Source: Minisyncoccia bacterium | GTDB lineage: Bacteria > Patescibacteriota > Minisyncoccia > Phycocordibacterales > Phycocordibacteraceae | Direction of reading: 5' to 3' | Assembly: GCA_038228545.1 (NCBI GenBank) | Contig: JBBRPE010000003.1 | Location: 442-64,441 of the forward strand | Length of the DNA: 64,000 nucleotides | Shown here: in pieces, positions 1-64,000 of the stretch | Position numbering within the stretch: the first letter of the stretch is position 1 | How the letters are laid out: every line of letters begins with the position of its first letter | Made by a program: the position numbers and the translations under genes | Notes under the pieces: generated by a model | The model's database searches: none | Told to the model about the DNA's origin: nothing | The model's input: the letters and a program-made list of their open reading frames with translations, nothing else

Positions 1-996
1 GTCGGCGATATATACCGGAACTTCAAGCTTCGTTGCAGGATTCGTTGCTGTGACGCCCTCGATAGCAACTCCCGTCTTTTCCTTATTTTCGCTACGCTCG
101 CGTTCGGTCTTCTTACCGGTTTCGCGTTGGTACGCACGAATAGCATTCGCATTAAGCGCGTCCTGTATGAGTTCATCAATCATCGGATGCTCGGGGGCGA
201 GCACGAGATAGGTAGCTCCAAATACGGTGTCTGGACGTGTCGTAAAGACTTCAATTGGAACAGGGGCGTCTTCCTCACCCGTGTGAGCAAGGAAGGTGAG
301 CTTTGCTCCCTCAGACTCGCCTATCCACGCGCGTTGAGCGTCCTTTATGTCCTCGCGCCACGAAAGCCCGTCGAGATCCTTAAGGAGCCGGTCTGCATAC
401 GTGGTTATCTTAAGAAACCACTGCGTGAGACTCTTGTCTTCTACTTCGTGACCACAGCGTTCACACTTGCCGTCGATAACCTGTTCATTTGCAAGCACGG
501 TCTGGTCCTTCGGACACCACTTCACATTCGCAAGTTTCCGCTCTGCAAGATTGTGTTCAAACAACTTAGTAAAGAGCCACTGTGTCCATTTGTAGTACTC
601 GGGATCGCAGGTAATAACTTCCTTCGACCAGTCCATAGACGCACCCATGGTACGCATCTGCGTGCGCATACGCTCCATGTTTTCGTACGTCCACTTTTTT
701 GGGTCTACTTTGTTCTTTATTGCAGCGTTTTCGGCCGGAAGTCCAAATGCATCAAAGCCCATTGGGAAGAGTACGTTTTTTCCTGCCATACGGAGTTTAC
801 GGGCATAGATGTCCGTGAGTGCAAACGCGTACCAGTGTCCGATGTGCAAGTCGCCCGATGGATACGGAAATTCGAAGAGCAGATAGTACGGCTCCTTTGA
901 CTCATCTTCGAGATCACACGTGTACACATCAAGTTCCGCCCATTTCGCCTGCGCTTTTTTCTCTATATCAGCGTGGTCGAATGAATCGCGTGCCAT
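1..996 (-). CDS. leuS: Leucyl-tRNA synthetase, N-terminal ~330 aa (partial, continues beyond window start)
   Basis: Minus-strand translation from ATG at 994-996 gives MARDSFDHADIEKKAQAKWAE... Class-I HIGH motif (KEPYYLLFEFPYPSGDLHIGH) at revcomp of 841-900, followed by GKNVLFPMGFDAFGLPAENAAIKN. The supplied + ORF 127..900 is its antisense shadow. Confidence 0.85.
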   Translation of the reverse strand, partial: MARDSFDHADIEKKAQAKWAELDVYTCDLEDESKEPYYLLFEFPYPSGDLHIGHWYAFALTDIYARKLRMAGKNVLFPMGFDAFGLPAENAAIKNKVDPKKWTYENMERMRTQMRTMGASMDWSKEVITCDPEYYKWTQWLFTKLFEHNLAERKLANVKWCPKDQTVLANEQVIDGKCERCGHEVEDKSLTQWFLKITTYADRLLKDLDGLSWREDIKDAQRAWIGESEGAKLTFLAHTGEEDAPVPIEVFTTRPDTVFGATYLVLAPEHPMIDELIQDALNANAIRAYQRETGKKTERERSENKEKTGVAIEGVTATNPATKLEVPVYIAD

Positions 997-1015
997 AGCA
1001 AATCAATACAGTTAC

Positions 1016-2011
1016 TTAGAATGGCTTTGGACCTGGGATGGTGGAAGGGAATTTCTGCGGGTCAATGGTTCGCGTGAAGCATGCCTGCCCGGTCGTGTGC
1101 TGCCAATTGTCGCTAATACCACCCATATCGATACCCATAGACGGGTACGTCATGTTCGTTGGACCAACACCGCCTCGACCTTTCTGATCAGATGAAGCTG
1201 CCTTAAAGGTGGCGCAGAGACTAAACGAAAGCGTTGAGGTTGAGGTATAGCTGTAGGCAGCGCTTGTTTCCGGGTCTACAGGCACAATGAAGTTTGCGAG
1301 TGGGTCCGTCAGGTCAGATAGAGACTTCGGAAGCTTCTGCTTTTGCTGGTAGTAGTAGGTTACCTGCGACTGAATACTCTGGAGGTCGCTTACGCGTTGA
1401 CTATCAAGACGTAAATCACGAACATGACTCGGCGTACCGATGATAAAGAAGCCAGCGACAACCGTCGCAACCGCTAGTATGCCTACTGCGATGCCGACCA
1501 TATTTCCCTTCTTCACGTTTGCTATCCAATAGCCTTTGAGGTCAGCGAGGAAGTGCAGGAAGACGCCAACAGCAACTAGGAGAACAACGGCCACCTTAAG
1601 GCCGAAACGAATGGTTATTTCACCACCAAGAAACGTATTGATGAGTGTAACGAGGTCAATGAGTACTGTGACGGTAGCAATAAAAAGTGTGAGCACCAGT
1701 GCCCAGCGACGTACCCAAATGATTGCCTTACCTGCTTCTACTACGATAGTTCCGCGTATGAGATGCAAGAGGACAATGGTTGTTGGTACAAGCACAATAA
1801 GTGCAGCCATAGAAAGGCGCACCGCCCCACCGTATGGGTCTCCGTAGGACGCGAGCGCATCAGGGAACGTGTAATTGATGTACTCAAAAAGAAGAGCGAT
1901 GAAGGACGTAACACTACCGTACAGAGCGATGATAGCGCCGAGCCAAAGGAAGAAATCTTTCGGAGTGGTCTTGCTGGTAGTGAAGTTAGGAGTTTGTGAT
2001 ATGTGTTCCAT
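1016..2011 (-). CDS. Multi-pass membrane protein, DUF5671-like hypothetical
   Basis: 331-aa ORF with several hydrophobic helices and a Ser/Thr-rich C-terminus. The resemblance to DUF5671 proteins common in CPR genomes is from memory. Confidence 0.6.
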   Translation of the reverse strand: MEHISQTPNFTTSKTTPKDFFLWLGAIIALYGSVTSFIALLFEYINYTFPDALASYGDPYGGAVRLSMAALIVLVPTTIVLLHLIRGTIVVEAGKAIIWVRRWALVLTLFIATVTVLIDLVTLINTFLGGEITIRFGLKVAVVLLVAVGVFLHFLADLKGYWIANVKKGNMVGIAVGILAVATVVAGFFIIGTPSHVRDLRLDSQRVSDLQSIQSQVTYYYQQKQKLPKSLSDLTDPLANFIVPVDPETSAAYSYTSTSTLSFSLCATFKAASSDQKGRGGVGPTNMTYPSMGIDMGGISDNWQHTTGQACFTRTIDPQKFPSTIPGPKPF

Positions 2012-2059
2012 AGTGGACTAATTATACCACATTTTAAGAGTGCTTTATACTATTCAGAT

Positions 2060-2263
2060 ATGGAACCATTTGAGCAGCGACTACTCGCACTAGAAACAAA
2101 GATTGACGCTATTTATATTTCAGTAGAAAAGACTCGAAAGTATTTCTTCTGGACAATGATTATCACCGTAGTGCTGTTTGTGCTTCCTCTCGTCGGTCTG
2201 GTCTTCGCCATTCCAGCGTTCATGACGAACTACCTCGGACCTATTCAAAGCCTTTCGCAGTAA
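2060..2263 (+). CDS. Small membrane protein (hypothetical)
   Basis: ORF 2003..2263 has an internal Met at 2060 (MEPFEQRLL...) followed by one clear TM helix. No strong RBS, so the start is uncertain. Confidence 0.3.
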   Translation: MEPFEQRLLALETKIDAIYISVEKTRKYFFWTMIITVVLFVLPLVGLVFAIPAFMTNYLGPIQSLSQ

Positions 2264-2283
2264 CAACGAAGCCCGTCGAACCA

Positions 2284-2955
2284 TTACGGTCCGACGGGCT
2301 CTCTACTCGCAAGAATGTCGATAATGCGATTTGCGAGAAGAGGAAAGTACTGTACATCGAACAAAGAGATGGCTCGACGCTTCTTCTTTGGGAAGATAGA
2401 AGTCCGCAGCTCCTCGTGTTCCGTTTCCGTGAACGGTACGCCGAAGTACCGATTCCACGGACACGCCGGATACATAGACCAGTCAATTGCGCGTGTATCC
2501 TGCAGTCCGAAGGAGTTCCAGGCATGCAGCATTGTTGATGCTAGATAGCCAACAGCCACACCTTCGACGTAGACGAGCCGTTTGTCACTCTTCTCTGCCG
2601 AGTTGATGGCCTCCATAAACAGCCAGGAATTTGCGAAACAAGAACCTATCTCCGGCTTGCGGGGCATTTCATGCATCATCTGGATTTTGTCGACGTAGGG
2701 CGCGTAGTCGATGCCATACGCAAGCATGAGTTCCAGTGCCCCTTCGTGGAAAGTGCATTTACCCTCTTCCACTATGAGCGGTCGGTCGGCCTTGGTCTCG
2801 CGCAGGAGATGCTCCGCAAGTGGCCGGATGCTCGTCGCATGTCCGTCAGGAAACTTGTCATGGAACCAGGTCGTTGCCTCAGGACCTTTGCCATTCGGAC
2901 CATACAGGTAGTCCCACGCTTTTTCGTGGGTAGCGAAAGAATTCATTCCGGGCAT
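2284..2955 (-). CDS. Hypothetical protein with possible Cys-His-Asp (transglutaminase/papain-like) triad
   Basis: 223-aa ORF. GSCFANSW ... LHAWNSFG ... AIDWS spacing resembles a transglutaminase-like core (G-C-x-x-F-A / H-A-W / D). Motif reading only. Confidence 0.5.
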   Translation of the reverse strand: MPGMNSFATHEKAWDYLYGPNGKGPEATTWFHDKFPDGHATSIRPLAEHLLRETKADRPLIVEEGKCTFHEGALELMLAYGIDYAPYVDKIQMMHEMPRKPEIGSCFANSWLFMEAINSAEKSDKRLVYVEGVAVGYLASTMLHAWNSFGLQDTRAIDWSMYPACPWNRYFGVPFTETEHEELRTSIFPKKKRRAISLFDVQYFPLLANRIIDILASREPVGP

Positions 2956-3010
2956 GGTTTCCTCCTATCCTGCCAGTGATAGTTAGAACATATCCGATTG
3001 GATTTGTAAA

Positions 3011-4108
3011 TTAAGAGTGTAGAAAGACCATCACGTCACCATCTTTGGTTTCGTAGGTTTTGCCTTCCGTGCGTATATCGCCCTTATCACGTGCAGCGCT
3101 CCACGAACCGTCTGCTATAAGCGTGTCCCACTGAACGACTTCTGCGCGTATAAATTTATCTTTGAAATCCTCGTGGATTGCAGCGCCCGCTTCAGGCGCA
3201 CTTGCGCCTTTTTTCACTGTCCATGCGCGTGTTTCTTTCGGACCAGTAGTGAAGTACGTAATAAGGCCGAGTGTTTCGTAAGCTCCACGTATCAAGTCCT
3301 TGATGCCATCATCTTGCACGCCGAGTTCCGAGCGGAACATAATTTTGTCCTCGTCTGAAACGTCGTTCAGCTCGTGTTCCGTTCGAGCGTCTACCATGAC
3401 GTAACTTCCACCGAGTGATTTCACATATTCGTACGCTTTCTCTGCTCGTCCGTCATTCATTTCGCCGAGATTATGCCCGCCTGCCTTGCCGTTAAAAGCG
3501 TAGAGGATTGGTTTCAAAGTAAGGAGATTGAGTGACTTGATAAGCTTTGCTTCTTCCGGCGTGAGGTCTGCCGTTAGCGCGAGCTTTCCATTCTCTAACT
3601 GACCTTCAACCTTTACGAGGACTGCATCTTCTTCTATCGCCTCTTTCTTATTCATCTTTACGTCCTTGCCGACTTTCTCACGACGATTTTTTACGGATGC
3701 CTGGTCTGCAAGCATAAGTTCAAGATTAATAACCTCAATATCCTCAACGGGATTCACTTCCCCATGTACATGCGTAATGTCTGGATCATCGAAGAAACGC
3801 ACCATTTGCAAAATTGCATCCGTCTCGCGGATATGAGTAAGGAACTGATTGCCCAGTCCTTCACCTTCTGAAGCACCCTTGACCAGTCCTGCAATATCCA
3901 CAAACTCTACAGCCGCAGGAATAGTTTTTTCAGAACCTGAAAGTGTGGTGAGTGCCTGTAGGCGTTCGTCCGGTACGCCAACGACACCCACGGATGGGTC
4001 TATCGTACAGAACGGATAATTCTCCGCTGGCACCGAAGCCTTTGTGAGCGCATTAAAGAGAGTGGACTTCCCGACATTCGGGAGCCCGACGATTCCTATC
4101 TGAAGCAT
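3011..4108 (-). CDS. ychF: Ribosome-binding ATPase YchF (Obg-family GTPase)
   Basis: [22 protein letters not shown] (G1/Walker A), FCTIDP, and a C-terminal TGS-like region ...GDVMVFLHS. 365 aa is typical for YchF. Confidence 0.95.
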
Positions 4109-4131
4109 TGTTCTACCTTACGGTTTGCGGG

Positions 4132-4163
4132 AGAAAAAAGAAAGACCGCCACGGATGGCGGTC
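4132..4163 (-). terminator. Rho-independent terminator (minus strand)
   Basis: Perfect 8-bp hairpin gaccgcca/tggcggtc (4144-4163). On the minus strand it is followed by UUUCUUUUUU (complement of the 4134-4143 A-run). It sits 24 nt upstream of the ychF start. Confidence 0.6.
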
Positions 4164-4290
4164 GGCGCTAGAACGAGAACGCTACGCGGTTCGTTAGGCC
4201 TACGTGTCTGAGGGACATCCAGAAATCTGGTGTCCTACCCGGGGGGAGAAGGCGACACGTGTCCTCGTCCTAGCACTGGCACTGTGCCAT
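4164..4290 (-). ncRNA. Candidate structured small RNA of unknown class (extended hairpin with large asymmetric bulges, 6S-like architecture)
   Basis: On the minus strand a 14-bp closing helix (GCUAGGACGAGGAC / GUUCUCGUUCUAGC, 2 GU pairs) encloses a nested 7-bp helix (ACGUGUC/GACACGU) and an apical hairpin (GGACAUCCAGA-AAU-UCUGGUGUCC). It is followed directly by the intrinsic terminator at 4132-4163. It lies in the 200-nt gap between the flavodoxin-like gene and ychF. Confidence 0.35.
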
Positions 4291-4309
4291 TCAATACTTC
4301 TTTTTGCAA

Positions 4310-4891
4310 TTACACTCCACGTCGAGCAAGTGCGGCAATTTTCTTGAGATACCGCGTATGACGAGTAGGAGTGCAGTTCTCGGAATTTCCGAATTGCGTC
4401 ATGGACACCTTGTAGCCCGACATACCGAGGAGGGCGTAGGAAATTTCGTTGGTGAAGTCACCGAAAACCAGCCGGATAAAAAATGGAGGCATCTTTGAAA
4501 GTGTAATAACGCGTGCAGTTTTGCCATTCAGCATGCGGTCCCAACCCATACCGCTTTTCCAAAAGTGGAAGGCGAAGCCGGGAAGCCACATACGGTCGAA
4601 CATACCCTTAAGGAGCGCGGGCATCGCCGACCACCACACCGGATACACGAGCACAAAGTGGTCAGCCCACTTCATATCTTCCTGGACCTTCTTCAAATCC
4701 GGTTCAAGTTCCTGAATGACCTTATAACCCTTGTGGAGAATAGGGTCGAAGGACAGGTCGCTTATGTTGGTACGACGCACGTAGTGCCCAGCTGCTGCGG
4801 CATCCTTTGCATACGCATCCGCCACATCATTCGAGAGCGTTTCCTCTGAGTCAGGGTTACCCATCAGTATAAAAATGTTCTTTTGCTTCAT
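4310..4891 (-). CDS. Flavodoxin-like fold NAD(P)H:quinone oxidoreductase (MdaB/YwrO-like)
   Basis: MKQKNIFILMGNPDSEETLS...HFVLVYPVWWSAMPALLKGMFDR, an FMN-dependent NAD(P)H dehydrogenase (Flavodoxin_2) signature. Confidence 0.8.
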   Translation of the reverse strand: MKQKNIFILMGNPDSEETLSNDVADAYAKDAAAAGHYVRRTNISDLSFDPILHKGYKVIQELEPDLKKVQEDMKWADHFVLVYPVWWSAMPALLKGMFDRMWLPGFAFHFWKSGMGWDRMLNGKTARVITLSKMPPFFIRLVFGDFTNEISYALLGMSGYKVSMTQFGNSENCTPTRHTRYLKKIAALARRGV

Positions 4892-5027
4892 ATCACGAAT
4901 TATGTCACGCGTTCAAAAGGATTCCTATGCAAGGCGTGGGTAAGTTATTGAATGAAGCGTACTCATAGTACGGAGAATGAAATGACTGGGACCCGCAACG
5001 CAGCAGAGGTATGCCTTTTGTCGCTCA

Positions 5028-5257
5028 TCACATTAGACCCTGTAGCTCATTCCTGTATTTTTTCATCACTTCCATGGTGGCCTTCATCTGCTGTTCTCCA
5101 CCTTTCTTCACGCGACGGTCTACCTCTTCACCAATCTTTTTAAAAAGTTCAGGGTTCTTAGTGACCAACGTTAAAATCTGCTCGCGCTGTGCCTCCGGCA
5201 CATCCTTGAGCTTGCTCTTCATCATCTGGCGAAGGAAAAAATCTTGTACTCCCATAG
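5028..5257 (-). CDS. Small lysine-rich hypothetical protein
   Basis: ORF 5028..5348 is trimmed to the internal Met (MGVQDFFLRQMMKSKLKD...ELQGLM) so it no longer overlaps the upstream ORF. No recognisable family. Confidence 0.4.
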
Positions 5258-5308
5258 TAGTGTCAGTATACCAAAAGTGTTCGGGCCCGCTATACCAGCG
5301 GGCCCTCA

Positions 5309-5683
5309 CTACTTTCTTTCGCTTTCGCGACGAAAGCGTTCCAGACATGTCTGCAAATGACGCAGGGTCTGTGTCCGAATTTCTTCCGGTGTGTCCGTCT
5401 CATAGACGACGAGCATGACCGCCGGAGTGTTTGGACGCTTTTGCCAGTGCAATTCGGCACAGTTTCGCGAAGAGGTAATCTGCAGGGGAATTCTGCCGTA
5501 TTCCGTATAGGCCCAGCCGTCGACGCCATTTTGGTCTTCTTCATGAGTTCCAGGAAGGACCATATAGACGTCGTCAGGTAGTTCAATCGGATAACAGTAG
5601 AATGCCTCGAAGAACTGTCGTTCGCGTGCCATACCGTAGGCATGTTGTTGTGCCCCAGATCGAGGCGTAGCTAGGTAGCTCAT
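5309..5683 (-). CDS. Hypothetical protein
   Basis: 124-aa ORF with an AGGAGA Shine-Dalgarno 6 nt upstream of the ATG at 5683. No recognised motif. Confidence 0.5.
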   Translation of the reverse strand: MSYLATPRSGAQQHAYGMARERQFFEAFYCYPIELPDDVYMVLPGTHEEDQNGVDGWAYTEYGRIPLQITSSRNCAELHWQKRPNTPAVMLVVYETDTPEEIRTQTLRHLQTCLERFRRESERK

Positions 5684-5765
5684 CGCTTCTCTCCTTGTAG
5701 CTCGCGTTTCGCTAAGAACACACTACCGTGTACACGCTGTTGTGCAAGTTGTCGAAGTGGGGACA

Positions 5766-6011
5766 CTACAGTAGGACCGTTGCCTGATTACTTGAAACTT
5801 CAGCGATTCCCTTTTCTATGGGAAACGTCTGCTTAGTGCCGTCCGCTGTTTCCACAGTGGCGACTCCTGCTCTAAGCGGAGTTACAAACGCTTCGTGTCC
5901 CGCCATCACCGTAAACATACCTTCCTCTCCGGGAAGATTTACTGAGACTGCGTCGCCATCGAAGAGATTATCTCCAACGCGAGCGATGGTGAGATGAAAT
6001 GTTTTTGCCAT
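5766..6011 (-). CDS. atpC: F1 ATP synthase epsilon subunit, short form (beta-sandwich domain only)
   Basis: MAKTFHLTIARVGDNLFDGDAVSVNLPGEEGMFTVMAGHEAFVTPL. It is the last gene of the atp operon. At 81 aa it lacks the C-terminal helical hairpin. Confidence 0.85.
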   Translation of the reverse strand: MAKTFHLTIARVGDNLFDGDAVSVNLPGEEGMFTVMAGHEAFVTPLRAGVATVETADGTKQTFPIEKGIAEVSSNQATVLL

Positions 6012-6129
6012 AGGTATTTGTTAGGCGACGGAAAATGGGTTTGGATGCTAGGCGTCGCGAGAGAATTTCCGGAGGCGTATGCAGTATACGGCGGAGGAAA
6101 TTCTAGAAGCGACAACAACGTAGACGAAT

Positions 6130-7960
<1,831 letters not shown>

Positions 7961-7964
7961 ATCT

Positions 7965-8864
7965 TTATGTAAGTGCCCCGCTCACAATCTCTGACACTTC
8001 CTGAGTAATGGCTGCCTGACGCACCTTGTTGAATTTGCGCGTCAGGTCATGAGCCACTTCCTTGGATTTATCAGATGCATTCTTCATCGCGACCATGCGT
8101 GCGGAATGTTCCGACGCCTTGGACTCGAGAAGCATGTGATAGAGCGATACGGCGACGAGGCGCGGCACCAAAATGCCGAGCACCTCATCACCAGACGGCT
8201 CCACCTCATACGCTGCAGGGGCTTCAAGCGTCGCCGAATCCGACCACTTTCCCTTGGCAGGCACGATACCTTCCACGATTTCCGCGAGCGCAGGGAGCGA
8301 AAGCGGTAGGAGTTGGCGAGTCGTTGGCACCTGCTCGAAGGTTGACTTGAAACTGCTGTAAACGGTCACTACTTTGTCATAGTCCCCGCGAAGGAATCCC
8401 TCGGAAAGCTCTTTCGAGATTTCCTCCATAATTTCAATTGAAACGTCGTCACTCTTATTTTCGTATGATTTTGCAATTGAGTAATGACGATTATTGAAGT
8501 ACTCCAAACCTTTACGTCCGTATGCAAACAACGTGACATCTTTCGCGTCTCTTCCCTCGAGCGCCGCGATGCCGGCCTTGATTACGCCCGAGTTCAGACC
8601 GCCCGCAAGTCCTTTATCGCTTGTGATGACCACAAGCGCGAGCTTGTTTCCGGTACGCACACTAGCTAGCGGATGGCGCTTCACGTGTTCGGTACCTGAA
8701 AGGCGAGTGAGCACGGCAACTGCAGCACGAGCATACGCGCGACCGGCAAATGCCGAGTTCTGCGTCTTACGCATCTTCACGGCAGACACAGCCTCCATGG
8801 CGCGTGTGACTTTATTCATGCGCTTGGTAGCCAAAATCTTCAGTTTGATGTCTTTGAGTGCCAT
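7965..8864 (-). CDS. atpG: F1 ATP synthase gamma subunit
   Basis: MALKDIKLKILATKRMNKVTRAMEAVSAVKMRK ... a C-terminal conserved helix ...ITQEVSEIVSGA. Confidence 0.95.
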   Translation of the reverse strand: MALKDIKLKILATKRMNKVTRAMEAVSAVKMRKTQNSAFAGRAYARAAVAVLTRLSGTEHVKRHPLASVRTGNKLALVVITSDKGLAGGLNSGVIKAGIAALEGRDAKDVTLFAYGRKGLEYFNNRHYSIAKSYENKSDDVSIEIMEEISKELSEGFLRGDYDKVVTVYSSFKSTFEQVPTTRQLLPLSLPALAEIVEGIVPAKGKWSDSATLEAPAAYEVEPSGDEVLGILVPRLVAVSLYHMLLESKASEHSARMVAMKNASDKSKEVAHDLTRKFNKVRQAAITQEVSEIVSGALT

Positions 8865-8883
8865 GTGTACGTACTGTTTCTAG

Positions 8884-10434
8884 TTATGCAGTAGTGCGCT
8901 CAACGAACTGCTCGAGCTTTGCGCGGAGATCCTTCTCGATAGTCTCGTTTATTTCGCGCGTGGTGCGGATGGATGCAAGCACGTCATTTGCCTCGCGACC
9001 AAGGTAGTCCTGAAGCTTCTGTTCTGCTTCGGAAGTCTTCTCCGGAGCGAACGAATCGAAGTACCCGTTCACTGCAGCGAAGATTACCGCTGCCTCCATT
9101 TCAAACGGAAGTGGCATACCCTTCGGCTGTTTCAACATTTCCGTCATGCGACGTCCGGAATCAATCTGCTTCTTCGTACCCTCGTCGAGGTCGGAAGCAA
9201 ACTGCATGAATGCCTCAAGTTCGCGGAACTGTGCGAGCTCAAGCTTAATCTTTCCGGACACTTTCTTCATAGCTTTGGTCTGTGCAGCCGAGCCGACGCG
9301 CGACACGGAGTTACCCACGTCAATAGCAGGACGAAGTCCCTGGTTAAAGAGATTCGTAAGCACGAATATCTGACCGTCCGTGATGGAAATCACGTTCGTC
9401 GGAATGTAGGTCGAAATATCACCTTCCTGCGTTTCAATAATGGGAAGCGCTGTGAGTGAGCCTCCGCCCTTTTCTTTAGAGAGCTTTGCTGCACGTTCAA
9501 GAAGACGCGAGTGCAAGTAGAAGATGTCTCCCGGATATGCTTCGCGACCCGGTGGGCGACGAAGAAGGAGCGACATCTGGCGATACGCCACTGCTTGCTT
9601 TGAAAGGTCGTCATAGATAACAACAGCATCCTTACCCTGCTCCATGAAGTGCTCACCGATAGCAGCGCCAGCGAATGGTGCGAGAAACTGAAAGGCTGCA
9701 GGCGAAGAAGCTGGAGCGGTAACGACGATGGTGTAATCCATTGCACCCTTGTCTGCGAGCTCCGCCACAAGCTTCGCGGTCTTACTTTCCTTCTGGCCGA
9801 TAGCTACATAAATACAGATAGGACGAGTCGCTTCTGGCTCAGACTTCTGGTTGATGATGGTATCGATAGCGATAGTCGTCTTACCGGTGCCACGGTCACC
9901 AATGATGAGCTCGCGCTGTCCGCGACCAATTGGAACCATGGCGTCAATTGCCTTGATACCAGTGTGAAGTGGTGTGTTCACCGGAGAACGGTCCATAACA
10001 CCGTATGCCTCAGACTCGATAGGACGAATTTTGTCAGCACCGGTTGGGCCTTTGCCGTCTACCGGCTCACCGAGTGGATTTACCACGCGACCAACGAGCG
10101 AATCACCTACCGGGATGGAAAGTAGGCGTCCGACACGACGTACGAGCATGCCCTCGTACACACGAGAAGAGTCTCCGAGAACCACGGCGCGTACGCCATC
10201 TTCTTCGAGGTTGAGTACGAGACCGTACACAGGGTCTGCATCCTTGAGAGCTTCCTCAAGCGTTCGGTCGAAGGTCGGGTCGAAGAGCACCATCTCATTC
10301 ATGATGGCCTTCTCGAGTCCGTCTATTTCAGCGATACCGTCTCCAGTAGCGCGCACGATGCCCGTCTCTTCCTTATCGCCAACAGGCGTGTGTCCTGCGA
10401 TTTCTTCTTCGATGCGCTTGATAATGCTCTCCAT
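8884..10434 (-). CDS. atpA: F1 ATP synthase alpha subunit
   Basis: [20 protein letters not shown]-loop, 516 aa. Confidence 0.97.
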
Positions 10435-10458
10435 GATGTGTTTGTAACGGTTAGTAAA

Positions 10459-10827
10459 TTAGTTCGTGACCTTTCGGTAGATGTCGATAAGACCGCGCTT
10501 TGCGCTCCTATCTATAAGCGTGCCGCCAGAGCGAGCGCGCCAGCCTTTAATTAAGGCCGGATTCACATGCGCTTTTTCTACCTCAATTCCTTCTAGTTTT
10601 GCCGCTGCGATAGCTGCGTGCGCGTCTTTTTCATCCGCTACTTCGACCCTAGGCGCGAGCTTTGCACGGCGCGCTTCTATGGTTTTTAAATTGCGAAGAA
10701 TTCCCGGAAGAAGCTTCGTACGGCCGGTGACCTCGAGATGCTTCATGAGTTCAGCTACCAATTTCTTGGTATCACTTCCCTCGCGTAGCGCGAGCTCATC
10801 TAGTGCCTGTGCGTAGAGCTTCTCCAT
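10459..10827 (-). CDS. atpH: F1 ATP synthase delta (OSCP) subunit, short form
   Basis: Position between atpF and atpA. OSCP-like helices (LPGILRNL...AKRGLIDIYRK). At 122 aa it is shorter than canonical delta. Confidence 0.8.
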   Translation of the reverse strand: MEKLYAQALDELALREGSDTKKLVAELMKHLEVTGRTKLLPGILRNLKTIEARRAKLAPRVEVADEKDAHAAIAAAKLEGIEVEKAHVNPALIKGWRARSGGTLIDRSAKRGLIDIYRKVTN

Positions 10828-10831
10828 GCTC

Positions 10832-11296
10832 CTATTTGTCGCCTGCCTGGCCGGAAGGCTGGCGCAGTACCTTCTCAGCCGCGAGGACTGAGAGCCGTGC
10901 TATTTCCTTCTCGCTGTCGCGAAGAATGCGTGCAGCGTCTTCCTTCGCGCGAGCTTCAGCATCCTTCTCGACGCTTGAAGCGCGTGCTTCAGCTTCCTTG
11001 ATGATGCGAGCACGTTCAGTCGTGGCTGCTTCACGTGAGTTCGAGACGATACCTTCTGCTTCGGTCTCTGCACCATGTACTACCTTGGCAGCGTCTTCGT
11101 CAGCAGTTGCTGCTTTTGCCTCAGCTTCCTCAGCAGCACGCACGCCCGCCGCTATCTTCTCTTTGCGTTCCTCAAGAGTTTTAAGGACCGGCTTGTAGAG
11201 CAGGTAGGTGAGCGCAACCATGAGGATGCCGAAATTCACGAGCTGCGCGAGCAGCAAGGGAAGTTGGAGGCCGAATGCGTCGAAGAGTTGAGCCAT
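10832..11296 (-). CDS. atpF: Fo ATP synthase subunit b
   Basis: N-terminal TM helix followed by a long charged helix (EAEAKAATADEDAAKVV...). Operon position. Confidence 0.85.
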   Translation of the reverse strand: MAQLFDAFGLQLPLLLAQLVNFGILMVALTYLLYKPVLKTLEERKEKIAAGVRAAEEAEAKAATADEDAAKVVHGAETEAEGIVSNSREAATTERARIIKEAEARASSVEKDAEARAKEDAARILRDSEKEIARLSVLAAEKVLRQPSGQAGDK

Positions 11297-11326
11297 AGAT
11301 AGTAATAGGAATTTGTTTAGTCGGAA

Positions 11327-11611
<285 letters not shown>

Positions 11612-11621
11612 CTAGCTTTCG

Positions 11622-12446
11622 CTAATGAGCTTCGTGCGGATCCATGACGCTTAATTTGATGAAGAACATCGTGAGCATCGCGAACACCAGGGCCTGAATA
11701 GCTCCAATAAACATCTCAAAGCCTATGAGCGGTACCGGCAAGAGATACGGCAGGAAGTACCCGGCAACGAGAATCATGACTTCCCCAGCAAATATGTTGC
11801 CGAAGAGACGAAACGAGAACGAGACGAGGCGGCCCAGATTCGAGACAATCTCGATGATGCCCACCGCGAAGCCGACCGGTGAACTAAGATTAACAAAGCG
11901 GCCGGCGTACTTCAATCCACCGAGCACGGCGAGACCGGTTATCTCAATCGTGAAGAAGGAAATAAATGCGAGCGCGAGGGTAAAATTGAGATCAGCGGCA
12001 GGTGCACGAAGAAGCGGAGCAAACTCAGTTCCGTGGAAGAAACCAATAGAACCCACACCGGGAACAAATTCTAGTTCGTTTCCGACGAGCACAAAAAGAA
12101 AGATTGTTGCAATGAGCGGAAAGAAACTCGCAGTGAGTTTTTTGTCTCCAAATGTTTCTTCCACATAGGCGTACGCGCCTTCGAATATCCACTCGACAGC
12201 CGCTTGAAGTTTTCCAGGAATCATTTTGAGTGTTGAGCGAAACCAAAGGGCAAATCCGATGAGGAGCACCATCACGAGCCAGGTCATGATGAGTGAGTTA
12301 GTTATCGGAAATCCGAAAAGATGCCCAATGACCTCCGCCTTGAGTGATACATGTATGGGACTTTCTTTTACGACGGCTGTGGCAGTAGCCACCGCCTGGG
12401 TAGCGGTTGCCATCATCGTAGACGTCGAGACTAATTCGACGTTCAT
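11622..12446 (-). CDS. atpB: Fo ATP synthase subunit a
   Basis: Polytopic membrane protein with the conserved Arg-containing helix (LVSFSFRLFGNIFAGEV). Start placed at the internal Met (MNVELVS...) of ORF 11622..12500. The upstream Met at 12500 is the alternative. Confidence 0.88.
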   Translation of the reverse strand: MNVELVSTSTMMATATQAVATATAVVKESPIHVSLKAEVIGHLFGFPITNSLIMTWLVMVLLIGFALWFRSTLKMIPGKLQAAVEWIFEGAYAYVEETFGDKKLTASFFPLIATIFLFVLVGNELEFVPGVGSIGFFHGTEFAPLLRAPAADLNFTLALAFISFFTIEITGLAVLGGLKYAGRFVNLSSPVGFAVGIIEIVSNLGRLVSFSFRLFGNIFAGEVMILVAGYFLPYLLPVPLIGFEMFIGAIQALVFAMLTMFFIKLSVMDPHEAH

Positions 12447-12569
12447 ACGTAAAAAAGACCCGTCTGGGCCGATACCCCTGTCATAGGGCCATTCTAGCAA
12501 ACAGACGCCTATCTACAAAGGATAGCGGCGTACTTTGACGGGTGAACCTAAAAATGGTAGATTTATGGT

Positions 12570-12770
12570 ATGAAAACCGGCAAGATTGTTGAGATCGGTG
12601 AACGCCTTTCAGGCACTATTAAACTCGTCGGTGAGAAAGAGACTCTTTTTTTCCACTCCGATGCACTTGAGGGCGTAACGTTCGGAGAATTGAAGCCAGG
12701 AGATAAGGTTTGCTTTACCGTTACGGAGAGTAAGAAGGGCTCCTACGCGGAAAACGTCCGTCGCGCATAA
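12570..12770 (+). CDS. csp: Cold-shock protein (CspA family)
   Basis: 66 aa, KGTIKL..EK.TLFFHSDALEG..F..L..GDKVCFTV..SKKG..AENV, i.e. RNP1/RNP2-like cold-shock domain motifs. Confidence 0.9.
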   Translation: MKTGKIVEIGERLSGTIKLVGEKETLFFHSDALEGVTFGELKPGDKVCFTVTESKKGSYAENVRRA

Positions 12771-12810
12771 CAAAAGCTTGACCGGCGCCACAGACGCCGG
12801 TCTTTGCTAT

Positions 12811-13134
12811 TTATCGCTTACGCGGCTTATCTAGCTTGGCGATACGACGCATCTCTGCCTTCACAGAGGCCGGGGCACTTTCCTCAATGCAATCCGTATC
12901 GTACAGGGGCCGGTAGGAAATGTTGTTGAGCATTTTCCACACTGTTCGCTCAACATCCGAGAGCTCGATTCGATGGAGCTTCACCAGCAGCATTTGCTGA
13001 CGCACGATAAGGTAGTACGTTCCTGGAACAAGGCCGTCTCTCCTCTGTTTATTTGTGAGACGAATACGTTCTCCTTTGTGATTGAAAAGCCAGAAGACTT
13101 CCCCAATCCGTCCGTTGAGTTGAAGAGTTGCCAT
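12811..13134 (-). CDS. Hypothetical protein
   Basis: 107-aa ORF, basic, no motif recognised. Confidence 0.4.
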   Translation of the reverse strand: MATLQLNGRIGEVFWLFNHKGERIRLTNKQRRDGLVPGTYYLIVRQQMLLVKLHRIELSDVERTVWKMLNNISYRPLYDTDCIEESAPASVKAEMRRIAKLDKPRKR

Positions 13135-13239
13135 TATCGTGCCCTTTCACGTCTGGACGAATACTACCGACGTGGATTGGTTTCAGCAAGAAACAGAACA
13201 AACTTCACGGGGACCATACTAGTACTAAGCTTTAGCATC

Positions 13240-13281
13240 ACTATCATCATCTTGTGACGACCGTCACAAGATGATGATAGT
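13240..13281. repeat. Near-perfect 20-bp inverted repeat (stem-loop)
   Basis: actatcatcatcttgtgacg AC cgtcacaagatgatgatagt, a 20-bp perfect stem with a minimal loop. Intergenic, between the two minus-strand genes 13357.. and ..13134. Confidence 0.75.
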
Positions 13282-13356
13282 CTTTGGTGGTCTAAATCTT
13301 ACGCAGTCTGAGTGGGCTTAGGTAAGCTAAAATGGCTTAGTAGTCTTAGACAGTCT

Positions 13357-13929
13357 CTAGTTGCCCTTCTTGAGAGCCTCGAGGTCACTAAGAAGTTTCT
13401 GGACATCGTTCGATAGCTGCTCGAGCAGTTCTTTTTCGTCACGCACTTTCTTTTCCGTACGATCCTTACGTTCTTTGCGTTCCTTCTTTTCCGTTACTTC
13501 TTTTTCTTTGACCTCCTGGGCCTCTTCCTTTTCTTCATCAGACATCTCTTCGACGTCTTCCTGAATTTCATCGATGTCCTCAGAGATTTCCTCGATGTCT
13601 TCCTGAATGTCTTCGACGTCTTCGCCAAGTTCCTCTACGTCTTCCTGAATTTCCTCGATATCTTCCTCGACTTCACGAAGCTGAGCGGTGTTGCGATTCA
13701 CTGTAATTTGAATGAAAAGCGCGAGATAAATAGCCTCAAGCGAGACTATCGTCGTAAGCACCAAGAGCATGTTCTGCCACTCTACGAGCCCAAATGCGGA
13801 CAAGGCGAACGACACGATAAAAAGTATCGTATGCACGAAGAGCGACGTAACGGAGCCAATGGCTTCAATCGCCCGCTCAATGATGGACTTGTTGAGTGGG
13901 GCTTTCATTAGTCGCACCCTAGCCCGCAA
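13357..13929 (-). CDS. DUF1003-like membrane protein with acidic tandem-repeat coiled-coil tail
   Basis: N-terminal 2-TM region (ILFIVSFALSAFGLVEW...LFIQITVNRN) typical of DUF1003. The C-terminus contains about seven 7-aa repeats, EDIEEIQ / EDVEELG. The underlying ~21-nt DNA repeats are visible at 13560-13690. Confidence 0.7.
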   Translation of the reverse strand: MRARVRLMKAPLNKSIIERAIEAIGSVTSLFVHTILFIVSFALSAFGLVEWQNMLLVLTTIVSLEAIYLALFIQITVNRNTAQLREVEEDIEEIQEDVEELGEDVEDIQEDIEEISEDIDEIQEDVEEMSDEEKEEAQEVKEKEVTEKKERKERKDRTEKKVRDEKELLEQLSNDVQKLLSDLEALKKGN

Positions 13930-14033
13930 GACTGCGTATGTCCACCCCGAGCGTAAAGCAAAGAGTGCATAAGGTCTTCCGTCGTATACGCAAATTGCAT
14001 TTCATAGCACTATTTTTTTGCTACAATTACGTA

Positions 14034-15107
14034 ATGCCGGGCCCAATCAATAGGACCCTTATGCCCCGCACCATGGGGCCATATAAAAAGAAGCCGAGCT
14101 CAAACTTCGGTGGTGCTTTGAAGACGTTTGCTCCGATAGTTGCAAGCACCCTCATACTTGCAGTTGCACTCTTTGCACTTCCCTCGATTCTCTCGATGGA
14201 CCTGAGGTCACAGGAAATTGCTGATGCAAACTCAAAGACGCCCTTTCCAATTTCTGTTGACCCTGCCCACAAGCTCATAACTGAGAGCCCGACCGCTGAT
14301 GCGCTCATAAATCCGGACGCAAATACTAAAGTCTCCGCTGCGGTAGAGCAGGCAGGCAACGTCTTGACCTGGCTTGCCTCTGCTATTGCTTCCTTGCCGC
14401 TTTACCAACAGCTAGCCGGAGCTGATGTGCAGTTCGTCACCATTCAGGCCGGATTTCGCCAGGAACAGGTAGCGTATGCCTTCGGTAGTGCACTTGATTG
14501 GAACGCCACCACGCGTCAAAAATTCCTTACTACGCTCAAATCAACGCCACCGACTCTCTCGGAAGGTGAGTTTGTGCCTGGTACCTATGAAGTCCACGGA
14601 GCCGCGTCGCCTACAGATGTGCAAAATCTTTTAAATGACCGCTTCACTGCAAAAATCCTCGATCGCTACAGCACATCGACCGCAGAGCGTGTCCCGCTGA
14701 ATGACGCACTTACCATTGCGTCATTAATCGAGCGCGAAACGGGCGGTACGGACGATATGCGTATGATTTCCGGGATTATTTGGAACCGTCTTTTTGTAAA
14801 TATGAATCTGCAGATTGACGCAACGCTTCAGTATGCGAAGTCTGCACAGACGAACACCAAATCCTGGTGGCCCGCTGTGCATCCTGCCGATAAGTACATA
14901 AAGTCGGCATACAACACCTACGCACATCCAGGTCTTCCGCCTACTCCTATTGCAAGTCCGTCAGTCGCCGCTGTTATAGCAGCTCTTAACCCGGCCCAGA
15001 CAGACTGCATCTTCTACTTCCACGATAAGTACGGAAACTTCCATTGCTCTAGCAACTACGCGCAACACGTAAAACTCCTAAAGAAATATTATGGGCAAGG
15101 TAAATAG
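14034..15107 (+). CDS. mltG: Endolytic murein transglycosylase MltG (YceG family)
   Basis: N-terminal TM, then LIERETGGTDDMRMISGIIWNRL, LQ.D.T..Y, the YceG signature. Start placed at the Met at 14034 (ORF begins 13938). Confidence 0.88.
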   Translation: MPGPINRTLMPRTMGPYKKKPSSNFGGALKTFAPIVASTLILAVALFALPSILSMDLRSQEIADANSKTPFPISVDPAHKLITESPTADALINPDANTKVSAAVEQAGNVLTWLASAIASLPLYQQLAGADVQFVTIQAGFRQEQVAYAFGSALDWNATTRQKFLTTLKSTPPTLSEGEFVPGTYEVHGAASPTDVQNLLNDRFTAKILDRYSTSTAERVPLNDALTIASLIERETGGTDDMRMISGIIWNRLFVNMNLQIDATLQYAKSAQTNTKSWWPAVHPADKYIKSAYNTYAHPGLPPTPIASPSVAAVIAALNPAQTDCIFYFHDKYGNFHCSSNYAQHVKLLKKYYGQGK

Positions 15108-15111
15108 ACGA

Positions 15112-15140
15112 GGCCCCGCACGAAGCGGGGCCTTTTTTTT
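15112..15140 (+). terminator. Rho-independent terminator
   Basis: ggccccgc-acgaa-gcggggcc followed by T8, immediately after the mltG stop. Confidence 0.85.
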
Positions 15141-15155
15141 ACGTGACGTCCGTCC

Positions 15156-15614
15156 CTAGCTTATGGCGAGCGGTACATCGCGGGGATGCATTATTCCGTT
15201 CAACCTATCCTGGTGTGCCCGTACCAGTCGCCGGCGCTGCAACGTCTCAGGCGGCAGAGCTGTCCAAATAAGCGGATGGAGCTCCATGCGGTAAATGCGA
15301 ATATGCTGACGTACCCCTACGTGCCGACTGTTGCGCTCGGCAGCTTTTACATATTCGAAGGAGTTTGCCGGACGAACGATGCCCAGCATCTGATGCAGAA
15401 GATCTGCCAGCATTTCCGGACAGTGTTCAGTATCCGCATTTGGGACACAGGGCAAGTAGAGATGGCTTTCTTCATGCGCCATGTCCATACTTGGTTTCTT
15501 ACTCACCAGCAGGAGCTCGAGCCCGCACACAATCCTCATAACACAAAGGATATTTGGGTGTGTTGTTGTAGTAACCACGGGCCTGTGGCGCGATTTAGCT
15601 AACGAATGTAGCAA
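15156..15614 (-). CDS. Hypothetical basic protein with HExxH motif (possible zinc metallopeptidase-like)
   Basis: MAHEESH (H-E-x-x-H) plus downstream His/Cys/Glu residues. Arg/His-rich, no family assigned. The + ORF 15186..15602 is treated as its shadow. Confidence 0.4.
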   Translation of the reverse strand: MLHSLAKSRHRPVVTTTTHPNILCVMRIVCGLELLLVSKKPSMDMAHEESHLYLPCVPNADTEHCPEMLADLLHQMLGIVRPANSFEYVKAAERNSRHVGVRQHIRIYRMELHPLIWTALPPETLQRRRLVRAHQDRLNGIMHPRDVPLAIS

Positions 15615-15693
15615 TGGGTTTCCCTCCCCAAAGAACGACCGACATATACACGGTCAGCCCTTCTTATAGCACGCTTTGCGGAAACGATAGAAA

Positions 15694-16101
15694 TTACATC
15701 TTGAACACCTTGGTGGCGATGATGTAGGTGAGGCCCGATGTCACAGCGGAAATAATCACACCCCACGCAATGTCGACGAACGTTAATAGAAGTGGCCAGT
15801 TCTTAAATGCAGCGAGGTTCGTGAGGTCATACAGCATATAAGAAATAAAGCCGAGCATGGCTGCCCAAAGTACTGCCTTTGAGAAGGAACGCTCTGCGAG
15901 CGCAGGTTTGAGCGCGAAGAAAATAAGACCAATCACGTAGAAGACGTAAAACGCTCCCGCAGCAAGGAAGTTAGGGTGATCAGTCAGGAATGGGGCAAGC
16001 CCTGTTTTATAGAAACTACTCGCTATCACTCCTATCCAACTGGCGTCGAGCGCAATCATTATGGGGAGCGCGAGGCAGAAGAGTTTTAGGTACGTACGCA
16101 T
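15694..16101 (-). CDS. DUF2177-like integral membrane protein
   Basis: 135 aa with 4 TM helices. The recalled DUF2177 pattern is FL.AGAFYV.YV.GL..FAL. Confidence 0.65.
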   Translation of the reverse strand: MRTYLKLFCLALPIMIALDASWIGVIASSFYKTGLAPFLTDHPNFLAAGAFYVFYVIGLIFFALKPALAERSFSKAVLWAAMLGFISYMLYDLTNLAAFKNWPLLLTFVDIAWGVIISAVTSGLTYIIATKVFKM

Positions 16102-16103
16102 AC

Positions 16104-16577
16104 TTATGGATTAAGGAGAATAATGCCCAGATTAAGCGAAGTGGCGTACGTCACCCAGAGCAAATACGGGATGAGCAAATACGCCGCCGTGCGAGAGTAC
16201 TTCCAGAAGAGAATCATCAGTATGACGATAAGCACCCAGAGTGATTTGATAATCATAAGCGCCGCAAGTGCATCGTGGAGGCCGAAGAACACGACAGACC
16301 ACGCTGTGTTTACTATCAGGTGTGCGAAGAAGATACCGAGAGCAAATTTCTTTCCGGGTTTACTCGACTTCCATACCAGCCCTGCACTGATTCCCATAAG
16401 CACGTAGAGTGTTGTCCATACCGGACCAAATACCCAATTAGGCGGCGTCCACGATGGCTGCACGAGTGATGCGTACCAAGTTGTAATGCTTGGCAATGTG
16501 TATATAGAGCCGATGCCGCCTGCCGCAAGTGCGAGGACGATACATAGTGCGAACGGCCCCCACGCGCGGTAGTTCAT
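16104..16577 (-). CDS. tspO: TspO/MBR tryptophan-rich sensory protein
   Basis: 157 aa, 5 TM, Trp-rich (WYASL.QPSWTPPNWVFGPVWTTLY), the TspO signature. Confidence 0.85.
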   Translation of the reverse strand: MNYRAWGPFALCIVLALAAGGIGSIYTLPSITTWYASLVQPSWTPPNWVFGPVWTTLYVLMGISAGLVWKSSKPGKKFALGIFFAHLIVNTAWSVVFFGLHDALAALMIIKSLWVLIVILMILFWKYSRTAAYLLIPYLLWVTYATSLNLGIILLNP

Positions 16578-16667
16578 GCTTATAGTTTACCCTATCCCTA
16601 CATAGGCACTTCTGCCCCTGGAGTACTGTGAAATGTGGTATAATGAACTTCTAACTAACAATGAACT

Positions 16668-16913
16668 ATGCCTAACGCAGCCTTTGCAAAACCAATGAAG
16701 CTCTCTCCGGAACTGGAGGCAGTGGTGGGTGCTGGTCCGCTCCCTCGCTCGGAAGTTACCAAGAAGCTCTGGGAATACATCAAGAAGCACGACCTTCAGA
16801 ACCCAGCTAACAAGCGCAACATCCTCGCGGATGACTTGCTTAAGGCTTTGTTCAAGAAGGATGAAGTGACCATGTTCGAGATGACGAAAATCGTCTCTCC
16901 GCACATGTCATAA
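16668..16913 (+). CDS. SWIB/MDM2 domain protein
   Basis: KLSPELEAVVGAGPLPRSEVTKKLWEYIKKHDLQNPANKRNILADDLLKALF, the SWIB domain consensus. Confidence 0.85.
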   Translation: MPNAAFAKPMKLSPELEAVVGAGPLPRSEVTKKLWEYIKKHDLQNPANKRNILADDLLKALFKKDEVTMFEMTKIVSPHMS

Positions 16914-16930
16914 GGGGTCCTTCGGGACAA

Positions 16931-16966
16931 AGCTAAAACCGCCTGTGAGGGCGGTTTTAGCTTTTA
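16931..16966 (+). terminator. Rho-independent terminator
   Basis: 13-bp stem agctaaaaccgcc/ggcggttttagct followed by TTTT, just after the SWIB gene. Confidence 0.8.
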
Positions 16967-17031
16967 GAAATTACGTCTCTCATTACTTGAATTTACTGAG
17001 TGCCGATGTTGCTTTAATGTCCAACGGCAAG

Positions 17032-17580
17032 TCAGGACGGATAGAAAATGCCGATGAAAGATAGGACTATTAATGCTAGCCCAACGAGCATTAATACTAT
17101 ATCCCACACAAAGAATTTCTTCTGCGGAACGTACGAAGAATCGATGTGTTTGTTGTATCGATTGCATATGCTCTGCATTTTTACAATAGAAACTACAGAG
17201 AGAAAACTTATAAGCCAGAGGAGGTTTGCAATTCCTTTCGTTGCCGGCGTCGTGCTTTGCATTCGGGCTGAGATACTGCCGATGAAAGTTAGGGCAATCC
17301 ACAGACCCGACCATACATCCACATATGACTTTGGACTTTGAGTGAGTGCGTCTGTCTTTTCGGCAATAGTTTTAAACAGTGCTGATACATAAAAATAAGC
17401 GAAAAAAGCACGCCAGAAAGGCTTAATTTCTAGATTGTCCATTTCGGCGACAATCTTCCAATTCCGGTACTGCCAGTACAATTCGTAAAAGCCAAGCGTT
17501 AATATTCCCAGAACAATTATTTTAGTATTGGATACAGAAAAAAATTCTTGCTTCTTAGCTTGCGAGCTGGATACTTCCAT
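17032..17580 (-). CDS. Hypothetical membrane protein (DUF4234-like)
   Basis: 182 aa with 4 TM helices, YELYWQYRNW motif. Confidence 0.55.
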   Translation of the reverse strand: MEVSSSQAKKQEFFSVSNTKIIVLGILTLGFYELYWQYRNWKIVAEMDNLEIKPFWRAFFAYFYVSALFKTIAEKTDALTQSPKSYVDVWSGLWIALTFIGSISARMQSTTPATKGIANLLWLISFLSVVSIVKMQSICNRYNKHIDSSYVPQKKFFVWDIVLMLVGLALIVLSFIGIFYPS

Positions 17581-17865
17581 TTATTCATAAGAACATACGT
17601 ATGAATAATCGGAAAGTGGGAGGAGTGGGAAACGCTTTATATCTGGGACTTTGTTTCGGTTATATATCGGACTGCGATTACGCTTTCGGTCACAAATAAT
17701 TCCCTGCAGGAATTTCCGCGACCCCGACTCGGCCACTGGCTCCATACTTCGAATTCTTACAGGACCGTGATTACACTTTCGGTCAAGCGCTCATTCGTCG
17801 CCGTCGCTCCTCATTCCGCCTGACCACGATTTCGCGACCAGCCGTGCTCGGCAGGTGCCCGCGAA

Positions 17866-17960
17866 ATCCTTCGAATCCTGTACGGTACGCACAAAATATA
17901 AGAAAACCCTGCTCACGCAGGGATTTCGTTATTTTGTGGACCGTACAAGATTCTCGACTT
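17866..17960. repeat. Palindromic tRNA-Ala-derived unit A: inverted degenerate copies of the tRNA-Ala 3' half flanking a GC hairpin
   Basis: The plus-sense fragment cttcgaatcctgtacggtacgcac (17868-17891) matches the tRNA-Ala T-arm and acceptor 3' strand. The central hairpin is ccctgc-tcac-gcaggg with A/T runs. The minus-sense fragment tggaccgtacaagattc (17937-17953) matches the same tRNA segment. Confidence 0.7.
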
Positions 17961-18008
17961 ACAGTCGCTGTCCACTCGTTGGATTTTGCTCGATGACTCA
18001 CAAAACGC

Positions 18009-18088
18009 TCAACGAGTTTCTTCGAATCCTGACGCAAGCTCCGCTTGCTTACGGTCCACGACAAAAGCCCCTTGCGGGGCTTTATGTG
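18009..18088. repeat. Palindromic tRNA-Ala-derived unit B (second tandem copy, fused to the functional tRNA-Ala gene)
   Basis: The plus-sense fragment ttcgaatcctg[acgcaagctccgcttgct]tacggtccacg carries an inserted 6-bp hairpin. It is followed by the gcccc-ttgc-ggggc hairpin and then the genuine tRNA-Ala 3' end in the opposite orientation. Same architecture as unit A. Confidence 0.7.
18061..18082 (-). terminator. Rho-independent terminator of tRNA-Ala
   Basis: On the minus strand: GCCCC-GCAA-GGGGC UUUUGU, directly 3' of the tRNA. Confidence 0.7.
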
Positions 18089-18161
18089 TGGACCGTACAG
18101 GATTCGAACCTGCGACATCTTCATTGCAAATGAAGCGCTCTACCAACTGAGCTAACGGCCC
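18089..18161 (-). tRNA. tRNA-Ala (anticodon UGC)
   Basis: Minus-strand sequence GGGCCGUUAGCUCAGUUGGUAGAGCGCUUCAUUUGCAAUGAAGAUGUCGCAGGUUCGAAUCCUGUACGGUCCA. Full cloverleaf, G3:U70 identity pair, A73, T-loop UUCGAAU. CCA is not encoded. Confidence 0.93.
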
Positions 18162-18211
18162 ATTTATTGAACTTCAGTACTATAGCACAACGGTAATATT
18201 TGGAGCAACGG

Positions 18212-18628
18212 CTATTTGAAAGCCTGTACCAGAGCCGCATAAGTACCTGGATCGAGCGTCGTTTCAGGAGTGGTACGTAATTCTTCCACCTCGTCCTTGG
18301 ATACCCAACGATACTCCTTGTGTTCGCTACTAATTTCGACATCAAATGTCTTGGTGATTATCGAGTAAAAAAGCAGAATCAGACCTTTACCCTCGGGATT
18401 TCTACCCAGTCGAAACGCATGAAGAAGACCTCCCACCTCGAACACATGGAGTGATGGAAGTTCTTCGGCAATCTCTCTACGGAGAGTTATTTCAATGGAC
18501 TCGTCATCATCTATACGTCCTCCTGGCACATCCCAGAACGCGCGCTCCGCCTCTACTTTGCGCAACACCAGAACTTTGTCGTCTACACGCACGATGCCTT
18601 TAATACCGACACGAAAGTCCATTTTCAT
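18212..18628 (-). CDS. NUDIX hydrolase
   Basis: Nudix box GGRIDDDESIEITLRREIAEELP (G-x5-E-x7-REUxEExGU). Confidence 0.85.
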   Translation of the reverse strand: MKMDFRVGIKGIVRVDDKVLVLRKVEAERAFWDVPGGRIDDDESIEITLRREIAEELPSLHVFEVGGLLHAFRLGRNPEGKGLILLFYSIITKTFDVEISSEHKEYRWVSKDEVEELRTTPETTLDPGTYAALVQAFK

Positions 18629-18954
18629 ATCAAATCAATTCTGGCGGCAAGAATAAAATCATTTTCCGATAACCCTTTTACGCTGTGGGTAGTAAGGCTG
18701 ACCCTTACCTTTCCCCATCCAAGCTTAATATCCGGATGATGGCCCTGCTCCTCGGCTTCTGCACCTACCTTATTGGTAAACGCGAGTGCTTCTTTGAAAT
18801 CCGGGAAGCGGTAGATGCGATGTATCTCTGTTGAGTCGTCGTTTATGCTCCAAAGCGGAACATGGCCCATGAAGTCCTTCGCTTGCTCAGGTGTGAGCGC
18901 AGGAAAGTCTTCATCTTCGCAGGGCACGCAGTGTTTGGAAGCAAGATCAGACAT
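18625..18954 (-). CDS. phhB: Pterin-4a-carbinolamine dehydratase (PCD/DCoH)
   Basis: EEQGHHPDIKLGWGKVRVSLTTH, the PCD active-site motif (E-x-x-HHP-x-h), 109 aa. Confidence 0.85.
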   Translation of the reverse strand: MSDLASKHCVPCEDEDFPALTPEQAKDFMGHVPLWSINDDSTEIHRIYRFPDFKEALAFTNKVGAEAEEQGHHPDIKLGWGKVRVSLTTHSVKGLSENDFILAARIDLI

Positions 18955-18956
18955 AC

Positions 18957-19958
18957 TTAGATACTGACACGGTCAAGCGACAGCTCAACCAGATGTGAAA
19001 GGAAATCTGGGAACTTTACGCCGACCGCCGCGAGCGACTTCGGCAGAAGCGATTCACTTGTCATGCCCGGAAGCGTATTAGTCTCGAGGAAATAGATACC
19101 CTTCGGCGAAACGATGAAGTCGCTACGTGAATAGTGACGAAGTCCGAGTACTTGATGCATAAGCTTTGCTTGTCGCATCAGTTCGTCATTCACTACTTTA
19201 CTAAAGCGTCCGGGGACAATTTCCTGTGTACTTCCGTCATACTTCACTGCCCTGTCGAAAAATGAAGCGTGCGGTGGCGGAATGATTTCTATCGGTGGAA
19301 GCATGTAGATATCCTCACCTCGCATACGCTCCACTACACCCGCAGTAGCTTCTGTGCCCCGTATTACTTCTTCGATGAGTACACCGCCATACTGCATGAG
19401 ATTCTCAATCGCTTGATACACAGGCGCGTAACCACCGACTATGGATATACCGACAGAGGAGCCCAGTGCTACTGGCTTTACGATAACGGGCTGATGAAAA
19501 TTTCGAGTGATATGCGCGGCGGCGGCTTCTATATCCGCGCCTTCGTCTACGAAATAGTATTTCGGCGTGAGTAGACCCGCTTCCATCGCCTTTTCCTTCG
19601 TAAGCACCTTATGCATTGCTACTGCCGACGCAAATGAGTCAGAGCCCGTGTAGGGCACGCCATATCGCTCTAAAAGCTTCTGTACGCCGCCGTCTTCTCC
19701 GTATTCACCATGGAGACCGATAATGACTGAATCGAGCGATGGGAGCACGCGTTCAGGGGAGGTGGGGACACCTCGTTCGTGCCACGTTCCCTGCTTATCT
19801 ATGTACAAATCGCGTGCGGTGTACCGGTCTTCGGGCAAGTGCGAAAGTATTGAATGACCAGTCTTAAGCGAGACATCATGTTCGCTTGAAGGACCACCCC
19901 GTAACACTCCGACAACTGTGCCTCTCATGTGCTGAATTATACCAGCATGAAGCGGCAA
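18957..19958 (-). CDS. ddl: D-alanine--D-alanine ligase
   Basis: VLRGGPSSEHDVSL...IIGLHGEYGEDGGVQKLLE...VKPV.LGSSVGISIV...FLETNTLPGMT, the ATP-grasp Ddl signatures. Confidence 0.93.
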   Translation of the reverse strand: MPLHAGIIQHMRGTVVGVLRGGPSSEHDVSLKTGHSILSHLPEDRYTARDLYIDKQGTWHERGVPTSPERVLPSLDSVIIGLHGEYGEDGGVQKLLERYGVPYTGSDSFASAVAMHKVLTKEKAMEAGLLTPKYYFVDEGADIEAAAAHITRNFHQPVIVKPVALGSSVGISIVGGYAPVYQAIENLMQYGGVLIEEVIRGTEATAGVVERMRGEDIYMLPPIEIIPPPHASFFDRAVKYDGSTQEIVPGRFSKVVNDELMRQAKLMHQVLGLRHYSRSDFIVSPKGIYFLETNTLPGMTSESLLPKSLAAVGVKFPDFLSHLVELSLDRVSI

Positions 19959-20097
19959 AGGGAGTGATGAGTGTAGCTAGTGCAACCGTTGGTGGGAACT
20001 ATGAGCAAACTACCTTCTTTTGAATTTGATAATCGGTTGGGCCCAGATAACGTTTCAGCCACCCCCGGATTGGAGTGGCTGTTTTTGGATGATTTCC

Positions 20098-20373
20098 TTA
20101 GTCCGTACAAACGACAGCCATGAACTCGTCGTCTGTCATCGCGAGATAGGCATGGGTGGTATCGAGCGTTTCCAGTTTACGCATGAAGACCCCGATGGCC
20201 TGTGTACGTTTTTTCCCCTGGAATTCGTTCGGATATCGACAGACCGTAGCGCTGAACCAGTCTACGAGGTCAGATACGGATAGCGGAACGTCGTGCGGCT
20301 CGCCCACCATGAACTCCAGGTTCGTCGATACTTCGAGCGTAGTTTTACGTTGCTGGTGCTCGTAACTAGTCAC
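20098..20373 (-). CDS. Hypothetical protein
   Basis: 91-aa ORF in the ddl–uvrC spacer. Coding status uncertain. Confidence 0.3.
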   Translation of the reverse strand: MTSYEHQQRKTTLEVSTNLEFMVGEPHDVPLSVSDLVDWFSATVCRYPNEFQGKKRTQAIGVFMRKLETLDTTHAYLAMTDDEFMAVVCTD

Positions 20374-20434
20374 GATACTTTCTCCCTCAAGAACAGATTA
20401 CGGCTAGATAACCACGCTATACGCGTGAATGCAA

Positions 20435-21718
20435 CTAGGCGCGCATAGTTCTGCTCCGCGCCTTGCGGTGAAGCGTTATGGAAAAGCGATGGGCTTCTGA
20501 GTTTGCGAGCACTGCATCTGCGTCTGTAATGCCCGCCTTCTTACCACCCAGCACTTCACGCGGACGGTGCTTTTCGTCCTTCACGACTGCGGCTACTGGT
20601 ATACCGATGCCGAGCTCCTTCAGTACCACTTCAGCCGCCTTTTTATGGGTTAGCCCACCATCCACCACAATGGCGCGTGGGTAGGTCCACTCCGGATGTC
20701 CAAAACGACGTGAGAGGATTTCTTTCAGCGATGCGATGTCGTTATTTAAACTCTTCCCGCCTGCGCCACGTATTTTAAAGGAGCGATAGTCGCTCTTGAG
20801 AGGCATGCCAGCTTCAATAACTACCATAACGCCGATGGCATTCGTGCCAGATAGATGTGCCGTGTCATACGCCTCTATGCGCGGACCAGTATCTTCGGCA
20901 CGCGATTCGTCTTTTATGAGCGATACGTCCTGAATATGATCGAGTGCAAAGAGTTGATGTTTGATAGTCCCCGCGTCTTCAAAGCGCTCCTCCCGTATCG
21001 CGGATTTCATATCCTTACCAAGCTGCACTCGAAGTGCTTTCACTCGTCCGGAAAGAAAGAGAGAAACGTTACGTATTGAGCGCAAGTACTGTGTGCGGTC
21101 CATATTCCGAGGATACTGACCTATCTGACGATTGAACTCTACATTTGCCTGTAGGTGTTTATTGCCACCGGCGACTTTCCGGCCAAGTCCTTCTTTTGAT
21201 GGAAGAATGGGACGTGACGTATCGTAAAAAGGGAAGATGCGACGAATGAGACGAAGACCCTCGCGTAATTGGTAGCCGGACGGAAATGGTCCATGAATGT
21301 CTTTGAGTAGAAGTGTTCCAGAGCGCTTTGCTTTGAAATCAATATCCTTGCCTCGTATGGCGAGTACGCGTGGAATTTCTTCGTCGGTGATGACTGCATA
21401 GAGAAAGGTTTTGTCGTCCTTACCCATCGCGTTGGCTGGTGGATTATGTTCACGAATGAGTGCCGCTTCACGCACCAGTGCTTCGAGCACAGTGGGTGTT
21501 GTCTCGTGCATAAGGCCGTCAGCTTGCGTGACCATGTCGACGAGGCGTGGCCCACGTGTCGCTATAAGGTCGTCGTCGAAATACGAGCGCACGCGATCTC
21601 GAAGCGATGTCGCTTTTCCTACATACAGAATCTTTTTCGACTTCCCTTTGCCCTTGGTAAAGAGATACACACCCGGGCAGTCGGGCAAGTCGAACTTCTT
21701 CAGTTGTTCGCGCTCCAT
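20435..21718 (-). CDS. uvrC: Excinuclease ABC subunit C, short form without the C-terminal HhH region
   Basis: N-terminal GIY-YIG (PGVYLF...ILYVGKATSLRDRVRSYF) and an EndoV/RNaseH-like 3' nuclease domain (IEAYDTAHLSGTNAIGVMVV...YRSFKIRGAGG). 427 aa against ~600 for canonical UvrC. Confidence 0.85.
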   Translation of the reverse strand: MEREQLKKFDLPDCPGVYLFTKGKGKSKKILYVGKATSLRDRVRSYFDDDLIATRGPRLVDMVTQADGLMHETTPTVLEALVREAALIREHNPPANAMGKDDKTFLYAVITDEEIPRVLAIRGKDIDFKAKRSGTLLLKDIHGPFPSGYQLREGLRLIRRIFPFYDTSRPILPSKEGLGRKVAGGNKHLQANVEFNRQIGQYPRNMDRTQYLRSIRNVSLFLSGRVKALRVQLGKDMKSAIREERFEDAGTIKHQLFALDHIQDVSLIKDESRAEDTGPRIEAYDTAHLSGTNAIGVMVVIEAGMPLKSDYRSFKIRGAGGKSLNNDIASLKEILSRRFGHPEWTYPRAIVVDGGLTHKKAAEVVLKELGIGIPVAAVVKDEKHRPREVLGGKKAGITDADAVLANSEAHRFSITLHRKARSRTMRA

Positions 21719-21790
21719 ATATGAATATCCTACGCGTCTCGCGTACGTCCGTAAAATCTCCCAGTCCGCCTCATAAGGAGGCGGACTGTT

Positions 21791-22093
21791 TTATTCGGCA
21801 GCAAAAGCGACCGTGTGTACTGCGGCACGCTTCTTTCGTTCTTCGCGGCGACGCCACCTGACCCACGTGCGCCGTATCCGTAGCTTCAGTTCGCGCAGCT
21901 CCGCCTTTTCTTCGAACGTAAGCGGCTGTTCGTTGAGCGGAGCATGTCCCGGAAGCGGCTCCCACTTCACCAGCTTGTCGCCTTTCCGGTACTGACCCGT
22001 CAGTGTCGTTTCAGATACCCAAATGCCGTCAGAAGGCTTCCAGGTCGGTTTCGGTGTGGTGTAGCGGAAGAATTTCGGTTCTTCGTCGCTCAT
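21791..22093 (-). CDS. Hypothetical protein with Arg/Lys-rich C-terminus
   Basis: 100-aa ORF, no motif recognised. Confidence 0.35.
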   Translation of the reverse strand: MSDEEPKFFRYTTPKPTWKPSDGIWVSETTLTGQYRKGDKLVKWEPLPGHAPLNEQPLTFEEKAELRELKLRIRRTWVRWRRREERKKRAAVHTVAFAAE

Positions 22094-22154
22094 TGTCTCT
22101 CCCCTCTATGCAAAGACGCACTCTAAAGTTCTAGTGTACTACGACTGGTATACA

Positions 22155-22182
22155 TTGACGTCGTATAATTATCTTGTATAGT
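22155..22182 (+). promoter_or_regulatory. Putative sigma70-type promoter for the 22224 gene
   Basis: TTGACG (22155-22160), a 16-nt spacer, then TATAGT (22177-22182). Confidence 0.35.
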
Positions 22183-22223
22183 GCAGATTGGCCTGAATCA
22201 GACATAACCGAAAGGGTTTACAC

Positions 22224-22556
22224 ATGCATGCCATCCTCAACGGAGCTGCGAATTTGGGTATTCTCGTCGAACTCGCTCTCATAGCTCTCTACGCCAGCAC
22301 GATTGTAGTCACACTACTGCTCGTCTACCTCAAACCGAGACCGTGGAGAATGTGGCCTTACACACTGTCCGGAATCGCATGCACTGGTGTTTTCACAGCT
22401 ATCGCCGTCTTCTTCTTCCTCTTCTTGTGGCACCACCAAGCACACGATTGGAGAGTCTGGAGCGGCGGTGTCTCGGCTCTGTTTCTGGTGATCGGTGCAC
22501 TGTTCGGCTGGACGGTCGGCAGGTGGACACCCGCCCAGCCTGTTCCAGAGACCTAG
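22224..22556 (+). CDS. Hypothetical membrane protein (3 TM)
   Basis: 110-aa ORF made of hydrophobic helices. A promoter-like element lies upstream and a terminator downstream. Confidence 0.5.
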   Translation: MHAILNGAANLGILVELALIALYASTIVVTLLLVYLKPRPWRMWPYTLSGIACTGVFTAIAVFFFLFLWHHQAHDWRVWSGGVSALFLVIGALFGWTVGRWTPAQPVPET

Positions 22557-22587
22557 CTGCAACCAAGACAGCGGTAGTTCCCGCAAA

Positions 22588-22624
22588 AGCGTCCGTCCCG
22601 ATAGCAAAGGGCGGACGTTTTTAT
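22588..22624. terminator. Bidirectional rho-independent terminator
   Basis: cgtccgtccc...gggcggacg hairpin with an A-run 5' and a T-run 3'. It serves the + ORF ending at 22556 and uvrA (stop 22621) on the minus strand. Confidence 0.7.
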
Positions 22625-25290
22625 TTCTTATTTTTATTCTTCGCGTGCTTGCGGAGCATCTTCGCAAGATACTCGCCCGTATAGGAGCCTTCGGCTTCCG
22701 CCACCTCCTCCGGAGTTCCCTTCGCAATAATCTTTCCGCCCTTAAGACCACCTTCCGGCCCAAAGTCGATAAGCCAGTCTGCCGACTTAATCACGTCAAG
22801 ATTGTGTTCGATAACGACAACGGTATTACCGCGACGCACGAGCTCCTGGAGTATGTCGATAAGCTTCTTGACGTCGTCGTAGTGAAGACCGACTGTCGGC
22901 TCGTCCAGGAGATAGAGCGTCTTCATGGTATGTGGACGATAGAGCTCAGAAGCAATCTTCACGCGCTGTGCTTCACCTCCCGAGAGCGTCGTAGCTGACT
23001 GTCCGAGGGTAAGGTACTGCAGGCCAGTAGCGTTCAACTGTTCAAGCCGGTCATTGATAGCCGGAATATCCTTGAAGAATACTTCTGCTTCTTCAATGGT
23101 CATCTGTAGAACTTCATAGATATTCTTACCTTTGAAGCGTACTTCGAGTGTCTCGCGCATGAAGCGTGTGCCGTTACAGACGTCACAGGTGACGTATACC
23201 GTCGGCAAGAAGTGCATCTCCACCGCGATGGTGCCGTTCCCTTGGCAGGCTTCACAGCGTCCACCCGCAACGTTAAATGAGAACCGTCCTGGCTTCCAGC
23301 CACGTGCACGTGCTTCTGGCGTTGCGGCGAACAAATCACGAATGTGTGTAAACGAGCCCGTGTACGTAGCTGGGTTTGAGCGCGGTGTACGACCGATTGG
23401 GGACTGGTCTATTAGTACGACGCGTCCGACGTATTCAGTGCCCGTCATACTCGCAATGTGCTCCAGCTTCGATTCACGCCTAGCGAACCGGGCAGCAACG
23501 TTGCGATGCAGAATATCGTAGAGGAACGTGGACTTCCCTGAGCCTGACACACCGGTAATGGCAACAAGTTTGCCAAGTGGTACATCGACGTTTTGGTTCT
23601 TTAGGTTATGCAGTGTTGCTCCCTTTATGGAAATCTTTCCTTTCTCGCTCTCACGGCGCTCCTCAGGGACTTCAATCTCCCTCTCCCCACGCAGATACGC
23701 AAGCGTAGACGAACCACTTTCGTTTTTATCCGCAGTGAGTAAGTCCTCGAGCCAACCTGACGCGACAACCTTTCCGCCGTGAGTACCAGCTCCTGGCCCA
23801 ATATCTATAAGGTAGTCGGAGGCATAGATAGTGTCTTCGTCGTGCTCAACGACGAGAATGGTATTTCCTAAATCCTTCAGACGCAGAAGTGTCTGTATCA
23901 GGCGGTCGTTATCGCGTTGATGCAGACCAATGGTTGGCTCATCGAGCACATAGAGTGCACCGACGAGTCCCGTACCGAGCTGTGACGCGAGGCGAATGCG
24001 CTGTGCCTCACCACCCGAGAGCGTTGCGGCAGAGCGGTTCAGCGTGAGGTAGTCGAGACCGACGTTCAACATGAAGTCGAGTCGAGAGGTTATTTCACGC
24101 AGTATTGGTAGTGCAATCTCTGCTCGCATTTCGGAAAGTTCGAGATGGTCCATGAAATCCTTTGCTTCACGAATTGAGAAATTGGTGAAATCGACAATAT
24201 TGATACCAAGGCCGTTGTTTATCTTCGGATTCTTTTTTCCGGAAAGGTAGACACGAAGTGCTTCGGGTCGCAGACGCTTCCCTTCACACACCGGACAGAC
24301 CTCCTCGGAGAAGAGGGACTTTGTGCCAAGACCATTACAAGCCGGGCATGCGCCGTAAGGACTATTGAATGAAAAAAGACGCGGCTCTACTTCCGGGAAG
24401 GACACGCCGTCATCTGCACAGATAAACTTCGCCGAGAGAGTCTCCATAGTCCCGTCAGCGTGTTTAATCTTTACGAGACCATCACTTTCCTTAAGTGCGA
24501 GCTCGAGCGCTTCAGAAAGGCGTTCACGCGCAGCATCCGGAGTGCGAACGAATTCGGAGACGAATATGGAGTCCACCTGAGCATCGATGTCGTGTCGCTT
24601 GTTGCGGTCGAGCTCAATCTTTTCGCGAAGGGTGTGCAACTTTCCATCAATAACTGCCTTTTCGTAGCCCTTACCAAGAAGATCGTAAAGGAGCTGGTAG
24701 TACTCGCCCTTACGGCCAACAACGACTGGTGCATAGATAGTTACGACACTTCGGTCCAGTGATACCTCCATGACGTTGACGTTGTCACCACCCGTCTTCG
24801 CGCTAATACGCTTCTGAATAAGCCCAATCATCTCCTCCTTCGAGAGCTTTGATATAGGCACGTCGTGATTCGTACAATACGGCTGGCCGGCACGAGCATA
24901 GAGCACACGGAGATAATCATAAATTTCAGTCACGGTAGCGACTGTTGAGCGTGGGTTATTCGAACGAGACTTCTGATCTATGGAAATAGCGGGTGAGAGG
25001 CCGGTGATTTCGTCCACGTCCGGCTTCTGCATCTGATTCAGGAACTGACGTGCGTATGCAGAAAGTGACTCGACATAGCGACGCTGGCCTTCCGCAAAAA
25101 TTGTATCGAAAGCAAATGACGACTTACCTGAGCCGGAAAGCCCCGTGACCACGGTCATCGCTCCACGAGGAAATTCCGTCGAGATATTTTTCAAATTATG
25201 AGTACGCGCACCCTTCACGCGAATCCATTGGTCCGCGTTTGCATGTTTTTCGTGCGTGTCTTTCTTTTCTACTTTTTTAGGAGTTGCCAT
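22621..25290 (-). CDS. uvrA: Excinuclease ABC subunit A
   Basis: Two ABC ATPase modules ([18 protein letters not shown], two LSGGE signatures) and zinc-finger Cys clusters ([16 protein letters not shown]), 889 aa. Confidence 0.97.
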
Positions 25291-25384
25291 CTATTTATTT
25301 GGTCTTCATACCATAGGTACGAAGACACCCGGCCCTTGGAGGGACCGGTACTATATGAGTATACCATTTGACGCACCTGTGTGC

Positions 25385-25828
25385 TTAGACAGTACCTGGA
25401 GGAACGGATGCTTCAGGTGCGGGCGTAGCAACGGGAGCGGTTTGTGTAGAAGCTGCAGCAAGCGAGAGCTCTATCTTCGAAACGATTTCTTCTATCGGCA
25501 CCTCAGCTTTAATAAGATAGTCGTTTGCCCCAAGCGCAATTGCACGGTCTTTGTCCTTCTGCTGACCGAGATTAGACACAATAATGACCGGTGTTTTTGC
25601 GAGGTCGTCTGTACGTGTACGGATTGATTCAAGAACGGCGAAACCGTCCATGGTAGGAAGCATAAGGTCGAGCAGTACGAGCGCGGGCTTATTCTGCTCG
25701 AATAAAGCGAGTGCCTCGTTGCCATCGCTGGCATAGAGGGTCTGGTACTTACCAGCCATCGTGTGACCGATGAGGTTTTTCAAAATAGGGTCGTCCTCGA
25801 CAACAAGTATAAATTTGGTTTCAGGCAT
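25385..25828 (-). CDS. Stand-alone response-regulator receiver domain protein
   Basis: FILVVEDDPIL...LVLLDLMLPTMDG...PVIIVSNLG...ALGANDYLIK REC signature. No output domain, but an Ala/Pro-rich C-terminal tail. Confidence 0.85.
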   Translation of the reverse strand: MPETKFILVVEDDPILKNLIGHTMAGKYQTLYASDGNEALALFEQNKPALVLLDLMLPTMDGFAVLESIRTRTDDLAKTPVIIVSNLGQQKDKDRAIALGANDYLIKAEVPIEEIVSKIELSLAAASTQTAPVATPAPEASVPPGTV

Positions 25829-25854
25829 AGTGTCATTTTAGCACCCGCAGGGGA

Positions 25855-26952
25855 TTAGTTTGCAACCGGCAAACTGAAGGTAAATGTAGTTCCCGCTCCA
25901 TCTTTATTCCCCTCAAAATTAAGGTCTCCTCCATGATCGGTCGCTATAGTGCGAGCAATATAGAGCCCGAGACCATTTCCTGAGTTTTCTTTTTGTATCG
26001 CATTCTGGGCTCGGTAGAAGCGTTCAAAGATGCTGGCACGATCACCTTCTTTAATACCAATCCCCGAATCTTTCACGTGTATAAATATTCTTCCGAGGCC
26101 TGCGTCCATAAATACACGCACCGTGCCACCTGCCGGTGTATAGCGAATTGCGTTTTCTACAAGGTTATTGAGAACCCACTTAATACGCTCGCGGTCTGCC
26201 TTTGCCTTAGCGAGTGGTACTTCGCTTTTCTCATAGTACAGAGTTACCTGGCGGGTCTGTGCGAGTGGACTAAAATCACGTGTAATTTCTTCAAGCACAT
26301 CGCTCATATTCACCGGCTCAAACTTGTATTTGTATTTACCTGATTCAATAGCCGAAATATCAAGAAGCGTGCCGATGATAGTCACCAGGTCGCGACTCTT
26401 GGTGACGGCACTATCGACGAGCACTTGCTGGTCTGCATTTAAACCAGACGTTTGTAGAGCTTCAAGCGCCCAGCGTATGCCCGTCATGGGAGTGCGCAGC
26501 TGATGCGCAGCAGTTGAAATAAAATCCGACTTCATACGTGAGACTTCCATATCGCGATTGTGCACGCGCTCCACGTTGTTGGTGTATTCCTGGAACGCTT
26601 CCACGAAAGAGCTGACCTCAATGATTGACTTGTCTAGGTGTGGCAGAGGCATCTGACGGTTGTGCTGTGCAAACTCGTTCATGGCGAGTCCAATCGTTTT
26701 TACCGGCTTAATAATTGCTCGGGTAATGAACAGATATAGCCAGACAAACAACAGCGCGATAAGTGCATAGAGCAGACCGGCACAAATATAGAGTATGAAC
26801 GCAGATGGTGCCTCAACACCAAAAACGAGAATGGAGTACGGAAGCAATCCTCCGAGCAGGCCCCAGATAATCTGGAACGCGAGTAACGTGAAGCCGCAAA
26901 TAAGTAAGAGCGACCCAGCAAAGAGAGCGGTAAGGAGCGTGCGTGCAGACAT
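25855..26952 (-). CDS. Sensor histidine kinase (membrane, HisKA + HATPase_c)
   Basis: N-terminal TM helices, H-box FISTAAHQLRTPMTGI, then N/G1/G2 boxes (NLVENAIRYT, DSGIGI, GNGLGLYIA). Confidence 0.85.
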   Translation of the reverse strand: MSARTLLTALFAGSLLLICGFTLLAFQIIWGLLGGLLPYSILVFGVEAPSAFILYICAGLLYALIALLFVWLYLFITRAIIKPVKTIGLAMNEFAQHNRQMPLPHLDKSIIEVSSFVEAFQEYTNNVERVHNRDMEVSRMKSDFISTAAHQLRTPMTGIRWALEALQTSGLNADQQVLVDSAVTKSRDLVTIIGTLLDISAIESGKYKYKFEPVNMSDVLEEITRDFSPLAQTRQVTLYYEKSEVPLAKAKADRERIKWVLNNLVENAIRYTPAGGTVRVFMDAGLGRIFIHVKDSGIGIKEGDRASIFERFYRAQNAIQKENSGNGLGLYIARTIATDHGGDLNFEGNKDGAGTTFTFSLPVAN

Positions 26953-26992
26953 GTATATATCGTAGCACTACACACACGCACGACGGTAGAAA

Positions 26993-29059
26993 TTATCGCC
27001 CTCGACGTCGAGCTCGAGAAGGTGGCGCACCTTTCGGTTCCTTGCCCTCAAGCACGTAAATTTCATCACGCAGTATTGCAGCGGTTTCGAAGTCGAGCGC
27101 CTCAACTGCTTCACCCATCTGCTGTCGCTTGTCCTTAAGAAAACCTTGCGGATCTTCCTCGTACAGCTTTGCATCGAGCTCAAGCAAGCCAGCGACTGTC
27201 TTTTGATGCTCGGTCCGCATTGATGCCGCAATATCCTTAATTTCCTTTTTAATGGTCGCGGGAGTAATACCATGCTTTGTGTTGTATGCCTCTTGAATAG
27301 TCCGTCTGCGGTTCGTCTCAGAAATGGCACGGTCTAAGGAACCGGTCATGTTGTCGGCGTAGAGAATAACGCGACCAAGTACGTTGCGGGCGGCGCGACC
27401 AATAGTCTGTATGAGAGAGGTCTCCGAGCGCAAGAATCCTTCCTTGTCGGCATCGAGTATGCCGACAAGCTCTACCTCCGGAAGGTCGAGTCCCTCTCGA
27501 AGTAAGTTCACGCCGACGAGTATGTCGAATTCGCCCTTGCGGAAAGCGGTGAGTATTTCTATACGCTCGATAGTTTTAATATCCGAATGCAAATATTCAG
27601 CTTTGATTGACTTCGCACGAAGGAAGTCGGAAAGGTCCTCTGCCATTTGCTTCGTGAGTGTGGTCGCGAGAGCACGGCCACCGCGTTTAATTACGATTTC
27701 GCTCTCTGCAATAAAGTCAGCAATCTGACCGGGATAGCTTCCCTCTTCTGTTACGGGGCGCACGGTAAGCTCGGGATCAATAAGCCCGGTTGGACGAATA
27801 ATCTGTTCAACCACCTGACCCTTGGGCGCAACAGAGTGCTCACGTTCGTAGTTCCCCGGTGTTGCAGACGTAAAGATGACCTGGCCGATATTCTTTTCGA
27901 ATTCTTCAAATTGCAGAGGTCGATTATCGCGCGCCGACGGAAGACGGAAACCATGCTCGACAAGTACATCCTTGCGCGAACGGTCTCCGGCGTACATGCC
28001 ACCTATTTGCGACACCGTCACGTGGGATTCATCAAGAACCGTGAGGAAGTCAGCCGAACCATCTTTCTTGTGCGGGAAATAGGAAAGAAGCGTAAACGGT
28101 GGCTCACCCGGCGAGCGGCCATCGAAGTGTCGAGAATAATTCTCAATACCACTCGTGTACCCCATCTCACGAATCATTGCGAGATCGTGTTGGGTACGGC
28201 GCTTCAAGCGCTCATGTTCAAGTGGCTTCTCCTCACGTTTAAGCTGACCGAGTCGCTCCTCAAGCTCATTCTTAATGCTTTCAATAGCACGCGCTCTGTC
28301 GTCTTCGTCTGAGACGAAGTGCTTTGCCGGAAAGATAAATAATGACTCCGGTGAGCTGGTCTTTGCGCGCGAGACGGGATCAAGGGCATCGATATGGGCG
28401 ACCTTGTCGTCATCAAACGTAATTTTATATACAGCACGTTCGTTAACCGGCATTATCTCTATTGCGTTGCCGACAGCACGTATTTTTCCCGGTTCTAGGT
28501 CTGCGTTCGTGCGTTCGAAATAAATGCCAACGAGTTTGCGGATAAGTGCCGCGCGATTCTCTGGCTCACCTACTACGAGCTTAACGTGTACCTTTTCGTA
28601 ATTTGCAGGTGAGCCGAGTCCGTAGATAGCAGAGACGGACGCCACAATAATAACGTCCGAGCGTGTGAGCAGGGCCTGTGTCGCCGCGTGACGCAATCGA
28701 TCAATTTCCTGGTTTATTTGTGCTTCCTTTTCTATAAACGTATCGGAACGAGCGATATATGCTTCCGGCTGATAGTAGTCATAGTAGGAAACGAAATAGT
28801 GAACAGCGTTCTCGGGAAAGAATTCGCGGTATTCCTGCGCAAGCTGAGCCGCGAGTGTCTTGTTGTGAGCCATGACCAAGGTCGGCTTACCTATGTTCTG
28901 AATGACGTTTGCAATGGTGTAGGTCTTGCCCGAGCCAGTCACTCCAAGCAGAGTCTGGTAGGGCAGACCCGTCTCTACACCCTCGGTAAGCTTCTTGATA
29001 GCAGCTGGCTGATCGCCCGCAGGCGGAAACGGCGAATGTATCTTGAATTGACCTTCCAT
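26993..29059 (-). CDS. uvrB: Excinuclease ABC subunit B
   Basis: LLGVTGSGKTYT (Walker A), helicase motifs, and a C-terminal UVR domain (ETAAILRDEIYVLEG), 688 aa. Confidence 0.97.
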   Translation of the reverse strand: MEGQFKIHSPFPPAGDQPAAIKKLTEGVETGLPYQTLLGVTGSGKTYTIANVIQNIGKPTLVMAHNKTLAAQLAQEYREFFPENAVHYFVSYYDYYQPEAYIARSDTFIEKEAQINQEIDRLRHAATQALLTRSDVIIVASVSAIYGLGSPANYEKVHVKLVVGEPENRAALIRKLVGIYFERTNADLEPGKIRAVGNAIEIMPVNERAVYKITFDDDKVAHIDALDPVSRAKTSSPESLFIFPAKHFVSDEDDRARAIESIKNELEERLGQLKREEKPLEHERLKRRTQHDLAMIREMGYTSGIENYSRHFDGRSPGEPPFTLLSYFPHKKDGSADFLTVLDESHVTVSQIGGMYAGDRSRKDVLVEHGFRLPSARDNRPLQFEEFEKNIGQVIFTSATPGNYEREHSVAPKGQVVEQIIRPTGLIDPELTVRPVTEEGSYPGQIADFIAESEIVIKRGGRALATTLTKQMAEDLSDFLRAKSIKAEYLHSDIKTIERIEILTAFRKGEFDILVGVNLLREGLDLPEVELVGILDADKEGFLRSETSLIQTIGRAARNVLGRVILYADNMTGSLDRAISETNRRRTIQEAYNTKHGITPATIKKEIKDIAASMRTEHQKTVAGLLELDAKLYEEDPQGFLKDKRQQMGEAVEALDFETAAILRDEIYVLEGKEPKGAPPSRARRRGR

Positions 29060-29117
29060 ACAGCCATTGTATATTCGTTTGGGGAACTTCGCATTAACGC
29101 AGAAAGGAGGAGCCCCA

Positions 29118-29503
29118 TGTTGGAAGACACTGTGGCTACTGCCATTGCGGGACAGCCGAAACTTCGAGATCTCTACTACAAAATGCTCGCGCTGTATACA
29201 CAGCTCGACAAGACGATTCTCGTCAGTGCACTACCGGTTTTTGTGGACGGGGCCGGAGTTGTCTTCGACGGCGCGCGCGAAAACCTGAGTGTCGCTAAGC
29301 CGGGCACCAATACATACAGGCGCGACATCTTCGACGAGCTTCTCTTCGTCGCACACGGCTTGTCTGTAGGCCGATACGACGAATCGGAGAGGGAGCTGTT
29401 CGAGTCCATGAGCCAGCATGTGCTCACTTCGATTGAAAGAAGCGGTGAGGTCTTCGCTCGTAGTTCTGCTGTGCCGACGGTACCGAAGGAGAAGTTCATG
29501 TAG
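29118..29503 (+). CDS. Hypothetical 128-aa protein
   Basis: Strong RBS AAAGGAGG 6 nt upstream of the ATG at 29118 and a terminator directly after the stop. The upstream part of track ORF 28688..29503 is the antisense shadow of uvrB. Confidence 0.55.
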
Positions 29504-29505
29504 GA

Positions 29506-29530
29506 GGTCGCCCCTTGGGGCGACCTTTCC
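29506..29530. terminator. Bidirectional terminator hairpin
   Basis: ggtcgccc-cttg-gggcgacc followed by TTTCC. It sits between the convergent small ORF (+) and tgt (-). Confidence 0.65.
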
Positions 29531-30741
29531 TAGTAGTACTTTTCTACAAAGTCTTTTCGATACTGCTCAAAAGTTCCTGCATGAATCGCCTCACGTGCAC
29601 CGTCCACGAGTTTAATAATGAAGCCGAGATTGTGCATTGAGCAGAGTATGGAGCCCAACATCTCGCCCGCACGCAGTTGTGAAGAAATATACGCACGGGA
29701 AAATCCTTCCGTTCCGGCGACAATAGTCTCCGGGTCGAGCGGACCGTAGTCGTTTTTAAATTTCTCACCCTTGAGGTGCAGAATACCGTGTGTCGTATAT
29801 ATGGAGCCATGACGCCCGATGCGCGTTGCTGCGACACAATCAAAGAGATCCATGCCTTCCGCTATACCGGTTAGGATATCGCCCGGTTCTCCAATGCCGA
29901 GGAAGTGGCGCGGCTTTCCTTCCGGAAGTTCCGGGATAGCGGCCTGCAATGCCCCGTCCATGTCCTCTTTACTAAAGGAACCGCCGATACCAAAGCCATC
30001 GAAGTCCATGCTCGCAATTTCCTTTGCACTTTCCTTGCGCAAATCCGCGTACCGTCCTCCTTGGACGATTCCGAAAATCGCCTGCTTCTGATTAGCGTCA
30101 AGATTTTGGCGATGGGCTTTCAGTGAACGCTCTGCCCATTTGTGTGTACGACGCATGGCTTCCGCTTGGTATTCATACGGCTCCGTCGGACTGGTGCATT
30201 CATCAAACGCGAAGAACATATCGGCTCCGAGTGCATGCTGAATCTCGACCGAGCGCTCCGGTGTAAACCGATGCAGAGAGCCATCGAGATGTGAGGTGAA
30301 TGTCACACCTTCTTCGTCAATGACCGCAAGCTGTCCGTGCTGACTCGCAACGTCTTCGTCGTAAACGGAGACTACCTGGTCGTTCGCATTCTCCTCACCC
30401 TTCGCAATCTTCGTAATCGTCTTGCCGAAGGCAGCACCCAAAGAGAATACTTGAAACCCGCCCGAGTCAGTCATGGTCGGACCTTTCCACCCCATGAACG
30501 CTCCGAGTCCACCGGCGTCTTGTATGATTTTTTCTCCTGGTTGCAGATAGAGATGATACGTATTCGCAAGCACTACCTGAGCACCCATTTTTTCGAGTGC
30601 ACTCGGTAACACGCCCTTTACACCAGCCTTCGTTCCGACCGGCACAAAGGCTGGTGTTTGCACTACTCCATGAAGCGTTGTGAGGGTGGCGGCCCGCGCG
30701 CGACCGTCACGTGCCGTGATATCGAAGGATAAAGACTTCAT
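29530..30741 (-). CDS. tgt: Queuine tRNA-ribosyltransferase
   Basis: VQTPAFVPVGTKAGVKG, the LANTYHL motif, SGGFQVFSL, and a zinc site (CxCxxC...H) region, 403 aa. Confidence 0.95.
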   Translation of the reverse strand: MKSLSFDITARDGRARAATLTTLHGVVQTPAFVPVGTKAGVKGVLPSALEKMGAQVVLANTYHLYLQPGEKIIQDAGGLGAFMGWKGPTMTDSGGFQVFSLGAAFGKTITKIAKGEENANDQVVSVYDEDVASQHGQLAVIDEEGVTFTSHLDGSLHRFTPERSVEIQHALGADMFFAFDECTSPTEPYEYQAEAMRRTHKWAERSLKAHRQNLDANQKQAIFGIVQGGRYADLRKESAKEIASMDFDGFGIGGSFSKEDMDGALQAAIPELPEGKPRHFLGIGEPGDILTGIAEGMDLFDCVAATRIGRHGSIYTTHGILHLKGEKFKNDYGPLDPETIVAGTEGFSRAYISSQLRAGEMLGSILCSMHNLGFIIKLVDGAREAIHAGTFEQYRKDFVEKYY

Positions 30742-30803
30742 ATCTACCTAAAGTAGCGGTCTCCGGTGTATTGAGCAACCAAATACGGCTTTGTACCAGG
30801 GTA

Positions 30804-30832
30804 TTGACACATTCACAAACGTAGTGTATATA
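30804..30832 (+). promoter_or_regulatory. Consensus-like sigma70 promoter for the high-GC gene
   Basis: TTGACA (30804-30809), a 17-nt spacer, then TATATA (30827-30832). Downstream, an AGGAGGG RBS lies 9 nt before the ATG at 30906. Confidence 0.5.
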
Positions 30833-30905
30833 CTTATATTAGGTACTTGTTCTTCACAGTCTAGTTGGAGAACCAGGCCATTACAGCAACAGGAGGGCAT
30901 CTCAG

Positions 30906-31739
30906 ATGTCTAATCTCAACAGGGCGTTGAGGCTTGCCCTCAGCGCCACCGTCGCCATGTCAATTCTGGCGAACGCGGCTAACGCCCAAAGCGTTCCGCA
31001 GGTTCCGAGTGGAGGAGCGGCATCCGTCGTTTCCCAGTCGACTTCGCAAGAAGCGGCTTCGGCCGCCTACGTCACGCTTGCGGAACGGACGGCACCTTGC
31101 CGTTCGAACGCCACCTACTGCATCGAGCCGCGTCCGGCCCGACCGTCGACCATCGACGGCACGAGCCCGACCGTCACTCCGACGGAATGGATGCGGGATT
31201 ATCCCCGTTCGGGAATGGCCGGCTACAACCGGATAGCGAGGGCGAACCAGGCCCTCTGCTCCACTGCTGACGAATACGTCGCGGGTCTCAGGACCCTCGA
31301 CCAGCTCTTCGTCAGCGCCGGAAACGAGTACCAGTTAATTCAGGACGTCTATAACGACCTTCCTGATGCGATTCGCCGCAACGCCCGAGTGATGATTGCC
31401 ACGCAAGCGGTGCAAGCCGGTCTGCTGTGCCTTCTCTCGTTCGGCACGTACTGCATCGCGGTGGTTGTCGGCGCCGCGGGCAACATCATGACTACGCACA
31501 CTAACGAGCGTATCCAGCTGACTTCGGTCCAGCTGGCGCTCGCGAACATCGTGGTCACGAAGCTCAACATCTGGTCGAATCGTCTGACGATTCGACTGGA
31601 CAACCTGTGGCTGAAGGACTGGCTTCCGAACTGCGAGGGGCTGGGGTATCACATCAACTTCACTCTCCCGCCGCTCGGCCCGCCGCCGTCGGTTCCGGAA
31701 GGCTTCGGCCAACCGGCGCTCCCTGCCGGTCACCACTAG
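30906..31739 (+). CDS. Secreted/membrane-anchored hypothetical protein, anomalously GC-rich (~62% vs ~50% elsewhere)
   Basis: Signal peptide MSNLNRALRLALSATVAMSILANAANAQS, an internal hydrophobic segment, a Pro-rich C-terminus. Third codon positions are strongly G/C-biased, unlike neighbouring genes. Confidence 0.7.
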   Translation: MSNLNRALRLALSATVAMSILANAANAQSVPQVPSGGAASVVSQSTSQEAASAAYVTLAERTAPCRSNATYCIEPRPARPSTIDGTSPTVTPTEWMRDYPRSGMAGYNRIARANQALCSTADEYVAGLRTLDQLFVSAGNEYQLIQDVYNDLPDAIRRNARVMIATQAVQAGLLCLLSFGTYCIAVVVGAAGNIMTTHTNERIQLTSVQLALANIVVTKLNIWSNRLTIRLDNLWLKDWLPNCEGLGYHINFTLPPLGPPPSVPEGFGQPALPAGHH

Positions 31740-31774
31740 ACAAGCAACCTTCTGACCCCTGGGTCACAAGGCAA

Positions 31775-31805
31775 CGCCGCACCCCTCAAAAGGTGCGGCG
31801 TTTCT
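31775..31805 (+). terminator. Rho-independent terminator
   Basis: cgccgcacc-cctcaaaa-ggtgcggcg followed by TTTCT. Confidence 0.75.
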
Positions 31806-31825
31806 ACATGCCTATGTGTGAATGA

Positions 31826-32404
31826 TTACTGACCTATTTTAACAAGCTCAACTTCAAAGATAAGTGTTGCGTTCGGTGGGATTACTCCTCCTGCGCCCTG
31901 CGCCCCATAGCCAAAGTCTGGTGGGATAACGAGCTTGCGCTTACCGCCAACTTTCATACCAACCAAGCCCTGATCCCAGCCCTTGATGACCTGGCCTGCG
32001 CCAAGCTGAAACTGGAATGCTTGTCCGTGCTTTGCAGACGCGTCGAAGACCGTGCCATCAGGAAGCATGCCGACGTAATTCATGGTGAGAACGTCGCCTG
32101 CCTTAGCTGTTGCACCTGTGCCGACCACTTCATCGCTCACGGTAAGTGTTGTCGGAAGCGGTCCTTGGATAGGACCACCATGAGCTGTGGTAGGTGCTTG
32201 AGCGGAGCTGCCGGATTGTACGGGATGACCGGATATATCGAGAGAATCGGATGATGATGCCATAGTATTTTGTGAAGCTGCGTCTGTTGTCGTGGCCGTC
32301 GTAGCGTGCCCAAATGGTCGCAAAACGCTGGGCCCCAAAAACAGGAAGGCAACCGCGACGACCACGGCGAGAGTGACGGCGACGGCTGTTGCAGTGATGT
32401 TCAT
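31826..32404 (-). CDS. FKBP-type peptidyl-prolyl cis-trans isomerase, membrane-anchored/secreted
   Basis: An N-terminal TM/signal segment and a C-terminal FKBP domain ([31 protein letters not shown]...[10 protein letters not shown]). Confidence 0.85.
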
Positions 32405-32414
32405 ATGCTAGCTA

Positions 32415-32714
32415 TTATTTTGTAACCGCAAGTATATCATCTGCGAGGCTTTCCACCGTCTCTGCAAGAGCGAGGTCGGCCTGTGGTACTTTTTTCTCGA
32501 GGAATTGAGCCATTTTCTCCTCGCTCGCTCCGCTCTTGACCAGTTCATACCAGGCAGCGCGCGTGGGCTCGTTCATTCGCTCTATCGTGCGCACAACTGC
32601 GCCGCGGAAGATAAGTGAGTTGAGCTCGAGAACAAACTTTTCCTGATCTTCGACAGAAAGCTCGCTGAAGTCTACGGAATCCAGTATGGAGTTGTAGGAA
32701 GTGGTAACGTTCAT
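32415..32714 (-). CDS. Hypothetical 99-aa acidic protein, distal gene of the VirB4-like operon
   Basis: It starts 3 nt after the stop of the 1120-aa ORF on the same strand. No motif recognised. Confidence 0.5.
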   Translation of the reverse strand: MNVTTSYNSILDSVDFSELSVEDQEKFVLELNSLIFRGAVVRTIERMNEPTRAAWYELVKSGASEEKMAQFLEKKVPQADLALAETVESLADDILAVTK

Positions 32715-32716
32715 GC

Positions 32717-35700
32717 TTAGCTGACTACACTACTAAAAGTACCCGGCGACGGAATGTGATTAAGTTGTGTTGCTGGGTCGGTAAGGCCGTTGAGCAAGCT
32801 CGAGTGACCCTGACCATCACCCGTGACGGTCGCTGTGTAACGGAATATTCCCTGCTCTGCCAGGTCGGGTCGTTGTGCAAACAGTGTCTCTGGATTTCCT
32901 TCCACACTCACGCGCACCGGAGTACTCTGACTCGCTGCAAATCGTTGCGCGAACGAATGCAGTTCGTCGTACGACTTACCTCCCCATGCATGCAAGGTGC
33001 CGTACGTATCAGAGTAGATATGCGGAACGCGCGAATCAACGGTAATGGAATTTGCATTTGTAAATCGCGCCGGATACTCGCTCATGAGGTTGTGGCGCAA
33101 GTCGAACGACGATGGATGTACTACAGACGAATCCGTGCCCGGCGCAGGAGAAGTTTCTGGGGGCGCCGTGGATGCGGAATCAGGAGTAGCACTCGGTACT
33201 GCGTGTAAACGCTCATCAAGTGTCATATATCCACTTCCACTAGAATCTGCAGGTGCGTCTGGTGACTGTTCGAGAGTTGGTGGCGACTCGATACCAGTAG
33301 TTGCGGACTCCGCTGCTGGAGTCTCGGAGACCACTGCTGACGTAGGTGACTCGTGTGTGGGGTGGGGTCCGTTATGATGTGCACCGGAAGCGTGCGTAGC
33401 GCGCAGTTCAACATGCGGCTGGTCATGGGTAACTACGGCACCCTGCGGTGATTCTTGCATCACCGTATAGGGGTCACCATGCGCCGGAGTGAAGGTGAGT
33501 GTATGGCCGTCAGGTGAAAGCGTAAGGGTATCGCCCGGGTGGACGAGTGCACTTGTGACCGTATGCGAAGCTGGATCGAAATGTTCAAATCCGGTGGCGC
33601 GCGCGAACTGGTCTACATTATGAAACTCAAACATCTTCTGTACGAGTGGTGGTGGTGTGCTACCGGCTGGATATTGATGATGGAGCTGACGCAACATATC
33701 GGCATACATATGCGTCGCACCCTCCCCGGCTTTAATTTCGTGATGAAAACCTCCCACCTGTGATTCGGGTGCACCCGGTGTGGCTGATTGAGCTTCAGGG
33801 GAAACAGAGTGTCCGGCAGAATCTTGCGAATGCACGTCGTGTACATTTGTATCACTTGGCGCAGAAGCATCAGGATGTCCCGGTACTTCTTGTGCATGGT
33901 GCGTACCTGCCGGCGCAATTGTAGGAGTTTCCGAATGTGTAGCGGAGTGCGCAGTTGTCGAATGAAGCTCAGGACCTCCATGTGTACTGGCGGCATGAGT
34001 CGTTACCGAGTGCTCAAGCGACGTGACGCCGTGCGGTATGTGCGAACCGACTGCACTAAAACCTTCCGCTGAGAGGGCACCTGCTCCTACGCCTGCAGCA
34101 ATACCTCCAACGGCGCTTCCGGTAGAGCGGAGTCTCGCATTGCGCTCAAGGGTTGCTGCAGCACCCTGACGACTCTTTGAGAGAGTTTCGAAGTAATTGG
34201 CATCGCGCAAATCGCCTACTTCACGTTTTTTAAGCGTTGCTTCCGCGTTCTGCGAAGATTTTTTTTGTGCAGTTTCGATACCTTTTCCGGTGAGCCACCC
34301 GCCGATACCCGCTGCACTCCACCACTTTGCATTACTCGAGAGTTTCGCGTGAGCATCTGTATCGCCCCGTTCCAGAGCCCCCTGTGCCCGTAGTCGCTGC
34401 ACGGCGCCAATAGAAGCGACGCCAAGTGCCGAACCGGAAAGGAGAGCAGCCGCACCTATGCCGCCCGTAAGCGTACCGAATGCAAATCCAGCAACACCGA
34501 GTGCGCTTCCCAAAATAATTTTTTTCTTGGGATCCATGCCGTTATAAGCCTTAAACAATTTGTCGGCCAAGTGTCGGTCTCGTAGAGCGAGTCCTTCCAT
34601 ACGTGCACGTTGCTCTGATTCCTCTGCGCCAAACACCGCTGCCTTTACTACATACATACGCTGATAACGTTCGCGCATAACCTCACCGTACTGCTTCCCC
34701 TTATTAGGACCTGCCTGAATTACCTCGTCCAGGTGACGGTCCTGTCGTGCAGCTGAGCCCCGACCCTCACGTCGTTCCTGTATGGAATCGAGAAGTGTCC
34801 GAGCGTGCATGACTCGCGTTGCGACCCACTGCCTGCGTGCAAGCTGTACCTCATCCGGGAGTTTATCTTGATTTCCTTTTTGTAATCCAAGACGTTCGCC
34901 GAGTGCACCTAAAAAGCCACGGTTCTGTTGGTGAGCTTTAAGCAAATCGAAATATGTTTCTTTATATGCTTTTTCCGTATCGATAGTCGGGTCATAGAAG
35001 TCCTTTTTAAAGGTTTCGTTGGCTGTTTGCTTAGTACTCCGACGCTCTGCACGGGCTGCAGCTTCCTGTACACTCACCGTCGGTCCTTCAGGAAGCGTAT
35101 TCGAAGCGATAACAGGTGAAGGATAGTGCGGTTCACCTGTATAGACCTCACTAGCGACAACACCGACATCTGACTGCGGAGAGTATTTATCGAGAAGTGC
35201 CTGCAACTTTGCTTTGTATTCTGCTTTTGAATTCGGGCTCGGTTCGTTACTTTCAAAGTCCCTCTTCAAAGTAAGTAAGTCCTCTCTCAGTGCGTTATCG
35301 GCAACCGGTTCTTCGTGTTCTGATTGTGCGTTTTGTTCCACCACGGCTGCACCTCCAGCCTCTGGAGAGACTGCATCAGGAGCGGTTTTCTGCTCGTCAC
35401 TTCGTAAGTCAGGCAGTGCAATAACGTCTGGAGCAGTATCTACTGAAGTAGGTGCTTCCTCGTCGAATGGCACATCTGTACTTCCATCTTCCGGAGTACT
35501 ACGGTCTGACGACTCTGGTCGCGGTTTAGTTCGCTTCTGTACTTCACGTTTTGCAATAACAGTCTGTCTCGCGAGTCTGTCTTCATGTTCCTGTGTTTGC
35601 GCTGCCTTTTCGCGCTCAAGTGCACCTTGTAACTTTCCGGCTTGATCAAGGAGCTGATCACGCTCTTCGCGCTTCATACTTCGTGCAGCTTTTCTTTCCA

Positions 35701-36079
35701 CCTCAGGGAGGGTCGCTTCTGTTTCCCGTATAATTTTTCTGTTTCGTGTCAGCTTTTGAACTGCGTCTGGCAATTTTTCACGTATATTTTTCTCCACTCC
35801 ATCCACTATCGCTTGTTCACTCGCTTCAACACGAGCACGATTGTCAGCAATTGCTTTTGCTTCGTCCTCACGCTGTTTGCGTCTATAGAAAGCAACTCTA
35901 TCCGCGCGACCAATTTTATTCGCTACTTCAGGAATCGTATCAATTAACTGCTCAGCAGACATCTCGGTCGATGTGTTTGTAGCCTTACGCACCTGCTCTG
36001 CGCGTATAGCCTTCGTTAGTTCCTTGGTCTTGGCTCCAAGTTCTTTACTTCGTGGCGTTCGTTCCATTCCTCGAGACAT
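32717..36079 (-). CDS. Giant (1120 aa) bitopic protein: charged coiled-coil N-half, central Gly/Ala-rich TM pair, His/Pro/Thr/Ser-rich low-complexity C-half
   Basis: A single uninterrupted ORF. Central hydrophobic segment ILGSALGVAGFAFGTLTGGIGAAALLSGSALGVASIGAV. The C-terminal region is rich in HxxH/TH/SP repeats (HGVTSLEHSVTTHAASTHGGPELHSTTAHSATHSETPT...). It starts 11 nt after the VirB4-like stop. Confidence 0.8.
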   Translation of the reverse strand: MSRGMERTPRSKELGAKTKELTKAIRAEQVRKATNTSTEMSAEQLIDTIPEVANKIGRADRVAFYRRKQREDEAKAIADNRARVEASEQAIVDGVEKNIREKLPDAVQKLTRNRKIIRETEATLPEVERKAARSMKREERDQLLDQAGKLQGALEREKAAQTQEHEDRLARQTVIAKREVQKRTKPRPESSDRSTPEDGSTDVPFDEEAPTSVDTAPDVIALPDLRSDEQKTAPDAVSPEAGGAAVVEQNAQSEHEEPVADNALREDLLTLKRDFESNEPSPNSKAEYKAKLQALLDKYSPQSDVGVVASEVYTGEPHYPSPVIASNTLPEGPTVSVQEAAARAERRSTKQTANETFKKDFYDPTIDTEKAYKETYFDLLKAHQQNRGFLGALGERLGLQKGNQDKLPDEVQLARRQWVATRVMHARTLLDSIQERREGRGSAARQDRHLDEVIQAGPNKGKQYGEVMRERYQRMYVVKAAVFGAEESEQRARMEGLALRDRHLADKLFKAYNGMDPKKKIILGSALGVAGFAFGTLTGGIGAAALLSGSALGVASIGAVQRLRAQGALERGDTDAHAKLSSNAKWWSAAGIGGWLTGKGIETAQKKSSQNAEATLKKREVGDLRDANYFETLSKSRQGAAATLERNARLRSTGSAVGGIAAGVGAGALSAEGFSAVGSHIPHGVTSLEHSVTTHAASTHGGPELHSTTAHSATHSETPTIAPAGTHHAQEVPGHPDASAPSDTNVHDVHSQDSAGHSVSPEAQSATPGAPESQVGGFHHEIKAGEGATHMYADMLRQLHHQYPAGSTPPPLVQKMFEFHNVDQFARATGFEHFDPASHTVTSALVHPGDTLTLSPDGHTLTFTPAHGDPYTVMQESPQGAVVTHDQPHVELRATHASGAHHNGPHPTHESPTSAVVSETPAAESATTGIESPPTLEQSPDAPADSSGSGYMTLDERLHAVPSATPDSASTAPPETSPAPGTDSSVVHPSSFDLRHNLMSEYPARFTNANSITVDSRVPHIYSDTYGTLHAWGGKSYDELHSFAQRFAASQSTPVRVSVEGNPETLFAQRPDLAEQGIFRYTATVTGDGQGHSSLLNGLTDPATQLNHIPSPGTFSSVVS

Positions 36080-36089
36080 AGCAAGTGTA

Positions 36090-38819
36090 TTACGAAAGAT
36101 AACGGGCCTTAATCATTGATTCAACTGTAGCACGGTCACGACCGTAGGTAAGGTAGGAAAGCTCACGCAAGTCATCTATTTGCGCAGGATTCCCTGCAAC
36201 GGGAGGAAGTGTCTGAATGTTAAACGGCTTTTGCGGAACACCTCCTGCAAGAATTTTTACGTATGCGTTGTAATTCTCTATCGACGTAAAATCGCCGGCT
36301 TTAAAGACCGGAGCAAACTGCTTCTCAAAGAATTCGCCGTCTTCCTGACCAACACGGAATATCGACATGGAGCCAACGTTTCCGAATACGGCGTTTCGTG
36401 TCTTTTCATCCACCTGTGAGAGGAATTGATGCGCGATAGTCAGTGAAAGTTTGTATTTACGTGCCTCGGAAAGAATGCTCGGAATAGAATCCGTCGTGAT
36501 GTTCTGGAATTCATCTATATACAGGTAGAACGGCGCAAAATCTCCACGTGGATTGTCCGCGCGTGAAAGTGCCGCCATAAAGAGCTTGCCCACAAGGATA
36601 AGGCCGAGCAGGTTTGCATTGCGCTCGCCGAGGCGACCCTTTGAGAGATTTACCAGCAATATTTTCTTATTGTCTATGACATCACGGAACTGGAAGGATG
36701 ATTGCTGTTGGCCAATGATAGGGCGCATGAAATCGTTCGCCGTGAAGTCGTCGAACTTGTTCGTAATGTACGGAACGATGTTGGCGAGCGAGGCTTCCCC
36801 TTCCGCTTGTGTCGCTATTTCATTCCAGAACTGGTTCACAATCGGATTCATCGATTTCGAAAGCTTGTAGTCTCGGAATGGCTTATTTGAAAGCACACGA
36901 CCAATGTCCATCAGCGTTGAGCCGGATGCCGGGTCTTCCATGACGAGGAGGGTGGCATTGCGGAAGTACTGCTCAAATGCCGGCCCCATACTTTCCGGTA
37001 CATCACCGTACAATCTTCGGAAAATCGCGAGTAACTCATTCACGATAAACGTTTTTTGTTCAGGACGTGACGCATCGTACTCGAGCAGATTGAGTCCGAA
37101 TGGACGGGAGATTTCAGCGGGGTCGAAATAGATGACATCCTCAAAGCGCTCCGGCGGTATGTAGGAAAGCACATCGAGAATGTCGTTTCCGTGCGGGTCA
37201 ATGAAACAAACGCCGTTGCCAGCAGCAATATCCTGGGCAATAAGCGTCTTCATAAACGAGGTTTTACCGGTACCCGTTTGTCCTATGACGTAAAGATGAC
37301 GTAGACGGTCCTCAGGAGTGAGACGTATGCTGGTCTGTACTCCACGATAGTCGTTTGCACCAAGCACAATGCCGTCTTGCGGTAGCGCAGTCGGTGCCGG
37401 TGCGGAGGTAAAGCGCGACTGCGCAAGGTGCGGACTTGATTCGATTCCTTTAGGTGGGAAGTGGTACAGCGTCGTGAGCTCACGAATCGAAAGAGGCATA
37501 TCGCTTGCATCAGAAAAGAGACGGAAGGTAAAGTCACGAAAGAGTTTCTTCGCATCGCCTCGTTCTACATTCTTAAATTCAATGCGATTGCCAATAGTGT
37601 TTTCGAATTGATTAAAAGCGGCCGCTAACTCTGTTCTAATGGAATGTGCTTTTACCGCATCGGTGGAAGACACGACAATACGGATATTCGTTTCGACGAT
37701 AGGAGCCAGTATCTTCTTCTCCACCTGTTCAATCGCTACTTTGTCGGCGTGGGCTGGGTCAAGCGCTTTCTTTTGCGGACCTAAGAGTCCTATGGCTTCA
37801 CGGGCAAAATCGCCCACGAACGTTTCTGGAAGATTGAAAGCACGGGACCTATGTTCACCCTTACGGAGTTCTGCGAGTACTCGACGATAATGATCGGTAT
37901 AGTGGCTACCTCTCGGACGAATGAGTATCTGAAGCGATGCTCCTTCACCTTCCGCGTCAATCTTTGCGAACGCATTTAGAATTGAATTGAGCGGGTCATA
38001 GTCAAAGTCACCGTAGTCCTTGAGCGGCAGCATTGCTTTATCTTTTAGAGTCGCATACGCGCCAATCGAATTTCCGTCTTCGGTAAACACGTTATAGTCG
38101 TTGGGTTGGCCTTTGATGCGTGCATCAGGGAATATAGCGAGAAGCTGTTTCTCGAACAGGTCCTTCTTGCCGTTGGGCACGGACGCATAAAATTGAAGCG
38201 TTGGGGAATTTACCGGCACCGCGAGCTCGAGCGTGTAGTAGGGTGGCTCTTTAGCATCGGCTTGCTGTATGGACTGCATGCCGGAATAAAACTGCTCCAT
38301 TGCGGAAACCAATTCCTTGAGGGTTTTCGTCCGCGCATTGTTTCCTCCATCGGCTTCCGGTTCAGGAAGTGCTATTTCATAGAGCGTCATATGGAGTGCC
38401 TTCCATGTAGGCTGGCCTTCCGCAAGCCCGGTAGCCGTCATTCCGGAGATAATGTACTGGACGAGGAAACGATGGAAATCATCCTCAAGATGAGGATTAT
38501 TGAGCTTTTCAAGAACGCTGAATGCGTTCTTGATTCCCTTCTCCTCCATAATCCCGCGAAGCTCTTTAATAGTTTCGTCGTTTTGTTCCGGAGAGAGCGA
38601 GTCTGCGAGTTCGAGAAGTGCAGCGGGAGTAGCGCGATATTCGGGTGCGAGCACCGTATCAGGTGAAGTGCGATGTACCAGAATGCGCTCATGCGCTACT
38701 TCTTCGCGTGGTGCCGTCTCGCGCATCGAAGCAAGCTCAGCTTCTTTACGTGCAACTTCTGCGCGCAAATACGCAAGTTCATCCTCCGGACTAGCCAGTG
38801 GTCGTAGTGGGCCCTCCAT
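36090..38819 (-). CDS. VirB4/TrbE/TraE-family type IV secretion ATPase (AAA_10-like)
   Basis: ~910 aa. The non-ATPase N-terminal half has no TM helices. The C-terminal ATPase carries Walker A GQTGTGKTSF, Walker B FYLYIDEFQN, and TIAHQFLSQ...FGNVGSMSIFRVG motifs, the architecture typical of VirB4 rather than VirD4. Start placed at the MEGPLRP Met (38819), downstream of the terminator hairpin. Confidence 0.72.
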   Translation of the reverse strand: MEGPLRPLASPEDELAYLRAEVARKEAELASMRETAPREEVAHERILVHRTSPDTVLAPEYRATPAALLELADSLSPEQNDETIKELRGIMEEKGIKNAFSVLEKLNNPHLEDDFHRFLVQYIISGMTATGLAEGQPTWKALHMTLYEIALPEPEADGGNNARTKTLKELVSAMEQFYSGMQSIQQADAKEPPYYTLELAVPVNSPTLQFYASVPNGKKDLFEKQLLAIFPDARIKGQPNDYNVFTEDGNSIGAYATLKDKAMLPLKDYGDFDYDPLNSILNAFAKIDAEGEGASLQILIRPRGSHYTDHYRRVLAELRKGEHRSRAFNLPETFVGDFAREAIGLLGPQKKALDPAHADKVAIEQVEKKILAPIVETNIRIVVSSTDAVKAHSIRTELAAAFNQFENTIGNRIEFKNVERGDAKKLFRDFTFRLFSDASDMPLSIRELTTLYHFPPKGIESSPHLAQSRFTSAPAPTALPQDGIVLGANDYRGVQTSIRLTPEDRLRHLYVIGQTGTGKTSFMKTLIAQDIAAGNGVCFIDPHGNDILDVLSYIPPERFEDVIYFDPAEISRPFGLNLLEYDASRPEQKTFIVNELLAIFRRLYGDVPESMGPAFEQYFRNATLLVMEDPASGSTLMDIGRVLSNKPFRDYKLSKSMNPIVNQFWNEIATQAEGEASLANIVPYITNKFDDFTANDFMRPIIGQQQSSFQFRDVIDNKKILLVNLSKGRLGERNANLLGLILVGKLFMAALSRADNPRGDFAPFYLYIDEFQNITTDSIPSILSEARKYKLSLTIAHQFLSQVDEKTRNAVFGNVGSMSIFRVGQEDGEFFEKQFAPVFKAGDFTSIENYNAYVKILAGGVPQKPFNIQTLPPVAGNPAQIDDLRELSYLTYGRDRATVESMIKARYLS

Positions 38820-38868
38820 ACGTTTGAGTATACGATACGAAATATCACGTAAACAGATACGTATGGAT

Positions 38869-38899
38869 AAAAAGAGACGCACATGATGCGTCTCTTTTT
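38869..38899. terminator. Bidirectional rho-independent terminator
   Basis: AAAAA-gagacgca-catga-tgcgtctc-TTTTT, symmetric A/T runs flanking a perfect 8-bp stem. Confidence 0.8.
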
Positions 38900-38911
38900 A
38901 CAAGGCGAAAT

Positions 38912-39259
38912 TTAGATTGAAGCGGACTGGCGTGTCATCATGCCGAAGAAAGCAGTCACGAGTGACACAACAATGGAAAAGAAGAATGCTGCCCAGAAAC
39001 CGTTCACATGGAAGCCAGGAACAATCATTGCAGCGAGCATGATGAGAAGCGCATTCACGACAAGTGAAAAGACCCCGAGCGTAACGATGTTAATCGGAAG
39101 AGTTAGGAGGTGGATTATCGGCTTGAAGAACACGTTAATGACGCCAAGGACGATAGCGAGCAAGGCAAGGCTAATGAGGGAGTCGTGTGTAACGCCCGGT
39201 ACGAGATATGCGGCGACGAGAATTGCTAAAAACGATACTACCCAGTGGATGAGAGTCAT
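38912..39259 (-). CDS. Phage-holin-family-4 / DUF360-like small membrane protein
   Basis: 115 aa with 4 TM helices. The pattern LVAAYLVPGV...VNVFFKPIIHLLTLPINIVTLG is characteristic of the Phage_holin_4_2/DUF360 family. Confidence 0.65.
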   Translation of the reverse strand: MTLIHWVVSFLAILVAAYLVPGVTHDSLISLALLAIVLGVINVFFKPIIHLLTLPINIVTLGVFSLVVNALLIMLAAMIVPGFHVNGFWAAFFFSIVVSLVTAFFGMMTRQSASI

Positions 39260-39334
39260 GTGTATGACGCTAATTGATAACTCCTCAAGTATAGCTCCGT
39301 ATGTACAGATTCTGAGGAAGACTGTGTAGAACTT

Positions 39335-40417
39335 CTACGGGTGAAGGAAAAAGGCAACGGCCATAATGACGTACGCAATAAGCAACTGGAACCCTTCGAA
39401 CCACGTGCTTTCTCCGTCCTCAACCACGGCATTCGTGACAAATACCGCAAAAATAATTGAGGCAAGTTCAAACAAATCGAAAACGAGATTCATGGGCTGT
39501 CCGAGGAACAAGCTAACGAGTACAAGCACCGGCGCAACGAACATAACCACCTGCGTAGCAGACCCGACCGCAATCTGAATCGAAAGATCCATTTTGTTTT
39601 TAATTGCAGCAGTAACTGCAGAGAAGTGCTCGGCGACATTTCCTACTATTGCCACGACGATGACTCCAATAAATAGCTGTGTCCAACCGAATTGCGCAAC
39701 AACTGGCGTAATCGAACCCACCAGTATTTCAGAAAGAACGGAGACCGCGACCGTAGCGCCGAGCAGAATGATAACGCTCATGCGGGCACTCCACTTCGGC
39801 GCAATGGAGCGTTCATCTTCTTCTTCGCCTTTATAGAGATGTTTGTGCGTATGTAGTGTGAAGAGGAGATTTGCACCGTACGCAGCAATCATAAGAATTG
39901 CCACGAGTACGGAGAGTGGCTCTATATTGCCCGTATTACCCTTTCCATCAGTTGCAAGAAATATGGCCGGCACCACAAGCGCGGTAGTTGCAAGAAGTAG
40001 CATCGAGCAGGCCGCTTTAGCGGCCGTCGCATTGAAGTGCTGCCGTTCGCGTTTACGCCCTCCCAAAAACATGGCGGTACCGAGTACAAACAAAAGATTA
40101 CCGAGAATAGCACCAGTGATAGTCGCCTTCGCCACTTCTACAAGCCCAGCCTGAATGGCAAAAATAGAAACGATGAGTTCAGTCGCATTCCCGAATGTTG
40201 CATTCAAAAGACCGCCAATAGCGGGATTGGTACGAAGTGCCAAGTCTTCCGTCGCGTCACCAATATATTTAGCAAGCGGAATCATTGCTGCTGCGGACAA
40301 AAGAAACACGGTCAGCGCAGAGAAATGGAAATAATCCGCAGCGAGCGCAAGCGGAGTGAGGAGTAAGAGGCCGGAAAATAGCTTGCCGATCACGCTATCA
40401 GTATACCAGGACGCCAA
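39335..40417 (-). CDS. cax: Ca2+/H+ antiporter (CaCA family)
   Basis: Two alpha-repeat motifs (LLNATFGNATELIVSIFA and GNVAEHFSAV), 360 aa, about 11 TM helices. Confidence 0.9.
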   Translation of the reverse strand: MASWYTDSVIGKLFSGLLLLTPLALAADYFHFSALTVFLLSAAAMIPLAKYIGDATEDLALRTNPAIGGLLNATFGNATELIVSIFAIQAGLVEVAKATITGAILGNLLFVLGTAMFLGGRKRERQHFNATAAKAACSMLLLATTALVVPAIFLATDGKGNTGNIEPLSVLVAILMIAAYGANLLFTLHTHKHLYKGEEEDERSIAPKWSARMSVIILLGATVAVSVLSEILVGSITPVVAQFGWTQLFIGVIVVAIVGNVAEHFSAVTAAIKNKMDLSIQIAVGSATQVVMFVAPVLVLVSLFLGQPMNLVFDLFELASIIFAVFVTNAVVEDGESTWFEGFQLLIAYVIMAVAFFLHP

Positions 40418-40423
40418 TGCTCG

Positions 40424-41131
40424 CTAGCGGACAAAGGTGAAGCTTTTAAGGGTTGCCTCGAGGGCTGTATAGGAGGCGTCCAACTTTGCCTGTGGTATGT
40501 CAGCTTTGCTTACGGGGTCGTCGCGATAACTAGAACCGGTCTTAATCTGTTCAAGTGCGATACAGGTGCCATTACGAAGTGTTCGATAACTAACGCCCTG
40601 TACGTACTGCATCATAGCCGCGTCCTGGAAGCTAAAGACTTTCCACGTCGCTCCGCCGAACACCGCGTCAGGAAGTGCTACTTCTGCCTGGGCAGTTGCT
40701 GCCGTTTCGCAACGGGCCAGCTCCTTTGGGTCGTTGCTTGCACCAATGCGAATTTCAGCATCAAAGTAACGTGGATAGGAATGGTCTGACTGTGCTCGCT
40801 CACCGATTATGGAAATAATTGGCGTCCCCGTTCCCTCGGGAAGTGCATTCTCGCGCCAATTCGCCGGCAAATGATAAAACGATGTGAATGTGTAGTCCGT
40901 ACGATATGTTTCAGGGTAGGTAATGGTGAATCCGTGCTCGCCGTCGGTAAATATAGCTTTACCCGTAAGGTTCGGTGTTGAGGACGCTGTTTGGTTTGCG
41001 GTGATTGCCTGGTGGTGAGATACCACCATAAAAAGGGCCGCAGCAATGCCGATAACCATAACAAGTCCGAGAACGATGAGGGAATTCTTAGTCATACGTA
41101 CAGTATATTGCGTTTGCACTCGCGTCACCAC
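40424..41131 (-). CDS. Hypothetical membrane-anchored/secreted protein
   Basis: N-terminal TM (LIVLGLVMVIGIAAALFMVV) then a soluble domain. An alternative start lies at the internal Met (41095). Confidence 0.55.
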   Translation of the reverse strand: MVTRVQTQYTVRMTKNSLIVLGLVMVIGIAAALFMVVSHHQAITANQTASSTPNLTGKAIFTDGEHGFTITYPETYRTDYTFTSFYHLPANWRENALPEGTGTPIISIIGERAQSDHSYPRYFDAEIRIGASNDPKELARCETAATAQAEVALPDAVFGGATWKVFSFQDAAMMQYVQGVSYRTLRNGTCIALEQIKTGSSYRDDPVSKADIPQAKLDASYTALEATLKSFTFVR

Positions 41132-41155
41132 GAGCAGTGGGTGAAAAGAGAGAGC

Positions 41156-42139
41156 TTACTGCGTAAGACTGGAAGAGCCATCAAGCATCTGCGTTCTATT
41201 TATATCGCTCTGCGACGCTGCAGTATGCGGGATAGCGACATCCGTCTTTGATGTAAACGCATTAGACGAAGTAAACAGGTGTCCACGGAACGTAGTGCTT
41301 GCAGTGAGGTGCAGGTCGCGCGGTATCCGAACTGTTGTTCGAGCTCTAACTGCATTCGGCGTACTTGAGCTTGTCGAAGCATTCTTCGTCATGGCGGCCA
41401 TAGTACGGACAGCGGAAGGCTCTGTTGAAGTCGCACTACCGTTACCCGTGTCGTTCGAAGACGCGAGTATGGCATCGGTAACGGATGTTGTGTTTGCTAT
41501 ATCCTGCGACGTAGCAACCACAATACGTAGGAGACCGGCACTTTCCTCGGAATCGTTTGTTGTAACAGCTCCAAGTGCCTGTGCTTCTCCGGCGAGGTTT
41601 GCGGCGAGGTTTGCCTTTATGGTCTCGGCTCCCGCAGTGTCTCCGGTAGAGGCAAGTTCGTCCGCTTTCTTCGCGGCATTCTTGATACGAACAGCAAATT
41701 CAGTAGCAAGATAGGTTTGACGGTCTGTAGTGAGCGTTCCGCGCGACGCGAGTGTAACCGCTTCGTCTACACGACGGGTTGCAAGTTCTGCCGCAACCTT
41801 CGCCTGACCGGACGCGGTCGGCGCAAGTGCCGTCATGACCGGTTCATTTATATGTATTTTAAGTGCGTAAAGTGCATCTCCAGGAGCACTCGTGTCCGCG
41901 GCAAGCGTGACACCTCCACCAAGAGTAACGACCAGCATAAGGCCGAGAGCATATGCCGGAAAACGGCGCGACATGATAAAGCTAAAGATGCCGCTGTAAG
42001 CGCTACTAGTTTGAAGTGCTTCGGAAGCAATGTGCATATCCGTATACAGCACAAGACGCTCTCGCATAGCGAGGCGTTCATTACTCGAAAGGGTGATTCC
42101 CTTCAGTCGGTTTAGAAATGTGGTGGTGAAATCATTCAT
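41156..42139 (-). CDS. Putative anti-sigma factor / DUF5667-like membrane protein
   Basis: It overlaps the ECF sigma gene stop by 8 nt and lies immediately downstream. One TM (YALGLMLVVTLGGGVTLA) and an Ala/Thr-rich extracytoplasmic domain. Confidence 0.55.
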   Translation of the reverse strand: MNDFTTTFLNRLKGITLSSNERLAMRERLVLYTDMHIASEALQTSSAYSGIFSFIMSRRFPAYALGLMLVVTLGGGVTLAADTSAPGDALYALKIHINEPVMTALAPTASGQAKVAAELATRRVDEAVTLASRGTLTTDRQTYLATEFAVRIKNAAKKADELASTGDTAGAETIKANLAANLAGEAQALGAVTTNDSEESAGLLRIVVATSQDIANTTSVTDAILASSNDTGNGSATSTEPSAVRTMAAMTKNASTSSSTPNAVRARTTVRIPRDLHLTASTTFRGHLFTSSNAFTSKTDVAIPHTAASQSDINRTQMLDGSSSLTQ

Positions 42140-42638
42140 GGACGTGTAGGCGCTCTTGAACTTTCTTTAGTGCGCGGTTGATACGAACTGAAACAGCGTT
42201 TGCGGTCTCTCCTGTTATCTCTGCAATATCTTTAGGTGACATGCCCTCAACAAAACGCAGGGTGAGTGCTTCACGTGACGGCTCATCGAGGTCTCGAACG
42301 ACATCGAGGACTTCGCGCATTTCGGCATGTTCGGAAATCTTCTTGTGGTCGTCTCCGGCAAATTCGAAACCTTCATCCGTGAGCATGTCGAGTGACTGTT
42401 CCCTCTTTTTTCGGTACCAGTCAATTATGAGATTGCGGGCAATGGTATACAGGAGTGCCCTCTCATTTCCAATGTCGGTACCAAGGCGAAGCTGCTGCCA
42501 GAAGCGCATAAATGCGTCCTGAGTAATGTCCTGGGCCACTTCGCGTCCAGAGACCTTCATGGTACAGAAACGAAAAATATCGTCAGCGTACCGGTCATAG
42601 GCCGCTAGGAATTGCTCTTTTGTCTCGTCTTGGTCCAT
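42132..42638 (-). CDS. ECF-type RNA polymerase sigma-70 factor
   Basis: Region 2 (AQDITQDAFMRFWQQL...LYTIARNLIIDWYRKK) and region 4 HTH (MSPKDIAEITGETANAVSVRINRALKKV), 168 aa. Confidence 0.9.
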   Translation of the reverse strand: MDQDETKEQFLAAYDRYADDIFRFCTMKVSGREVAQDITQDAFMRFWQQLRLGTDIGNERALLYTIARNLIIDWYRKKREQSLDMLTDEGFEFAGDDHKKISEHAEMREVLDVVRDLDEPSREALTLRFVEGMSPKDIAEITGETANAVSVRINRALKKVQERLHVHE

Positions 42639-42785
42639 AAAGTATGACGGGGGTACCCAGTCACTCTTACCTCGACGGCATAGAGTTCATAGGTGTATTC
42701 CATATGCTAACAGAGGTCCTGTACAAGCGCGACTGACAAAAGGAAAATCCCCGTGTGGGGATTTTCCTGCACATGAGTAGCAAGA

Positions 42786-43271
42786 CTACCGAGTCGCTTT
42801 CTTCACGGCCTTTTTGACGGTCTTTGTCACTTTCTTTACTGCGCCCGATACCTTCTTCACATTCTTCTTCACCGTTGCCGATGGCATCAGTTCCGCATGA
42901 ATACGGTGCCAATTCTTCTTGAGTTCTTTTGCGGCAACCTGCACATCAGTGTGAGCTACGCCGCGCATGCCCTGGTAGGCAGCCGCAGCCTCATCAACAA
43001 CACGAGCGACGGATGAGGAGTCAATCTTCTTAAGTGACTTCACTCCTTTCTGCACATCCTTCTGCATGCCCTTTGCCCACTTGCTTGCGGCCTGGCGATG
43101 CTTCTTTGCATGTGCCGTTCCGTAGAAGTAGTAGCTCGCGGCGCCGGCTGCTGCAGCAGCAGCAAGAGCAGCGGTTCCTGCGGCAACGGCCGGTCCGACT
43201 CCACTCTTCTTTGCGGTCTTCTTTACTGCTTTCTTTGGAGCAGATTTCTTCGTAGTCTTTTTAGTTGCCAT
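42786..43271 (-). CDS. Lys/Ala-rich histone-H1-like hypothetical protein
   Basis: KKxxKK tails at both termini (MATKKTTKKSAPKKAVKKTAKK ... KKVTKTVKKAVKKATR) and a central Ala-rich hydrophobic stretch. Confidence 0.5.
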   Translation of the reverse strand: MATKKTTKKSAPKKAVKKTAKKSGVGPAVAAGTAALAAAAAAGAASYYFYGTAHAKKHRQAASKWAKGMQKDVQKGVKSLKKIDSSSVARVVDEAAAAYQGMRGVAHTDVQVAAKELKKNWHRIHAELMPSATVKKNVKKVSGAVKKVTKTVKKAVKKATR

Positions 43272-43293
43272 GGATTCGAATTATGAATATGCG

Positions 43294-43590
43294 TTAGGAT
43301 TTCTTCGTCGAGCGGCGCTTTGGTTTTTTTCCTCCAATGGAGAGGAAATCAAGAATGTGTGTTGCACGCATTCCTTCTTCCTGCACCTTCGCTCGAACAC
43401 CGGCTATATCTTCACGGAGTTTATGTCCTTCTTCTTCTACCATAACGGAGATATCTTCGATGTTCTTCAAAATTCTAAGCACCCGAATGAGAACCCATGC
43501 CAAGAGAATAGTCATGATGACTACCGCAATGGTGGTCACCACGAAGAAAATATCCATCTTGAGGAATTCATTCATACCGGTATCTCTCAT
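43294..43590 (-). CDS. Small membrane-anchored protein (DUF948-like)
   Basis: Internal Met (MRDTGMNEFLKMDIFFVVTTIAVVIMTILLAWVLI) then a charged helical tail. The upstream portion of ORF 43294..43737 is likely non-coding. Confidence 0.4.
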   Translation of the reverse strand: MRDTGMNEFLKMDIFFVVTTIAVVIMTILLAWVLIRVLRILKNIEDISVMVEEEGHKLREDIAGVRAKVQEEGMRATHILDFLSIGGKKPKRRSTKKS

Positions 43591-43655
43591 GGTAGCGTGC
43601 CCCGCCCCTGACGCAATGCGTAAAGCGGGGTTTTCCACAGGGGTATACTTCACGT

Positions 43656-43925
43656 ATGCCTCATGTATCAGAGCAGGAAATGGATAACGTGCTTGCCGCA
43701 GCTGGAGATGCAGTGGAAATAGGCGCTCGTTACACACATTACAAGAGCGAGGAGAAAGAGTACGAAGTTACCAGTTTTTGCATTATCGAATCAGACGACT
43801 CTGTAGGGGTGCTCTACAAAGCGCTCTACGGTCGCGGGTTCCTTTTTATGCGGCCTCTTTCGGGTTTCACCGCGAACGTAGAGCACGAGGGCAGAACCGT
43901 AGCGCGCTTCAAAAAAGTTTCCTAG
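43656..43925 (+). CDS. DUF1653 domain protein
   Basis: YTHYKSEEKEYEVTSFCIIESDDSVGVLYKALYGRGFLFMRPLSGFTANVEHEGRTVARF matches the recalled DUF1653 pattern (Y.HYKG..Y.V...A.HSET.E..VVY..LYG....W.RP...F...VE..G..v.RF). Confidence 0.6.
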   Translation: MPHVSEQEMDNVLAAAGDAVEIGARYTHYKSEEKEYEVTSFCIIESDDSVGVLYKALYGRGFLFMRPLSGFTANVEHEGRTVARFKKVS

Positions 43926-44530
43926 AGACTGCGTATGTCTTCTACGAGCTCATTGAATTCGGCCTGATTGAAATGCTGGCGGTTAGCGAATGTGCGCACG
44001 ACAGCACCAGGTAGACGAACGACAAACTTATCGAGCTCCGCAAAGCCAACGACTGGGTCGTCGTCGCTGTGATACAGGAATAGCTGTCCTCCCTGTTCAG
44101 ATAGCCGTGCAAGATCGTTCGTTATGTTGAATTCCACGAGCGTACGCTCTCCATCGGCATCAAACGGTGCTGACACGAGGAAAGTAGCGTGCACTGCGAT
44201 CGGAAGCGATTCCTCTGAGAGGAATTTTGCTAAAAATACACCACCAAGTGAGTGGCCCACGAGTATCACGCCGTCATTGAGCTGTGGAAGCAATTTCTCA
44301 AAATAGATTTTCCACTCGCGATATTTAGCATTCTGTGGATTCGGCATACGCGGGAGAAGTACCTCGTACTCGTGCCCTAGAACCTTTTGGAGATTCTTTT
44401 TCCAGTCATTGAAATTCATCCATTCAAGACTGACTACTATTTTGCTGAAATTCGAAATGAATTCTTCGTAGGTCGCGTAGGAATCTCCACCGTGTATAGC
44501 CACCACCTGCTTCATGCGCTCAGTATACAT
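43922..44530 (-). CDS. Alpha/beta-hydrolase fold serine hydrolase (YdeN/RBBP9-like)
   Basis: GHSLGG nucleophile elbow, VAIHGG, downstream Asp/His candidates, ~200 aa. Confidence 0.75.
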   Translation of the reverse strand: MYTERMKQVVAIHGGDSYATYEEFISNFSKIVVSLEWMNFNDWKKNLQKVLGHEYEVLLPRMPNPQNAKYREWKIYFEKLLPQLNDGVILVGHSLGGVFLAKFLSEESLPIAVHATFLVSAPFDADGERTLVEFNITNDLARLSEQGGQLFLYHSDDDPVVGFAELDKFVVRLPGAVVRTFANRQHFNQAEFNELVEDIRSL

Positions 44531-44627
44531 ATCATGGTATTGTCACCCTATGCCCACATCTCCACGCCGTACCAATAGAGAAAGTGCCCGCAGGAAAGCT
44601 CCGGAAGCTCCGGCAAGCATCTGGCCT

Positions 44628-45320
44628 ATGCGTATTAATAAATTCCTTGCTCACAAGGGACACGCTACCCGTCGCGAGGCCGATACGCTTGTCGAGAAGG
44701 GACTCGTCTCGCTCAACGGCAAGACTGCGAAACTGGGCGACAAGGTACTAGAAACAGATACTGTTGAAGTGAAGACTCGTGTGCTACGTCAGTACGTATA
44801 CCTTGCCTTCCACAAACCAAAGGGTCTGGTGACCCTCGCAGACGAAAAGGGTGAAAAAGACATTATGGATATGCTTCCGTCTGATTTGAAACGACTTCAT
44901 CTGTTCCCACTTGGTCGCTTAGACAAGTCGTCGTCGGGTCTCATACTGCTCACGAACGATGGCCGTGTTACCGATCGTCTCCTTAATCCCGATCGTGACC
45001 ACGTAAAGATTTACGAAGTCTCGACCAAGTTACCGCTTCGTCCATCATTTGCCGAACATATGGCAAAAGGTGTTGATATTGAAGGGTATGTCACCAAGGC
45101 AGCAGATGTAGAAGTGACCGGAGACGATCGCTTCCGTATTACGCTCACCGAGGGCAAGAAGCACCAGATTCGGCGCATGGTGGTTGCGATGCATAACGAA
45201 GTAAAGGAACTTCGGCGCATCAGTATCATGAACATTTCACTTGGTCGCATCCCAGTCGGAAGCTATCGTCGCATTGAGGGCAAGGAACTTGCCACCTTTC
45301 TTGAATCGCTCGGACTGTAG
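44628..45320 (+). CDS. rsuA: Pseudouridine synthase, RsuA/RluB family
   Basis: N-terminal S4 domain (MRINKFLAHKGHATRREADTLV) and a catalytic HLFPLGRLDKSSSGLILLTNDG motif (Asp nucleophile). Start placed at the MRINKFL Met. Confidence 0.88.
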   Translation: MRINKFLAHKGHATRREADTLVEKGLVSLNGKTAKLGDKVLETDTVEVKTRVLRQYVYLAFHKPKGLVTLADEKGEKDIMDMLPSDLKRLHLFPLGRLDKSSSGLILLTNDGRVTDRLLNPDRDHVKIYEVSTKLPLRPSFAEHMAKGVDIEGYVTKAADVEVTGDDRFRITLTEGKKHQIRRMVVAMHNEVKELRRISIMNISLGRIPVGSYRRIEGKELATFLESLGL

Positions 45321-45330
45321 TTCTCGCGAA

Positions 45331-46437
45331 CTATTGGTACTGAATGAAGATGGGTGAAGGCTGGAGATCTAGTACTTCTCGTGGCGTCAGCATGCGGGTA
45401 GACGGAGGGAGGAGGTCGTTCTTATAGAAAAGTTTAAAGCCTGCGAATTGCACCGGTTCCATTTGAATAACGCGCTTGTACGTATTTATCTTTTTCGCAC
45501 CAAATCCCCAGCCGTCCATGTCCATGATTACTTGCACGTTTGCAGTAGGGGCAATGCTTCGTGAGCCCGTCACCATAGCCTCCGTAAACCGATGCACGAC
45601 AAGTATCTTCGGCGGGAGATTGTTATCAGTCGCAATCTTGTCGAGAAAATTAATCGCAAAGTTTATATCGCTTGAACTCATCGTACCTATGACACGCCCC
45701 GGCTTTACGCCGTTGTGCATCGAGAATTCTGGATCTAGTGCCAAGTGCACGTTCGGAAGTTTCAAAAAAGGCTCGAGGCGCGGAAGCTCGCTCGGTAAGT
45801 CTGACAGTCCTACCTGGACGTCTAATATTACTATCCCGTGAACTTGGCTCGCCAAATCAACAGCCTTTTGTATTTCGGTTGCAGGCATACGCAGGCGGTA
45901 CGTGTTATCGGGCTGTGGGCTTCCCTGAGCAGTGTCGACAATGTAATCGATTGCAGGAATGACCGGTGTAGAGGGGTCTGCGTCCTGCCACTGCTTCACC
46001 GTGGCTTGCAACTGCGGAATCATGACTGAAGGTGGGTTCTGGCCGAGTATACCCATTTTCGTCGAGTAGAAGTTGCCGTAATAGGCAACGATGCGATTGA
46101 ACGGCAGTAGTGCACCTGCCTTTGGATACACAGTCTTAGCGGGCCACGTGTGGGGTTTCGTTGTTGATGCGGTCGAGGTTCCGACTGGTGCAGGATAATT
46201 CGCAAGTTTCTGCATGCGTCGGTCGTAGTCAGCAACGTTAAGCGTTACCGGCGTTGTTGTTGCCTTAGGCGTGAAAAGTCCTTTCACCGTAGAAGTGCCT
46301 TGCGCTTCTACACGGTCATAACGACCAGCGAATAGTTCGGGAAGCGCGACGAAATAAATAAGGACGGCAATGAGTACCCCGCCAAGAGCTACATAGGCAT
46401 AGGGAAGCTTTTTTACGCTTACGGGAGACACGGTCAT
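45331..46437 (-). CDS. Hypothetical membrane-anchored extracytoplasmic protein
   Basis: 368 aa with an N-terminal TM (LPYAYVALGGVLIAVLIYFVAL). No motif assigned. Confidence 0.55.
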   Translation of the reverse strand: MTVSPVSVKKLPYAYVALGGVLIAVLIYFVALPELFAGRYDRVEAQGTSTVKGLFTPKATTTPVTLNVADYDRRMQKLANYPAPVGTSTASTTKPHTWPAKTVYPKAGALLPFNRIVAYYGNFYSTKMGILGQNPPSVMIPQLQATVKQWQDADPSTPVIPAIDYIVDTAQGSPQPDNTYRLRMPATEIQKAVDLASQVHGIVILDVQVGLSDLPSELPRLEPFLKLPNVHLALDPEFSMHNGVKPGRVIGTMSSSDINFAINFLDKIATDNNLPPKILVVHRFTEAMVTGSRSIAPTANVQVIMDMDGWGFGAKKINTYKRVIQMEPVQFAGFKLFYKNDLLPPSTRMLTPREVLDLQPSPIFIQYQ

Positions 46438-46484
46438 GATAGTGCCATACTACGCTATTTGAGCGAGTAACAAAAATACCGGTA

Positions 46485-46838
46485 TCAGTGCTTCAGTACG
46501 AGAAGGTGCAAATGAAAATGTGGCGGAATAGTACGTGTACGGTGCGTTGATTCAATAAAGTTATCGTACTTCCCCTGTAGTTCGTCAGAATACTTTATCT
46601 GCATAAACTCCTCTCGCTCTTCGTCTGTGAGCTCGCTTTCCGTGGCATGACGCAGAGGCAGCAACATGTTGTGTTCTGCCGCTATGAGGTCATACGGAAA
46701 CAGATTTGAAACGATTTTCCAGTGCACAAAGGTTTTCAGCGATTCACGGTTACAAAGCGCACAAGCGGTTTTGAATTCGTTAGTCTGCATGACCTCTCGG
46801 TAACGCTGACTCAATTCAGTGGAGCGGAAAACAGGCAT
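46485..46838 (-). CDS. HIT-family (histidine triad) protein
   Basis: C-terminal HFHLHLL (H-phi-H-phi-H-phi-phi) and an N-terminal CALC zinc-ribbon-like pair, 117 aa. Confidence 0.55.
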   Translation of the reverse strand: MPVFRSTELSQRYREVMQTNEFKTACALCNRESLKTFVHWKIVSNLFPYDLIAAEHNMLLPLRHATESELTDEEREEFMQIKYSDELQGKYDNFIESTHRTRTIPPHFHLHLLVLKH

Positions 46839-46861
46839 AGCAAAGGTGATATGGGTAAAGT

Positions 46862-47338
46862 CTACAGTTTTTTTGATAATCTGAAGTACGTAAGGGTGAA
46901 TGGATATCCTGGGATAAGACGCACCTGTAACTTGCCAAGATATTCTCCAGGTGCGACTTCGACGATTTCGTCGAGTACTGGACGGAGCCAGAGCGGGTTC
47001 GTTAGACTATTGTACTCAATTTGAACGACGAGGCGATTATCGTGTACACCAGGACCGATAGAAAGTGTAAACGGATACTTTTCAATGAATGTTCCGGATG
47101 CAGTCGAAAATAGATTAATCCCGGAGTGAGTTGCTGCATTGAATTTCTTGCCAAGCCAGGAAACTTTTGGACCGGTTACCGTGCCTGCATATGTACCATT
47201 TGGCAAAGTGTCTGTTTCAAGTGCATGGGTGAAGCTTGTTTGATCCTGCGTCCACAGCAATTGATTCGTTCGTACTAGTAGTAGTACTAGTACAGTGACG
47301 AGCACCAGGGCAATGATTTTGAGGGCTAGCAGTAGCAT
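46862..47338 (-). CDS. Hypothetical membrane-anchored protein
   Basis: N-terminal TM (LLLALKIIALVLVTVLVLLLV), 158 aa. Confidence 0.5.
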   Translation of the reverse strand: MLLLALKIIALVLVTVLVLLLVRTNQLLWTQDQTSFTHALETDTLPNGTYAGTVTGPKVSWLGKKFNAATHSGINLFSTASGTFIEKYPFTLSIGPGVHDNRLVVQIEYNSLTNPLWLRPVLDEIVEVAPGEYLGKLQVRLIPGYPFTLTYFRLSKKL

Positions 47339-47388
47339 GCAGGTAGCGTAGCACGTAGCATTTGACTGGAACCGAGTAAGAAACAGCC

Positions 47389-47428
47389 GGCAGGGAACCC
47401 CGCCGGCTGTTTCTTTTCTAGTTTCGCC
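47389..47428. terminator. Bidirectional terminator hairpin
   Basis: cagccggc-agggaacccc-gccggctg followed by TTTCTTTTC. It is downstream of the minus-strand gene ending at 47441. Confidence 0.6.
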
Positions 47429-47440
47429 CGTAACGTATAC

Positions 47441-47779
47441 CTACAGGGGCTTCACCTCCATAACGTCGATGGTTGCACCCGGAATATCCAGATGTGGGTG
47501 ATTTTTGAACATCTCCGCCACTTCTTCGACTGAATTTCCCGCAACATAGGAAGAGAGCATAAGTCCGTTGTTAGTATCCGTAACTCCATCCGCTCGTACG
47601 CGTTTGGTGGCACCCAGACCGATAGTATTCTGTACCGAATCCTTATGGCTAGCGAGCCAGGTATCCCAATCTCCTTTCATCTTGGCTTCTGCTACCTTTC
47701 GTTCTTCTTCAGGCTTCGCCATCCATTCTTTCAGACCTTCGACAGGCATTGCGTATAGTACGGTGAAAAATTTCATATA
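47441..47779 (-). CDS. Hypothetical protein
   Basis: Internal Met start (MKFFTVLYAMPVEGLKEW...) of ORF 47441..47872, 112 aa. Confidence 0.45.
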   Translation of the reverse strand, partial: YMKFFTVLYAMPVEGLKEWMAKPEEERKVAEAKMKGDWDTWLASHKDSVQNTIGLGATKRVRADGVTDTNNGLMLSSYVAGNSVEEVAEMFKNHPHLDIPGATIDVMEVKPL

Positions 47780-47835
47780 AGTATGTCTAGATATAATGCT
47801 GATATGGTACTGCATCCCACATGAGGTTGTGGTGA

Positions 47836-48225
47836 TTACGGGTGTCGTTTGCCGGCCAGGAGCATCACACACGCTTTTTCCACTCTTTTTGCGCGCGTTT
47901 CCGTGTCACTAGCAGCTCCAATCCAATCAGCAAAATCCCTATGTTGGTCCGGTGTGAGCTTCTTCCAATGCGCTTTTGCCTTTGGGAGCTCACCTATGGC
48001 TTTGTACAGATTCATGGGAACAATCGCATAACAGCACGGGCGTTTCTTTCCGCTTGCAAGCCTCGATGGAATGCTATCGAGGCGCCGCTTCCGGGTCTCC
48101 GGTTGCTTAGCCGACTCTATCCAACTCACAAAATCACGATGTGCGATTGACGTTAGCGCATTCCACTGCGCCTTTGCTTTTGCAGTGGTGAGTGATTTGC
48201 GAATCTCCGTTAGAGTTTTTTCCAT
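47836..48225 (-). CDS. YdeI/OmpD-associated-family-like protein with internal tandem duplication
   Basis: Two copies of KAKAxWxxLTxxxxRDFxxWIxxAxxxETRxxR...LAxGKxxP (residues ~15-62 and ~82-129). Confidence 0.5.
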   Translation of the reverse strand: MEKTLTEIRKSLTTAKAKAQWNALTSIAHRDFVSWIESAKQPETRKRRLDSIPSRLASGKKRPCCYAIVPMNLYKAIGELPKAKAHWKKLTPDQHRDFADWIGAASDTETRAKRVEKACVMLLAGKRHP

Positions 48226-48236
48226 AGGATTAGGTA

Positions 48237-49241
48237 TTAATTAATTTCAATATCTACATACGTCACCTGCGGAAACTCCTCTCGTATACTTTTTTCAATC
48301 TCAGCAATACGGTTACCGACAAGACGCGGAATACGGTCGGTGGTACGGAACATGAGCTTCGTGAATTCTTTGAAATCGTCCTTGATATTATCGAATTCGT
48401 CCTGGAGGTCGCCCGCCTCGTATATCTCCTCGTAGAGCGGAGAACCATTCCATTCAACGGCGGCGAAGATTCGATACTTATTCAAATCAACAGCTGCAGA
48501 CTTGAATTCAATAACCTTTTCAACACATGAATCTTTTTCAAGAGCCTCAATAAGCTCGTCCACAATATCTTCATGCAAGGGCATGCCGATAATATATTTG
48601 TGATTCTTTATGATGAGTAGAATTGCCAGGAACCCAAGTATGAGACCCACGGCTATACCACCCAGTGAGTCGTACACTGCATTTCCGGTTATGTAGGTAA
48701 GCCACTGGGCAATAAGAGCAAACAGAACACCAAGCACGGCGACACTGTCTTCATAGACGACAGCAAGAAGTACCGGGTCGCCATCGGAAAAAAGTTCGAC
48801 GGTGAGATTTCCTCCATTTCGCAATTCGTTCACCGCAAGAAACAACGTCATACCCTCTATGAGGAGCGCTACCAAAAGTACGAGAACGCTCAGTGTGCTG
48901 AATACCGGCGCTTGGTGGCTTACCTGGAGCAAGGATTCGATAGAGTGGTAGAGAGAAATACCCGCGCCAATGAATAACACACCGCACGCGGACACGAGCG
49001 ACCAAAAGAAGCGCTCAATACCATAACCGTAGCCATGAATGTCGTCGGCGGGTCGCTTAGAGCGCTGAATTCCTATGAGGAGGAGCGACTGATTGAGTGT
49101 GTCTGCAATACTATGGACGCTTTCCGCAAACATACTCGCCGAGCCGGTAGCGATTGCCACGACGGTTTTTATGATGGTTATAAATACATTGCCACTAAGA
49201 GCGGCAATGACCGATACTTTTCCTTGGGCGTGTTTGCTCAC
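48237..49241 (-). CDS. Cation diffusion facilitator family metal efflux transporter
   Basis: 6 TM helices with SVHSIADTLNQ and HGYGYGIERF motifs, plus a C-terminal cytoplasmic domain. 334 aa. Confidence 0.9.
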   Translation of the reverse strand: MSKHAQGKVSVIAALSGNVFITIIKTVVAIATGSASMFAESVHSIADTLNQSLLLIGIQRSKRPADDIHGYGYGIERFFWSLVSACGVLFIGAGISLYHSIESLLQVSHQAPVFSTLSVLVLLVALLIEGMTLFLAVNELRNGGNLTVELFSDGDPVLLAVVYEDSVAVLGVLFALIAQWLTYITGNAVYDSLGGIAVGLILGFLAILLIIKNHKYIIGMPLHEDIVDELIEALEKDSCVEKVIEFKSAAVDLNKYRIFAAVEWNGSPLYEEIYEAGDLQDEFDNIKDDFKEFTKLMFRTTDRIPRLVGNRIAEIEKSIREEFPQVTYVDIEIN

Positions 49242-49301
49242 GTACGAAGAGTGTATCAGAAATACGTTGATGTCTGAGACGTGATGAAATGGAGACGGGC
49301 G

Positions 49302-49835
49302 CTAATCAACAACATCGTACCCGAGCTTTCGCGCAACATCCTCTTCCTCAAGAACTTCTCCGGTAAGCGGGTCGTGGCACATATATTCTTTATCCATTGC
49401 AAAATAGGTCGGTGTCTTGCTGTGTTCACCACCTGCGGCCTTCCAGCATGTACTGAGCCATGCATAGAGCATCTCGGACTGTCGAGTACCGAAATCCATT
49501 GCTTCCTTATCTGTGAACTCAACACCGTCAAATGTTTTGGTCTCGTATTCGTCTAGTTCGGAAATAAAGCTTGTTTCGGAACTACTTTCCACATCGTAGT
49601 CAGCGCCCAACTTTTTCTTTCCATCCTCGTCTGTAACTTTGAAGCTATTGTAAACGAGACAGAAATTTTGATCCGCGAATAACTCAAGTGTGCGATATAT
49701 TTCACCTTCTTTCGGCTCCATCTCCACATACGTGCGCATTTTCTCTACGGCCGCTCCCTCAGCACGTTCCAATATCCCAGTAACTTCACCGATAATCTTG
49801 TCCACGCGTTCAATTCCGTTTGGTATAGCTTCCAT
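49302..49835 (-). CDS. Hypothetical acidic protein
   Basis: 177 aa, soluble and acidic. It lies just outside the last att-like repeat of the tRNA-Gln array. Confidence 0.5.
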   Translation of the reverse strand: MEAIPNGIERVDKIIGEVTGILERAEGAAVEKMRTYVEMEPKEGEIYRTLELFADQNFCLVYNSFKVTDEDGKKKLGADYDVESSSETSFISELDEYETKTFDGVEFTDKEAMDFGTRQSEMLYAWLSTCWKAAGGEHSKTPTYFAMDKEYMCHDPLTGEVLEEEDVARKLGYDVVD

Positions 49836-49886
49836 ATGTATAGATTATGCCATGAAATGGATATGCGTCAGAATCTAGATACATCT

Positions 49887-49915
49887 GGCAGACTGGGACG
49901 ATGTTGGAACCTATG
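49887..49915 (-). repeat. att-like repeat 3: degenerate copy of the tRNA-Gln 3' end
   Basis: Minus-strand sequence TAGGTTCCAACATCGTCCCAGTCTGCCAG compared with tRNA-Gln CTAGGTTCGATCCCTAGTCTCCCAGCA. It shares TAGGTTC and CCC(T)AGTCT(C)CCAG. Located directly after the stop of ORF 49911..50534. Confidence 0.6.
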
Positions 49916-50534
49916 CTACTCCCATGTATCCATCCTTGAGTTCAGATTGAAATTTCTCTTCTTCAAAAGTTTGAGGATCGATACTCCAACTTGATGCAAC
50001 TTTTAATACATCTGACTCATTGGGGAAATCCTCCCAATTCTCCATTGGGGTGGAAAGATAAACAAGGTCTTTTTCAATAGAAGTTGGTTCGCCAACGTTT
50101 CGATAGACCTCACCGCTTTCACCTAAGTAATAAAAACTTCTTTTAAGTTCCCCATTTATTGCACGCGCCCATATGTTCAGTTCAACAACCCGATGATTCG
50201 CAAAGAATTGAGCCTCCCCAAATTCCTTACTTAACACGCATATCTTATCTTCAATATCGGTAAGATCTTCTCTTAAAGAGAGAGCGAGCGCCTGGCCCAC
50301 CACAAATACCCAACCTTCTACTTGAGGAGTAATAAAGATTTCTTTTCCAGCTCCGTTAGCGTATGTAGCTGAAACACCTTCACGCCAGGGTGTCTCTCGA
50401 AGCTTTCGTATACCCAGAATAGCGTCAATTTTTTCATAGTCCGCTGGTGCCTTAATGGCATACCATGCAGTTTTATATGACCAAGCAGCGAACAACGAAT
50501 CAGGTTGAGTAGGTTTCTTAGCAAAGAATTTCAT
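49911..50534 (-). CDS. Hypothetical protein (cassette gene C, AT-rich)
   Basis: 207 aa, AT-rich codon usage unlike the flanking genes, immunity-protein-like small soluble protein. No family assigned. Confidence 0.55.
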   Translation of the reverse strand: MKFFAKKPTQPDSLFAAWSYKTAWYAIKAPADYEKIDAILGIRKLRETPWREGVSATYANGAGKEIFITPQVEGWVFVVGQALALSLREDLTDIEDKICVLSKEFGEAQFFANHRVVELNIWARAINGELKRSFYYLGESGEVYRNVGEPTSIEKDLVYLSTPMENWEDFPNESDVLKVASSWSIDPQTFEEEKFQSELKDGYMGVA

Positions 50535-50560
50535 ATATTTGAATGTATGACATACAGATT

Positions 50561-50590
50561 TTAGTGCTGGCAGTCTGGAACTACGTTGTA
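50561..50590 (-). repeat. att-like repeat 2: degenerate copy of the tRNA-Gln 3' end
   Basis: Minus-strand AGGTTACAACGTAGTTCCAGACTGCCAGCA ends in CCAGCA like the tRNA-Gln 3' terminus (…UCCCAGCA). Located directly after the stop of ORF 50596..51072. Confidence 0.6.
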
Positions 50591-50595
50591 ACCTT

Positions 50596-51072
50596 CTAAT
50601 TAATCAACAGCGAGGTGTAAGTCTCCCACTTTGGGTCACACTTCATCATAAACTGTAGTTGATGCTCTTCAAATTTATCTTGAATGGTTTTGACTTTCGA
50701 CTCAAAATATTCCGGCTTCCACTCTGGCGCGTAGAAAACAAATTCTCTCATACCACCAGTAGTGATAGACATAACATAGAGGAGTCCGTCTTTTGAAAGA
50801 ATCGCGTCAAGCTCATCTTCAATCAAGTTTAGTTCTTGTAACTCACTGCCTTGGGGTAAACCAGCTTCAGTAGGATTTTTGAGCGGAATTACAACACCAA
50901 TCTGAAATGGAAATCTTTCAGAGCCAACCATATTTGAAACTTGTCGTGCGCGTATGAATATTGCTTTGCCTGCGTATTCACCTCGTAACACCTTCCATTC
51001 ATCAGGCATTGGAGTTGGGTTTGAATCATTCTTCTTTGAGAAGTTGAGCATAATGTCTAAATTATCATACAC
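50596..51072 (-). CDS. Hypothetical acidic protein (cassette gene B, AT-rich)
   Basis: 158 aa. Faint resemblance to small acidic immunity/regulator-type proteins, unverified. Confidence 0.55.
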   Translation of the reverse strand: MYDNLDIMLNFSKKNDSNPTPMPDEWKVLRGEYAGKAIFIRARQVSNMVGSERFPFQIGVVIPLKNPTEAGLPQGSELQELNLIEDELDAILSKDGLLYVMSITTGGMREFVFYAPEWKPEYFESKVKTIQDKFEEHQLQFMMKCDPKWETYTSLLIN

Positions 51073-51084
51073 AAATCGAGCTGA

Positions 51085-51112
51085 CTGTTTGGGTCGATGT
51101 TGGAACTTTTTT
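51085..51112 (-). repeat. att-like repeat 1: degenerate copy of the tRNA-Gln 3' end
   Basis: Minus-strand GTTCCAACATCGACCCAAACAGTCAGC, the same motif family as repeats 2 and 3. Located directly after the stop of ORF 51115..51357. Confidence 0.5.
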
Positions 51113-51114
51113 AC

Positions 51115-51357
51115 TTACCACCATGATGTAAAAATTGCACTCAAAAAATTCTCAGCCACAAGCTTCCTGAAGCGAGAACTAACTACCAATCCGAATACGC
51201 CTATTACGACAATGACTCCAGAGACCATAACAATTGGCTGCGCCCCTAGATTTCTATAGAACAAATATGAAAAGGCACTCAGCACAAAAGCTGCAATGGA
51301 GATCAAGAACACAATTACAGGGATCGCTAACAGAATCTCTGAAATGAAGTTTTTCAT
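51115..51357 (-). CDS. Small 2-TM membrane protein (cassette gene A)
   Basis: 80 aa with two hydrophobic helices. It starts 19 nt after the truncated tRNA-Gln copy. Confidence 0.45.
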   Translation of the reverse strand: MKNFISEILLAIPVIVFLISIAAFVLSAFSYLFYRNLGAQPIVMVSGVIVVIGVFGLVVSSRFRKLVAENFLSAIFTSWW

Positions 51358-51375
51358 GTTTTTAGTATATATCAG

Positions 51376-51430
51376 TTGAGAGACTAGGGATCGAACCTAT
51401 ATTCACGGCTTCAAAGACCGCTGTCCTACT
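51376..51430 (-). pseudogene. 5'-truncated duplicate of tRNA-Gln (D-arm to 3' end, no acceptor 5' strand)
   Basis: Minus strand GUAGGACAGCGGUCUUUGAAGCCGUGAAUAUAGGUUCGAUCCCUAGUCUCUCAA is ~90% identical to positions 18-73 of the intact tRNA-Gln. The upstream sequence cannot pair with the 3' strand, so it is not a functional tRNA. Confidence 0.65.
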
Positions 51431-51470
51431 GGCAAGCGACTGAGCGAAGAATGGAATCTGTTCTGTTCAG

Positions 51471-51543
51471 TGCTGGGAGACTAGGGATCGAACCTAGATT
51501 CACGGCTTCAAAGGCCGCTGTCCTACCATTAGACGATCTCCCA
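51471..51543 (-). tRNA. tRNA-Gln (anticodon UUG)
   Basis: Minus strand UGGGAGAUCGUCUAAUGGUAGGACAGCGGCCUUUGAAGCCGUGAAUCUAGGUUCGAUCCCUAGUCUCCCAG(CA). Full cloverleaf with the U1:A72 and G73 Gln identity elements and anticodon loop CUUUGAA. Confidence 0.9.
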
Positions 51544-51675
51544 GCACTGGACGGAACAGGAACGGATTGCATTCTTCCGAGGGAGCGCTGCCAGCAAGCT
51601 CTGCTTACCACTCGCCGATCTCCCAATTTGTGAACCGCACGTTCTCACTTTGCCCGAAGTGGCTCTCCTCGGCAA

Positions 51676-52614
51676 CTACTTAAGTCTACAGGCAACTTTG
51701 AGCGCTGCCACGTCATCGGTCGAAAGCGTGACACCGTCTTTATTGTACGGGAACATTATGGACACCGGATTTTGATTGTGTACGAGACTGAGCGAGTGAC
51801 CAAGCTCATGTGCGAGCGAGTGCAAAAGCTCTGATTGGTTCTTATACGCATAGATATCAATATGCGTCTTTCCATTTGCGTCTCGTACAAAAAGACCCTC
51901 TTCGAAGTCGCCGCTTGCACTTGAATTGAAAGAAGTCACCACCTTATTTATATCTTTCACACGTGCGTTGTAGGTATCTATTTTCTGCTTAAGCTCGGTC
52001 GCTTGTGCATCAAGCTGAGCCCCTTCAGTACGTAGGTCTGATTGCTGTGACTTCAGACTGGCCTGCTCAGACTGTAGTCGCGCGTAGGTTTCCTTGTCTG
52101 CCCCACCTGCGGCATTTACGCGTTGTACCTCTGTTGAATAGCTAGCGCTTGCAGAATTAAAATCAGCAACTGCACTTCCATATGACTGTTGTGCGCTTAC
52201 GTAGTGGCGCTGTGCTGCATCAAGCGACGAACGCTCTGCGGACTGTGAGGCTTCTGTTGAATCAATCGATTTACCGAGTTCAACGGTCTGTTGACGCACG
52301 TCATAGACAAAATTTATCGGCATCGCCTGTGGGTTATCAGGTGCGTATACGAGAACGCTCTTCCCTGCGGCGCTATTCCAGAGGCCGGCACCATCCGCGA
52401 GCTTTGCAACAACTTGCGCCCTCGTAAGGGAGAAACGGGGATCAATGGTTCCTATCGTATAGGGTAACGGCGATGTACAAGGAGCAAAGAATGAAGCAAT
52501 TGCTTCTGACGAAACACGAACGAGGTCTATCGGTTGTTCGTGAAAATACAGTCCGGCGCCGACAAGTACTACAAATGCAGCTCCTGCAACAATGTAGGGT
52601 CTGTATATATTCAT
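51676..52614 (-). CDS. Membrane-anchored metzincin/matrixin-like zinc metalloprotease with coiled-coil linker
   Basis: N-terminal TM, a Gln/Ser/Ala-rich coiled-coil region, and a C-terminal HELGHSLSLVH (HExxHxxGxxH) zincin motif. Confidence 0.8.
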   Translation of the reverse strand: MNIYRPYIVAGAAFVVLVGAGLYFHEQPIDLVRVSSEAIASFFAPCTSPLPYTIGTIDPRFSLTRAQVVAKLADGAGLWNSAAGKSVLVYAPDNPQAMPINFVYDVRQQTVELGKSIDSTEASQSAERSSLDAAQRHYVSAQQSYGSAVADFNSASASYSTEVQRVNAAGGADKETYARLQSEQASLKSQQSDLRTEGAQLDAQATELKQKIDTYNARVKDINKVVTSFNSSASGDFEEGLFVRDANGKTHIDIYAYKNQSELLHSLAHELGHSLSLVHNQNPVSIMFPYNKDGVTLSTDDVAALKVACRLK

Positions 52615-53678
52615 TAACGTGGAGCGAGCAATTCGATAACGGCCAGTTCCAGTGCGAGCGCGGGAACGGGAGAAAAAAGCATCCGTCCAGCGGCCTCGAG
52701 GAATGTTCTGAGTGTCTCGTGTGAGATTTTTGATTCACTATCTAGAGCCAATACCTCAAACTCTGCGTATTCGTCGGTTCCCAGTTCCAACGCAATTTCC
52801 TTACGAAGTTCAGGCGCGTAGCGAATAAGAAGAATGGTGCGAAGCGCCTCAAGCACGAGCGTCAGATACAACTGCATGTCTACATCCTCGCCCGCAGTCT
52901 TCCTAAGTGCAGACAGAGCATTCTCGACATTCCCTGCGGCCAGAGCCTTCGTAAGAGCGAGTACGAGTGCGCGCTTTGGAGCACCAGTTGCCACTTCTGC
53001 TTCTGCAAGCGATATCTTTGAATCACTCGATACGGAAAACACTTTCTCGAGTATGGAAAGCGCGTCACGATAGGAACCTTCCGCAAGCAATGCCACCAGT
53101 TCTGCTGCAGCCGGCTCAAGCGTGTACTTCTCTTTCTTCGCTATCTCCGCTATAAGCGTTGCAAGTCCTGCACGTGTCGGTTTCTTAAATTCAAACACCT
53201 GGGTGCGCGAACGAACAGTGTCGGGCACTTTTTCGAGCTCGGTCGTTGCAAGTATAAAAAGCGCATGCGCCGGTGGCTCTTCGAGAGTTTTCAGAAACGC
53301 ATTCCACGCGCCTTTCGAGAGCATGTGTGCCTCGTCGAGAATGTACACCTTGTACTTCGATTCGAACGGAAGTGTGTAGACGTTCTCGGTAAGAGAACGG
53401 ATATTATCGACGCCGGTATTGGAGGCGGCATCAATCTCATAGAGGTCCTTGTCGCTAGTGCCGAGTTCGTGAGCAAAGATACGTGCAACGGACGTCTTCC
53501 CAAGACCACGCGAGCCGGCAAACAGATACGCATGTCCTACCTTGTCTGATTTAATCTGTTCACTAAGTGGTCCAGTGACTTGCTGCTGACCCGCCACTTC
53601 GCTGAATTTCGAAGGACGATAGGTACGGTATAACGACTGGTGTGCCATGGGGCGATTATACCAGTCCACGAGCTTCAT
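52614..53678 (-). CDS. dnaX: DNA polymerase III gamma/tau subunit (short form)
   Basis: YRPSKFSEVAGQQ..., Walker A GSRGLGKTS, Walker B ILDEAHMLS, SRTQ sensor, 354 aa. Confidence 0.75.
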   Translation of the reverse strand: MKLVDWYNRPMAHQSLYRTYRPSKFSEVAGQQQVTGPLSEQIKSDKVGHAYLFAGSRGLGKTSVARIFAHELGTSDKDLYEIDAASNTGVDNIRSLTENVYTLPFESKYKVYILDEAHMLSKGAWNAFLKTLEEPPAHALFILATTELEKVPDTVRSRTQVFEFKKPTRAGLATLIAEIAKKEKYTLEPAAAELVALLAEGSYRDALSILEKVFSVSSDSKISLAEAEVATGAPKRALVLALTKALAAGNVENALSALRKTAGEDVDMQLYLTLVLEALRTILLIRYAPELRKEIALELGTDEYAEFEVLALDSESKISHETLRTFLEAAGRMLFSPVPALALELAVIELLAPR

Positions 53679-54630
53679 TCAGAACCGAACGTAGTTCTTC
53701 AAGAGCGTTCACATTCATAAGTGTGTTGCGGAGCTCAGCCGCATTCGGCCATCCATTCACAAAGGCTTTGAAGTGCTTTTTTAAGAGGTGAAAAGATTTT
53801 TTCGGTCGCATCTCGTCGAAGTAGCCAGCGAGTATAGAGAGTGCTTCAAGTTTTTCCTGTGGCGTAATTTCTTCCGGATTTCTATCCGTAAACGCCCATG
53901 GATTCCCGAATATTGCTCGACCGAGCATCACGCCGTCGAATCCACTCTGCGCTACCCGCGCACGTGCCTCAGCGAGGGTTTTTACGTCGCCGTTTCCAAG
54001 GAGGAGCGTCTGTGGCGCGTATCGGTTACGCAACGCCAGAACGCGTGGCGCAAGCTCCCAGTGGGCGGGTACGAGCGACATTTCTTTACGTGTACGCAGA
54101 TGTACCGTAAGTGCTGCAATATTTTCCTGCAAAAGAATCGGAAGCCACACATCCATTTCTTCTTTGTTGTAGCCGATGCGTGTCTTTACTGAGACTGGCA
54201 ATCCACTTTCTTTTGCGGCGCGAATAATGGCGGGCGCGTCCTCCATATGCTTTATCATGCCTGCCCCCGCTCCCTGCTTCTCAATTGTTTTATCAGGACA
54301 GCCCATATTTATGTCCACACCGTCAAAACCAAGGGTGGCAGCAAGCTTGGCTGCGTACGCAATGGTTTCCGGATTGCTTCCGAATATCTGTGCAACTATG
54401 GGTCGTTCTTGAGTGCTATAGAGAAAATCTCGCATAAGCGGATTCTCGTCATCCTTCATTCCCTTCCGCTCGCGCGTAGCGTAGAGCCCATCTGCGGAAA
54501 CGAATTCCGTCCAGGTAACATCCGGTTTACCAGACTCCGCAATAAGCCGCCGATAGGCAGGATCGGTGACGTCTGCCATGGGCGCCATGACGAAGAACGG
54601 TTTCGTGAGTTTGTTCCAGAAGGAGTCCAT
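53656..54630 (-). CDS. dus: tRNA-dihydrouridine synthase
   Basis: FVMAPMADVTDPAYRRL, DINMGCP, a conserved Lys and HLR..., a Dus family TIM barrel, 324 aa. Confidence 0.9.
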   Translation of the reverse strand: MDSFWNKLTKPFFVMAPMADVTDPAYRRLIAESGKPDVTWTEFVSADGLYATRERKGMKDDENPLMRDFLYSTQERPIVAQIFGSNPETIAYAAKLAATLGFDGVDINMGCPDKTIEKQGAGAGMIKHMEDAPAIIRAAKESGLPVSVKTRIGYNKEEMDVWLPILLQENIAALTVHLRTRKEMSLVPAHWELAPRVLALRNRYAPQTLLLGNGDVKTLAEARARVAQSGFDGVMLGRAIFGNPWAFTDRNPEEITPQEKLEALSILAGYFDEMRPKKSFHLLKKHFKAFVNGWPNAAELRNTLMNVNALEELRSVLNEARGLV

Positions 54631-54778
54631 ATCGGCACCTTATCTTATTTCATACTTCGCACCAATAGGGACAGTATGGAATCATGCAGATGCGAGGCAT
54701 GGGTAAAAGAGTTCTGAAAACGTACTCACAGTACGATGGAAGAAATCTTTGGGACCCATAACAAAGCAGATGCGGATT

Positions 54779-55732
54779 CTATGGTGTTCCGCGTTTTTTG
54801 AAGAAGACTTTGGAGTCGAAGCGTAAGTCCACATACAGAAGCGAACCGTCGTTCAGGTTTAGACTGGGGAACGACGACGCGGCAAGATTTGCGGCTTTTT
54901 GTTCATGACCAACGACATAGGTAATACGTGTTCCCGCCTGCGTATAGAGGTCTGCCTCGTCATCACGTATATCAACTGAAACCACGTCAGCATTGAGTGA
55001 ACGAATTGCTTTCACGAATTGCAGCAATCCGGGGAGCGATGAAGACTTTTTTATGGTCATACCGAGTGGCGAAGAGCTTGCTTGATTCGTGTCGGTAAGC
55101 GGTGCGTACATGGACAGCATTGATGTTGATGCCTGAGCAGCCTCGAGTACGACGGGAGCGAACACAAAGCCGTTTGCATCGCTCTGATAACAACTCGCAA
55201 GCGGTGCACCTAACGATGTACCACACCACCAGAACGCGGCACCACGCTCGCTCGTAGTGACCGCAAGCGTATTCAGACCGCGTGGCGCAATGGAGACCGC
55301 TTCCACATTCGGAAATGACGCCAGTATATGTGCGCGAAGCTGCGCTTCCGGAAGAAAGAAAATGGAGTTGCGTGGAAGAATCAGAAAACGAGTACCGGAA
55401 AGGTCGTTCAGTACGAACGATTGAATTTCCGTACTGCTTGGACCTTCAGACTGAACTGCTTGCACGCGGAAGGTTGGTAGCCAGAGGACTACTTCCATAC
55501 CAAGCGCGAGTAAGACGACAACGATACCTATAAGAACCAGCCACGTGCGCCGTGCACGCTGACGGCGACGCTTAAGGGGTGTGCGAGGCGCCCCGCGTGA
55601 GGCAGCGCGCACTGATTCTCGCTTCGTTGGTACTGCGCGCTTTGGAACACGAACACGCTCCGGCTCTCGCGCCAGTGCTGGCGCTACCGGCGCAGACCGA
55701 GGACTACGCTGTATGTCCCAACTCTTCGCCAT
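54779..55732 (-). CDS. ftsQ: Cell division protein FtsQ/DivIB-like
   Basis: Arg-rich cytoplasmic N-terminus, a single TM (WLVLIGIVVVLLALG), and a POTRA-like region (FRVQAVQSEG...). Overlaps the serS start by 29 nt. Confidence 0.65.
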   Translation of the reverse strand: MAKSWDIQRSPRSAPVAPALAREPERVRVPKRAVPTKRESVRAASRGAPRTPLKRRRQRARRTWLVLIGIVVVLLALGMEVVLWLPTFRVQAVQSEGPSSTEIQSFVLNDLSGTRFLILPRNSIFFLPEAQLRAHILASFPNVEAVSIAPRGLNTLAVTTSERGAAFWWCGTSLGAPLASCYQSDANGFVFAPVVLEAAQASTSMLSMYAPLTDTNQASSSPLGMTIKKSSSLPGLLQFVKAIRSLNADVVSVDIRDDEADLYTQAGTRITYVVGHEQKAANLAASSFPSLNLNDGSLLYVDLRFDSKVFFKKRGTP

Positions 55733-57029
55733 TGCTTGCTCCGGTTACTTCTTCAGTCCCAACGATTTCCTTTGCTATCACGCTTTTCCCCATGTACGGC
55801 ACGAGTGCTTCTGGTACACGAATACTACCGTCCGCTTGCTGGTAGTTTTCAATAATAGAAACGAGGATGCGTGGCACTGGAACTGCCGTTGAGTTAAGTG
55901 AGTGTGCAAACTGCATTTTTCCTTCCGCGTCGCGGTAGCGAATATTCAAGCGCCGCGTCTGGAAATCATGGAAATAAGACGCTGAACTAATCTCGCGATA
56001 GGTCTCCTCAGCAGGAACCCACAACTCTATATCGTACTTCTTCACCTGACCGAGACCGAGGTCTCCACCGCAGTTAACCACCGTGTGATACGGAATACCG
56101 AGAAGCTCCATAAATTCCTCCGTGTTGCGATTTAATTCTTCATGGAGAGCAACGGTTGTCGTGTGTGATGCCTCACAGAGTGCGACCTGTTCCCACTTGT
56201 TAAATTCATGCACCCGTATAAGTCCCCGGACATCTTTGCCATGAGCGCCAGCTTCCCGGCGGAAGCAGGGGCTAAACGCGAGAAACTTTACGGGAAGCTG
56301 AGCAAGCTCAAGCGTCTCGTCCATGTAAAAACCCATAGTTGCAACTTCCGCAGTACCAGCGAGATAATCGCCATCCTGTGTCTTATATAAATCTTCTTCT
56401 CCTTGTGGGAGATAGCCGGTACCCATGAATGTCTCACGACGCACGAGTGACGGCGCAAGTAACGGCATAAACTTCTTTCCGGTCCAGTGCTTAAGGGCAA
56501 GCTGCCAAATGGCATTCATAAGCAGTACGCCGTCGCCCTTGAGGAAGTAGCCACGGAAGCCGGCAACCTTTGCACCGCGTTCGAAGTCTGCCATGTCGAG
56601 AGCCACCATCAAATCAACATGGTTCTTTGGCACGAACGAAAATTCCGGCTTATCGCCCCACACACTTACTTCTTTATTGTCCGCATCACTTTCGCCTTCC
56701 GGCACAGACATGTCCGGAATATTTGGCACCGTAAGCATCAGCGCCTGCCACTCCGTCATTACTGTTTTGTACTTTTCGTCGTACTCCGTCATTCCCTGCT
56801 TTACGTGACGCATCGCCTCAAGAAGCTTCTCTTTCGCCTCCCCACTTGCCATGGAGATTTGATTGCTTGCGCGATTCTGTTCTGCACGCATTTCATCGAG
56901 CTTGGCACGAAGCGTCTTGCGTTCATCATCAAGCGAAAGGAGACGGTCAATATCAACCTTCATGCGCTTCTTGGACGCACCCGCCTTAATGAGGTCCGCG
57001 TTTTCGCGGATAAAGTGGATATCTAGCAT
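55704..57029 (-). CDS. serS: Seryl-tRNA synthetase
   Basis: Start at MLDIHFIRENADL (canonical SerRS N-terminus, ATG at 57027-57029). N-terminal coiled-coil and class-II motifs (FRREAGAHGKDVRGLIRVHEF, GGDLGLGQ). The 64 upstream codons of the track ORF are excluded. Confidence 0.93.
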   Translation of the reverse strand: MLDIHFIRENADLIKAGASKKRMKVDIDRLLSLDDERKTLRAKLDEMRAEQNRASNQISMASGEAKEKLLEAMRHVKQGMTEYDEKYKTVMTEWQALMLTVPNIPDMSVPEGESDADNKEVSVWGDKPEFSFVPKNHVDLMVALDMADFERGAKVAGFRGYFLKGDGVLLMNAIWQLALKHWTGKKFMPLLAPSLVRRETFMGTGYLPQGEEDLYKTQDGDYLAGTAEVATMGFYMDETLELAQLPVKFLAFSPCFRREAGAHGKDVRGLIRVHEFNKWEQVALCEASHTTTVALHEELNRNTEEFMELLGIPYHTVVNCGGDLGLGQVKKYDIELWVPAEETYREISSASYFHDFQTRRLNIRYRDAEGKMQFAHSLNSTAVPVPRILVSIIENYQQADGSIRVPEALVPYMGKSVIAKEIVGTEEVTGASNGEELGHTA

Positions 57030-57067
57030 GTAGTCCACTATACGGCACCACACCCAGTCAGAAAAGT

Positions 57068-57937
57068 GTGATACTGGTACACATGGACAGTCGCGAGCTC
57101 GCGCGCGAAGACTATCCGGTACAACTGCGTGAAATTCCGCAGCCACCGGAGCGTCTATGGATGCGTGGCACATTTCCTCCCGTAGGAACCAAGTACCTTG
57201 CAGTAGTTGGTTCGCGCGCACTCACGAGCTATGGACGTGAGGCATGCGCACGACTTATAGGAGGACTTGCAGGATATCCCATCTCTATTGTTTCCGGTCT
57301 CGCACTTGGCGCGGACGCCGCCGCACATAGAGCCGCTCTCGCTGCAGGGCTTCACACCATTGCCGTTCCTGGTTCAGGACTTTCTGACCGTGCTATTTCA
57401 CCAAAAAGCAATCTTGGACTTTCGCGTGAAATTCTTGCTGCGGGCGGCGGACTTATTTCCGAGCATGAGGACGACTACCTACCGCATGCGTACGACTTTC
57501 CTTCACGCAATCGCATCATGGTTGGCCTCGCTGACGCCGTGCTCATGATAGAAGCGGGAGAGAAGTCTGGGACGCTCATAACCGCGCGTCTTACCACGGA
57601 GTACAATCGAGATCTTCTGTGCGTGCCCCATCGCATTGGGGACGTACATGGATTCGGCTCGCATTTATTCTTACGACTTGGGGCGACGCTCACCACGCAT
57701 CCGCTTCACATACTCGAAGCTCTACACATTGCTCCGCGACTTGAGGGCGATGCATCGTCTTCTCTAGTGCTCGTTGGTAACGAGAAGATTTTGTACGACC
57801 TTCTAACAGAACCCGTAAGCCGAGATGATGCAGTGCGACGCTCGAAGTTATCCGTCGCAGATGCGCTCACCGCCCTCGTAACGCTTGAGCTCAAAGGGCT
57901 CGCTCGTGAAGAATTTGGTGCCTGGCGGAGATTCTAA
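57068..57937 (+). CDS. dprA: DNA processing protein DprA (Smf)
   Basis: VVGSRALTSYGREACARLIGGLAGYPISIVSGLALGADAAAHRAAL...IAVPGSGL, a Rossmann-like DprA core. It lies adjacent to topA, the common arrangement. Confidence 0.9.
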   Translation: MILVHMDSRELAREDYPVQLREIPQPPERLWMRGTFPPVGTKYLAVVGSRALTSYGREACARLIGGLAGYPISIVSGLALGADAAAHRAALAAGLHTIAVPGSGLSDRAISPKSNLGLSREILAAGGGLISEHEDDYLPHAYDFPSRNRIMVGLADAVLMIEAGEKSGTLITARLTTEYNRDLLCVPHRIGDVHGFGSHLFLRLGATLTTHPLHILEALHIAPRLEGDASSSLVLVGNEKILYDLLTEPVSRDDAVRRSKLSVADALTALVTLELKGLAREEFGAWRRF

Positions 57938-58089
57938 TATACGAAGACCGCCTGCGGATGTATACGGAGTGCCCGATACTTTTTTGAAAACAGCACGCAT
58001 ACCGTCGGTGCCGGCTTGCACTTCTTCTATCTATACGAGGATGCAATCCTTGACTTCTAGTAGGTATGCACGTTATGCATACCTTATAT

Positions 58090-60489
58090 ATGTCACGGGT
58101 AGCAAAGAAAATACTCCTTATCGTCGAGTCGCCTGCCAAAGCGCGGACTATTCAGCAGTACCTCGGAAAAGACTACGAAGTACTTGCTTCCGTGGGCCAC
58201 GTGCGCGATCTTCCGAAGAGCAATAAGGACGCGGTTGATATAGAAGACGGCTTCAAGCCACGCTATGTCGTGTCACCCGATAAACGAGACGTTATCGAGA
58301 AAATTAAGAAGGCTGCCGAGCACGCATCAGAGGTGTATCTTGCGACAGACCCCGACCGCGAAGGCGAAGCTATTTCCTGGCACATTCAACAGGCCGTTGG
58401 GCTTATATCTCCGAAGCGAGTTGTATTCCACGAAATTACGAAAGCAGCCGTTGAAGAAGCTATTGCGCATCCACGCACCATTGATCAAAAGATGCGCGCT
58501 GCCCAGGAAGCGCGCCGCGTGCTCGATCGCCTTGTGGGCTACGACCTTTCCGGTCTCATTTGGAAAAAGGTGCGCTACGGCCTTTCCGCCGGACGTGTGC
58601 AGTCGCCGGCGCTTCGCATACTTGCGGAACGTGAGCGTGAAATTAAGGCGTTCATACCAGTTACCTACTTTGTTATTGATGCACGTTTTAAAGCACATGG
58701 TGAGGAATTTCCCGCAGTGTGCTCAGTCGAGCCCGACAATGCCGCTGAAGCAACCCGTATCGTAACGCTTGGTGAGAAAGCTACGTGGAAAATTGCGAGC
58801 GTTGATGAGACTGCGCAGGAACGGCATCCTCGCCCGCCGTTCACCACGTCCACGCTCCAACAGGCGGCGTCGACACGTCTTGGCTTCTCACCAAGTCGTA
58901 CCATGCGCGCTGCACAGAAGCTCTACGAGGCGGGTCATATCACGTACATGCGTACCGACTCGGTAAATCTTTCACAAGAAGCGGTTGCAAAATTAGTCTC
59001 AACCGCTCGTGCAGAATTCGGCGATTCCTACGTGCAGGCGCGCACCTATAAGACGAAGAGTAAGAATGCTCAGGAAGCGCACGAGGCAGTACGTCCAACG
59101 GACCCAACCAAGGGGCACGCGGGAGCAGAGCCCGACCAGCACCGCCTCTACGAACTTATTCGCGTGCGTGCAATTGCGTCGCAAATGGCATCTGCGTCCA
59201 CCATTCGCACGAGTGTAAAAATCGAAGCTGACGCTGACATTCCACTTTTTAGTGCAAACGGTTCTCGCGTTGTCTTTCCTGGTTGGCTTGCGCTTGATAC
59301 GCGTGCTCGAGGAGAGGATGTAGAGCTTCCGAAGTTTACCCAGGGCGAAAAAGTAGACGTGATTACACTCGGCTCGCTCGAGAAACAGACCGAACCGCCG
59401 AACCGCTACACGGAGGCGGGTCTCGTGAAGGAGCTCGAGAAGCGCGGTATCGGACGCCCATCAACGTACGCGTCTATCATGAACACTATTGCTGCTCGTG
59501 GGTATGTAGAGAAAACCGGACGCACACTCACACCGACGGCAACCGGAATGGTGGTCTCCGGTTTCCTTGAAGAGCACTTCGCGGAATACATCAGTGACTC
59601 CTTCACGGCAGAAATGGAAAACGAGCTTGATGAAATTGCTCGCGGGGAGCGTGACTACGAGACAACGCTCCGCGATTTTTACACACCATTCAATAAAGCA
59701 GTCCACGCTAAGGACGATTTGCCGAAGGCAACGTCGCTCGGAGCCGTTGACCCGAAGTTCCCGTGCCCTATTTGTGGCGCACCGATGGAGTTCAAGCTTG
59801 GGCGCGGTGGCATTTTTATGAGCTGTACACGGTACCCAGAATGCACCGGTGCACGCCAAGAGGACGGTAGCGAGCTTAAGTCGGATGAGCCAATCGGTAT
59901 TCACCCGGACACTGGCGTACCTATATATGTAAAGACGGGCCGATTCGGTCCGTATGTAGAAATGGTCCTACCGACGGATGAGTCAGCGGAGCCAGAGCCA
60001 GTACTGCTTACCAAAGCGGGAAAACCTCGCAAGGTAAAAGCGAAGAAGCCGAAGATAAACGCGAAACGAGCGAGTGTGCCGGCCGGCGTTGATCCAACAA
60101 CAGTTACACTGGTGGACGCGGTTAAGTATCTTTCACTTCCCCGCGAACTTGGACGTCATCCAATCACGAACGAAATGATTAGTGCATCCACGGGGCGCTT
60201 CGGACCATTTGTTGCTCATAATGGTGAGTTCCGTTCCATTAAAAAAGCGGACCCGTATACAATTACACTTGAAGAAGCGATTACGCTTCTGAACGAACCG
60301 AAGCGTCCACCGAAGGGTGTCGACCTCGTGCGTGATGTCGGCAAGCACCCGAAGACCGGAAAGCTACTTACCCTCTACAAATCAAAGGCTGGCCACTTCC
60401 TTAAGAAAGGTCTCCGACGCGTCTACCTTCCGGAGAGTGTGAACCCGGACACGCTGACGGCTGAGGAGGCAGCAAGCTACCTCTCCTAA
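58090..60489 (+). CDS. topA: DNA topoisomerase I
   Basis: TOPRIM (LLIVESPAKARTIQQYLG), active-site region (GHITYMRTDS), and C-terminal zinc ribbons (CPICGAPM...CTRYPECTG). Start placed at the MSRVAKK Met. Confidence 0.97.
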   Translation: MSRVAKKILLIVESPAKARTIQQYLGKDYEVLASVGHVRDLPKSNKDAVDIEDGFKPRYVVSPDKRDVIEKIKKAAEHASEVYLATDPDREGEAISWHIQQAVGLISPKRVVFHEITKAAVEEAIAHPRTIDQKMRAAQEARRVLDRLVGYDLSGLIWKKVRYGLSAGRVQSPALRILAEREREIKAFIPVTYFVIDARFKAHGEEFPAVCSVEPDNAAEATRIVTLGEKATWKIASVDETAQERHPRPPFTTSTLQQAASTRLGFSPSRTMRAAQKLYEAGHITYMRTDSVNLSQEAVAKLVSTARAEFGDSYVQARTYKTKSKNAQEAHEAVRPTDPTKGHAGAEPDQHRLYELIRVRAIASQMASASTIRTSVKIEADADIPLFSANGSRVVFPGWLALDTRARGEDVELPKFTQGEKVDVITLGSLEKQTEPPNRYTEAGLVKELEKRGIGRPSTYASIMNTIAARGYVEKTGRTLTPTATGMVVSGFLEEHFAEYISDSFTAEMENELDEIARGERDYETTLRDFYTPFNKAVHAKDDLPKATSLGAVDPKFPCPICGAPMEFKLGRGGIFMSCTRYPECTGARQEDGSELKSDEPIGIHPDTGVPIYVKTGRFGPYVEMVLPTDESAEPEPVLLTKAGKPRKVKAKKPKINAKRASVPAGVDPTTVTLVDAVKYLSLPRELGRHPITNEMISASTGRFGPFVAHNGEFRSIKKADPYTITLEEAITLLNEPKRPPKGVDLVRDVGKHPKTGKLLTLYKSKAGHFLKKGLRRVYLPESVNPDTLTAEEAASYLS

Positions 60490-60498
60490 ATACTTCAA

Positions 60499-60530
60499 GG
60501 GCGCCGCATTCTGCGGCGCCCTTTTGGCTT
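60499..60530 (+). terminator. Rho-independent terminator of topA
   Basis: gggcgccgc-attct-gcggcgccc followed by TTTTGGCTTT, 10 nt after the topA stop. Confidence 0.8.
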
Positions 60531-60911
60531 TCAGGCTCTATTTGAGAGCATATGGTGCCTGAATTCCTCCAGACCACGGCTTGTTGTGGGCCTTCGGCAG
60601 TAGAGGCTCTGACACACTGCGAACCGGCGGTTGAGCGGGACCGAACTCCCGGTCAGCGCATTCGTCGCAAGTGAGGCGGACCAGCTCAGCGCTGGAACGA
60701 AGTACTGAAATGCAATGCGGTCGAGTGCAAATCTCAGGCATCGTCTTCCCCTAACCGAGCATAACTTGCGACGGATGGTCCGGCTCGTTTCCGGTTGCAA
60801 TAACCGTAGGCGTTTCATCAAAATGAGAGTCTTGTGGCTCTTCTGGTTCGGAGTGTTCTTCCGATTCTTGGATACTGGTCGTTCCCATGTTCCCTGTCCC
60901 TAGGTACTACT

Positions 60912-60934
60912 ATCTCTGCACGACGCAGAGATTT
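60912..60934 (+). promoter_or_regulatory. 5'-UTR hairpin immediately upstream of rel
   Basis: atctctgc-acgac-gcagagat, a perfect 8-bp stem about 30 nt before the rel start. Function unknown. Confidence 0.3.
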
Positions 60935-60963
60935 CGAGCCAAATGCTATACTGGCCCCGAGCT

Positions 60964-62607
60964 ATGACTACTGTCAAGGAAATTCTGGGCTCAATGAGCA
61001 ACCTGACGCCGACGGAAACGGCGCTAATCGAGAAGGCATACGTATTCGGCCTCAAGGCACATGATGGGCATAAGCGTTACTCTGGCGATCCCTATTTCAT
61101 ACATCCGTCCGCGGTCGCAAAATATCTCGCAGAATTTGGTATGGACGCAGAGACTATTGCTGCCGCACTTCTGCATGACGCGATAGAAGATGCGAAAGCA
61201 ACTTCCGAAGAAGTCGAGCGTGAGTTTGGGCCCGAAGTACTCTTCCTTGTTGAAGGCGTCACCAAGCTCGGTAAGCATAAATACCAGGGCGGTGAGCGTC
61301 ACGCCGAGTCACTTCGGCGTCTGTTGGTCGCTACTAGTGCCGACGTACGCGTACTCATCATTAAGCTCGCGGACCGGTACCACAACATGAGCACTATCGA
61401 GCATGTACCGGAGCACAAGCGTAAGCGTATTGCGCTCGAGACACTTGAAATATATGCACCTATCGCAGACCGTCTCGGTATCGGACGACTCAAGAAAGAA
61501 CTTGAGGACCTTTCGTTTCCTGCAGTAGACCCGGATGCGTATCAACATGCCGTCGAGGTTCGGAAGCTCAAGAGCAAGGAGTCCGAGGTAGGACTTGCAC
61601 GCGTACAGAAAGACTTGCGACACGCGCTGGTACGTAAAGATATAAAAGACTTCACAACCTCAATTCGCATGAAGGGTCTGTGGAGCCTACATCAAAAACT
61701 GAAGCGTAAAGACGACGACATCACGCAAATACATGACATCGCTGCTTTACGCGTTATTGTGCCGTCCGTAGACGACTGCTATAGGGTGCTGGGCGTCATA
61801 CACGCCCTCTGGAAGCCACTTCCGGGAGAATTCAAGGATTACATCGCCTTCCCTAAACCCAACGGCTATCAGTCGCTTCATACAACGGTACTCACTCCCG
61901 AAGCAGGTATTGTCGAGATGCAGGTGCGCACCCAAGACATGCATCAGCGCGCTCAGTTCGGTATCGCGTCACACATGTCATATAAAGCACTCGGGAAAGA
62001 AGCACCGAAGGGAGCCTTCCAAAAGATGTCGTTTCCATGGATTCGCGACCTACTTCCTACCCTTCTGAATTTCAAACGAGCAACACCCGCAGGTACGACC
62101 GTAAACGTGCCGGTTGCAACGACAAAACAGAAAGCAAAGGCAACGCACAAGGGCGGAGCAGACGTACCCCGCTGGCTTACTGAGCTAGCTGACGCACACG
62201 CGAGCGTTGCGGGCTCACAGGATTTCGTTGATGGCCTTAAGACTGATTTCTTCTCCCATCGCGTGTTCGTATTCACACCGCGCGGCGATGTTATTGACCT
62301 TCCGGTTGAATCCACCGCAGCGGACTTTGCGTATGCAATACATAGCTGGCTCGGCAATCACATGAATGGCGCAAAAGTGAACGGCAAGTTAGTGTCGTTC
62401 GATACACGACTACGCAACGGTGACGTTGTGGAAATTCTTACTCGTGAGTCAGCGCATCCGACGGCGAAATGGCTCGAGTATGCGAAAACCTCAATGGCGA
62501 AGCGCCACATACGCAATGCGCTTGAGCAGATGTCTCCGAAAGCCCCTGTCGTTCCGGAGCCGAAAGCTGCAAAGAAAAAGAAAGCAGCGAAGAAGAAGGC
62601 GAAGTAG
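60964..62607 (+). CDS. rel: Bifunctional (p)ppGpp synthetase/hydrolase Rel/SpoT (short form with Lys-rich tail)
   Basis: HD domain (HDAIEDAKATSEE), RelA/SpoT synthetase domain (YIAFPKPNGYQSLHTTV), TGS domain (VFTPRGDVIDLP). The C-terminus is PKAAKKKKAAKKKAK, with no ACT domain. Confidence 0.9.
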   Translation: MTTVKEILGSMSNLTPTETALIEKAYVFGLKAHDGHKRYSGDPYFIHPSAVAKYLAEFGMDAETIAAALLHDAIEDAKATSEEVEREFGPEVLFLVEGVTKLGKHKYQGGERHAESLRRLLVATSADVRVLIIKLADRYHNMSTIEHVPEHKRKRIALETLEIYAPIADRLGIGRLKKELEDLSFPAVDPDAYQHAVEVRKLKSKESEVGLARVQKDLRHALVRKDIKDFTTSIRMKGLWSLHQKLKRKDDDITQIHDIAALRVIVPSVDDCYRVLGVIHALWKPLPGEFKDYIAFPKPNGYQSLHTTVLTPEAGIVEMQVRTQDMHQRAQFGIASHMSYKALGKEAPKGAFQKMSFPWIRDLLPTLLNFKRATPAGTTVNVPVATTKQKAKATHKGGADVPRWLTELADAHASVAGSQDFVDGLKTDFFSHRVFVFTPRGDVIDLPVESTAADFAYAIHSWLGNHMNGAKVNGKLVSFDTRLRNGDVVEILTRESAHPTAKWLEYAKTSMAKRHIRNALEQMSPKAPVVPEPKAAKKKKAAKKKAK

Positions 62608-62629
62608 TAGTTGCGGATTGTAGAAACGC

Positions 62630-63640
62630 TTACACGACGAAGTTTGAAACGGAGTACAAATCATCCTCAGGCTCAGCAACTATAGGCGCGTCAGCCGGAA
62701 TCTGTGTGGTGTTCGGATGTATCGGCATGTCACCGCTTACTACTTCCGCCACTGCTTCGGTAGCTTCAACACTCATTGCGAGTTGTGCCTCCTGACGCTC
62801 CGCGAGTATAGCGGCAATGTGCGAAAGGTCTTCCGGCGAGAAAAATTCAATGAGCACGCGTCCGCCCTGTGGACGATTTTCAATAAGCACACGGGTGCCC
62901 AGTGTTTCCGTCAGACTCTTCTCAAGCTCCATCATTTCGGGAGTCTTGTCGTGCTTGCGAATTTTATCGGTCGCTATACGGCGAGCAAGTTGCTCCACAA
63001 CACGAACTGAGCTTTTCTTCAAAACGATTTCTTTGAAAAGGGTGTCGCGTTCCGCTGGTCGGTCGTTCAACATCAACAATGCACGAGCATGACCCTCGGA
63101 GATTTCTTTATTTACTACGGACTGCTGAATGGCTTCCGGGAGTGCAAGGAGGCGTATGGAATTAGAAATATATTCGCGGCTACGGCCTATTTTTGCAGCC
63201 ACCTCAGTGTGCTGAAGTCCAAATTCTGCAACGAGCTGTTGGAATGCGGTTGCACGGTCTATTGCATTTAAATCTTCACGTTGCAGGTTCTCGATGATAG
63301 CGAGCTCAAGCTTCATCTTGTCGCTCTGTTCTCCCTGACGAATTACGACAGGTACTTCCCGAAGTCCTATAAGTCGCGAAGCGCGGAGGCGACGCTCGCC
63401 TGCTATGAGTTCGTAGGAAGTCTGTATGCCACCATCCGGTTTCTCTATTTCTTTTCGCGTGACGGTAAGTGGCTGGAGAATACCGTATTGGCGAATCGAG
63501 TCCGCGAGTGATTTGAGTGCGGATTCTTCAAATTCGTGACGAGGTTGGTAGGGATTCGCCTCAATACGATTAACTTCGACCCAATAGACGGAGTCGTACT
63601 TCGTTGGTTCGGTGTATTTGCCCTCGCTCATTTGCACCAT
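62630..63640 (-). CDS. parB: Chromosome partitioning protein ParB/Spo0J
   Basis: ParB-N motif YELIAGERRLRASRLIGLREVPVVI and an HTH. Start set at the Met at 63640 (MVQMSEGKY) because the track's upstream extension overlaps a tRNA-Leu gene. Confidence 0.85.
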   Translation of the reverse strand: MVQMSEGKYTEPTKYDSVYWVEVNRIEANPYQPRHEFEESALKSLADSIRQYGILQPLTVTRKEIEKPDGGIQTSYELIAGERRLRASRLIGLREVPVVIRQGEQSDKMKLELAIIENLQREDLNAIDRATAFQQLVAEFGLQHTEVAAKIGRSREYISNSIRLLALPEAIQQSVVNKEISEGHARALLMLNDRPAERDTLFKEIVLKKSSVRVVEQLARRIATDKIRKHDKTPEMMELEKSLTETLGTRVLIENRPQGGRVLIEFFSPEDLSHIAAILAERQEAQLAMSVEATEAVAEVVSGDMPIHPNTTQIPADAPIVAEPEDDLYSVSNFVV

Positions 63641-63694
63641 TGTAGCACCAGCAGGCGCTTTACTATCACGCTGTGCGTGAGTACGATGAGGAAA

Positions 63695-63775
63695 TTGCCG
63701 GGGTGGTGGAATGGTATACACGGTGGATTCAAAACCCGCTGCCGCAAGGCTTGAGAGTTCGAGTCTCTCCCCCGG
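63695..63775 (+). tRNA. tRNA-Leu (anticodon CAA), class II with long variable arm
   Basis: GCCGGGGUGGUGGAAUGGUAUACACGGUGGAUUCAAAACCCGCUGCCGCAAGGCUUGAGAGUUCGAGUCUCUCCCCGGCA. Perfect 7-bp acceptor, A73, anticodon loop UUCAAAA, variable stem-loop GCC-GCAA-GGC, T-arm GAGAG/UUCGAGU/CUCUC. CCA is not encoded. Confidence 0.88.
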
Positions 63776-63796
63776 CACAGATTTAAGCGAAGCTAA

Positions 63797-63952
63797 AAGC
63801 TGGGCCGGGGAGTACCTGGCCTTCGCCAGGTACGTGAGAGACTCGAAAGCCGGAGCGATGTTCGGCGAGCACGCCGAACCGCGAGGCGGGACTGCGACCT
63901 AGGCGAGTGACGACGAGCCTAGAGTTGTAGTCGAGAATGTACTCATGTTCTC
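63797..63952 (+). ncRNA. Candidate structured RNA of unknown class with tRNA/tmRNA-like end pairing (5'-GGGGAG…CUCCCCCACCA-3')
   Basis: Three internal hairpins (GUACCUGGC-CUUC-GCCAGGUAC, GUUCGGCG-AGCA-CGCCGAAC, CUAGGC-N12-GCCUAG) enclosed by GGGGAG/CUCCCC pairing, then ACCA. It directly follows tRNA-Leu and is followed by an intrinsic terminator. Confidence 0.3.
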
Positions 63953-63963
63953 TCCCCCACCAC

Positions 63964-63990
63964 AAATTGAAAAGCCCTGGCGGTTTCCCG
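63964..63990 (+). terminator. Rho-independent terminator
   Basis: gccctggcgg-tttc-ccgccagggc (10-bp stem) followed by TTT at the window edge. Confidence 0.7.
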
Positions 63991-64000
63991 CCAGGGCTTT

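Follow-up and report, generated by a model that had tools for sequence, protein, structure and literature searches.

The 64,000-nucleotide stretch of DNA analysed here (the window) carries a four-gene minus-strand operon encoding a P-loop ATPase, a protein of 1120 amino acids (the giant protein), a 99-residue DUF5663-family protein, and an FKBP foldase anchored in the membrane. The ATPase is soluble and free of transmembrane (TM) helices, and within the FtsK-HerA superfamily it falls in the type IV coupling-protein (T4CP) branch (VirD4/TraG/TraD-like). Its gene, which resides off mobile elements, belongs to the highly conserved chromosomal core of the Paceibacteria (members of the Candidate Phyla Radiation, CPR, with small genomes); the four-gene operon is a feature of the window's own lineage, the Kaiserbacteria and relatives. 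Taking identity and proposed mechanism together, we put the probability at roughly 0.5 that this is a T4CP-like motor exapted to work with lineage-specific partners. The partners of this conserved TM-less coupling-like ATPase have a joint role that is undescribed in the literature searched; as an earlier interpretation made from the sequence alone (the sequence-only reading) had surmised, the set is uncharacterised there, with no mention of DUF5663 or of DUF8128, the N-terminal domain of the ATPase.

Organization of the operon

The operon begins just past a hairpin terminator and runs from the ATPase (36090-38819) through the giant protein (32717-36079) and the DUF5663 protein (32415-32714) to the FKBP (31826-32404), with intergenic spacings of 10, 2, and 10 nt; these genes, and all features below except the hairpin, to which no strand is assigned, lie on the minus strand. 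The gene after FKBP is convergent, and the unit therefore comprises four genes; the sequence-only reading had correctly recognized the first three as co-directional and closely spaced, but missed the FKBP. Gaps of 2-10 nt and the lack of any internal terminator suggest that the genes are co-transcribed.

The strong hairpin that had been pointed out at 38869-38899 can be read directly from the sequence as a perfect 13-bp, bidirectional terminator-like element, AAAAAGAGACGCA-TCATG-TGCGTCTCTTTTT, with flanking A and T runs, located between the ATPase start and a holin-like gene. It is absent from the output of a consensus terminator scan, which probably passed over it for want of a free T-tail, as the A and T runs pair with each other. 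The holin-like gene (38912-39259) encodes a 115-residue, four-TM membrane protein that, in agreement with the earlier description, belongs to the Phage_holin_4_2 family (Pfam PF04020, 8.6e-31, 107 bits); it is a syntenic neighbor that precedes the ATPase at most loci of the same clade, is set apart from the operon by the terminator, and probably does not belong to the unit. Everything identified by Pfam scans of about 45 window ORFs was housekeeping, with no match for VirB3, VirB6, VirB8, relaxase, or pilin; UvrA, UvrB, UvrC, and TGT are encoded near the operon. The sequence-only reading was thus right that VirB6, relaxase, and pilin are missing from the window, but not that VirD4 is, since the ATPase itself is VirD4-like.

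A soluble coupling-protein-like ATPase

Counted from its ATG, the ATPase is 909 residues long (homologues, 905-912); an alternative, longer GTG start at 38882 falls within the hairpin. The N-terminal half (residues 1 to about 480; 37380-38819) consists of a CPR-specific helical extension up to about residue 190, followed by an alpha/beta DUF8128 domain (PF26449, precomputed on the identical protein; secondary structure from the model) that is common to phage and plasmid homologues, whose alignments begin at residues ~165-200. The previously noted Walker A GQTGTGKTS (residues 513-521; 37257-37283) and Walker B YLYIDEFQ (residues 765-772; 36504-36527) are present in the translation and invariant in 129 homologues (G513, Q514, T515, G516, G518, and K519; F764, Y765, D769, E770, F771, and Q772), so the protein is most likely an active ATP-driven motor, and its structural relatives suggest that it may form a ring-shaped hexamer. 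The most hydrophobic 19-mer (residues 734-752) forms a helix in the core of the ATPase fold; hence hydropathy and model bear out the absence of TM helices that had been remarked for the N-terminal half, and extend it to the whole protein.

The ATPase lies within the VirB4/VirD4/HerA branch of P-loop translocases. The sequence-only reading took it for a VirB4-family assembly ATPase that would join the small protein and the giant protein (a channel or adhesin in this view) in a reduced, self-contained type IV secretion-like machine. Three observations speak for this: i) the best Foldseek E-values in the PDB are to full-length TrwK/VirB4 (1.7e-14 over ~900 columns); ii) the ATPase shares the VirB4 build, a soluble N-terminal domain of ~480 residues and a RecA-type C-terminal domain with no TM helix; and iii) the trio is tightly packed and co-occurring. 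Fold comparison of the model does not tell VirB4 from VirD4, however, so that this structural intuition is unrefuted at the level of fold; at the level of sequence we reject VirB4 identity. With the VirB4 model TIGR00929, whose cut-off is 643 bits, the protein reaches 16 bits, over the P-loop only, and every profile whose match extends farther represents a T4CP family (TraG-D_C, T4SS-DNA_transf, and the CD1115 VirD4-like model). The T4CP scores are weak overall: Pfam gives DUF87 at 2.9e-6 and TraG-D_C at 3.7e-5 (24.1 bits versus a cut-off of 22, the only T4CP profile to exceed its threshold), with weaker matches to TrwB_AAD_bind and T4SS-DNA_transf, and the best NCBIfam models are TraD (far under cut-offs) and CD1115 VirD4-like (residues 681-847). 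For homologues that are 51-55% identical, the precomputed domains include TrwB_AAD_bind, T4SS-DNA_transf, and TraG-D_C. Of the three Pfam families that the sequence-only reading had named as a check on 36090-38819, T4SS-DNA_transf is therefore found, weakly, and CagE_TrbE_VirB and AAA_10 give no match in the profile search.

Homologues on mobile elements also argue against VirB4 identity. On a B. subtilis plasmid the homologue (BLASTP 1e-26 over residues 193-897 of the ATPase) is followed by a relaxase-family gene, TcpC, TcpE, and an AAA_10 VirB4 (4e-83); on an Embleya plasmid the order is PrgI, an unscanned 'ATP-binding protein', the homologue, a relaxase-family gene, and NlpC/P60. Homologues of the same two-domain build thus fill the coupling-protein slot on both plasmids, adjoining the relaxase, and the VirB4 position is occupied by a separate ATPase (AAA_10 in Bacillus, the unscanned protein in Embleya). 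Phage homologues align along their full length (Foldseek gp156, 1.7e-41; phage JL homologue, TM-score 0.59 over 840 columns), and phrog_5156 matches the ATPase at 1.4e-68.

The partner proteins

The giant protein is charged over residues 1-518 (35% K/R/D/E). A Gly/Ala-rich hydrophobic block of 43 residues follows (residues 519-562; 34394-34525; hydropathy peaking at 1.65), long enough for a TM hairpin and Lys/Arg-rich on both sides, and a second, weaker Gly/Ala-rich segment (residues 653-678; 34046-34123; hydropathy 1.2) is a candidate third TM helix that would put the C-terminal half outside the cell; homologues have a TM segment 80-100 residues past the first block. The C-terminal 430 residues (691-1120; 32720-34009) are of low complexity (His 8.6%, S+T+P 33%, Lys 0.7%) and contain two semi-conserved modules in alignments. 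Composition and hydropathy agree with the charged N-terminal half, Gly/Ala-rich TM pair, and His/Ser/Thr/Pro-rich C-terminal half already described. The positive-inside pattern and the 0.7% Lys indicate an outward-facing C-terminal half; from hydropathy and charge alone, the charged N-terminal region is predicted to be cytoplasmic and the C-terminal half probably lies outside the cell.

A core HMM and all-against-all phmmer comparisons define the conserved core of this fast-evolving family as a membrane-proximal helical domain plus the TM segments (residues 350-720; 33920-35032), which matches only 67 cluster representatives among 1.84 billion. The most conserved columns (residues 338-500) are predicted to be cytoplasmic, and Y376, W418, R422, R471, R474, E489, L497, and R500 are near-invariant. 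Giant proteins retain 16-24% identity where the ATPase retains about 81-82%.

The third gene encodes an acidic (pI 4.43), soluble protein whose PF18908 match (4.2e-4, 21.3 bits) is slightly under the 23.7-bit cut-off; its orthologues have the DUF5663 domain, and a family HMM finds a match after the giant protein in 51 loci. The fourth and last encodes a 192-residue FKBP-type prolyl isomerase (FKBP_C, 3.2e-36) with an N-terminal TM anchor (hydropathy 2.72 at residues 5-23) and a Ser/Thr-rich linker, and so probably resides on the outer face of the membrane. Of 80 related loci, 66 have FKBP after the ATPase locus; the gap between the ATPase and FKBP genes ranges from 42 nt to 4.4 kb.

Distribution and gene neighborhoods

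The ATPase is encoded by at least 583 GTDB species representatives, comprises more than 2000 clusters at 90% identity, and is 62-85% identical across the order, a distribution far wider than that of its two partners. In each clade it is flanked by housekeeping genes (SecY-Adk-Map upstream; NDK and a beta-CASP nuclease downstream; MreB, PyrH, and pol III delta'), with SecY-Adk-Map before and NDK after in ~36 of 80 metagenome loci. Neither VirB3, VirB6, VirB8, nor any other channel component adjoins the ATPase in ~160 loci, and no secretion-system genes were found within 7-10 kb of it in any locus examined. The relatives C7867-004, C7867-001, and C7867-007 are recorded with VirB4 (PMC12102498 Table S1), and the Paceibacteria VirB4 is near dnaA (PMC12102498), a different locus from the ATPase operon. 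With no adjoining channel gene, an ATPase that persists in whole clades without partners, and a VirB4 elsewhere in relatives, we reject a self-contained minimal type IV secretion system, which we regard as very improbable; the observations of the sequence-only reading are confirmed, and its interpretation is partly supported.

Co-occurrence of the trio in related genomes, which that reading had proposed as a test, is indeed seen: of 66 related species, 45 have the giant-protein and DUF5663 genes after the ATPase, 17 lack the two (in 10 the gap holds no gene, in 7 a different ORF not matched by the family HMM), and just 4 encode a single one of them. At least three lineages (L008, L069, and the clade around L042) have lost both partners and retain an ATPase that is 63-81% identical, and most of the SecY-Adk-Map clade has the ATPase without these neighbors. 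Since the ATPase is retained without them, the giant protein is not an obligatory anchor.

Such persistence raises an alternative in which there is no functional trio, the ATPase being a housekeeping nucleic-acid translocase (FtsK/HerA-like, for chromosome handling, DNA uptake, or repair) and the giant protein and DUF5663 an unrelated, rapidly diversifying surface cassette that by chance occupies a variable spot flanked by two conserved genes. The housekeeping flanks, the nearby Uvr and TGT genes, the high ATPase identity where the pair is missing, and the variable ATPase-FKBP gap are all as expected, and yet we judge this unlikely, if a serious contender, because i) the ATPase adjoins either the pair or DUF5663 plus some other large protein among differing flanks, as in L145 (MreB, ATPase, a 1106-residue giant homologue at 6.7e-13, and a 98-residue protein with a DUF5663 HMM match of 1e-5 and no Pfam match), L138 (DUF5663 by Pfam, 3e-5), L165 (a 1155-residue TM protein and DUF5663 at 4e-12, on the opposite, upstream side), and L087 (ATPase, DUF5663, NDK), the giant protein and DUF5663 recurring in two rearranged contexts, which is more than inherited gene order alone would give; ii) the operon is tightly spaced with no internal terminator; iii) in ~2.7 Mb of ATPase-centered loci every DUF5663 match lies within ~4.5 kb of the ATPase; and iv) HerA normally has a NurA-like partner, and none is adjacent to the ATPase.

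Possible mechanism and relation to known coupling proteins

For the exapted motor we propose, tentatively and at well below even odds for the mechanism by itself, that the pre-TM cytoplasmic helical domain of the giant protein, the single part of it that is well conserved, would hold the soluble motor at the membrane, supplying in trans the anchor that canonical VirD4 has in cis; that DUF5663, small and acidic, might serve the motor as adaptor or regulator; that the Pro-rich, His-rich C-terminal half of the giant protein would be surface-exposed and diversifying fast; and that FKBP could assist its folding at the cell surface.

[quoted passage not shown] The gene after the ATPase in plasmid and phage homologues is a substrate, the relaxase; a Patescibacteria genome carries about two VirD4-like genes, mostly distant from virB4, and the secretion systems of these bacteria mostly lack relaxases (PMC12102498); the small acidic partner resembles secretion chaperones or adaptors; the pair is dispensable where the ATPase is retained, which suits a client better than an anchor; and extreme divergence is typical of host-contacting effectors. 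We nevertheless find this improbable: what the giant protein conserves best is not a terminal export signal but an internal, cytoplasmic domain with TM segments, Sec/YidC could insert an N-in/C-out protein with no need of a coupling protein, no locus has secretion-system genes within 7-10 kb, and in Southlakia (Saccharimonadia) the VirD4-like gene is non-essential but the secretion-system genes are essential (PMC12102498).

Small adaptors or regulators are familiar for other coupling proteins (TraM, IcmS/IcmW, and CagZ). A TM anchor and an adjoining relaxase gene are typical of canonical coupling proteins; the window's ATPase has neither, a point against the exapted-motor reading. Phage 'coupling ATPases' of the SPO1 gp27.4 type are homologues of the ATPase, and gp27.4 is itself described as a TM-less, VirD4-like coupling ATPase that adjoins a relaxase (PMC3357382).

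Operon structure and genomic context

The locus is a tightly packed unit of four genes, all on the minus strand. The first encodes the 909-aa ATPase (36090-38819); its ORF extends to a GTG at 38882, a start that we rejected because it lies inside a perfect terminator hairpin and all homologues are 905-912 aa long, which leaves the ATG at 38819 as the true start. The gene for the 1120-aa giant membrane protein (32717-36079) starts 10 nt downstream of the ATPase gene, the gene for a 99-aa acidic DUF5663 protein (32415-32714) follows after 2 nt, and that for a 192-aa FKBP-type prolyl isomerase (31826-32404; FKBP_C, 3.2e-36) after another 10 nt. A reading made from the sequence alone had described a three-gene set; those three genes are present, but the closely following FKBP gene was missed. 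Because the gene after FKBP is convergent, we take the unit to comprise four genes. The protein convergent on the operon end (30906-31739, plus strand; 277 aa) has a TM segment at its C-terminus as well as a signal peptide, and matches no family. In the FKBP itself, sequence and hydropathy show an N-terminal TM anchor together with a Ser/Thr-rich linker, which points to a probable location on the outer face of the membrane.

The hairpin, AAAAAGAGACGCA-TCATG-TGCGTCTCTTTTT at 38869-38899, is perfect and separates the operon from a gene encoding a four-TM Phage_holin_4_2 protein (PF04020; 8.6e-31, 107 bits against a cut-off of 28.8). The context of this gene is chromosomal housekeeping with no sign of phage. 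The sequence-only reading was accurate in its observations: the ORFs, the ATPase motifs and lack of TM helices in its N-terminal half, the hairpin, and the holin-like gene all hold. Elsewhere the window encodes F-type ATP synthase, UvrA/B/C, Ddl, TGT, topoisomerase I, RelA/SpoT, SerRS, DNA polymerase III gamma/tau, and ParB, and Pfam scans of its 64 kb found no secretion-system parts, VirB3, VirB6, and VirB8 being absent. An integrated mobile element was rejected, given the even GC content, a gene order kept across species, and no integrase or relaxase; a defence system was likewise rejected, since the PADLOC matches (mad8 at 5e-13, DndH, HerA) arise through the shared ATPase domain alone and there is no defence-island context.

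Several other features of the window deserve mention. Three co-directional minus-strand genes encode a sigma-70 family protein (42132-42638), a DUF5667 protein (41156-42139), and a single-TM protein of 235 aa (40424-41131); this set is syntenic in two relatives (loci L001 and L004) and looks like a sigma/anti-sigma-like module typical of CPR bacteria. A 312-aa protein (51676-52614, minus strand) has a C-terminal matrixin-type (Peptidase_M10) zinc-protease domain, a family uncommon in small-genome bacteria. At the window end the longest ParB ORF (62630-63778, minus strand) overlaps a tRNA-Leu gene on the opposite strand (63697-63778, plus strand), so the true ParB start is probably further in; the presence of ParB suggests a replication origin not far past the window end.

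Family assignment of the ATPase

The catalytic motifs of the ATPase are intact, with Walker A, Walker B, and the motifs downstream of them invariant across 129 homologues, and the protein is soluble: no TM segment was found by hydropathy, the maximum of 1.53 being a core helix of the ATPase fold, and its plasmid and phage homologues likewise have none (hydropathy; PMC3357382). The sequence-only reading had placed this ATPase in the VirB4 family, and that assignment falls on sequence and gene context. The VirB4 model TIGR00929 reaches 16.1 bits against a cut-off of 643 and covers aa 529-560 only, VirB4_plasma reaches 20 bits over the P-loop only (cut-offs for such models being about 600), Pfam finds neither CagE_TrbE_VirB nor AAA_10, and no VirB3, VirB6, or VirB8 gene adjoins. 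The Pfam matches are instead DUF87, TraG-D_C (24.1 bits, cut-off 22), TrwB_AAD_bind, and T4SS-DNA_transf, and at the domain level its nucleotide-binding domain weakly matches the profiles of type IV coupling proteins (T4CPs; VirD4/TraG/TraD). TrwB_AAD_bind scores 18.9 bits in the window protein (cut-off 20.5), 24.4 in an orthologue (locus L083), and 37.8 in a Haladaptatus homologue, and more distant orthologues (51-55% identity) also bear TrwB_AAD_bind, T4SS-DNA_transf, and TraG-D_C. Among NCBIfam models, TraD and the VirD4-like model CD1115 (2.5e-9, aa 681-847) come out best, all NCBIfam scores lying far under the equivalog cut-offs. Profile comparison thus points to coupling proteins over VirB4. 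As for HerA and FtsK, no profile match came with the characteristic partner (NurA) or domains (FtsK gamma, TM domain). The N-terminal half is assigned to DUF8128 (PF26449) in the precomputed annotation of an identical database protein and of all listed homologues.

What identifies the protein as a DUF8128-type, coupling-protein-like ATPase without a TM helix is the genomic setting of its full-length homologues from other phyla. Specifically, i) PHROG 5156 aligns with aa 154-903 (1.4e-68), tblastn matches Bacillus phage G gp156, SPO1 gp27.4, and relatives over aa ~165-900, and predicted phage structures match over the whole length (1.7e-41; TM-score 0.59 across 840 columns); ii) SPO1 gp27.4 and 0305phi8-36 orf201 have been described as VirD4-like coupling ATPases which lack a TM N-domain and adjoin a relaxase (Pathria et al. 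2012, PMC3357382); iii) a B. subtilis plasmid homologue (BLASTP 1e-26, aa 193-897) is directly followed by a relaxase-family gene and, further downstream, by TcpC, TcpE, and an AAA_10 ATPase (4e-83) that is the VirB4 of the system; iv) an Embleya plasmid has the order PrgI, ATP-binding protein, homologue, relaxase-family gene, NlpC/P60; and v) a weakly AAA_10-like ATPase precedes the homologue on a Haladaptatus plasmid. The ancestry of the family lies in the coupling ATPases that serve conjugation in Gram-positive bacteria and archaea and that occur in the "DNA translocation operons" of SPO1-type phages. Two canonical coupling-protein features are missing, namely an N-terminal TM anchor and a relaxase neighbor; no Patescibacteria locus has the latter, which is found with the Bacillus and Embleya plasmid and SPO1-type phage homologues.

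Structure does not settle the matter. An earlier model built from 16 close homologues was unusable (pLDDT 49); a model based on 129 sequences from two clades reached pLDDT 82.6. Fold comparison of this model gave figures of 29.0 for the VirB4 C-domain (4ag5), 27.2 for DptH, 25.8 for TrwB, 25.1 for HerA, and 23.1 for DotL. The best Foldseek E-values were for full-length TrwK/VirB4 (1.7e-14), yet with TM-scores of just 0.30-0.33, and TrwB matches the ATPase domain with a target-normalised TM-score of 0.64. The model also predicts a helical insertion of eight helices (aa 588-716) between Walker A and Walker B. As far as the model goes, fold alone does not decide between VirB4 and a coupling protein; size and fold suggest VirB4, but sequence and gene context say coupling protein, and it is this annotation trap that we correct here. 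The ATPase is best regarded as a predicted coupling-type motor and classed as neither VirD4 nor VirB4 proper.

Conservation and gene neighborhoods of the ATPase

Rather than belonging to a mobile module, the ATPase gene is part of the strongly conserved core of Paceibacteria. With each species represented by a single genome, relatives were found in at least 583 genomes; the protein database contains upwards of 2000 clusters when grouped at 90% identity, and identity across the order of the window is 62-85%. Going by the database names of its homologues, the organism itself belongs to Paceibacteria (Parcubacteria), close to Kaiserbacteria. In the clade of the window the order is holin-like gene, ATPase, variable gap, FKBP, TGT, UvrB. 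A second large clade has the ATPase immediately downstream of the ribosomal spc operon, with SecY, Adk, Map, ATPase, NDK, DUF2238, and beta-CASP nuclease in about 36 of 80 loci; this placement (L086, L087, and ~36 of L088-L167; for example L086 4584-11475), beside enzymes of nucleotide metabolism, is unusual for a conjugation-type ATPase. In a third (L115, L138-L142, and L145; for example L138 5818-6831), MreB directly precedes the ATPase. The phage "DNA translocation operon" of 0305phi8-36 and SPO1, with its homologous coupling ATPase, also holds an MreB-like gene (PMC3357382), which may be coincidence or may reflect a common membrane-attachment partner. No VirB3, VirB6, VirB8, relaxase, or integrase gene was found near the ATPase at any locus, whether by clustering and Pfam scans of recurrent neighbor families (metagenome loci) or by targeted searches (genome loci). 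Several public bins with a Paceibacteria ATPase locus (L008, L009, L011, and others) go under the name "uncultured Candidatus Saccharibacteria" or "Bacillota bacterium"; at odds with the gene content, such names are probably wrong.

The giant protein, DUF5663, and their association with the ATPase

The composition of the giant protein is as the sequence-only reading described it, with a charged N-half, a Gly/Ala-rich block, and a His/Ser/Thr/Pro-rich C-half: 35% of residues are charged in aa 1-518, a Gly/Ala-rich hydrophobic block of 43 aa lies at aa 519-562 and a weaker hydrophobic segment at aa 653-678, and the last 430 aa contain 8.6% His, 33% Ser+Thr+Pro, and 0.7% Lys. Nothing matches in Pfam, NCBIfam, PADLOC, or PHROGs, and a PDB profile search gave chance-level matches only. 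A word-indexed search found one homologue; an exhaustive search of 1.84 billion cluster representatives found only 67 matching the family core (aa 350-720). The layout is common to every member: the N-region is charged and spans 120-760 aa, one to three TM segments come next, and the C-region, 250-650 aa long, contains 5-9% His in about half of the proteins. Extremely divergent as it is, the protein has a conserved membrane-adjacent cytoplasmic domain, the best-conserved columns (Y376, W418, R422, R471, R474, E489, L497, R500) lying in a helical region before the TM block. In the nearest relatives, identity to the window protein is 81-82% for the ATPase, 70-79% for the holin-like protein, 63-67% for FKBP, and 55-65% for DUF5663, against only 16-24% of residues for the giant protein, which evolves several-fold faster than its neighbors. 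Cation transporters lie near it, a Ca2+/H+ exchanger (39335-40417, minus strand) just upstream of the holin-like gene and a cation-efflux (CDF) protein (48237-49241, minus strand), with VIT1 in relatives (L001 6129-6845); given these neighbors and the His-rich C-regions, metal binding by the C-half is conceivable.

The 99-aa protein scores 21.3 bits against PF18908 (cut-off 23.7; E 4.2e-4) and 1.5e-37 against a DUF5663 family HMM, and its orthologues in L002 and L003 bear the precomputed domain; a PDB profile search returned designed-repeat and other chance matches only.

The giant protein and DUF5663 tend to be present or absent together. Among 66 species-representative loci containing both ATPase and FKBP, the gap between these two genes holds a giant-family gene and DUF5663 in 45, DUF5663 with a broken large ORF in 2, a giant-family gene only in 2, and another ORF of 446-795 aa without DUF5663 in 7; in the remaining 10 it is empty (42-423 nt), and as these form one clade and two singletons on the ATPase tree, there were at least three losses. 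The interpretation offered by the sequence-only reading stands in part: the trio does co-occur, in those 45 of 66 loci, but the ATPase fails both the sequence and the context tests for VirB4, and the trio is not a minimal type IV secretion system. Shorter proteins (583-797 aa) occupy the giant position in L010, L011, L013, L025, L026, and L028, two small clades on the ATPase tree from which the DUF5663 gene is missing; all have a single TM segment except that of L025, in which a hydropathy scan finds none.

The partnership also recurs in different contexts. L145 has MreB, ATPase, a 1106-aa homologue of the giant protein (6.7e-13), and a 98-aa protein (DUF5663 family HMM 1e-5; no Pfam match); L138 has ATPase, a 531-aa protein, and DUF5663 (Pfam 3e-5, 24.8 bits); L165 has the pair upstream, as a 1155-aa TM protein, DUF5663 (4e-12, 46.9 bits), a 123-aa protein, and ATPase; and L087 has ATPase, a 53-aa protein, DUF5663, and NDK. 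Among these more distant large neighbors only that of L145 is clearly homologous to the giant protein, profile-profile comparison with the giant family giving 27 columns at 67% probability for L165 and nothing significant for L133 and L138. In L133 (10196-15739) and L136 (10242-15572) a 1776-1847-aa giant protein that has two TM segments lies after the ATPase and a ~540-aa five-TM protein before it, neither of which has a Pfam match or detectable similarity to the window giant protein.

A proposed mode of action and a possible role in exchange with host cells

In the model that we favor, the giant protein would have its N-terminus inside and its C-half outside, as suggested by the charge pattern, the scarcity of Lys in the C-half, and the hydrophobic segments, read as a TM hairpin and one further TM helix; its conserved cytoplasmic domain would dock the motor at the membrane, DUF5663 would act as an acidic adaptor or regulator, and FKBP would aid folding of the exposed Pro-rich half. 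Patescibacteria depend on other cells, and the ways in which they exchange material with them are poorly known. A bolder and unlikely reading, with a probability of roughly one in eight, is that in Paceibacteria a conjugation-type coupling ATPase has been turned into a core translocation motor, independent of any type IV secretion system, which docks on hypervariable membrane partners exposed at the surface (the giant family, with DUF5663 as adaptor) and together with them makes up a new contact-site conduit for DNA, nucleotides, or proteins between episymbiont and host. If true, the conduit would be a machine without VirB4, VirB6, or relaxase.

We wish to emphasize that the main weakness of the docking model is the persistence of the ATPase at loci missing both partners, which makes the partners accessory. 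The same retention fits equally well with the giant protein and its neighbor being cargo plus chaperone, and is compatible with an unrelated cassette. A 2025 survey left thousands of "orphan" VirD4-like genes of the phylum unexplained; the present locus characterises one such family, the DUF8128 type, whose own partner set, made up of the giant membrane protein and the acidic DUF5663 protein, offers a testable entry to the role of exapted motors.

Comparison with known systems

Across 2,918 genomes of Patescibacteria that survey counted 5,713 VirD4-like homologues, just 148 of which lay near virB4, and its authors suggested that the orphans may have been exapted (Quinonero-Coronel et al. 2025, PMC12102498). 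By description the window gene fits these orphans; its DUF8128 subfamily, housekeeping neighborhood, and DUF5663/giant-protein partners are not described in that paper, and our literature search on DUF8128 and DUF5663 found no paper mentioning either. True VirB4 systems of Paceibacteria usually lie near dnaA or the replication origin (PMC12102498), and Table S1 of that paper lists three close relatives, C7867-004, C7867-001, and C7867-007 (loci L017, L021, and L028), as VirB4-positive.

VirB4 itself (TrwK of R388; the T. pseudethanolicus C-domain, 4ag5) has the same overall size, with a soluble N-domain and an ATPase C-domain, but the window ATPase has no profile match to it past the P-loop, reaches a global TM-score of just 0.30-0.33 with it, and lacks the adjoining VirB3, VirB6, and VirB8; moreover, DUF8128 homologues coexist with a separate ATPase in the VirB4 position of the same clusters. 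Canonical T4CPs (TrwB of R388, VirD4, TraD, DotL, Cag-beta) share with it the RecA-type nucleotide-binding domain; the helices modelled between Walker A and B may correspond to the helical insertion of T4CPs, and DUF5663 may be a counterpart of the small partners that T4CPs use (TraM, IcmS/IcmW, CagZ). They differ in that the window ATPase has a 480-aa soluble N-domain instead of a TM anchor, has no relaxase neighbor, is not plasmid-borne, and stays well short of the trusted NCBIfam cut-offs for TraD and VirD4.

Nearest to the window protein, among known systems, stand two groups of TM-less coupling ATPases, those of SPO1-type phages (SPO1 gp27.4, 0305phi8-36 orf201, and phage G gp156; PHROG 5156) and those of Gram-positive and archaeal plasmids (Bacillus, Embleya/Streptomyces, and haloarchaea), both having the same DUF8128-type alpha/beta N-domain and VirD4-like ATPase domain with no TM helix. 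Those relatives, at 20-29% identity, belong to mobile elements and adjoin a relaxase and usually a VirB4-type secretion cluster, whereas the window gene differs in being a chromosomal core gene among housekeeping genes with no relaxase, in its additional ~190-aa helical N-terminal extension, and in the giant membrane protein and DUF5663 that follow it.

Follow-up and report, generated by a model that had tools for sequence, protein, structure and literature searches.

Downstream of a tRNA-Gln gene in a Minisyncoccia bacterium, an ultra-small member of the Patescibacteria, three short direct repeats delimit units of one gene each. The repeats probably serve as att sites for a family of integrative elements with the tRNA-Gln 3' end as their target, in Paceibacteria-type Patescibacteria, and the region they divide is probably a cassette array that arose by repeated site-specific insertion beside the tRNA. 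The stretch of DNA analysed, hereafter the window, comprises 64,000 nt (GCA_038228545.1, JBBRPE010000003.1:442-64441).

The tRNA-Gln locus and the window array

The features of the locus are given below in the reading direction of the minus strand.

51606-51625, minus strand: 20-nt partial tRNA-Gln copy, upstream of the functional gene, corresponding to the 5' end (positions 1-20; 85% identity)
51446-51577, minus strand: complementary leader and trailer, predicted to form a long stem enclosing the functional tRNA-Gln (inverted repeats I1 and I6; predicted fold)
51472-51543, minus strand: intact tRNA-Gln(UUG), the anchor of the array (ARAGORN; Rfam RF00005 tRNA, 63.8 bits)
51377-51429, minus strand: 5'-truncated 53-nt tRNA-Gln copy, equivalent to tRNA positions 18-70 (repeat search, 94% identity)
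51115-51357, minus strand: cassette 1, an 80-aa ORF with predicted membrane helices (ORF list; gene call in Logan contig L234)
51071-51117, minus strand: motif copy 1, degenerate; core 51081-51108, AGTTCCAACATCGACCCAAACAGTCAG (nhmmer, 33.8 bits)
50596-51051, minus strand: cassette 2, a 151-aa DUF695 protein (Pfam PF05117, E=7.6e-23; gene call in L234)
50557-50600, minus strand: motif copy 2; core 50567-50594, AGGTTACAACGTAGTTCCAGACTGCCAG (nhmmer, 31.9 bits)
49911-50534, minus strand: cassette 3, a 207-aa ORF (ORF207), function unknown, weakly matching DUF6928 (Pfam)
49877-49914, minus strand: motif copy 3, the best copy; core 49885-49912, AGGTTCCAACATCGTCCCAGTCTGCCAG (nhmmer, 34.5 bits)
49302-49835, minus strand: ORF177, an acidic 177-aa ORF after the last motif, inside the variable region (ORF list, Pfam)
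46438-49301, minus strand: remainder of the variable region, bordering the first conserved flank gene (Pfam; gene calls in L234)

A first-pass annotation, made from the sequence alone, had placed an intact tRNA-Gln(UUG) and a 5'-truncated copy of it on the minus strand, and both were recovered; by blastn the truncated copy matched the tRNA-Gln with 96% identity over 50 nt (E=2e-19). The displaced 53-nt fragment lies only 42 nt from the intact gene, and the inverted repeats around the latter are 91% (I1, 23 nt) and 89% (I6, 18 nt) complementary. In the predicted fold the 5'-end copy at 51606-51625 pairs with the truncated 3' fragment (z=-4.2), and these two pieces are the 5' and 3' parts of one disrupted outer tRNA-Gln that brackets the functional gene. 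An orthologous truncated copy and an alignable 5'-end copy are present in the related locus L003, from a species whose dnaX is 79% identical to that of the window species. The truncated tRNA, which had been counted as part of the cassette island, is instead a separate and older structure that has been kept in that species.

At 28 nt each, the three motif cores form direct repeats with 79-82% identity to the reference copy. A pattern search allowing 3 mismatches gave no further copies in the 64 kb (0 expected by chance), and a profile made from related copies matched these three sites only in a 6.7-kb search (E 1e-10 to 5e-10). Copy 1, proximal to the tRNA, is the most degenerate of the three. 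The repeats had been described as lying right after stop codons, which holds for the 80-aa, 151-aa and 207-aa ORFs, and the TAG stop of ORF207 overlaps the start of motif copy 3. No motif was detectable by profile search after ORF177, an ORF that is absent from the related loci; a stretch visible by eye at that place, CGTCTCAGAC, was considered as a fourth repeat and dismissed, as the profile search gave it no support. A DNA uptake sequence was also considered and rejected, the motif being restricted to one locus with 3 copies in 64 kb.

Database searches gave little information on the cargo of the window. No Pfam, NCBIfam or PADLOC family exceeded the threshold for the cassette 1 ORF, none of the window's cassette proteins matched anything in NCBIfam or PADLOC, and the Pfam search of the window proteins gave no polymorphic-toxin immunity families. 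The suggestion that the cargo consists of small immunity or membrane proteins thus came down to one small membrane ORF and one DUF695 match. Counts of promoter-like sites and terminators in the region were no higher than in shuffled sequences. The remaining variable region encodes a cation-efflux protein, an OmdA/YdeI-like protein and ORFs of 111 aa, 158 aa and ~117 aa, with no motif by profile search, and the flank gene that follows (45331-46437) has a counterpart in L003, 72% identical, located 2.7 kb downstream of tRNA-Gln.

The GC content is 0.38-0.44 over about 49600-51400 versus about 0.50 in the flanks, in agreement with the AT-rich ORFs reported from the sequence. In related genomes the dnaX-peptidase-tRNA-Gln synteny is kept, and none of the window's cassette ORFs are found there; the integration reading withstands this comparison with related genomes. 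The region is horizontally acquired cargo and not core genome, and the array of the window consists of three recognisable cassettes without a recombinase.

ORF207 illustrates the modular nature of the units. Its homologues P0122 (80%) and P0124 (57%) are each directly followed by the motif, with different neighbours, and the same gene-plus-site module is thus seen in three arrays, that of the window included. At the nucleotide level the homology of ORF207 to L245 (79%) stops at the end of the motif, right after CTGCCAG. Distant homologues of ORF207 occur in Bacteroidota.

A conserved site anchored to tRNA-Gln

The window repeats are copies of a conserved motif of ~33 nt, AAAGGTTCCAACATCGTCCCAGACnGCCAGCAA. 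Of 61 genomes of related species, 13 contain it, about a fifth of the clade species sampled, and a motif profile gave 35 copies in these 13 loci and the window, all of them downstream of tRNA-Gln and on the same strand. A metagenome scan, with a search pattern built to leave out a 20-mer of phage sequence, gave at least 289 copies on at least 120 contigs, with arrays of up to 10 copies among the contigs listed; the largest array that we found has 14 copies (L236). Mixed motif orientation was seen on none of the at least 120 contigs listed, and in the 41 contigs that contain both tRNA-Gln and motif all 93 motif copies are downstream of the tRNA-Gln and co-oriented with it. Motif arrays occur in many groundwater, soil and lake metagenomes; array-bearing samples include SRR19962015, with the very locus of the window, and the Hainich groundwater sets. 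The phage 20-mer, GTTCCAACATCGTCCCAGAC, had at one stage suggested a link to viral contigs, which was discarded as a coincidence given that its 33 matches all represent one conserved high-GC phage coding sequence.

Conservation drops sharply after GCCAGCaA, and only the left half of the site is conserved, the right side being merely A/T-rich. The motif is common to many species whose tRNA-Gln acceptor stems differ, and its right part is not matched to the host's own acceptor sequence. The repeats had been interpreted as older att scars of the host tRNA end; what is found instead is one conserved site across species, whose quality does not fall significantly the further a copy lies from the tRNA (Spearman -0.18, p=0.17).

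The spacing between motifs has a median of 506 nt, and the units, mostly 300-700 nt, are built around one gene. Their content is highly diverse, with 159 cassette ORFs falling into 154 clusters, and represents small accessory enzymes (NUDIX, GNAT, HAD, glyoxalase, isochorismatase, GH25), with no mobility genes among the cassette cargo. In 79 high-confidence cassettes, 57 genes were co-oriented with the motif and 22 were reversed, the latter including clear NUDIX, HAD and GH25 genes; in co-oriented cassettes the stop codon is a median of 2 nt from the motif core. Since the polarity of the motif is fixed, and that of the gene can be either, the role of the site is likely to be at the level of DNA.

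The short distance from stop codon to motif, together with the resemblance of the motif to a tRNA T-arm and acceptor strand, is also compatible with a function in RNA or in regulation, be it as a tRNA-like 3'-end processing or stability signal, as a terminator, or as the operator of a small-gene regulon. We regard such a function as very improbable. The polarity of the motif follows the tRNA and not the gene, with 22 of the 79 cassettes reversed, the functions of the cargo are unrelated to one another, Rfam gave no family in the repeat region except the tRNA itself, and the motif is found at one locus per genome stretch. Secondary structure is also missing: on both strands the motif is less structured than shuffled sequences (mean z +0.44 and +0.59) and has no hairpin potential.

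Similarity of the repeats to the 3' end of tRNA-Gln, as proposed in the first-pass annotation, was assessed with 2000 shuffles for each comparison. The proposal stands for two of the repeats, 2 (p=0.002) and 3 (p=0.001), as well as for the family consensus (p=0.003), and fails for the degenerate repeat 1, which on its own is not above chance (p=0.83). No similarity was seen between the repeats and the 3' ends of the window's tRNA-Ala and tRNA-Leu (2000 shuffles each). Two blocks are common to the motif and the tRNA-Gln end, the outer one AGGTTC and the inner one TCC.AG..CCAGCA, between which the motif is 5 bases longer, placing the outer block 5 bp further out in the cassette site than in the tRNA-Gln end in the one alignment made. 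Rutherford et al. 2013 (PMC3783163) showed for large serine recombinases (LSRs) that the outer zinc-ribbon motif of an attB site is 5 bp nearer the centre than that of an attP site, and our single alignment is suggestive of this attP-versus-attB half-site offset. The original idea of site-specific recombination sites that are related to the tRNA 3' end, and that delimit single-gene units in a tRNA-anchored island whose recombinase is encoded elsewhere, has gained strong comparative support.

Serine recombinases and proposed insertion at the tRNA end

No recombinase was found in the 64-kb window, confirming the absence of an integrase noted earlier, and most arrays likewise have none on their contig. 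A scan for tyrosine-recombinase catalytic boxes was negative for the 64-kb window, for 80 related loci and for 119 of 120 metagenome contigs. L205, the exception, has an Xer-like tyrosine recombinase gene with its end 46 nt away from a motif, and there is no tRNA-Gln close by.

Array-linked LSR genes were found by all-against-all protein clustering, and their products comprise Resolvase, Recombinase and Zn_ribbon_recom domains. In several contigs an LSR element of 3.5-7 kb exactly fills the space from the tRNA-Gln 3' end to the first motif. The LSR adjoins the tRNA-Gln 3' end, with a motif at the far end of the element, in L165 and L209 from the motif-selected contigs; the element in L169, a contig on which no tRNA-Gln was found, also ends at a motif, and partial LSR genes are present in L206, L158, L193 and L228. 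LSR genes are near only about 6% of the motif-selected contigs. A second sample was made up of LSR homologues gathered independently of the motif, and here motif arrays stood beside the LSR in L235 (about 7-9 copies), L236 (14), L237 (about 8) and L241 (2), and were lacking in L240 and L242. The 3' end of the LSR gene abuts or overlaps the tRNA-Gln 3' end in L165, L209, L235, L237 and L241, and in L238 it abuts tRNA-Lys. The element also carries a rolling-circle-type Rep protein and an HTH regulator. No relatives of the LSR were found in viral contigs, and none of three small LSR contigs was circular.

In the tRNA-Lys relative the far-end site is AAAGTTCCAACATCGTCCCA followed by tRNA-Lys acceptor sequence. 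The left arm is therefore a property of the element type, and the right part goes with the target tRNA. L001, L020, L026 and L072 also contain att-like duplications of the tRNA-Gln end, with left arms of other kinds, a sign that several integrases use tRNA-Gln.

These duplications, the Xer-like gene 46 nt from a motif in L205, and a cassette size, cargo and array form like those of chromosomal integrons and recombinase-less attC clusters could also be explained by an integron-like or Xer system with its tyrosine recombinase elsewhere in the genome, the LSR elements being mere tenants of a tRNA-Gln hot spot. This is quite improbable, since the motif is conserved in sequence and forms neither hairpin nor palindrome (z +0.4, +0.6), the opposite of attC, since it has no inverted arms, unlike dif-type sites with their two inverted arms, and since the catalytic-box scan was negative for the loci and contigs given above. 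An LSR, on the other hand, would account for the 5-base offset and for LSR elements being placed exactly between tRNA end and motif. The motif was also considered as a dif/Xer site in its own right and rejected, with no inverted arms, an uninformative GC skew in the window and an Xer-like gene near the motif only in L205. What remains of the integron-like array put forward in the first-pass annotation is the single-ORF units and the co-oriented sites; with no hairpin, no tyrosine integrase found and an LSR as the associated enzyme, the array is not a classical integron.

In the mechanism that we propose for repeated insertion at tRNA-Gln, each unit would consist of one gene, often with its own promoter, and the conserved ~33-bp site at its tRNA-distal end. 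The motif AAAGGTTCCAACATCGTCCCAGACnGCCAGCAA would represent an attP-type half-site, and the T-arm and acceptor 3' strand of tRNA-Gln, GGTTCGATCCCTAGTCTCCCAGCA, its attB-type counterpart. An LSR is the most likely enzyme, encoded by the 3.5-7 kb element with the rolling-circle-type Rep and the HTH regulator; this element, when present, takes the tRNA-proximal slot of the array, and small cassettes devoid of a recombinase would be moved in trans. New units would enter at the tRNA and displace older ones outward, and the tRNA-Gln would be left intact because the point of exchange would lie at or beyond its last bases. Conservation, polarity and tRNA-Gln anchoring of the sites, the boundaries of the units, the variety of their cargo and the position of the LSR are observations; action of the LSR on the sites, the place of crossover and individual movement of single-gene cassettes are inferred.

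Canonical LSRs recombine attP with attB only, and each site has two imperfectly symmetric half-sites around a central dinucleotide. The cassette sites deviate from this two-half-site rule, in that one half-site is conserved. Repeated insertion moreover requires that the tRNA-side product site stays usable as a target, which is atypical of studied LSRs, and we know of no studied serine integrase that tolerates a one-sided site and reuses its own product site.

A different origin of the arrays would be that the att sites are real, albeit the units are leftover distal ends (the last cargo gene and the far-end att site) of full-size recombinase-bearing elements that integrated at tRNA-Gln and have been mostly deleted, and were never singly mobile; an array would then be a graveyard and not a platform for capture. 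Full-size LSR elements do end in a gene-plus-motif junction, exemplified by a 154-aa ORF in L165 that ends at the motif, and serial integration with remnants is documented at tRNA islands (tycheposon preprint, 10.1101/2020.12.28.424599). In line with such an origin, free or polymorphic cassettes were not seen: no strain-level presence/absence polymorphism, empty site or circular cassette was observed, and cassettes shared at the nucleotide level were only found between contigs identical throughout. Leftover ends are nevertheless an unlikely explanation, considering that the unit sizes are narrow around one gene, that no fragments of LSR, Rep or HTH genes were found in 67 scanned cassettes, and that there is no significant decay of the site with rank. 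In addition, a homologous cassette, that of ORF207, recurs in three arrays as the same gene-plus-site module, and random deletions would not halt time after time just upstream of one intact gene.

Relation to known systems and implications

Staphylococcal and enterococcal cassette chromosomes (SCCmec/ECC, moved by CcrAB or CcrC) resemble the arrays in the use of an LSR, presumed here, in the insertion site, the 3' end of a housekeeping gene that is conserved and left intact, in direct-repeat att sites that bound the units, in a highly variable cargo, and in conservation mainly on the side of the target gene. Remnants and recombinase-less units also sit beside the target gene of SCCmec (PMC6222049). 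They differ in that SCCmec/ECC uses rlmH and the CcrA/CcrB pair, compared with a tRNA gene and a presumed single LSR here, and forms multi-gene islands of 20-60 kb, compared with single-gene units of ~0.5 kb in arrays of up to 14. The TATCATAA core of SCCmec/ECC is absent here and the site sequence is unrelated, so that target and site set the two apart; the hosts here are Patescibacteria, and the repeated site would be the attP-type version, distinct from a simple copy of the target end.

Integrons and CALINs share with the arrays the mostly single-gene cassettes with a terminal recombination site in one polarity, the huge and mostly singleton pool of small accessory enzymes, the frequent lack of a nearby recombinase, and the proposed insertion at one privileged end. 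In contrast to integrons, no IntI tyrosine recombinase is found here, the anchor is a tRNA gene instead of attI, and the site is conserved in sequence with no hairpin, whereas attC is a conserved hairpin structure of variable sequence. Many cassettes here also show signs of a promoter of their own, a quarter to a third are reversed, and if the enzyme is an LSR only the tRNA-proximal units should be excisable. Tentatively, and with somewhat more doubt than trust, the arrays may be pictured as a serine-recombinase counterpart of the integron, a chromosomal platform for gene capture in genome-reduced Patescibacteria, in which one-half-site cassettes inserted and removed in trans would dock at the tRNA-Gln 3' end, the LSR would reside on a small rolling-circle replicon, and the last unit in at the tRNA-proximal end would be the first out.

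Among elements at tRNA genes, the tycheposons of Prochlorococcus, a minority of which use large serine recombinases (10.1101/2020.12.28.424599), integrate serially at one tRNA, as proposed here, so that older elements are displaced outward by newer ones, and partial-tRNA att repeats are left scattered through the island. Their units, however, span several genes, integrase and replication genes of their own among them, and include degraded remnants, and their repeats are plain partial tRNAs, as opposed to the single genes here, bounded by a conserved non-tRNA version that is shared across species. The Islander-type definition of a tRNA island calls for an intact tRNA at one end and a displaced 3' fragment of it, as a direct repeat, at the other; the window has the intact tRNA and the 53-nt fragment only 42 nt from it, and its cassette-bounding sites are tRNA-like and not plain tRNA fragments. 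No integrase is found beside the tRNA in the window, and in L165, L209, L235, L237 and L241 an LSR is present at this position. The integrases of phiC31, Bxb1 and A118 (LI) have the same combination of Resolvase, Recombinase and zinc ribbon and half-sites that differ by a 5-bp outer shift (PMC3783163). Those enzymes, however, need two half-sites, do not reuse product sites and build no arrays, while here one half-site is conserved and the existence of arrays implies that the tRNA-side site has been used again and again.

In the literature other than subscription-only papers, no description was found of the motif, of cassette arrays or integrons in Patescibacteria, or of serine-recombinase integron-like systems, and the arrangement of arrays and sites looks like an undescribed gene-capture system. 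The motif offers a simple and specific marker for annotating such arrays in metagenomes. If our reading is correct, a serine recombinase together with a tRNA-derived site would have given rise to integron-like capture, and the unusual site rules of such an LSR (a single conserved half-site, reuse of the product site) would be of interest for genome-engineering enzymes. Patescibacteria have tiny genomes and, to our knowledge, few recognised routes of gene gain. The array locus would then be a defined place in which to seek niche-specific functions, and a dedicated, widespread locus that stockpiles single-gene cassettes would be a main source of accessory genes in Patescibacteria.

The tRNA-Gln locus and its nested fragments

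The locus carries its features on the minus strand, in the following order.

Features of the tRNA-Gln locus in the window
53678-52614, minus: dnaX
52614-51676, minus: M10-like peptidase gene
51543-51472, minus: tRNA-Gln(UUG), found with ARAGORN and Rfam
51429-51377, minus: 53-nt copy of tRNA-Gln positions 18-70 (repeat search, 94% identity)
next after the truncated copy, minus: 80-aa membrane ORF
after the 80-aa ORF, minus: 151-aa DUF695 protein (Pfam, E=7.6e-23)
49911-50534 (after the DUF695 protein), minus: 207-aa ORF (ORF207)
after ORF207, minus: 177-aa ORF (ORF177)
after ORF177, minus: cation-efflux gene

A repeat search also grouped three 28-nt direct repeats into one family (repeat 1, 51081-51108; repeat 2, 50567-50594; repeat 3, 49885-49912; repeat 1 lies closest to the tRNA), each immediately preceded by a stop codon. 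The motif they represent occurs only at this locus in the 64-kb window, and GC content is 0.38-0.44 over the cassettes versus about 0.50 outside. Since the tRNA, the truncated copy, the three repeats at stop codons and the GC dip were all recovered, the locus had been accurately described in the first-pass annotation. A 111-aa protein family (MKxFTVxY...EEWMxKPE...) is encoded within the variable region of the window (47441-47776, minus), and also shortly past the last array motif in five contigs (L029, 3725-4060, and four others; median 465 nt).

A copy of tRNA-Gln positions 1-20 lies upstream of the functional tRNA at 51625-51606, so that the minus strand of 51377-51625 reads positions 1-20 copy, 62 nt, functional tRNA, 42 nt, positions 18-70 copy. 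The leader and trailer of the tRNA are complementary (inverted repeats I1 and I6), and about 30 nt of each (51446-51480 and 51537-51577) prolong the acceptor stem into a long helix, likewise in the related locus L003; this helix could serve in processing, or its strands could be the two ends of the inserted segment. The whole 261 nt are predicted to fold into a tRNA cloverleaf on a long stem, with the outer fragments pairing to close it (z=-4.2). In L003 (9960-10266, dnaX 79% identical) the arrangement aligns base for base with the window, and the outer fragment retains an anticodon-stem state since changed in the functional tRNA of that locus. The truncated copy is a separate, older feature, orthologous in L003, rather than the latest scar left by the cassettes. 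The arrangement looks like an ancestral tRNA-Gln whose D-loop was broken by an insertion, the present tRNA having arrived with it; the fragments may overlap by 3 nt (GTA) at the break.

A conserved motif downstream of tRNA-Gln

For comparison, 80 related loci from species-representative genomes (Patescibacteria of Paceibacteria/Kaiserbacteria type) were retrieved via dnaX. The order dnaX-(peptidase)-tRNA-Gln is kept in 61 of the 80, and none of the related species loci carries the cassette genes of the window. Searching with a loose pattern and then an nhmmer profile, we found the motif in 13 of these loci, with 35 copies including the three of the window, all downstream of tRNA-Gln and on its strand, often in runs (five in L006, for example). 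Scanning metagenomes for a pattern built on the motif core gave at least 120 contigs, in which the profile detected at least 289 copies; among the matches listed, arrays reached 10 copies and no contig had the motif on both strands. In all contigs having both the motif and tRNA-Gln (UUG or CUG), 93 out of 93 copies were co-oriented with and downstream of the tRNA, at a median distance of 575 nt to the first copy. The logo reads AaAAAgGTTCCAACATCGTCCCAGAC.GCCAGCaA with one free position, and conservation stops abruptly at the right edge, with only A/T richness further out. The repeat is a conserved site and not a private scar. An exact match of the 20-mer GTTCCAACATCGTCCCAGAC in 33 viral contigs (L081-L113) was rejected as coincidental, being always within one conserved high-GC coding sequence; its reverse strand reads ...VWDDVGTFDG..., and it is a trap for pattern searches.

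The repeats had been said to resemble the T-arm and acceptor 3' strand of tRNA-Gln. This holds for the consensus (p=0.003), repeat 2 (p=0.002) and repeat 3 (p=0.001), which align better than shuffled sequences, but not for repeat 1 alone (p=0.83); neither the tRNA-Ala nor the tRNA-Leu of the window showed anything comparable. In the alignment of AGGTTC---GATC--CCTAGTCTCCCAGCA with AGGTTCCAACATCGTCCCAGACTGCCAGCA the outer and inner blocks are common, and in the motif they stand five bases further apart. Hosts with TCTCCCA, TCCCCCA or TCCCGCA acceptors all carry ...GAC[n][G/C]CCAGC. Since the motif does not follow the acceptor sequence of its own host, the copies are something other than mere displaced fragments of the tRNA present there, and the idea that they are scars of its 3' end was not borne out. 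Rutherford et al. 2013 (PMC3783163) showed for half-sites of large serine recombinases (LSRs) that the outer zinc-ribbon-domain motif is 5 bp closer to the centre in attB than it is in attP. The 5-bp offset between tRNA (B-type) and motif (P-type) would fit this rule, a resemblance in one alignment and no proof.

Cassettes and their cargo

The motif-to-motif spacing has a median of 506 nt and is mostly 300-700 nt. When 159 distinct cassettes are each represented by their longest ORF, 154 sequence clusters result. Where a cassette holds one unambiguous ORF, the gene runs in the direction of the motif in 57 of 79 cases and opposite in 22. In the 57 co-oriented cases the stop codon and the core are separated by a median of 2 nt, as in the window. 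Reversed cassettes include clear NUDIX, HAD and GH25 genes and, as read from the sequences, often have a TTGACA box beside the motif and a terminator hairpin at the opposite end; promoter-like sites in the window itself were not above chance. The Pfam matches are small accessory enzymes (NUDIX, 6/67; also GNAT, HAD, DUF218, glyoxalase/bleomycin-resistance, NTP_transf_6, SDR, isochorismatase, polysaccharide deacetylase and CYTH), with no mobility genes among them. On neither strand does the motif show any potential for secondary structure (mean z +0.44 and +0.59). Its polarity, which tracks the tRNA whatever the gene direction, its lack of structure and its restriction to a single locus argue for a role at the DNA level rather than as terminator, processing signal or operator.

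ORF207 recurs with its site, with close homologues in two further arrays. The homologue P0122 on contig L245 (80% identity) ends in a TAG that overlaps GGTTCC, just as the window gene does; the two sequences are 79% identical across gene and motif, similarity collapses right after CTGCCAG, and the DNA that follows differs. A second homologue (P0124 on L244, 57% identity) is flanked by two motif copies beside dnaE, and a third (49% identity) lies between ftsA and ftsZ with no motif, outside the arrays, on a Patescibacteria-like contig (L243, 1574-2371). More distant homologues are mostly from Bacteroidota (34-42% identity). As homology ends at the motif end and the neighbours differ, the gene-plus-site unit behaves, at the sequence level, as a module with its right boundary there.

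Large serine recombinases and the proposed origin of the arrays

Scanning for tyrosine-recombinase motifs gave no match in the window or the 80 related loci. On L205 (region 4789-6471) an Xer-like tyrosine recombinase gene adjoins rpsO, with two motif copies directly beside its 3' end; this contig has tRNA-Gly, -Pro and -Arg genes and no tRNA-Gln, and no other array that was seen apart from tRNA-Gln has a tyrosine recombinase close by.

Clustering of all ORFs of all loci revealed a 486-aa LSR with precomputed Resolvase, Recombinase and Zn_ribbon_recom domains. In L165 and L209 the 3' end of its gene abuts the 3' end of tRNA-Gln, and the element spans 4.8-6.9 kb to a motif copy, past which the array continues in L165. 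In L169 the element likewise ends at a motif, with tRNA-Gln not found on the contig, and partial LSR copies occur at contig ends in L206, L158, L193 and L228. Besides the LSR, the elements carry genes for a REP_ORF2-G2P-type replication protein and an HTH_3 regulator. No LSR was found in the window, and most arrays, including that of the window, have none on their contig.

As a motif-independent test, the genomic contexts of seven LSR homologues were inspected. P0012 (about 7-9 motif copies after it), P0017 (about 8) and P0019 (2) abut the tRNA-Gln 3' end, and P0005, with 14 copies after it, abuts a 24-nt tRNA-Gln 3' fragment. P0034 abuts tRNA-Lys, and P0020 and P0002 have no array. A different tRNA-Gln type (TGGGGAGTGGTGTAATTGG...) occupies the locus in L165 (1-130) and L016 (11976-12049); between this variant and the LSR gene, L165 has a 24-nt piece of the 3' end of the usual tRNA-Gln, which begins at GGTTC. 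Only such a 24-nt fragment, without a complete tRNA, is found beside the LSR in L236 (about 11449-11530) and L240 (about 3680-3710).

A sister LSR element (52% identity) targets tRNA-Lys(UUU) in L238 (7690-7730 and 11449-11522) and also in L239. The far end of the tRNA-Lys element is AAAGTTCCAACATCGTCCCA-TAGGGCGGACCA, in which the motif's constant left arm runs into the acceptor strand of tRNA-Lys; the left arm is therefore a property of the element family, and the right part matches the target tRNA. With the AAAGTTCCAACATCGTCCCA arm constant, a change of target seems to affect just the inner part of the site. More distant LSRs (30-36% identity to the array-linked LSR) lie 2-6 kb downstream of tRNA-Gln in L022, L024, L034 and L080, which suggests that additional LSR lineages, with different versions of the site, occur at this tRNA; these genomes are without the motif. 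Exact 14-19-nt duplicates of the extreme 3' end of tRNA-Gln, with left arms unrelated to the motif, occur about 100-190 nt downstream of the tRNA (L001, 7038-7052; L020, 7136-7153; L026, 11853-11871; L072, 11725-11738) and resemble att scars from another integrase with this tRNA as its target.

On the best-supported reading, this is a cassette array anchored at tRNA-Gln, and its sites are half-sites of attP type that belong to the LSR element family. The tRNA would be the entry point of new units and would be kept intact because exchange takes place at or beyond its last bases, and single-gene cassettes without a recombinase would be moved in trans. Candidate crossover positions are the single free base inside the motif and its right edge. 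Against this reading, only one half-site is conserved, and neither circular cassettes nor strain polymorphism were seen in the data compared. Studied LSRs are not known to reuse product sites or to recombine like sites, and the lack of an LSR on most array contigs also counts against the reading. As the main alternative, the small units could be what is left of full elements. However, unit sizes are narrowly distributed around one gene, LSR or Rep fragments are absent from the 67 cassettes scanned, sites do not decay significantly with rank (Spearman -0.18, p=0.17), and the ORF207 module recurs.

Neither the motif nor arrays of this kind in Patescibacteria were described in the literature covered, with subscription journals outside that coverage. 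By working principle, the closest systems are SCC/ECC, integrons with recombinase-less attC clusters, and serial-integration tRNA islands. SCC/ECC cassette chromosomes combine an LSR, a target at the 3' end of a conserved gene, direct-repeat boundaries and recombinase-less units (PMC6222049). The arrays resemble them in these features, the LSR being the probable enzyme here, whereas the SCC-defining target and core are not theirs. Integrons and recombinase-less attC clusters are likewise arrays of single-gene cassettes with the same kind of cargo, but neither IntI nor folded attC was found when looked for in the arrays. Growth by serial integration would be shared with tRNA islands such as tycheposon islands, although the array repeat is not a plain partial tRNA. 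We thus rate the array as a member of none of these classes, and as a probable case of site-specific cassette/island accretion.

Follow-up and report, generated by a model that had tools for sequence, protein, structure and literature searches.

At positions 63804-63962 of the forward strand, the window (the whole 64,000-nt stretch of Minisyncoccia DNA analysed here) carries a copy of a structured element found in the 3' flanks of tRNA and tmRNA genes of Patescibacteria. This element is likely a non-autonomous selfish insertion targeting the T-loop and 3' end of tRNAs, a reading given a probability of about 0.6. A covariance model (CM R2), built from metagenome copies only and with the window copy left out, recovers the window element at 63840-63936 with 65.9 bits (E=5.5e-14). 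The family is characterized by a core of ~95 nt with two hairpins, and besides those of the window at least 100 further copies stand 27-95 nt 3' of tRNAs on the same strand, their arms matching the local tRNA. Among 126 pattern matches, 77 lie downstream of tRNAs on the same strand, mostly 27-95 nt away, and about 14 arise by chance in coding regions of high GC content from other phyla. Many hits came from Patescibacteria-rich groundwater, such as the Hainich or Rifle sites. The tRNAs upstream of copies comprise 31 anticodons and 17 amino acids, and one further copy follows a tmRNA. Relatives were found only by motif search and covariance models; BLAST and nhmmer searches with the whole element against the tRNA-Leu flanks of 60 species gave no match. 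Conserved copies are present in the relatives L083, L020 and L015. In L083, whose ParB is 85% identical, the same element stands behind tRNA-Leu with a full CUCUCCCCCGGCACCA 3' arm and a GGGGAGAGACUCGAA 5' arm. Core motifs are kept across deep lineages (ParB ~50% identity), one G.U pair being conserved. Rfam 15 gave only weak, terminator-driven matches to the window (FsrA, 28 bits against 80) and none to the canonical members L108 and L120, while viral contigs yielded a single chance match, in coding DNA. Literature searches turned up no account of the element, which is apparently undescribed.

In the window, the element follows a class II tRNA-Leu(CAA) at 63697-63777 of the forward strand. 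ARAGORN delimits this gene at 63697-63778 and the Rfam tRNA model (RF00005) ends at 63777, with a score of 49.6 bits (gathering score 29), which places the sequence in the tRNA family. The gene has no encoded CCA, A73 being followed by CAG. A 382-aa parB ORF (62630-63778, reverse strand) overlaps it, and the sequence-only reading had proposed that a tRNA-Leu(CAA) lies there opposite parB, whose start should be moved to the Met at 63640. The tRNA is confirmed by both programs, and the start by three lines of evidence. The first of the Pfam domains ParB_N, HTH_ParB and ParB_C begins at residue 64 of the 382-aa ORF; the 336-aa protein from the Met at 63640 is exactly identical to a called protein in a Logan contig of 1570 nt (L001); and ParB homologues are 325-350 aa long, with alignments beginning at that Met. 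L001 is the only contig with an identical ParB, and it ends about where the window does. Neither the 382-aa version nor the RelA/SpoT protein had a record in the public data searched. The call to 63778 is an over-extension, and the corrected parB (336 aa) occupies 62630-63640 of the reverse strand.

Between the tRNA and the element lies a spacer with a weak hairpin (AGCUAAAAGCU) at 63778-63803, delimited from the sequence, its fold and other copies; it has no terminator, and most family members have a long hairpin there. The element had been thought to start at GGGGAG (63807) and to measure ~155 nt. This sequence is indeed present, as is the stretch through CUCCCCCACCA to 63962, but homology moves the start to 63804 (GCCGGGGAG) and brings the length to ~159 nt. 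The 5' arm, termed rcX, comes in two parts. Part 1, GCCGGGG(AG) at 63804-63812, is recognized by the exact inverted match GCCGGGG, complementary to the acceptor 3' strand CCCCGGC of tRNA-Leu; part 2, GAGAGACUCGAA at 63836-63847, is a 12-nt exact inverted match, being the reverse complement of the T-loop and T-stem 3' strand (UUCGAGUCUCUC). They are separated at the acceptor/T-stem boundary by an optional hairpin, P0.1 (UACCUGGCC UUCG CCAGGUA, 63813-63832), identified from the fold and by comparison with other copies, which is absent in L083 and occupies the same place in many other copies. The core, defined by covariance-model alignments and covariation, consists of P2 (GCC-GGA-GCG ... CGC-GA-GGC, 63849-63887), with a conserved GGAG/CGAG internal loop and an 8-bp distal stem, and of P3 (GACUGCGACCUAGGC GAGUGACGACGA GCCUAGAGUUGUAGUC, 63890-63932), a diverged version of the family hairpin GGUCG...CGUGACC. 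Downstream, 63933-63946 holds P1' (GAGA), which pairs with CUCG at 63842-63845, and a small hairpin P4 (AUG UACU CAU). This segment was recognized by comparison with L083 and the copies at 17.7 kb, and GCG UAAU CGC takes the place of P4 in L083 and in the tRNA-Ala units. The 3' arm, X-down (GUUCUCUCCCCC-A-CCA, 63947-63962), includes a 10-nt exact direct match and is a direct copy of the T-stem 3' strand and the acceptor 3' strand of tRNA-Leu minus GGC, followed by discriminator A and CCA.

The stretch 63779-64000 folds to -115.5 kcal/mol (z = -8.4), and none of 200 shuffles is equally stable. The minimum-free-energy hairpin GAGAAUGU...GUUCUC near the 3' end of the element is probably not the conserved pairing; in relatives, the same stretch comprises P1', the 3-bp hairpin and the tRNA-derived 3' arm. 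A terminator-like stem-loop of 10 bp with loop UUUC follows on the forward strand at 63974-63997 (63974-63983 paired with 63988-63997), preceded by AAAA and followed by UUU. A terminator scan made no call there, the U-tract being cut by the window end with 3 U visible, and in L206 and L207 the native tRNA-Leu terminator is found at the matching position. Sequence and fold thus agree with the earlier description of a structured element closed by GGGG/CCCC and ...ACCA, then a terminator stem. The proposal of a co-transcribed tRNA trailer also fits the window layout, with no terminator between tRNA and element and one after the element; judging from this layout, the element is probably co-transcribed with tRNA-Leu and would end at 63974-63997.

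The likeness of the window arms to the tRNA-Leu 3' end exceeds chance, the 12-nt inverted match being reached in 1/2000 shuffles and the 10-nt direct match in 3/2000. Among 72 tRNA-linked metagenome copies, the longest exact arm match has a median of 10 nt for the inverted and 13 nt for the direct copy, with 18 nt the commonest length among direct matches. The 5' strand of the closing helix is the complement (rcX), and the 3' strand a direct copy (X-down), of a segment of the neighbouring tRNA that begins in the T-loop at nt 57 and extends 1-3 nt past the discriminator. That rcX truly complements the tRNA and does not reproduce its 5' strand is shown by tRNA-Ala with its G3.U70 pair, where the 5' strand reads GGGCCGU yet rcX reads GGACCGU; T-loop parts are reverse-complemented too. 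In L165, rcX looks inherited from an earlier tRNA site, while that of other copies matches the local target. Where the 3' arm ends at the discriminator, it sometimes bears a CCA absent from the tRNA gene (window, L083, L097, L148, L151 and L191). An origin of the arms from mature tRNA by a retro route was mostly rejected, since copies usually run into the genomic CA(A) flank and not into CCA, a minority having a CCA that the tRNA gene lacks. A model of hairpin-capped breaks, under which the terminators left of rcX and right of X-down should be reverse complements of each other, was not supported.

The GGGG...CCCC-ACCA closure of the window element is explained by these arms, since they are inverted and direct copies of the tRNA-Leu 3' end. 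The sequence-only reading had taken 5'-GGGG/3'-CCACCA as the hallmark of tRNA-like domains, but no independent domain of that kind is present, and tRNAs of 31 anticodons are followed by the same arrangement, with arms like their own 3' ends. A tmRNA, whether short or divergent, is very improbable, and so is an aminoacylatable tRNA-like small RNA in its own right. The closure, and the tRNA next door, invited this identification, and the element resembles tmRNA and tRNA-like domains in its helix of 5' and 3' ends followed by discriminator and CCA, in its position among tRNA genes and, by analogy, as a possible substrate of RNase P, RNase Z and CCA addition. However, a scan of the 64 kb with ARAGORN in tmRNA mode found nothing, Rfam gave neither tmRNA nor RNase P matches at E<=10, and ordinary tmRNAs of ~395 nt were found by ARAGORN in the related loci L012 and L156. 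As already remarked in the sequence-only reading, neither T-loop nor tag ORF could be identified: P1' and the 3-bp hairpin stand where a T-loop would precede the 3' strand, and the T-arm, D-loop analogue, pseudoknots and tag reading frame of tmRNA are lacking. Moreover, the acceptor-like helix duplicates the end of the adjoining tRNA and changes with it, and several copies occur per genome. RNase P, SRP and riboswitch identities were ruled out by ARAGORN and Rfam.

The conserved core is a three-way junction composed of J 'AAAG', P2 with its GGAG/CGAG loop, 'GG(GG)' and P3. In the core alignment, 95.9% of cells are paired and compensatory changes occur in 23 of 25 base pairs; none of 500 shuffles does as well, and slid controls give 25-47%. 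Members of the large alignment (A4) were picked by sequence pattern and aligned by fitting to the model, so that its invariant motifs are partly built in and the pair counts lean to structure. The counts of G.U and A.C are strongly unbalanced (GU+UG 149 vs AC+CA 9), and because G.U far exceeds A.C the fold is strand-specific. The closing helix covaries too. Of the three observations that the sequence-only reading had named as counting against it, only the first holds: standard tools assign the stretch to nothing, but relatives conserve the element, with covariation in its helices as well as in the closing pairing.

Such conservation raises the question of a host function. Deep conservation of core motifs and a conserved G.U are seldom expected of a decaying MITE and would suit an RNA that is catalytic or of use to the host. 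On this rather doubtful explanation, the element is either a tRNA-scaffolded non-coding RNA or an X/rcX/X switch. In the former version, the arms would form an acceptor/T-stem minihelix identical to that of the adjoining tRNA, from which a core-bearing RNA would be cut out and completed by RNase P, RNase Z and the CCA-adding enzyme, the core being a protein-binding, ligand-binding or catalytic domain; in the latter, the tRNA 3' half and the downstream copy would be alternative partners of rcX, and the choice between them would govern termination or the maturation of the tRNA 3' end. A benefit to the host would account for the strength and strand specificity of the covariation and for junction nucleotides kept across deep lineages, for an orientation that is always that of the tRNA, for the location of P0.1 exactly at the acceptor/T-stem boundary, where the tRNA body would emerge, and for 3' arms that stop at the discriminator, sometimes with a CCA not encoded by the tRNA gene. 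Loci of one kind are also occupied repeatedly in different genomes, copies being present at tRNA-Leu(CAA) (window, L083, L020, L015, L126) and at tRNA-Trp (L003, L025, L136, L150, L191). On the other hand, close relatives show patchy occupancy and decay, tandem arrays occur, near-identical cores are found at different tRNAs, insertions are seen at ORF 3' ends and the same arms enclose other cargos. In addition, most copies have a strong bidirectional terminator between tRNA and element, so that their co-transcription would require read-through.

The distribution behind these objections is what favors a selfish insertion. Cores that are 92-97% identical adjoin different tRNAs and have different arms (L176 Ile/L182 Ser, L121 Arg/L190 Ala, L094 Ser/L103 Ala). 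Copies also occupy non-tRNA sites, with local direct repeats of 33 nt in an ORF 3' end (L007) and of 9 nt (L165). Locus L120 has a tandem array of five units of 136 nt. Only 10 of 80 species-level ParB loci are occupied; L206 is an empty orthologous site with the native terminator directly 3' of tRNA-Leu, and decayed mini-units remain in L082, L084, L207 and L208. Among the loci compared, no filled/empty pair of otherwise near-identical alleles was found. No transposase, integrase or reverse transcriptase adjoins any copy at ~120 loci, and the case for mobility is therefore drawn solely from distribution. Clustering of 890 neighbouring ORFs from 120 loci revealed no enriched protein family; YraN/UPF0102, present in 7 loci, and an HTH-containing ORF, present in 8, form the largest clusters and are judged to be incidental, weakly linked neighbours. 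A link to DUF3800, seen at L165, was absent elsewhere. The element is multi-copy, non-coding and polymorphic for presence, as MITEs are, but its inverted repeat is target-derived and differs between copies, and target direct repeats span 3-33 nt, where a MITE has its own terminal inverted repeats and a fixed target-site duplication. Correia/NEMIS, RPE, ERIC and REP/BIME are also short, non-coding, multi-copy, patchy and hairpin-forming, and frequently co-transcribed with adjacent genes. In contrast to them, the element has a target-derived terminal inverted repeat, and it departs from bacterial MITE-like repeats in its strictness of site (tRNA T-loop/3' end) and orientation and in its deeply conserved, covarying internal three-way junction.

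Known tRNA-directed integration offers a further comparison. Tyrosine integrases reportedly use T-loop or 3'-end sublocations of tRNA and tmRNA genes, and the repeats could be attL and attR scars left at tRNA 3' ends by miniature or deleted integrative elements, the core deriving from the vicinity of attP and perhaps, like the CTX phage site or integron attC, being an attP folded from a single strand. Several features suit this proposal: direct repeats have their start within the T-loop or at the tRNA 3' end, tmRNA serves as a target too, partial tRNA duplicates without a core occur (as at tRNA-Gln in the window), X and rcX could form a double-stranded att site on one strand, and a tandem array could represent an integrated multimer of a small circle. 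Like integrative elements of tRNA and tmRNA genes, the element shows a direct repeat of the tRNA 3' part, an intact tRNA and arrays of partial tRNA copies. Nonetheless, these scars are quite unlikely as an explanation. Direct repeats are present and a recombinase is absent in 120 loci, with no integrase gene nearby in ~120; the inserted unit is just ~150-250 nt; a matched attP would be required for every one of at least 31 tRNA targets; and covariation that tolerates G.U suggests a nucleic acid in single-stranded form rather than duplex DNA bound by protein. The extra inverted target copy and the conserved RNA-like core further set the element apart from integrative elements.

If the element is a selfish insertion, the tRNA would be left intact, since the target segment X ends up flanking the insertion on both sides, and the internal rcX might provide guide-like pairing with X. 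As RNA, it would form a tRNA-minihelix-like stem (acceptor and T-stem mimic, discriminator, CCA) in which the core replaces the T-loop. More tentatively, it could be a new tRNA-targeting agent with RNA doing the targeting or chemistry, or a natural 'tRNA scaffold' for a regulatory or catalytic RNA. Such an agent might be a guide-bearing mobile RNA, or a single-stranded-DNA dumbbell or circle (X - hairpin - rcX - core), whose rcX would pair with the T-loop/acceptor strand of tRNA genes, insertion following there; rolling-circle replication is conceivable and would agree with the tandem array of 136-nt units. As a scaffold, it might let ultra-small bacteria use tRNA-processing enzymes to cut a conserved RNA from tRNA transcripts. 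IS110 bridge RNA and IS200/605 omega/reRNA are similarly ~100-200-nt two-hairpin RNAs at element boundaries, with a segment complementary or identical to the target. Unlike these guide RNAs, the element has no recombinase or TnpB/IscB gene near it and no Rfam match, its complementarity is contiguous over 10-20 nt, and its internal loops are conserved and are not variable guides. Safe-haven targeting is shared with R2/SIDE (rRNA genes), Dictyostelium TRE and yeast Ty3 (tRNA genes) and group IIC introns (after terminators), as are co-orientation with the host transcript, non-autonomous derivatives and target duplications to ~20 nt. It differs from them in that neither a reverse transcriptase nor an intron-sized ribozyme was found, that the hosts are bacteria (Patescibacteria) and that the inverted target copy is unique to the element. 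A retron non-coding RNA or group II (IIC) intron was rejected, with no reverse transcriptase ORF nearby, a core of ~95 nt and no Rfam match. The core bears no convincing likeness to hammerhead, twister-sister, group II domain V or k-turn, and Rfam gives these readings no support.

A riboswitch or leader for a gene past the window end, with the terminator as expression platform, would explain a multi-stem junction followed by a terminator stem. It is hardly credible for this family: downstream genes vary among copies (PRTase, miaA, none or convergent), the element follows tRNAs rather than those genes, and known riboswitch families give no match.

The genomes of Patescibacteria (CPR) are tiny and have little repeat space; the element nonetheless follows a considerable fraction of their tRNA genes. 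Gene calls are masked or distorted by it, as in the parB over-extension; it also makes pseudo-tRNA 3' ends that resemble tmRNA or tRNA-like genes, and probably breaks assemblies, many contigs stopping at it. As an insertion, it offers a testable system for recognizing the universal tRNA T-loop and rebuilding both target strands as its own closing helix. If useful to the host, it would exemplify a conserved RNA module borrowing tRNA processing. Either reading provides a new covariance model for CPR genome annotation.

Two of the three tRNAs in the window have copies. Besides tRNA-Leu, tRNA-Ala(TGC) at 18088-18161 is followed by an array of three units on the reverse strand. CM R2 detects two family cores in tandem downstream of it (17684-17877), at 17777-17877 (39.4 bits, E=1e-7) and 17684-17755 (20.5 bits, E=0.0035). 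Unit 1 (17935-18059), recognized from its sequence and arm matches, reads GUGGACCGUA, a hairpin and CAGGAUUCGAA ... UGUACGGUCCAC, and has the same arm architecture with a different cargo inside. A partial duplicate of tRNA-Gln without a core lies at 51385-51438. Beyond the window, copies of the element are frequent in groundwater and soil metagenomes.

The tRNA-Leu(CAA) gene lies on the forward strand at 63697-63777/8, as ARAGORN and Rfam agree, and the sole long open reading frame overlapping it is a 382-aa parB frame on the reverse strand (62630-63778). ParB domains begin only at residue 64 of this frame, the 336-aa ParB starting at the Met at 63640 is exactly identical to a called protein in a public contig, and homologues of 325-350 aa begin to align at that same Met. 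The parB call is therefore over-extended, as the sequence-only reading had argued when it moved the start to 63640 and pointed to a tRNA hidden on the opposite strand. Based on ParB homologues, the host is judged to be a Patescibacteria/Paceibacteria bacterium.

The structured element GGGGAG...CUCCCCCACCA reported 3' of this tRNA is present, and the region 63779-64000 folds at -115.5 kcal/mol (z = -8.4), far more stably than shuffled sequences. Its GGGG/CCACCA closure had been taken for a tRNA-like domain, possibly of a divergent or short tmRNA, but the arms proved to be inverted and direct copies of the tRNA-Leu 3' end. On the forward strand, two stretches of the 5' arm, GCCGGGG (63804-63810) and GAGAGACUCGAA (63836-63847), match that end exactly in inverted orientation, with an extra hairpin between them (63813-63832), and UCUCUCCCCC (63949-63958) in the 3' arm matches it exactly in direct orientation; chance produced such matches in 1 of 2000 (inverted) and 3 of 2000 (direct) shuffles. 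The 3' arm has lost GGC, which creates the apparent 'CCACCA'. In a close relative whose ParB is 85% identical (L083), a homologous element follows tRNA-Leu; its 3' end, CUCUCCCCCGGCACCA, comprises the T-stem 3' strand, acceptor 3' strand, discriminator and CCA, and its 5' end, GGGGAGAGACUCGAA, matches UUCGAGUCUCUCCCC of the same tRNA in reverse complement. ARAGORN in tmRNA mode found no tmRNA in the 64-kb window, Rfam returned only weak terminator-driven hits at the element (E<=10) and, at gathering thresholds across the whole window, nothing beyond three tRNAs, and neither a T-loop nor a tag frame is present in the element. The tmRNA reading is ruled out on these grounds, and tmRNA and riboswitch readings alike are essentially excluded. 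Related lineages carry ordinary one-piece tmRNAs of about 395 nt (L012, 160-554, reverse strand; L156, 12-407). As for the terminator proposed after the element, a GC-rich 10-bp stem stands there, with its U-tract truncated by the window end. Because this candidate terminator lies past the 3' arm and the long upstream hairpin of other copies is absent, tRNA-Leu and the element likely form a single transcription unit.

The two-hairpin core between the arms was first found in other loci with a loose motif, and an 8-sequence core alignment contains compensatory changes. Run over the window together with 83 ParB-centred loci, a covariance model (R1) detected 20 copies in all, including two tandem cores 3' of the window tRNA-Ala(TGC) (17684-17755 and 17777-17877, reverse strand). 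This tRNA (18088-18161, reverse strand) is followed by an array of three tandem units of like architecture (17600-18060), the first of which (about 18059-17935, reverse strand) has arms built on the 3' end of tRNA-Ala but another middle part, which neither R1 nor a second model, R2, detects. Trained on 118 metagenome copies only, R2 gave 65.9 bits (E=5.5e-14) for the window element, with 39.4 and 20.5 bits for the tRNA-Ala units. A metagenome scan for the core pattern matched at least 120 contigs; among the 126 matches listed, 77 have a tRNA on the same strand upstream of them, in most cases at a distance of 27-95 nt, the targets span at least 31 anticodons (17 amino acids), and one follows a tmRNA. 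That core adjoins the tmRNA 3' end in L156, so tmRNA is also a target. About 14 of the 126 were set aside as chance matches in high-GC coding DNA. At species level, 10 of 80 ParB loci carry a copy, all of them from Patescibacteria. In 19 of the 126 listed matches the contig terminates at the element or no more than 200 nt from it, and one public contig (L001) stops near window 63990; short-read assemblies of these genomes therefore probably break at the repeat. An unrelated structured cargo of ~85 nt (GGUUGCC...GACAACC plus GAACAUGUAAUGUUC) was also seen in multiple copies within similar T-loop-like arms (L025, 3641-3701; L120, 4795-4854, 7135-7193 and 7277-7335; reverse strand), with no Rfam match within the part scanned.

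In the usual order, a tRNA ending in segment X (T-loop to discriminator) is followed by a long hairpin that is frequently capped by a CUGC tetraloop, the complementary arm rcX, a junction J (A-A-A-G-N), helix P2 (N-C-GGAG ... CGAG-G-N), GG(GG), helix P3 (UCG ... CGUGAC) and X-down; since members were picked by pattern and the 107 copies aligned by fitting to the model, the 'invariant' motifs are partly built in. The arm rcX is complementary to tRNA positions ~74 back to 54 and in some copies is interrupted, precisely at the acceptor/T-stem boundary, by a hairpin of conserved form (GAGCGAG..AACUGCUU..CUCGCG), and X-down repeats the tRNA directly, starting at nucleotide 57 and running 1-3 nt past the discriminator. 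The tRNA-Ala has G3.U70, yet A occupies the corresponding rcX position, and T-loop parts of rcX are reverse-complemented for all loop variants seen; rcX thus genuinely complements the tRNA rather than duplicating its 5' strand. Long CUGC-loop hairpins occur at 10 of 59 filled tRNA sites versus 0 of 97 empty ones, which makes them part of the insertion. Such hairpins were noted in many loci (e.g. L085, L087, L093, L108, L105, L111, L091, L182). Most tRNA genes (L085-L204 and the window) are followed by CA(A), not CCA, and a minority of downstream copies carry CCA that is lacking at the adjacent tRNA gene (window, L083, L097, L148, L151, L191).

Across the 107 distinct copies, standard pairs fill 95.9% of pair cells and both sides have changed in 23 of 25 pairs, values reached by none of 500 shuffles; sliding the partners by 1-3 columns lowers pairing to 25-47%. 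No Rfam family matches the element, L083 conserves it, and the inner 4-bp part of its closing helix covaries too. G.U/U.G cells outnumber A.C/C.A cells 149 to 9 (50 to 9 without a single conserved G.U), so it is the tRNA-sense strand that folds, whether as RNA or as single-stranded DNA. The fold is real and strand-specific. This strand specificity, the deep conservation and the tRNA-like position at which the extra hairpin sits would suit a tRNA-scaffolded RNA useful to the host, or a folding or termination switch, a plausible but less likely reading.

A selfish, mobile element is suggested by the patchy occupancy of ParB loci, by tandem arrays such as that after the window tRNA-Ala, and by cores that are 92-97% identical and adjoin different tRNAs, with arms matching the local tRNA each time. 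L206 has no insertion at the orthologous tRNA-Leu site, where its native terminator directly follows the tRNA, and four loci (L207, L208, L082, L084) hold decayed mini-units ending CUCCCCCGGCA(CCA), with the native terminator 3' of the downstream copy, as in the window. In L007, a core sits in the 3' end of a zinc-ribbon/topoisomerase-like ORF between 33-nt direct repeats (6540-6800, reverse strand), each copy of which supplies a short C-terminal tail and a stop codon of its own. The L120 array (contig FUWD013231401.1, 4047-4698) consists of five identical tandem units of 136-nt period, each a hairpin, rcX, core and 6-nt X, compatible with unequal crossing-over or an integrated rolling-circle multimer. 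Another contig, L165 (3200 nt, GC 36%), is probably a 3073-bp circle, given an exact terminal overlap of 127 nt; its single core lies inside an ORF 3' end ~145 nt upstream of a DUF3800 gene. There, the only local direct repeat is the 9-nt GAAUCCAGA, yet rcX looks like a tRNA 3' end in complement, a hint that an insertion may also carry over its rcX from an earlier tRNA site. Among about 120 loci carrying the element, no protein family is linked to it, so it is non-autonomous, or not a transposon at all.

The element is most likely a site-specific insertion element, non-autonomous, whose core is RNA-structured. Each insertion is bounded by two direct copies of X and includes a segment complementary to X; direct repeats could also be left as classical integrase scars, an improbable origin that leaves the size, inverted copy, number of targets and absence of integrases unaccounted for. 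Insertions preferentially enter between nucleotides 56 and 57, in the T-loop that almost all tRNAs and tmRNA share, and in some copies at the very 3' end of the tRNA (L003, L085). The arm rcX may pair with X in the target, as a guide, or with X in the transcript, forming a minihelix that would mimic the acceptor/T-arm stack with discriminator and sometimes CCA. One speculative route that would agree with the direct repeats and the tandem array is a small dumbbell circle (X - hairpin - rcX - core) integrating in the Campbell manner. Mature tRNA is an unlikely template for the arms, as copies usually run on into the genomic CA(A) flank, and a hairpin-capped break model failed its own prediction. 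That the element is something more unusual is put forward tentatively: it might be a mobile RNA or circle that bears a guide or acts catalytically, or a natural tRNA scaffold that carries a functional RNA. Closest in working are the site-specific 'safe-haven' elements of RNA genes and RNA-folding MITEs, from which it differs in that it lacks its own terminal repeats, any recombinase or reverse transcriptase, and an intron-sized ribozyme; a full-text literature search found no description of it. Elsewhere in the window, a partial tRNA-Gln duplicate without a core (D-arm to 3' end; 51385-51438, reverse strand) lies 33 nt past the intact tRNA-Gln (51472-51543) and looks like a 3' part displaced by an integration or duplication event.
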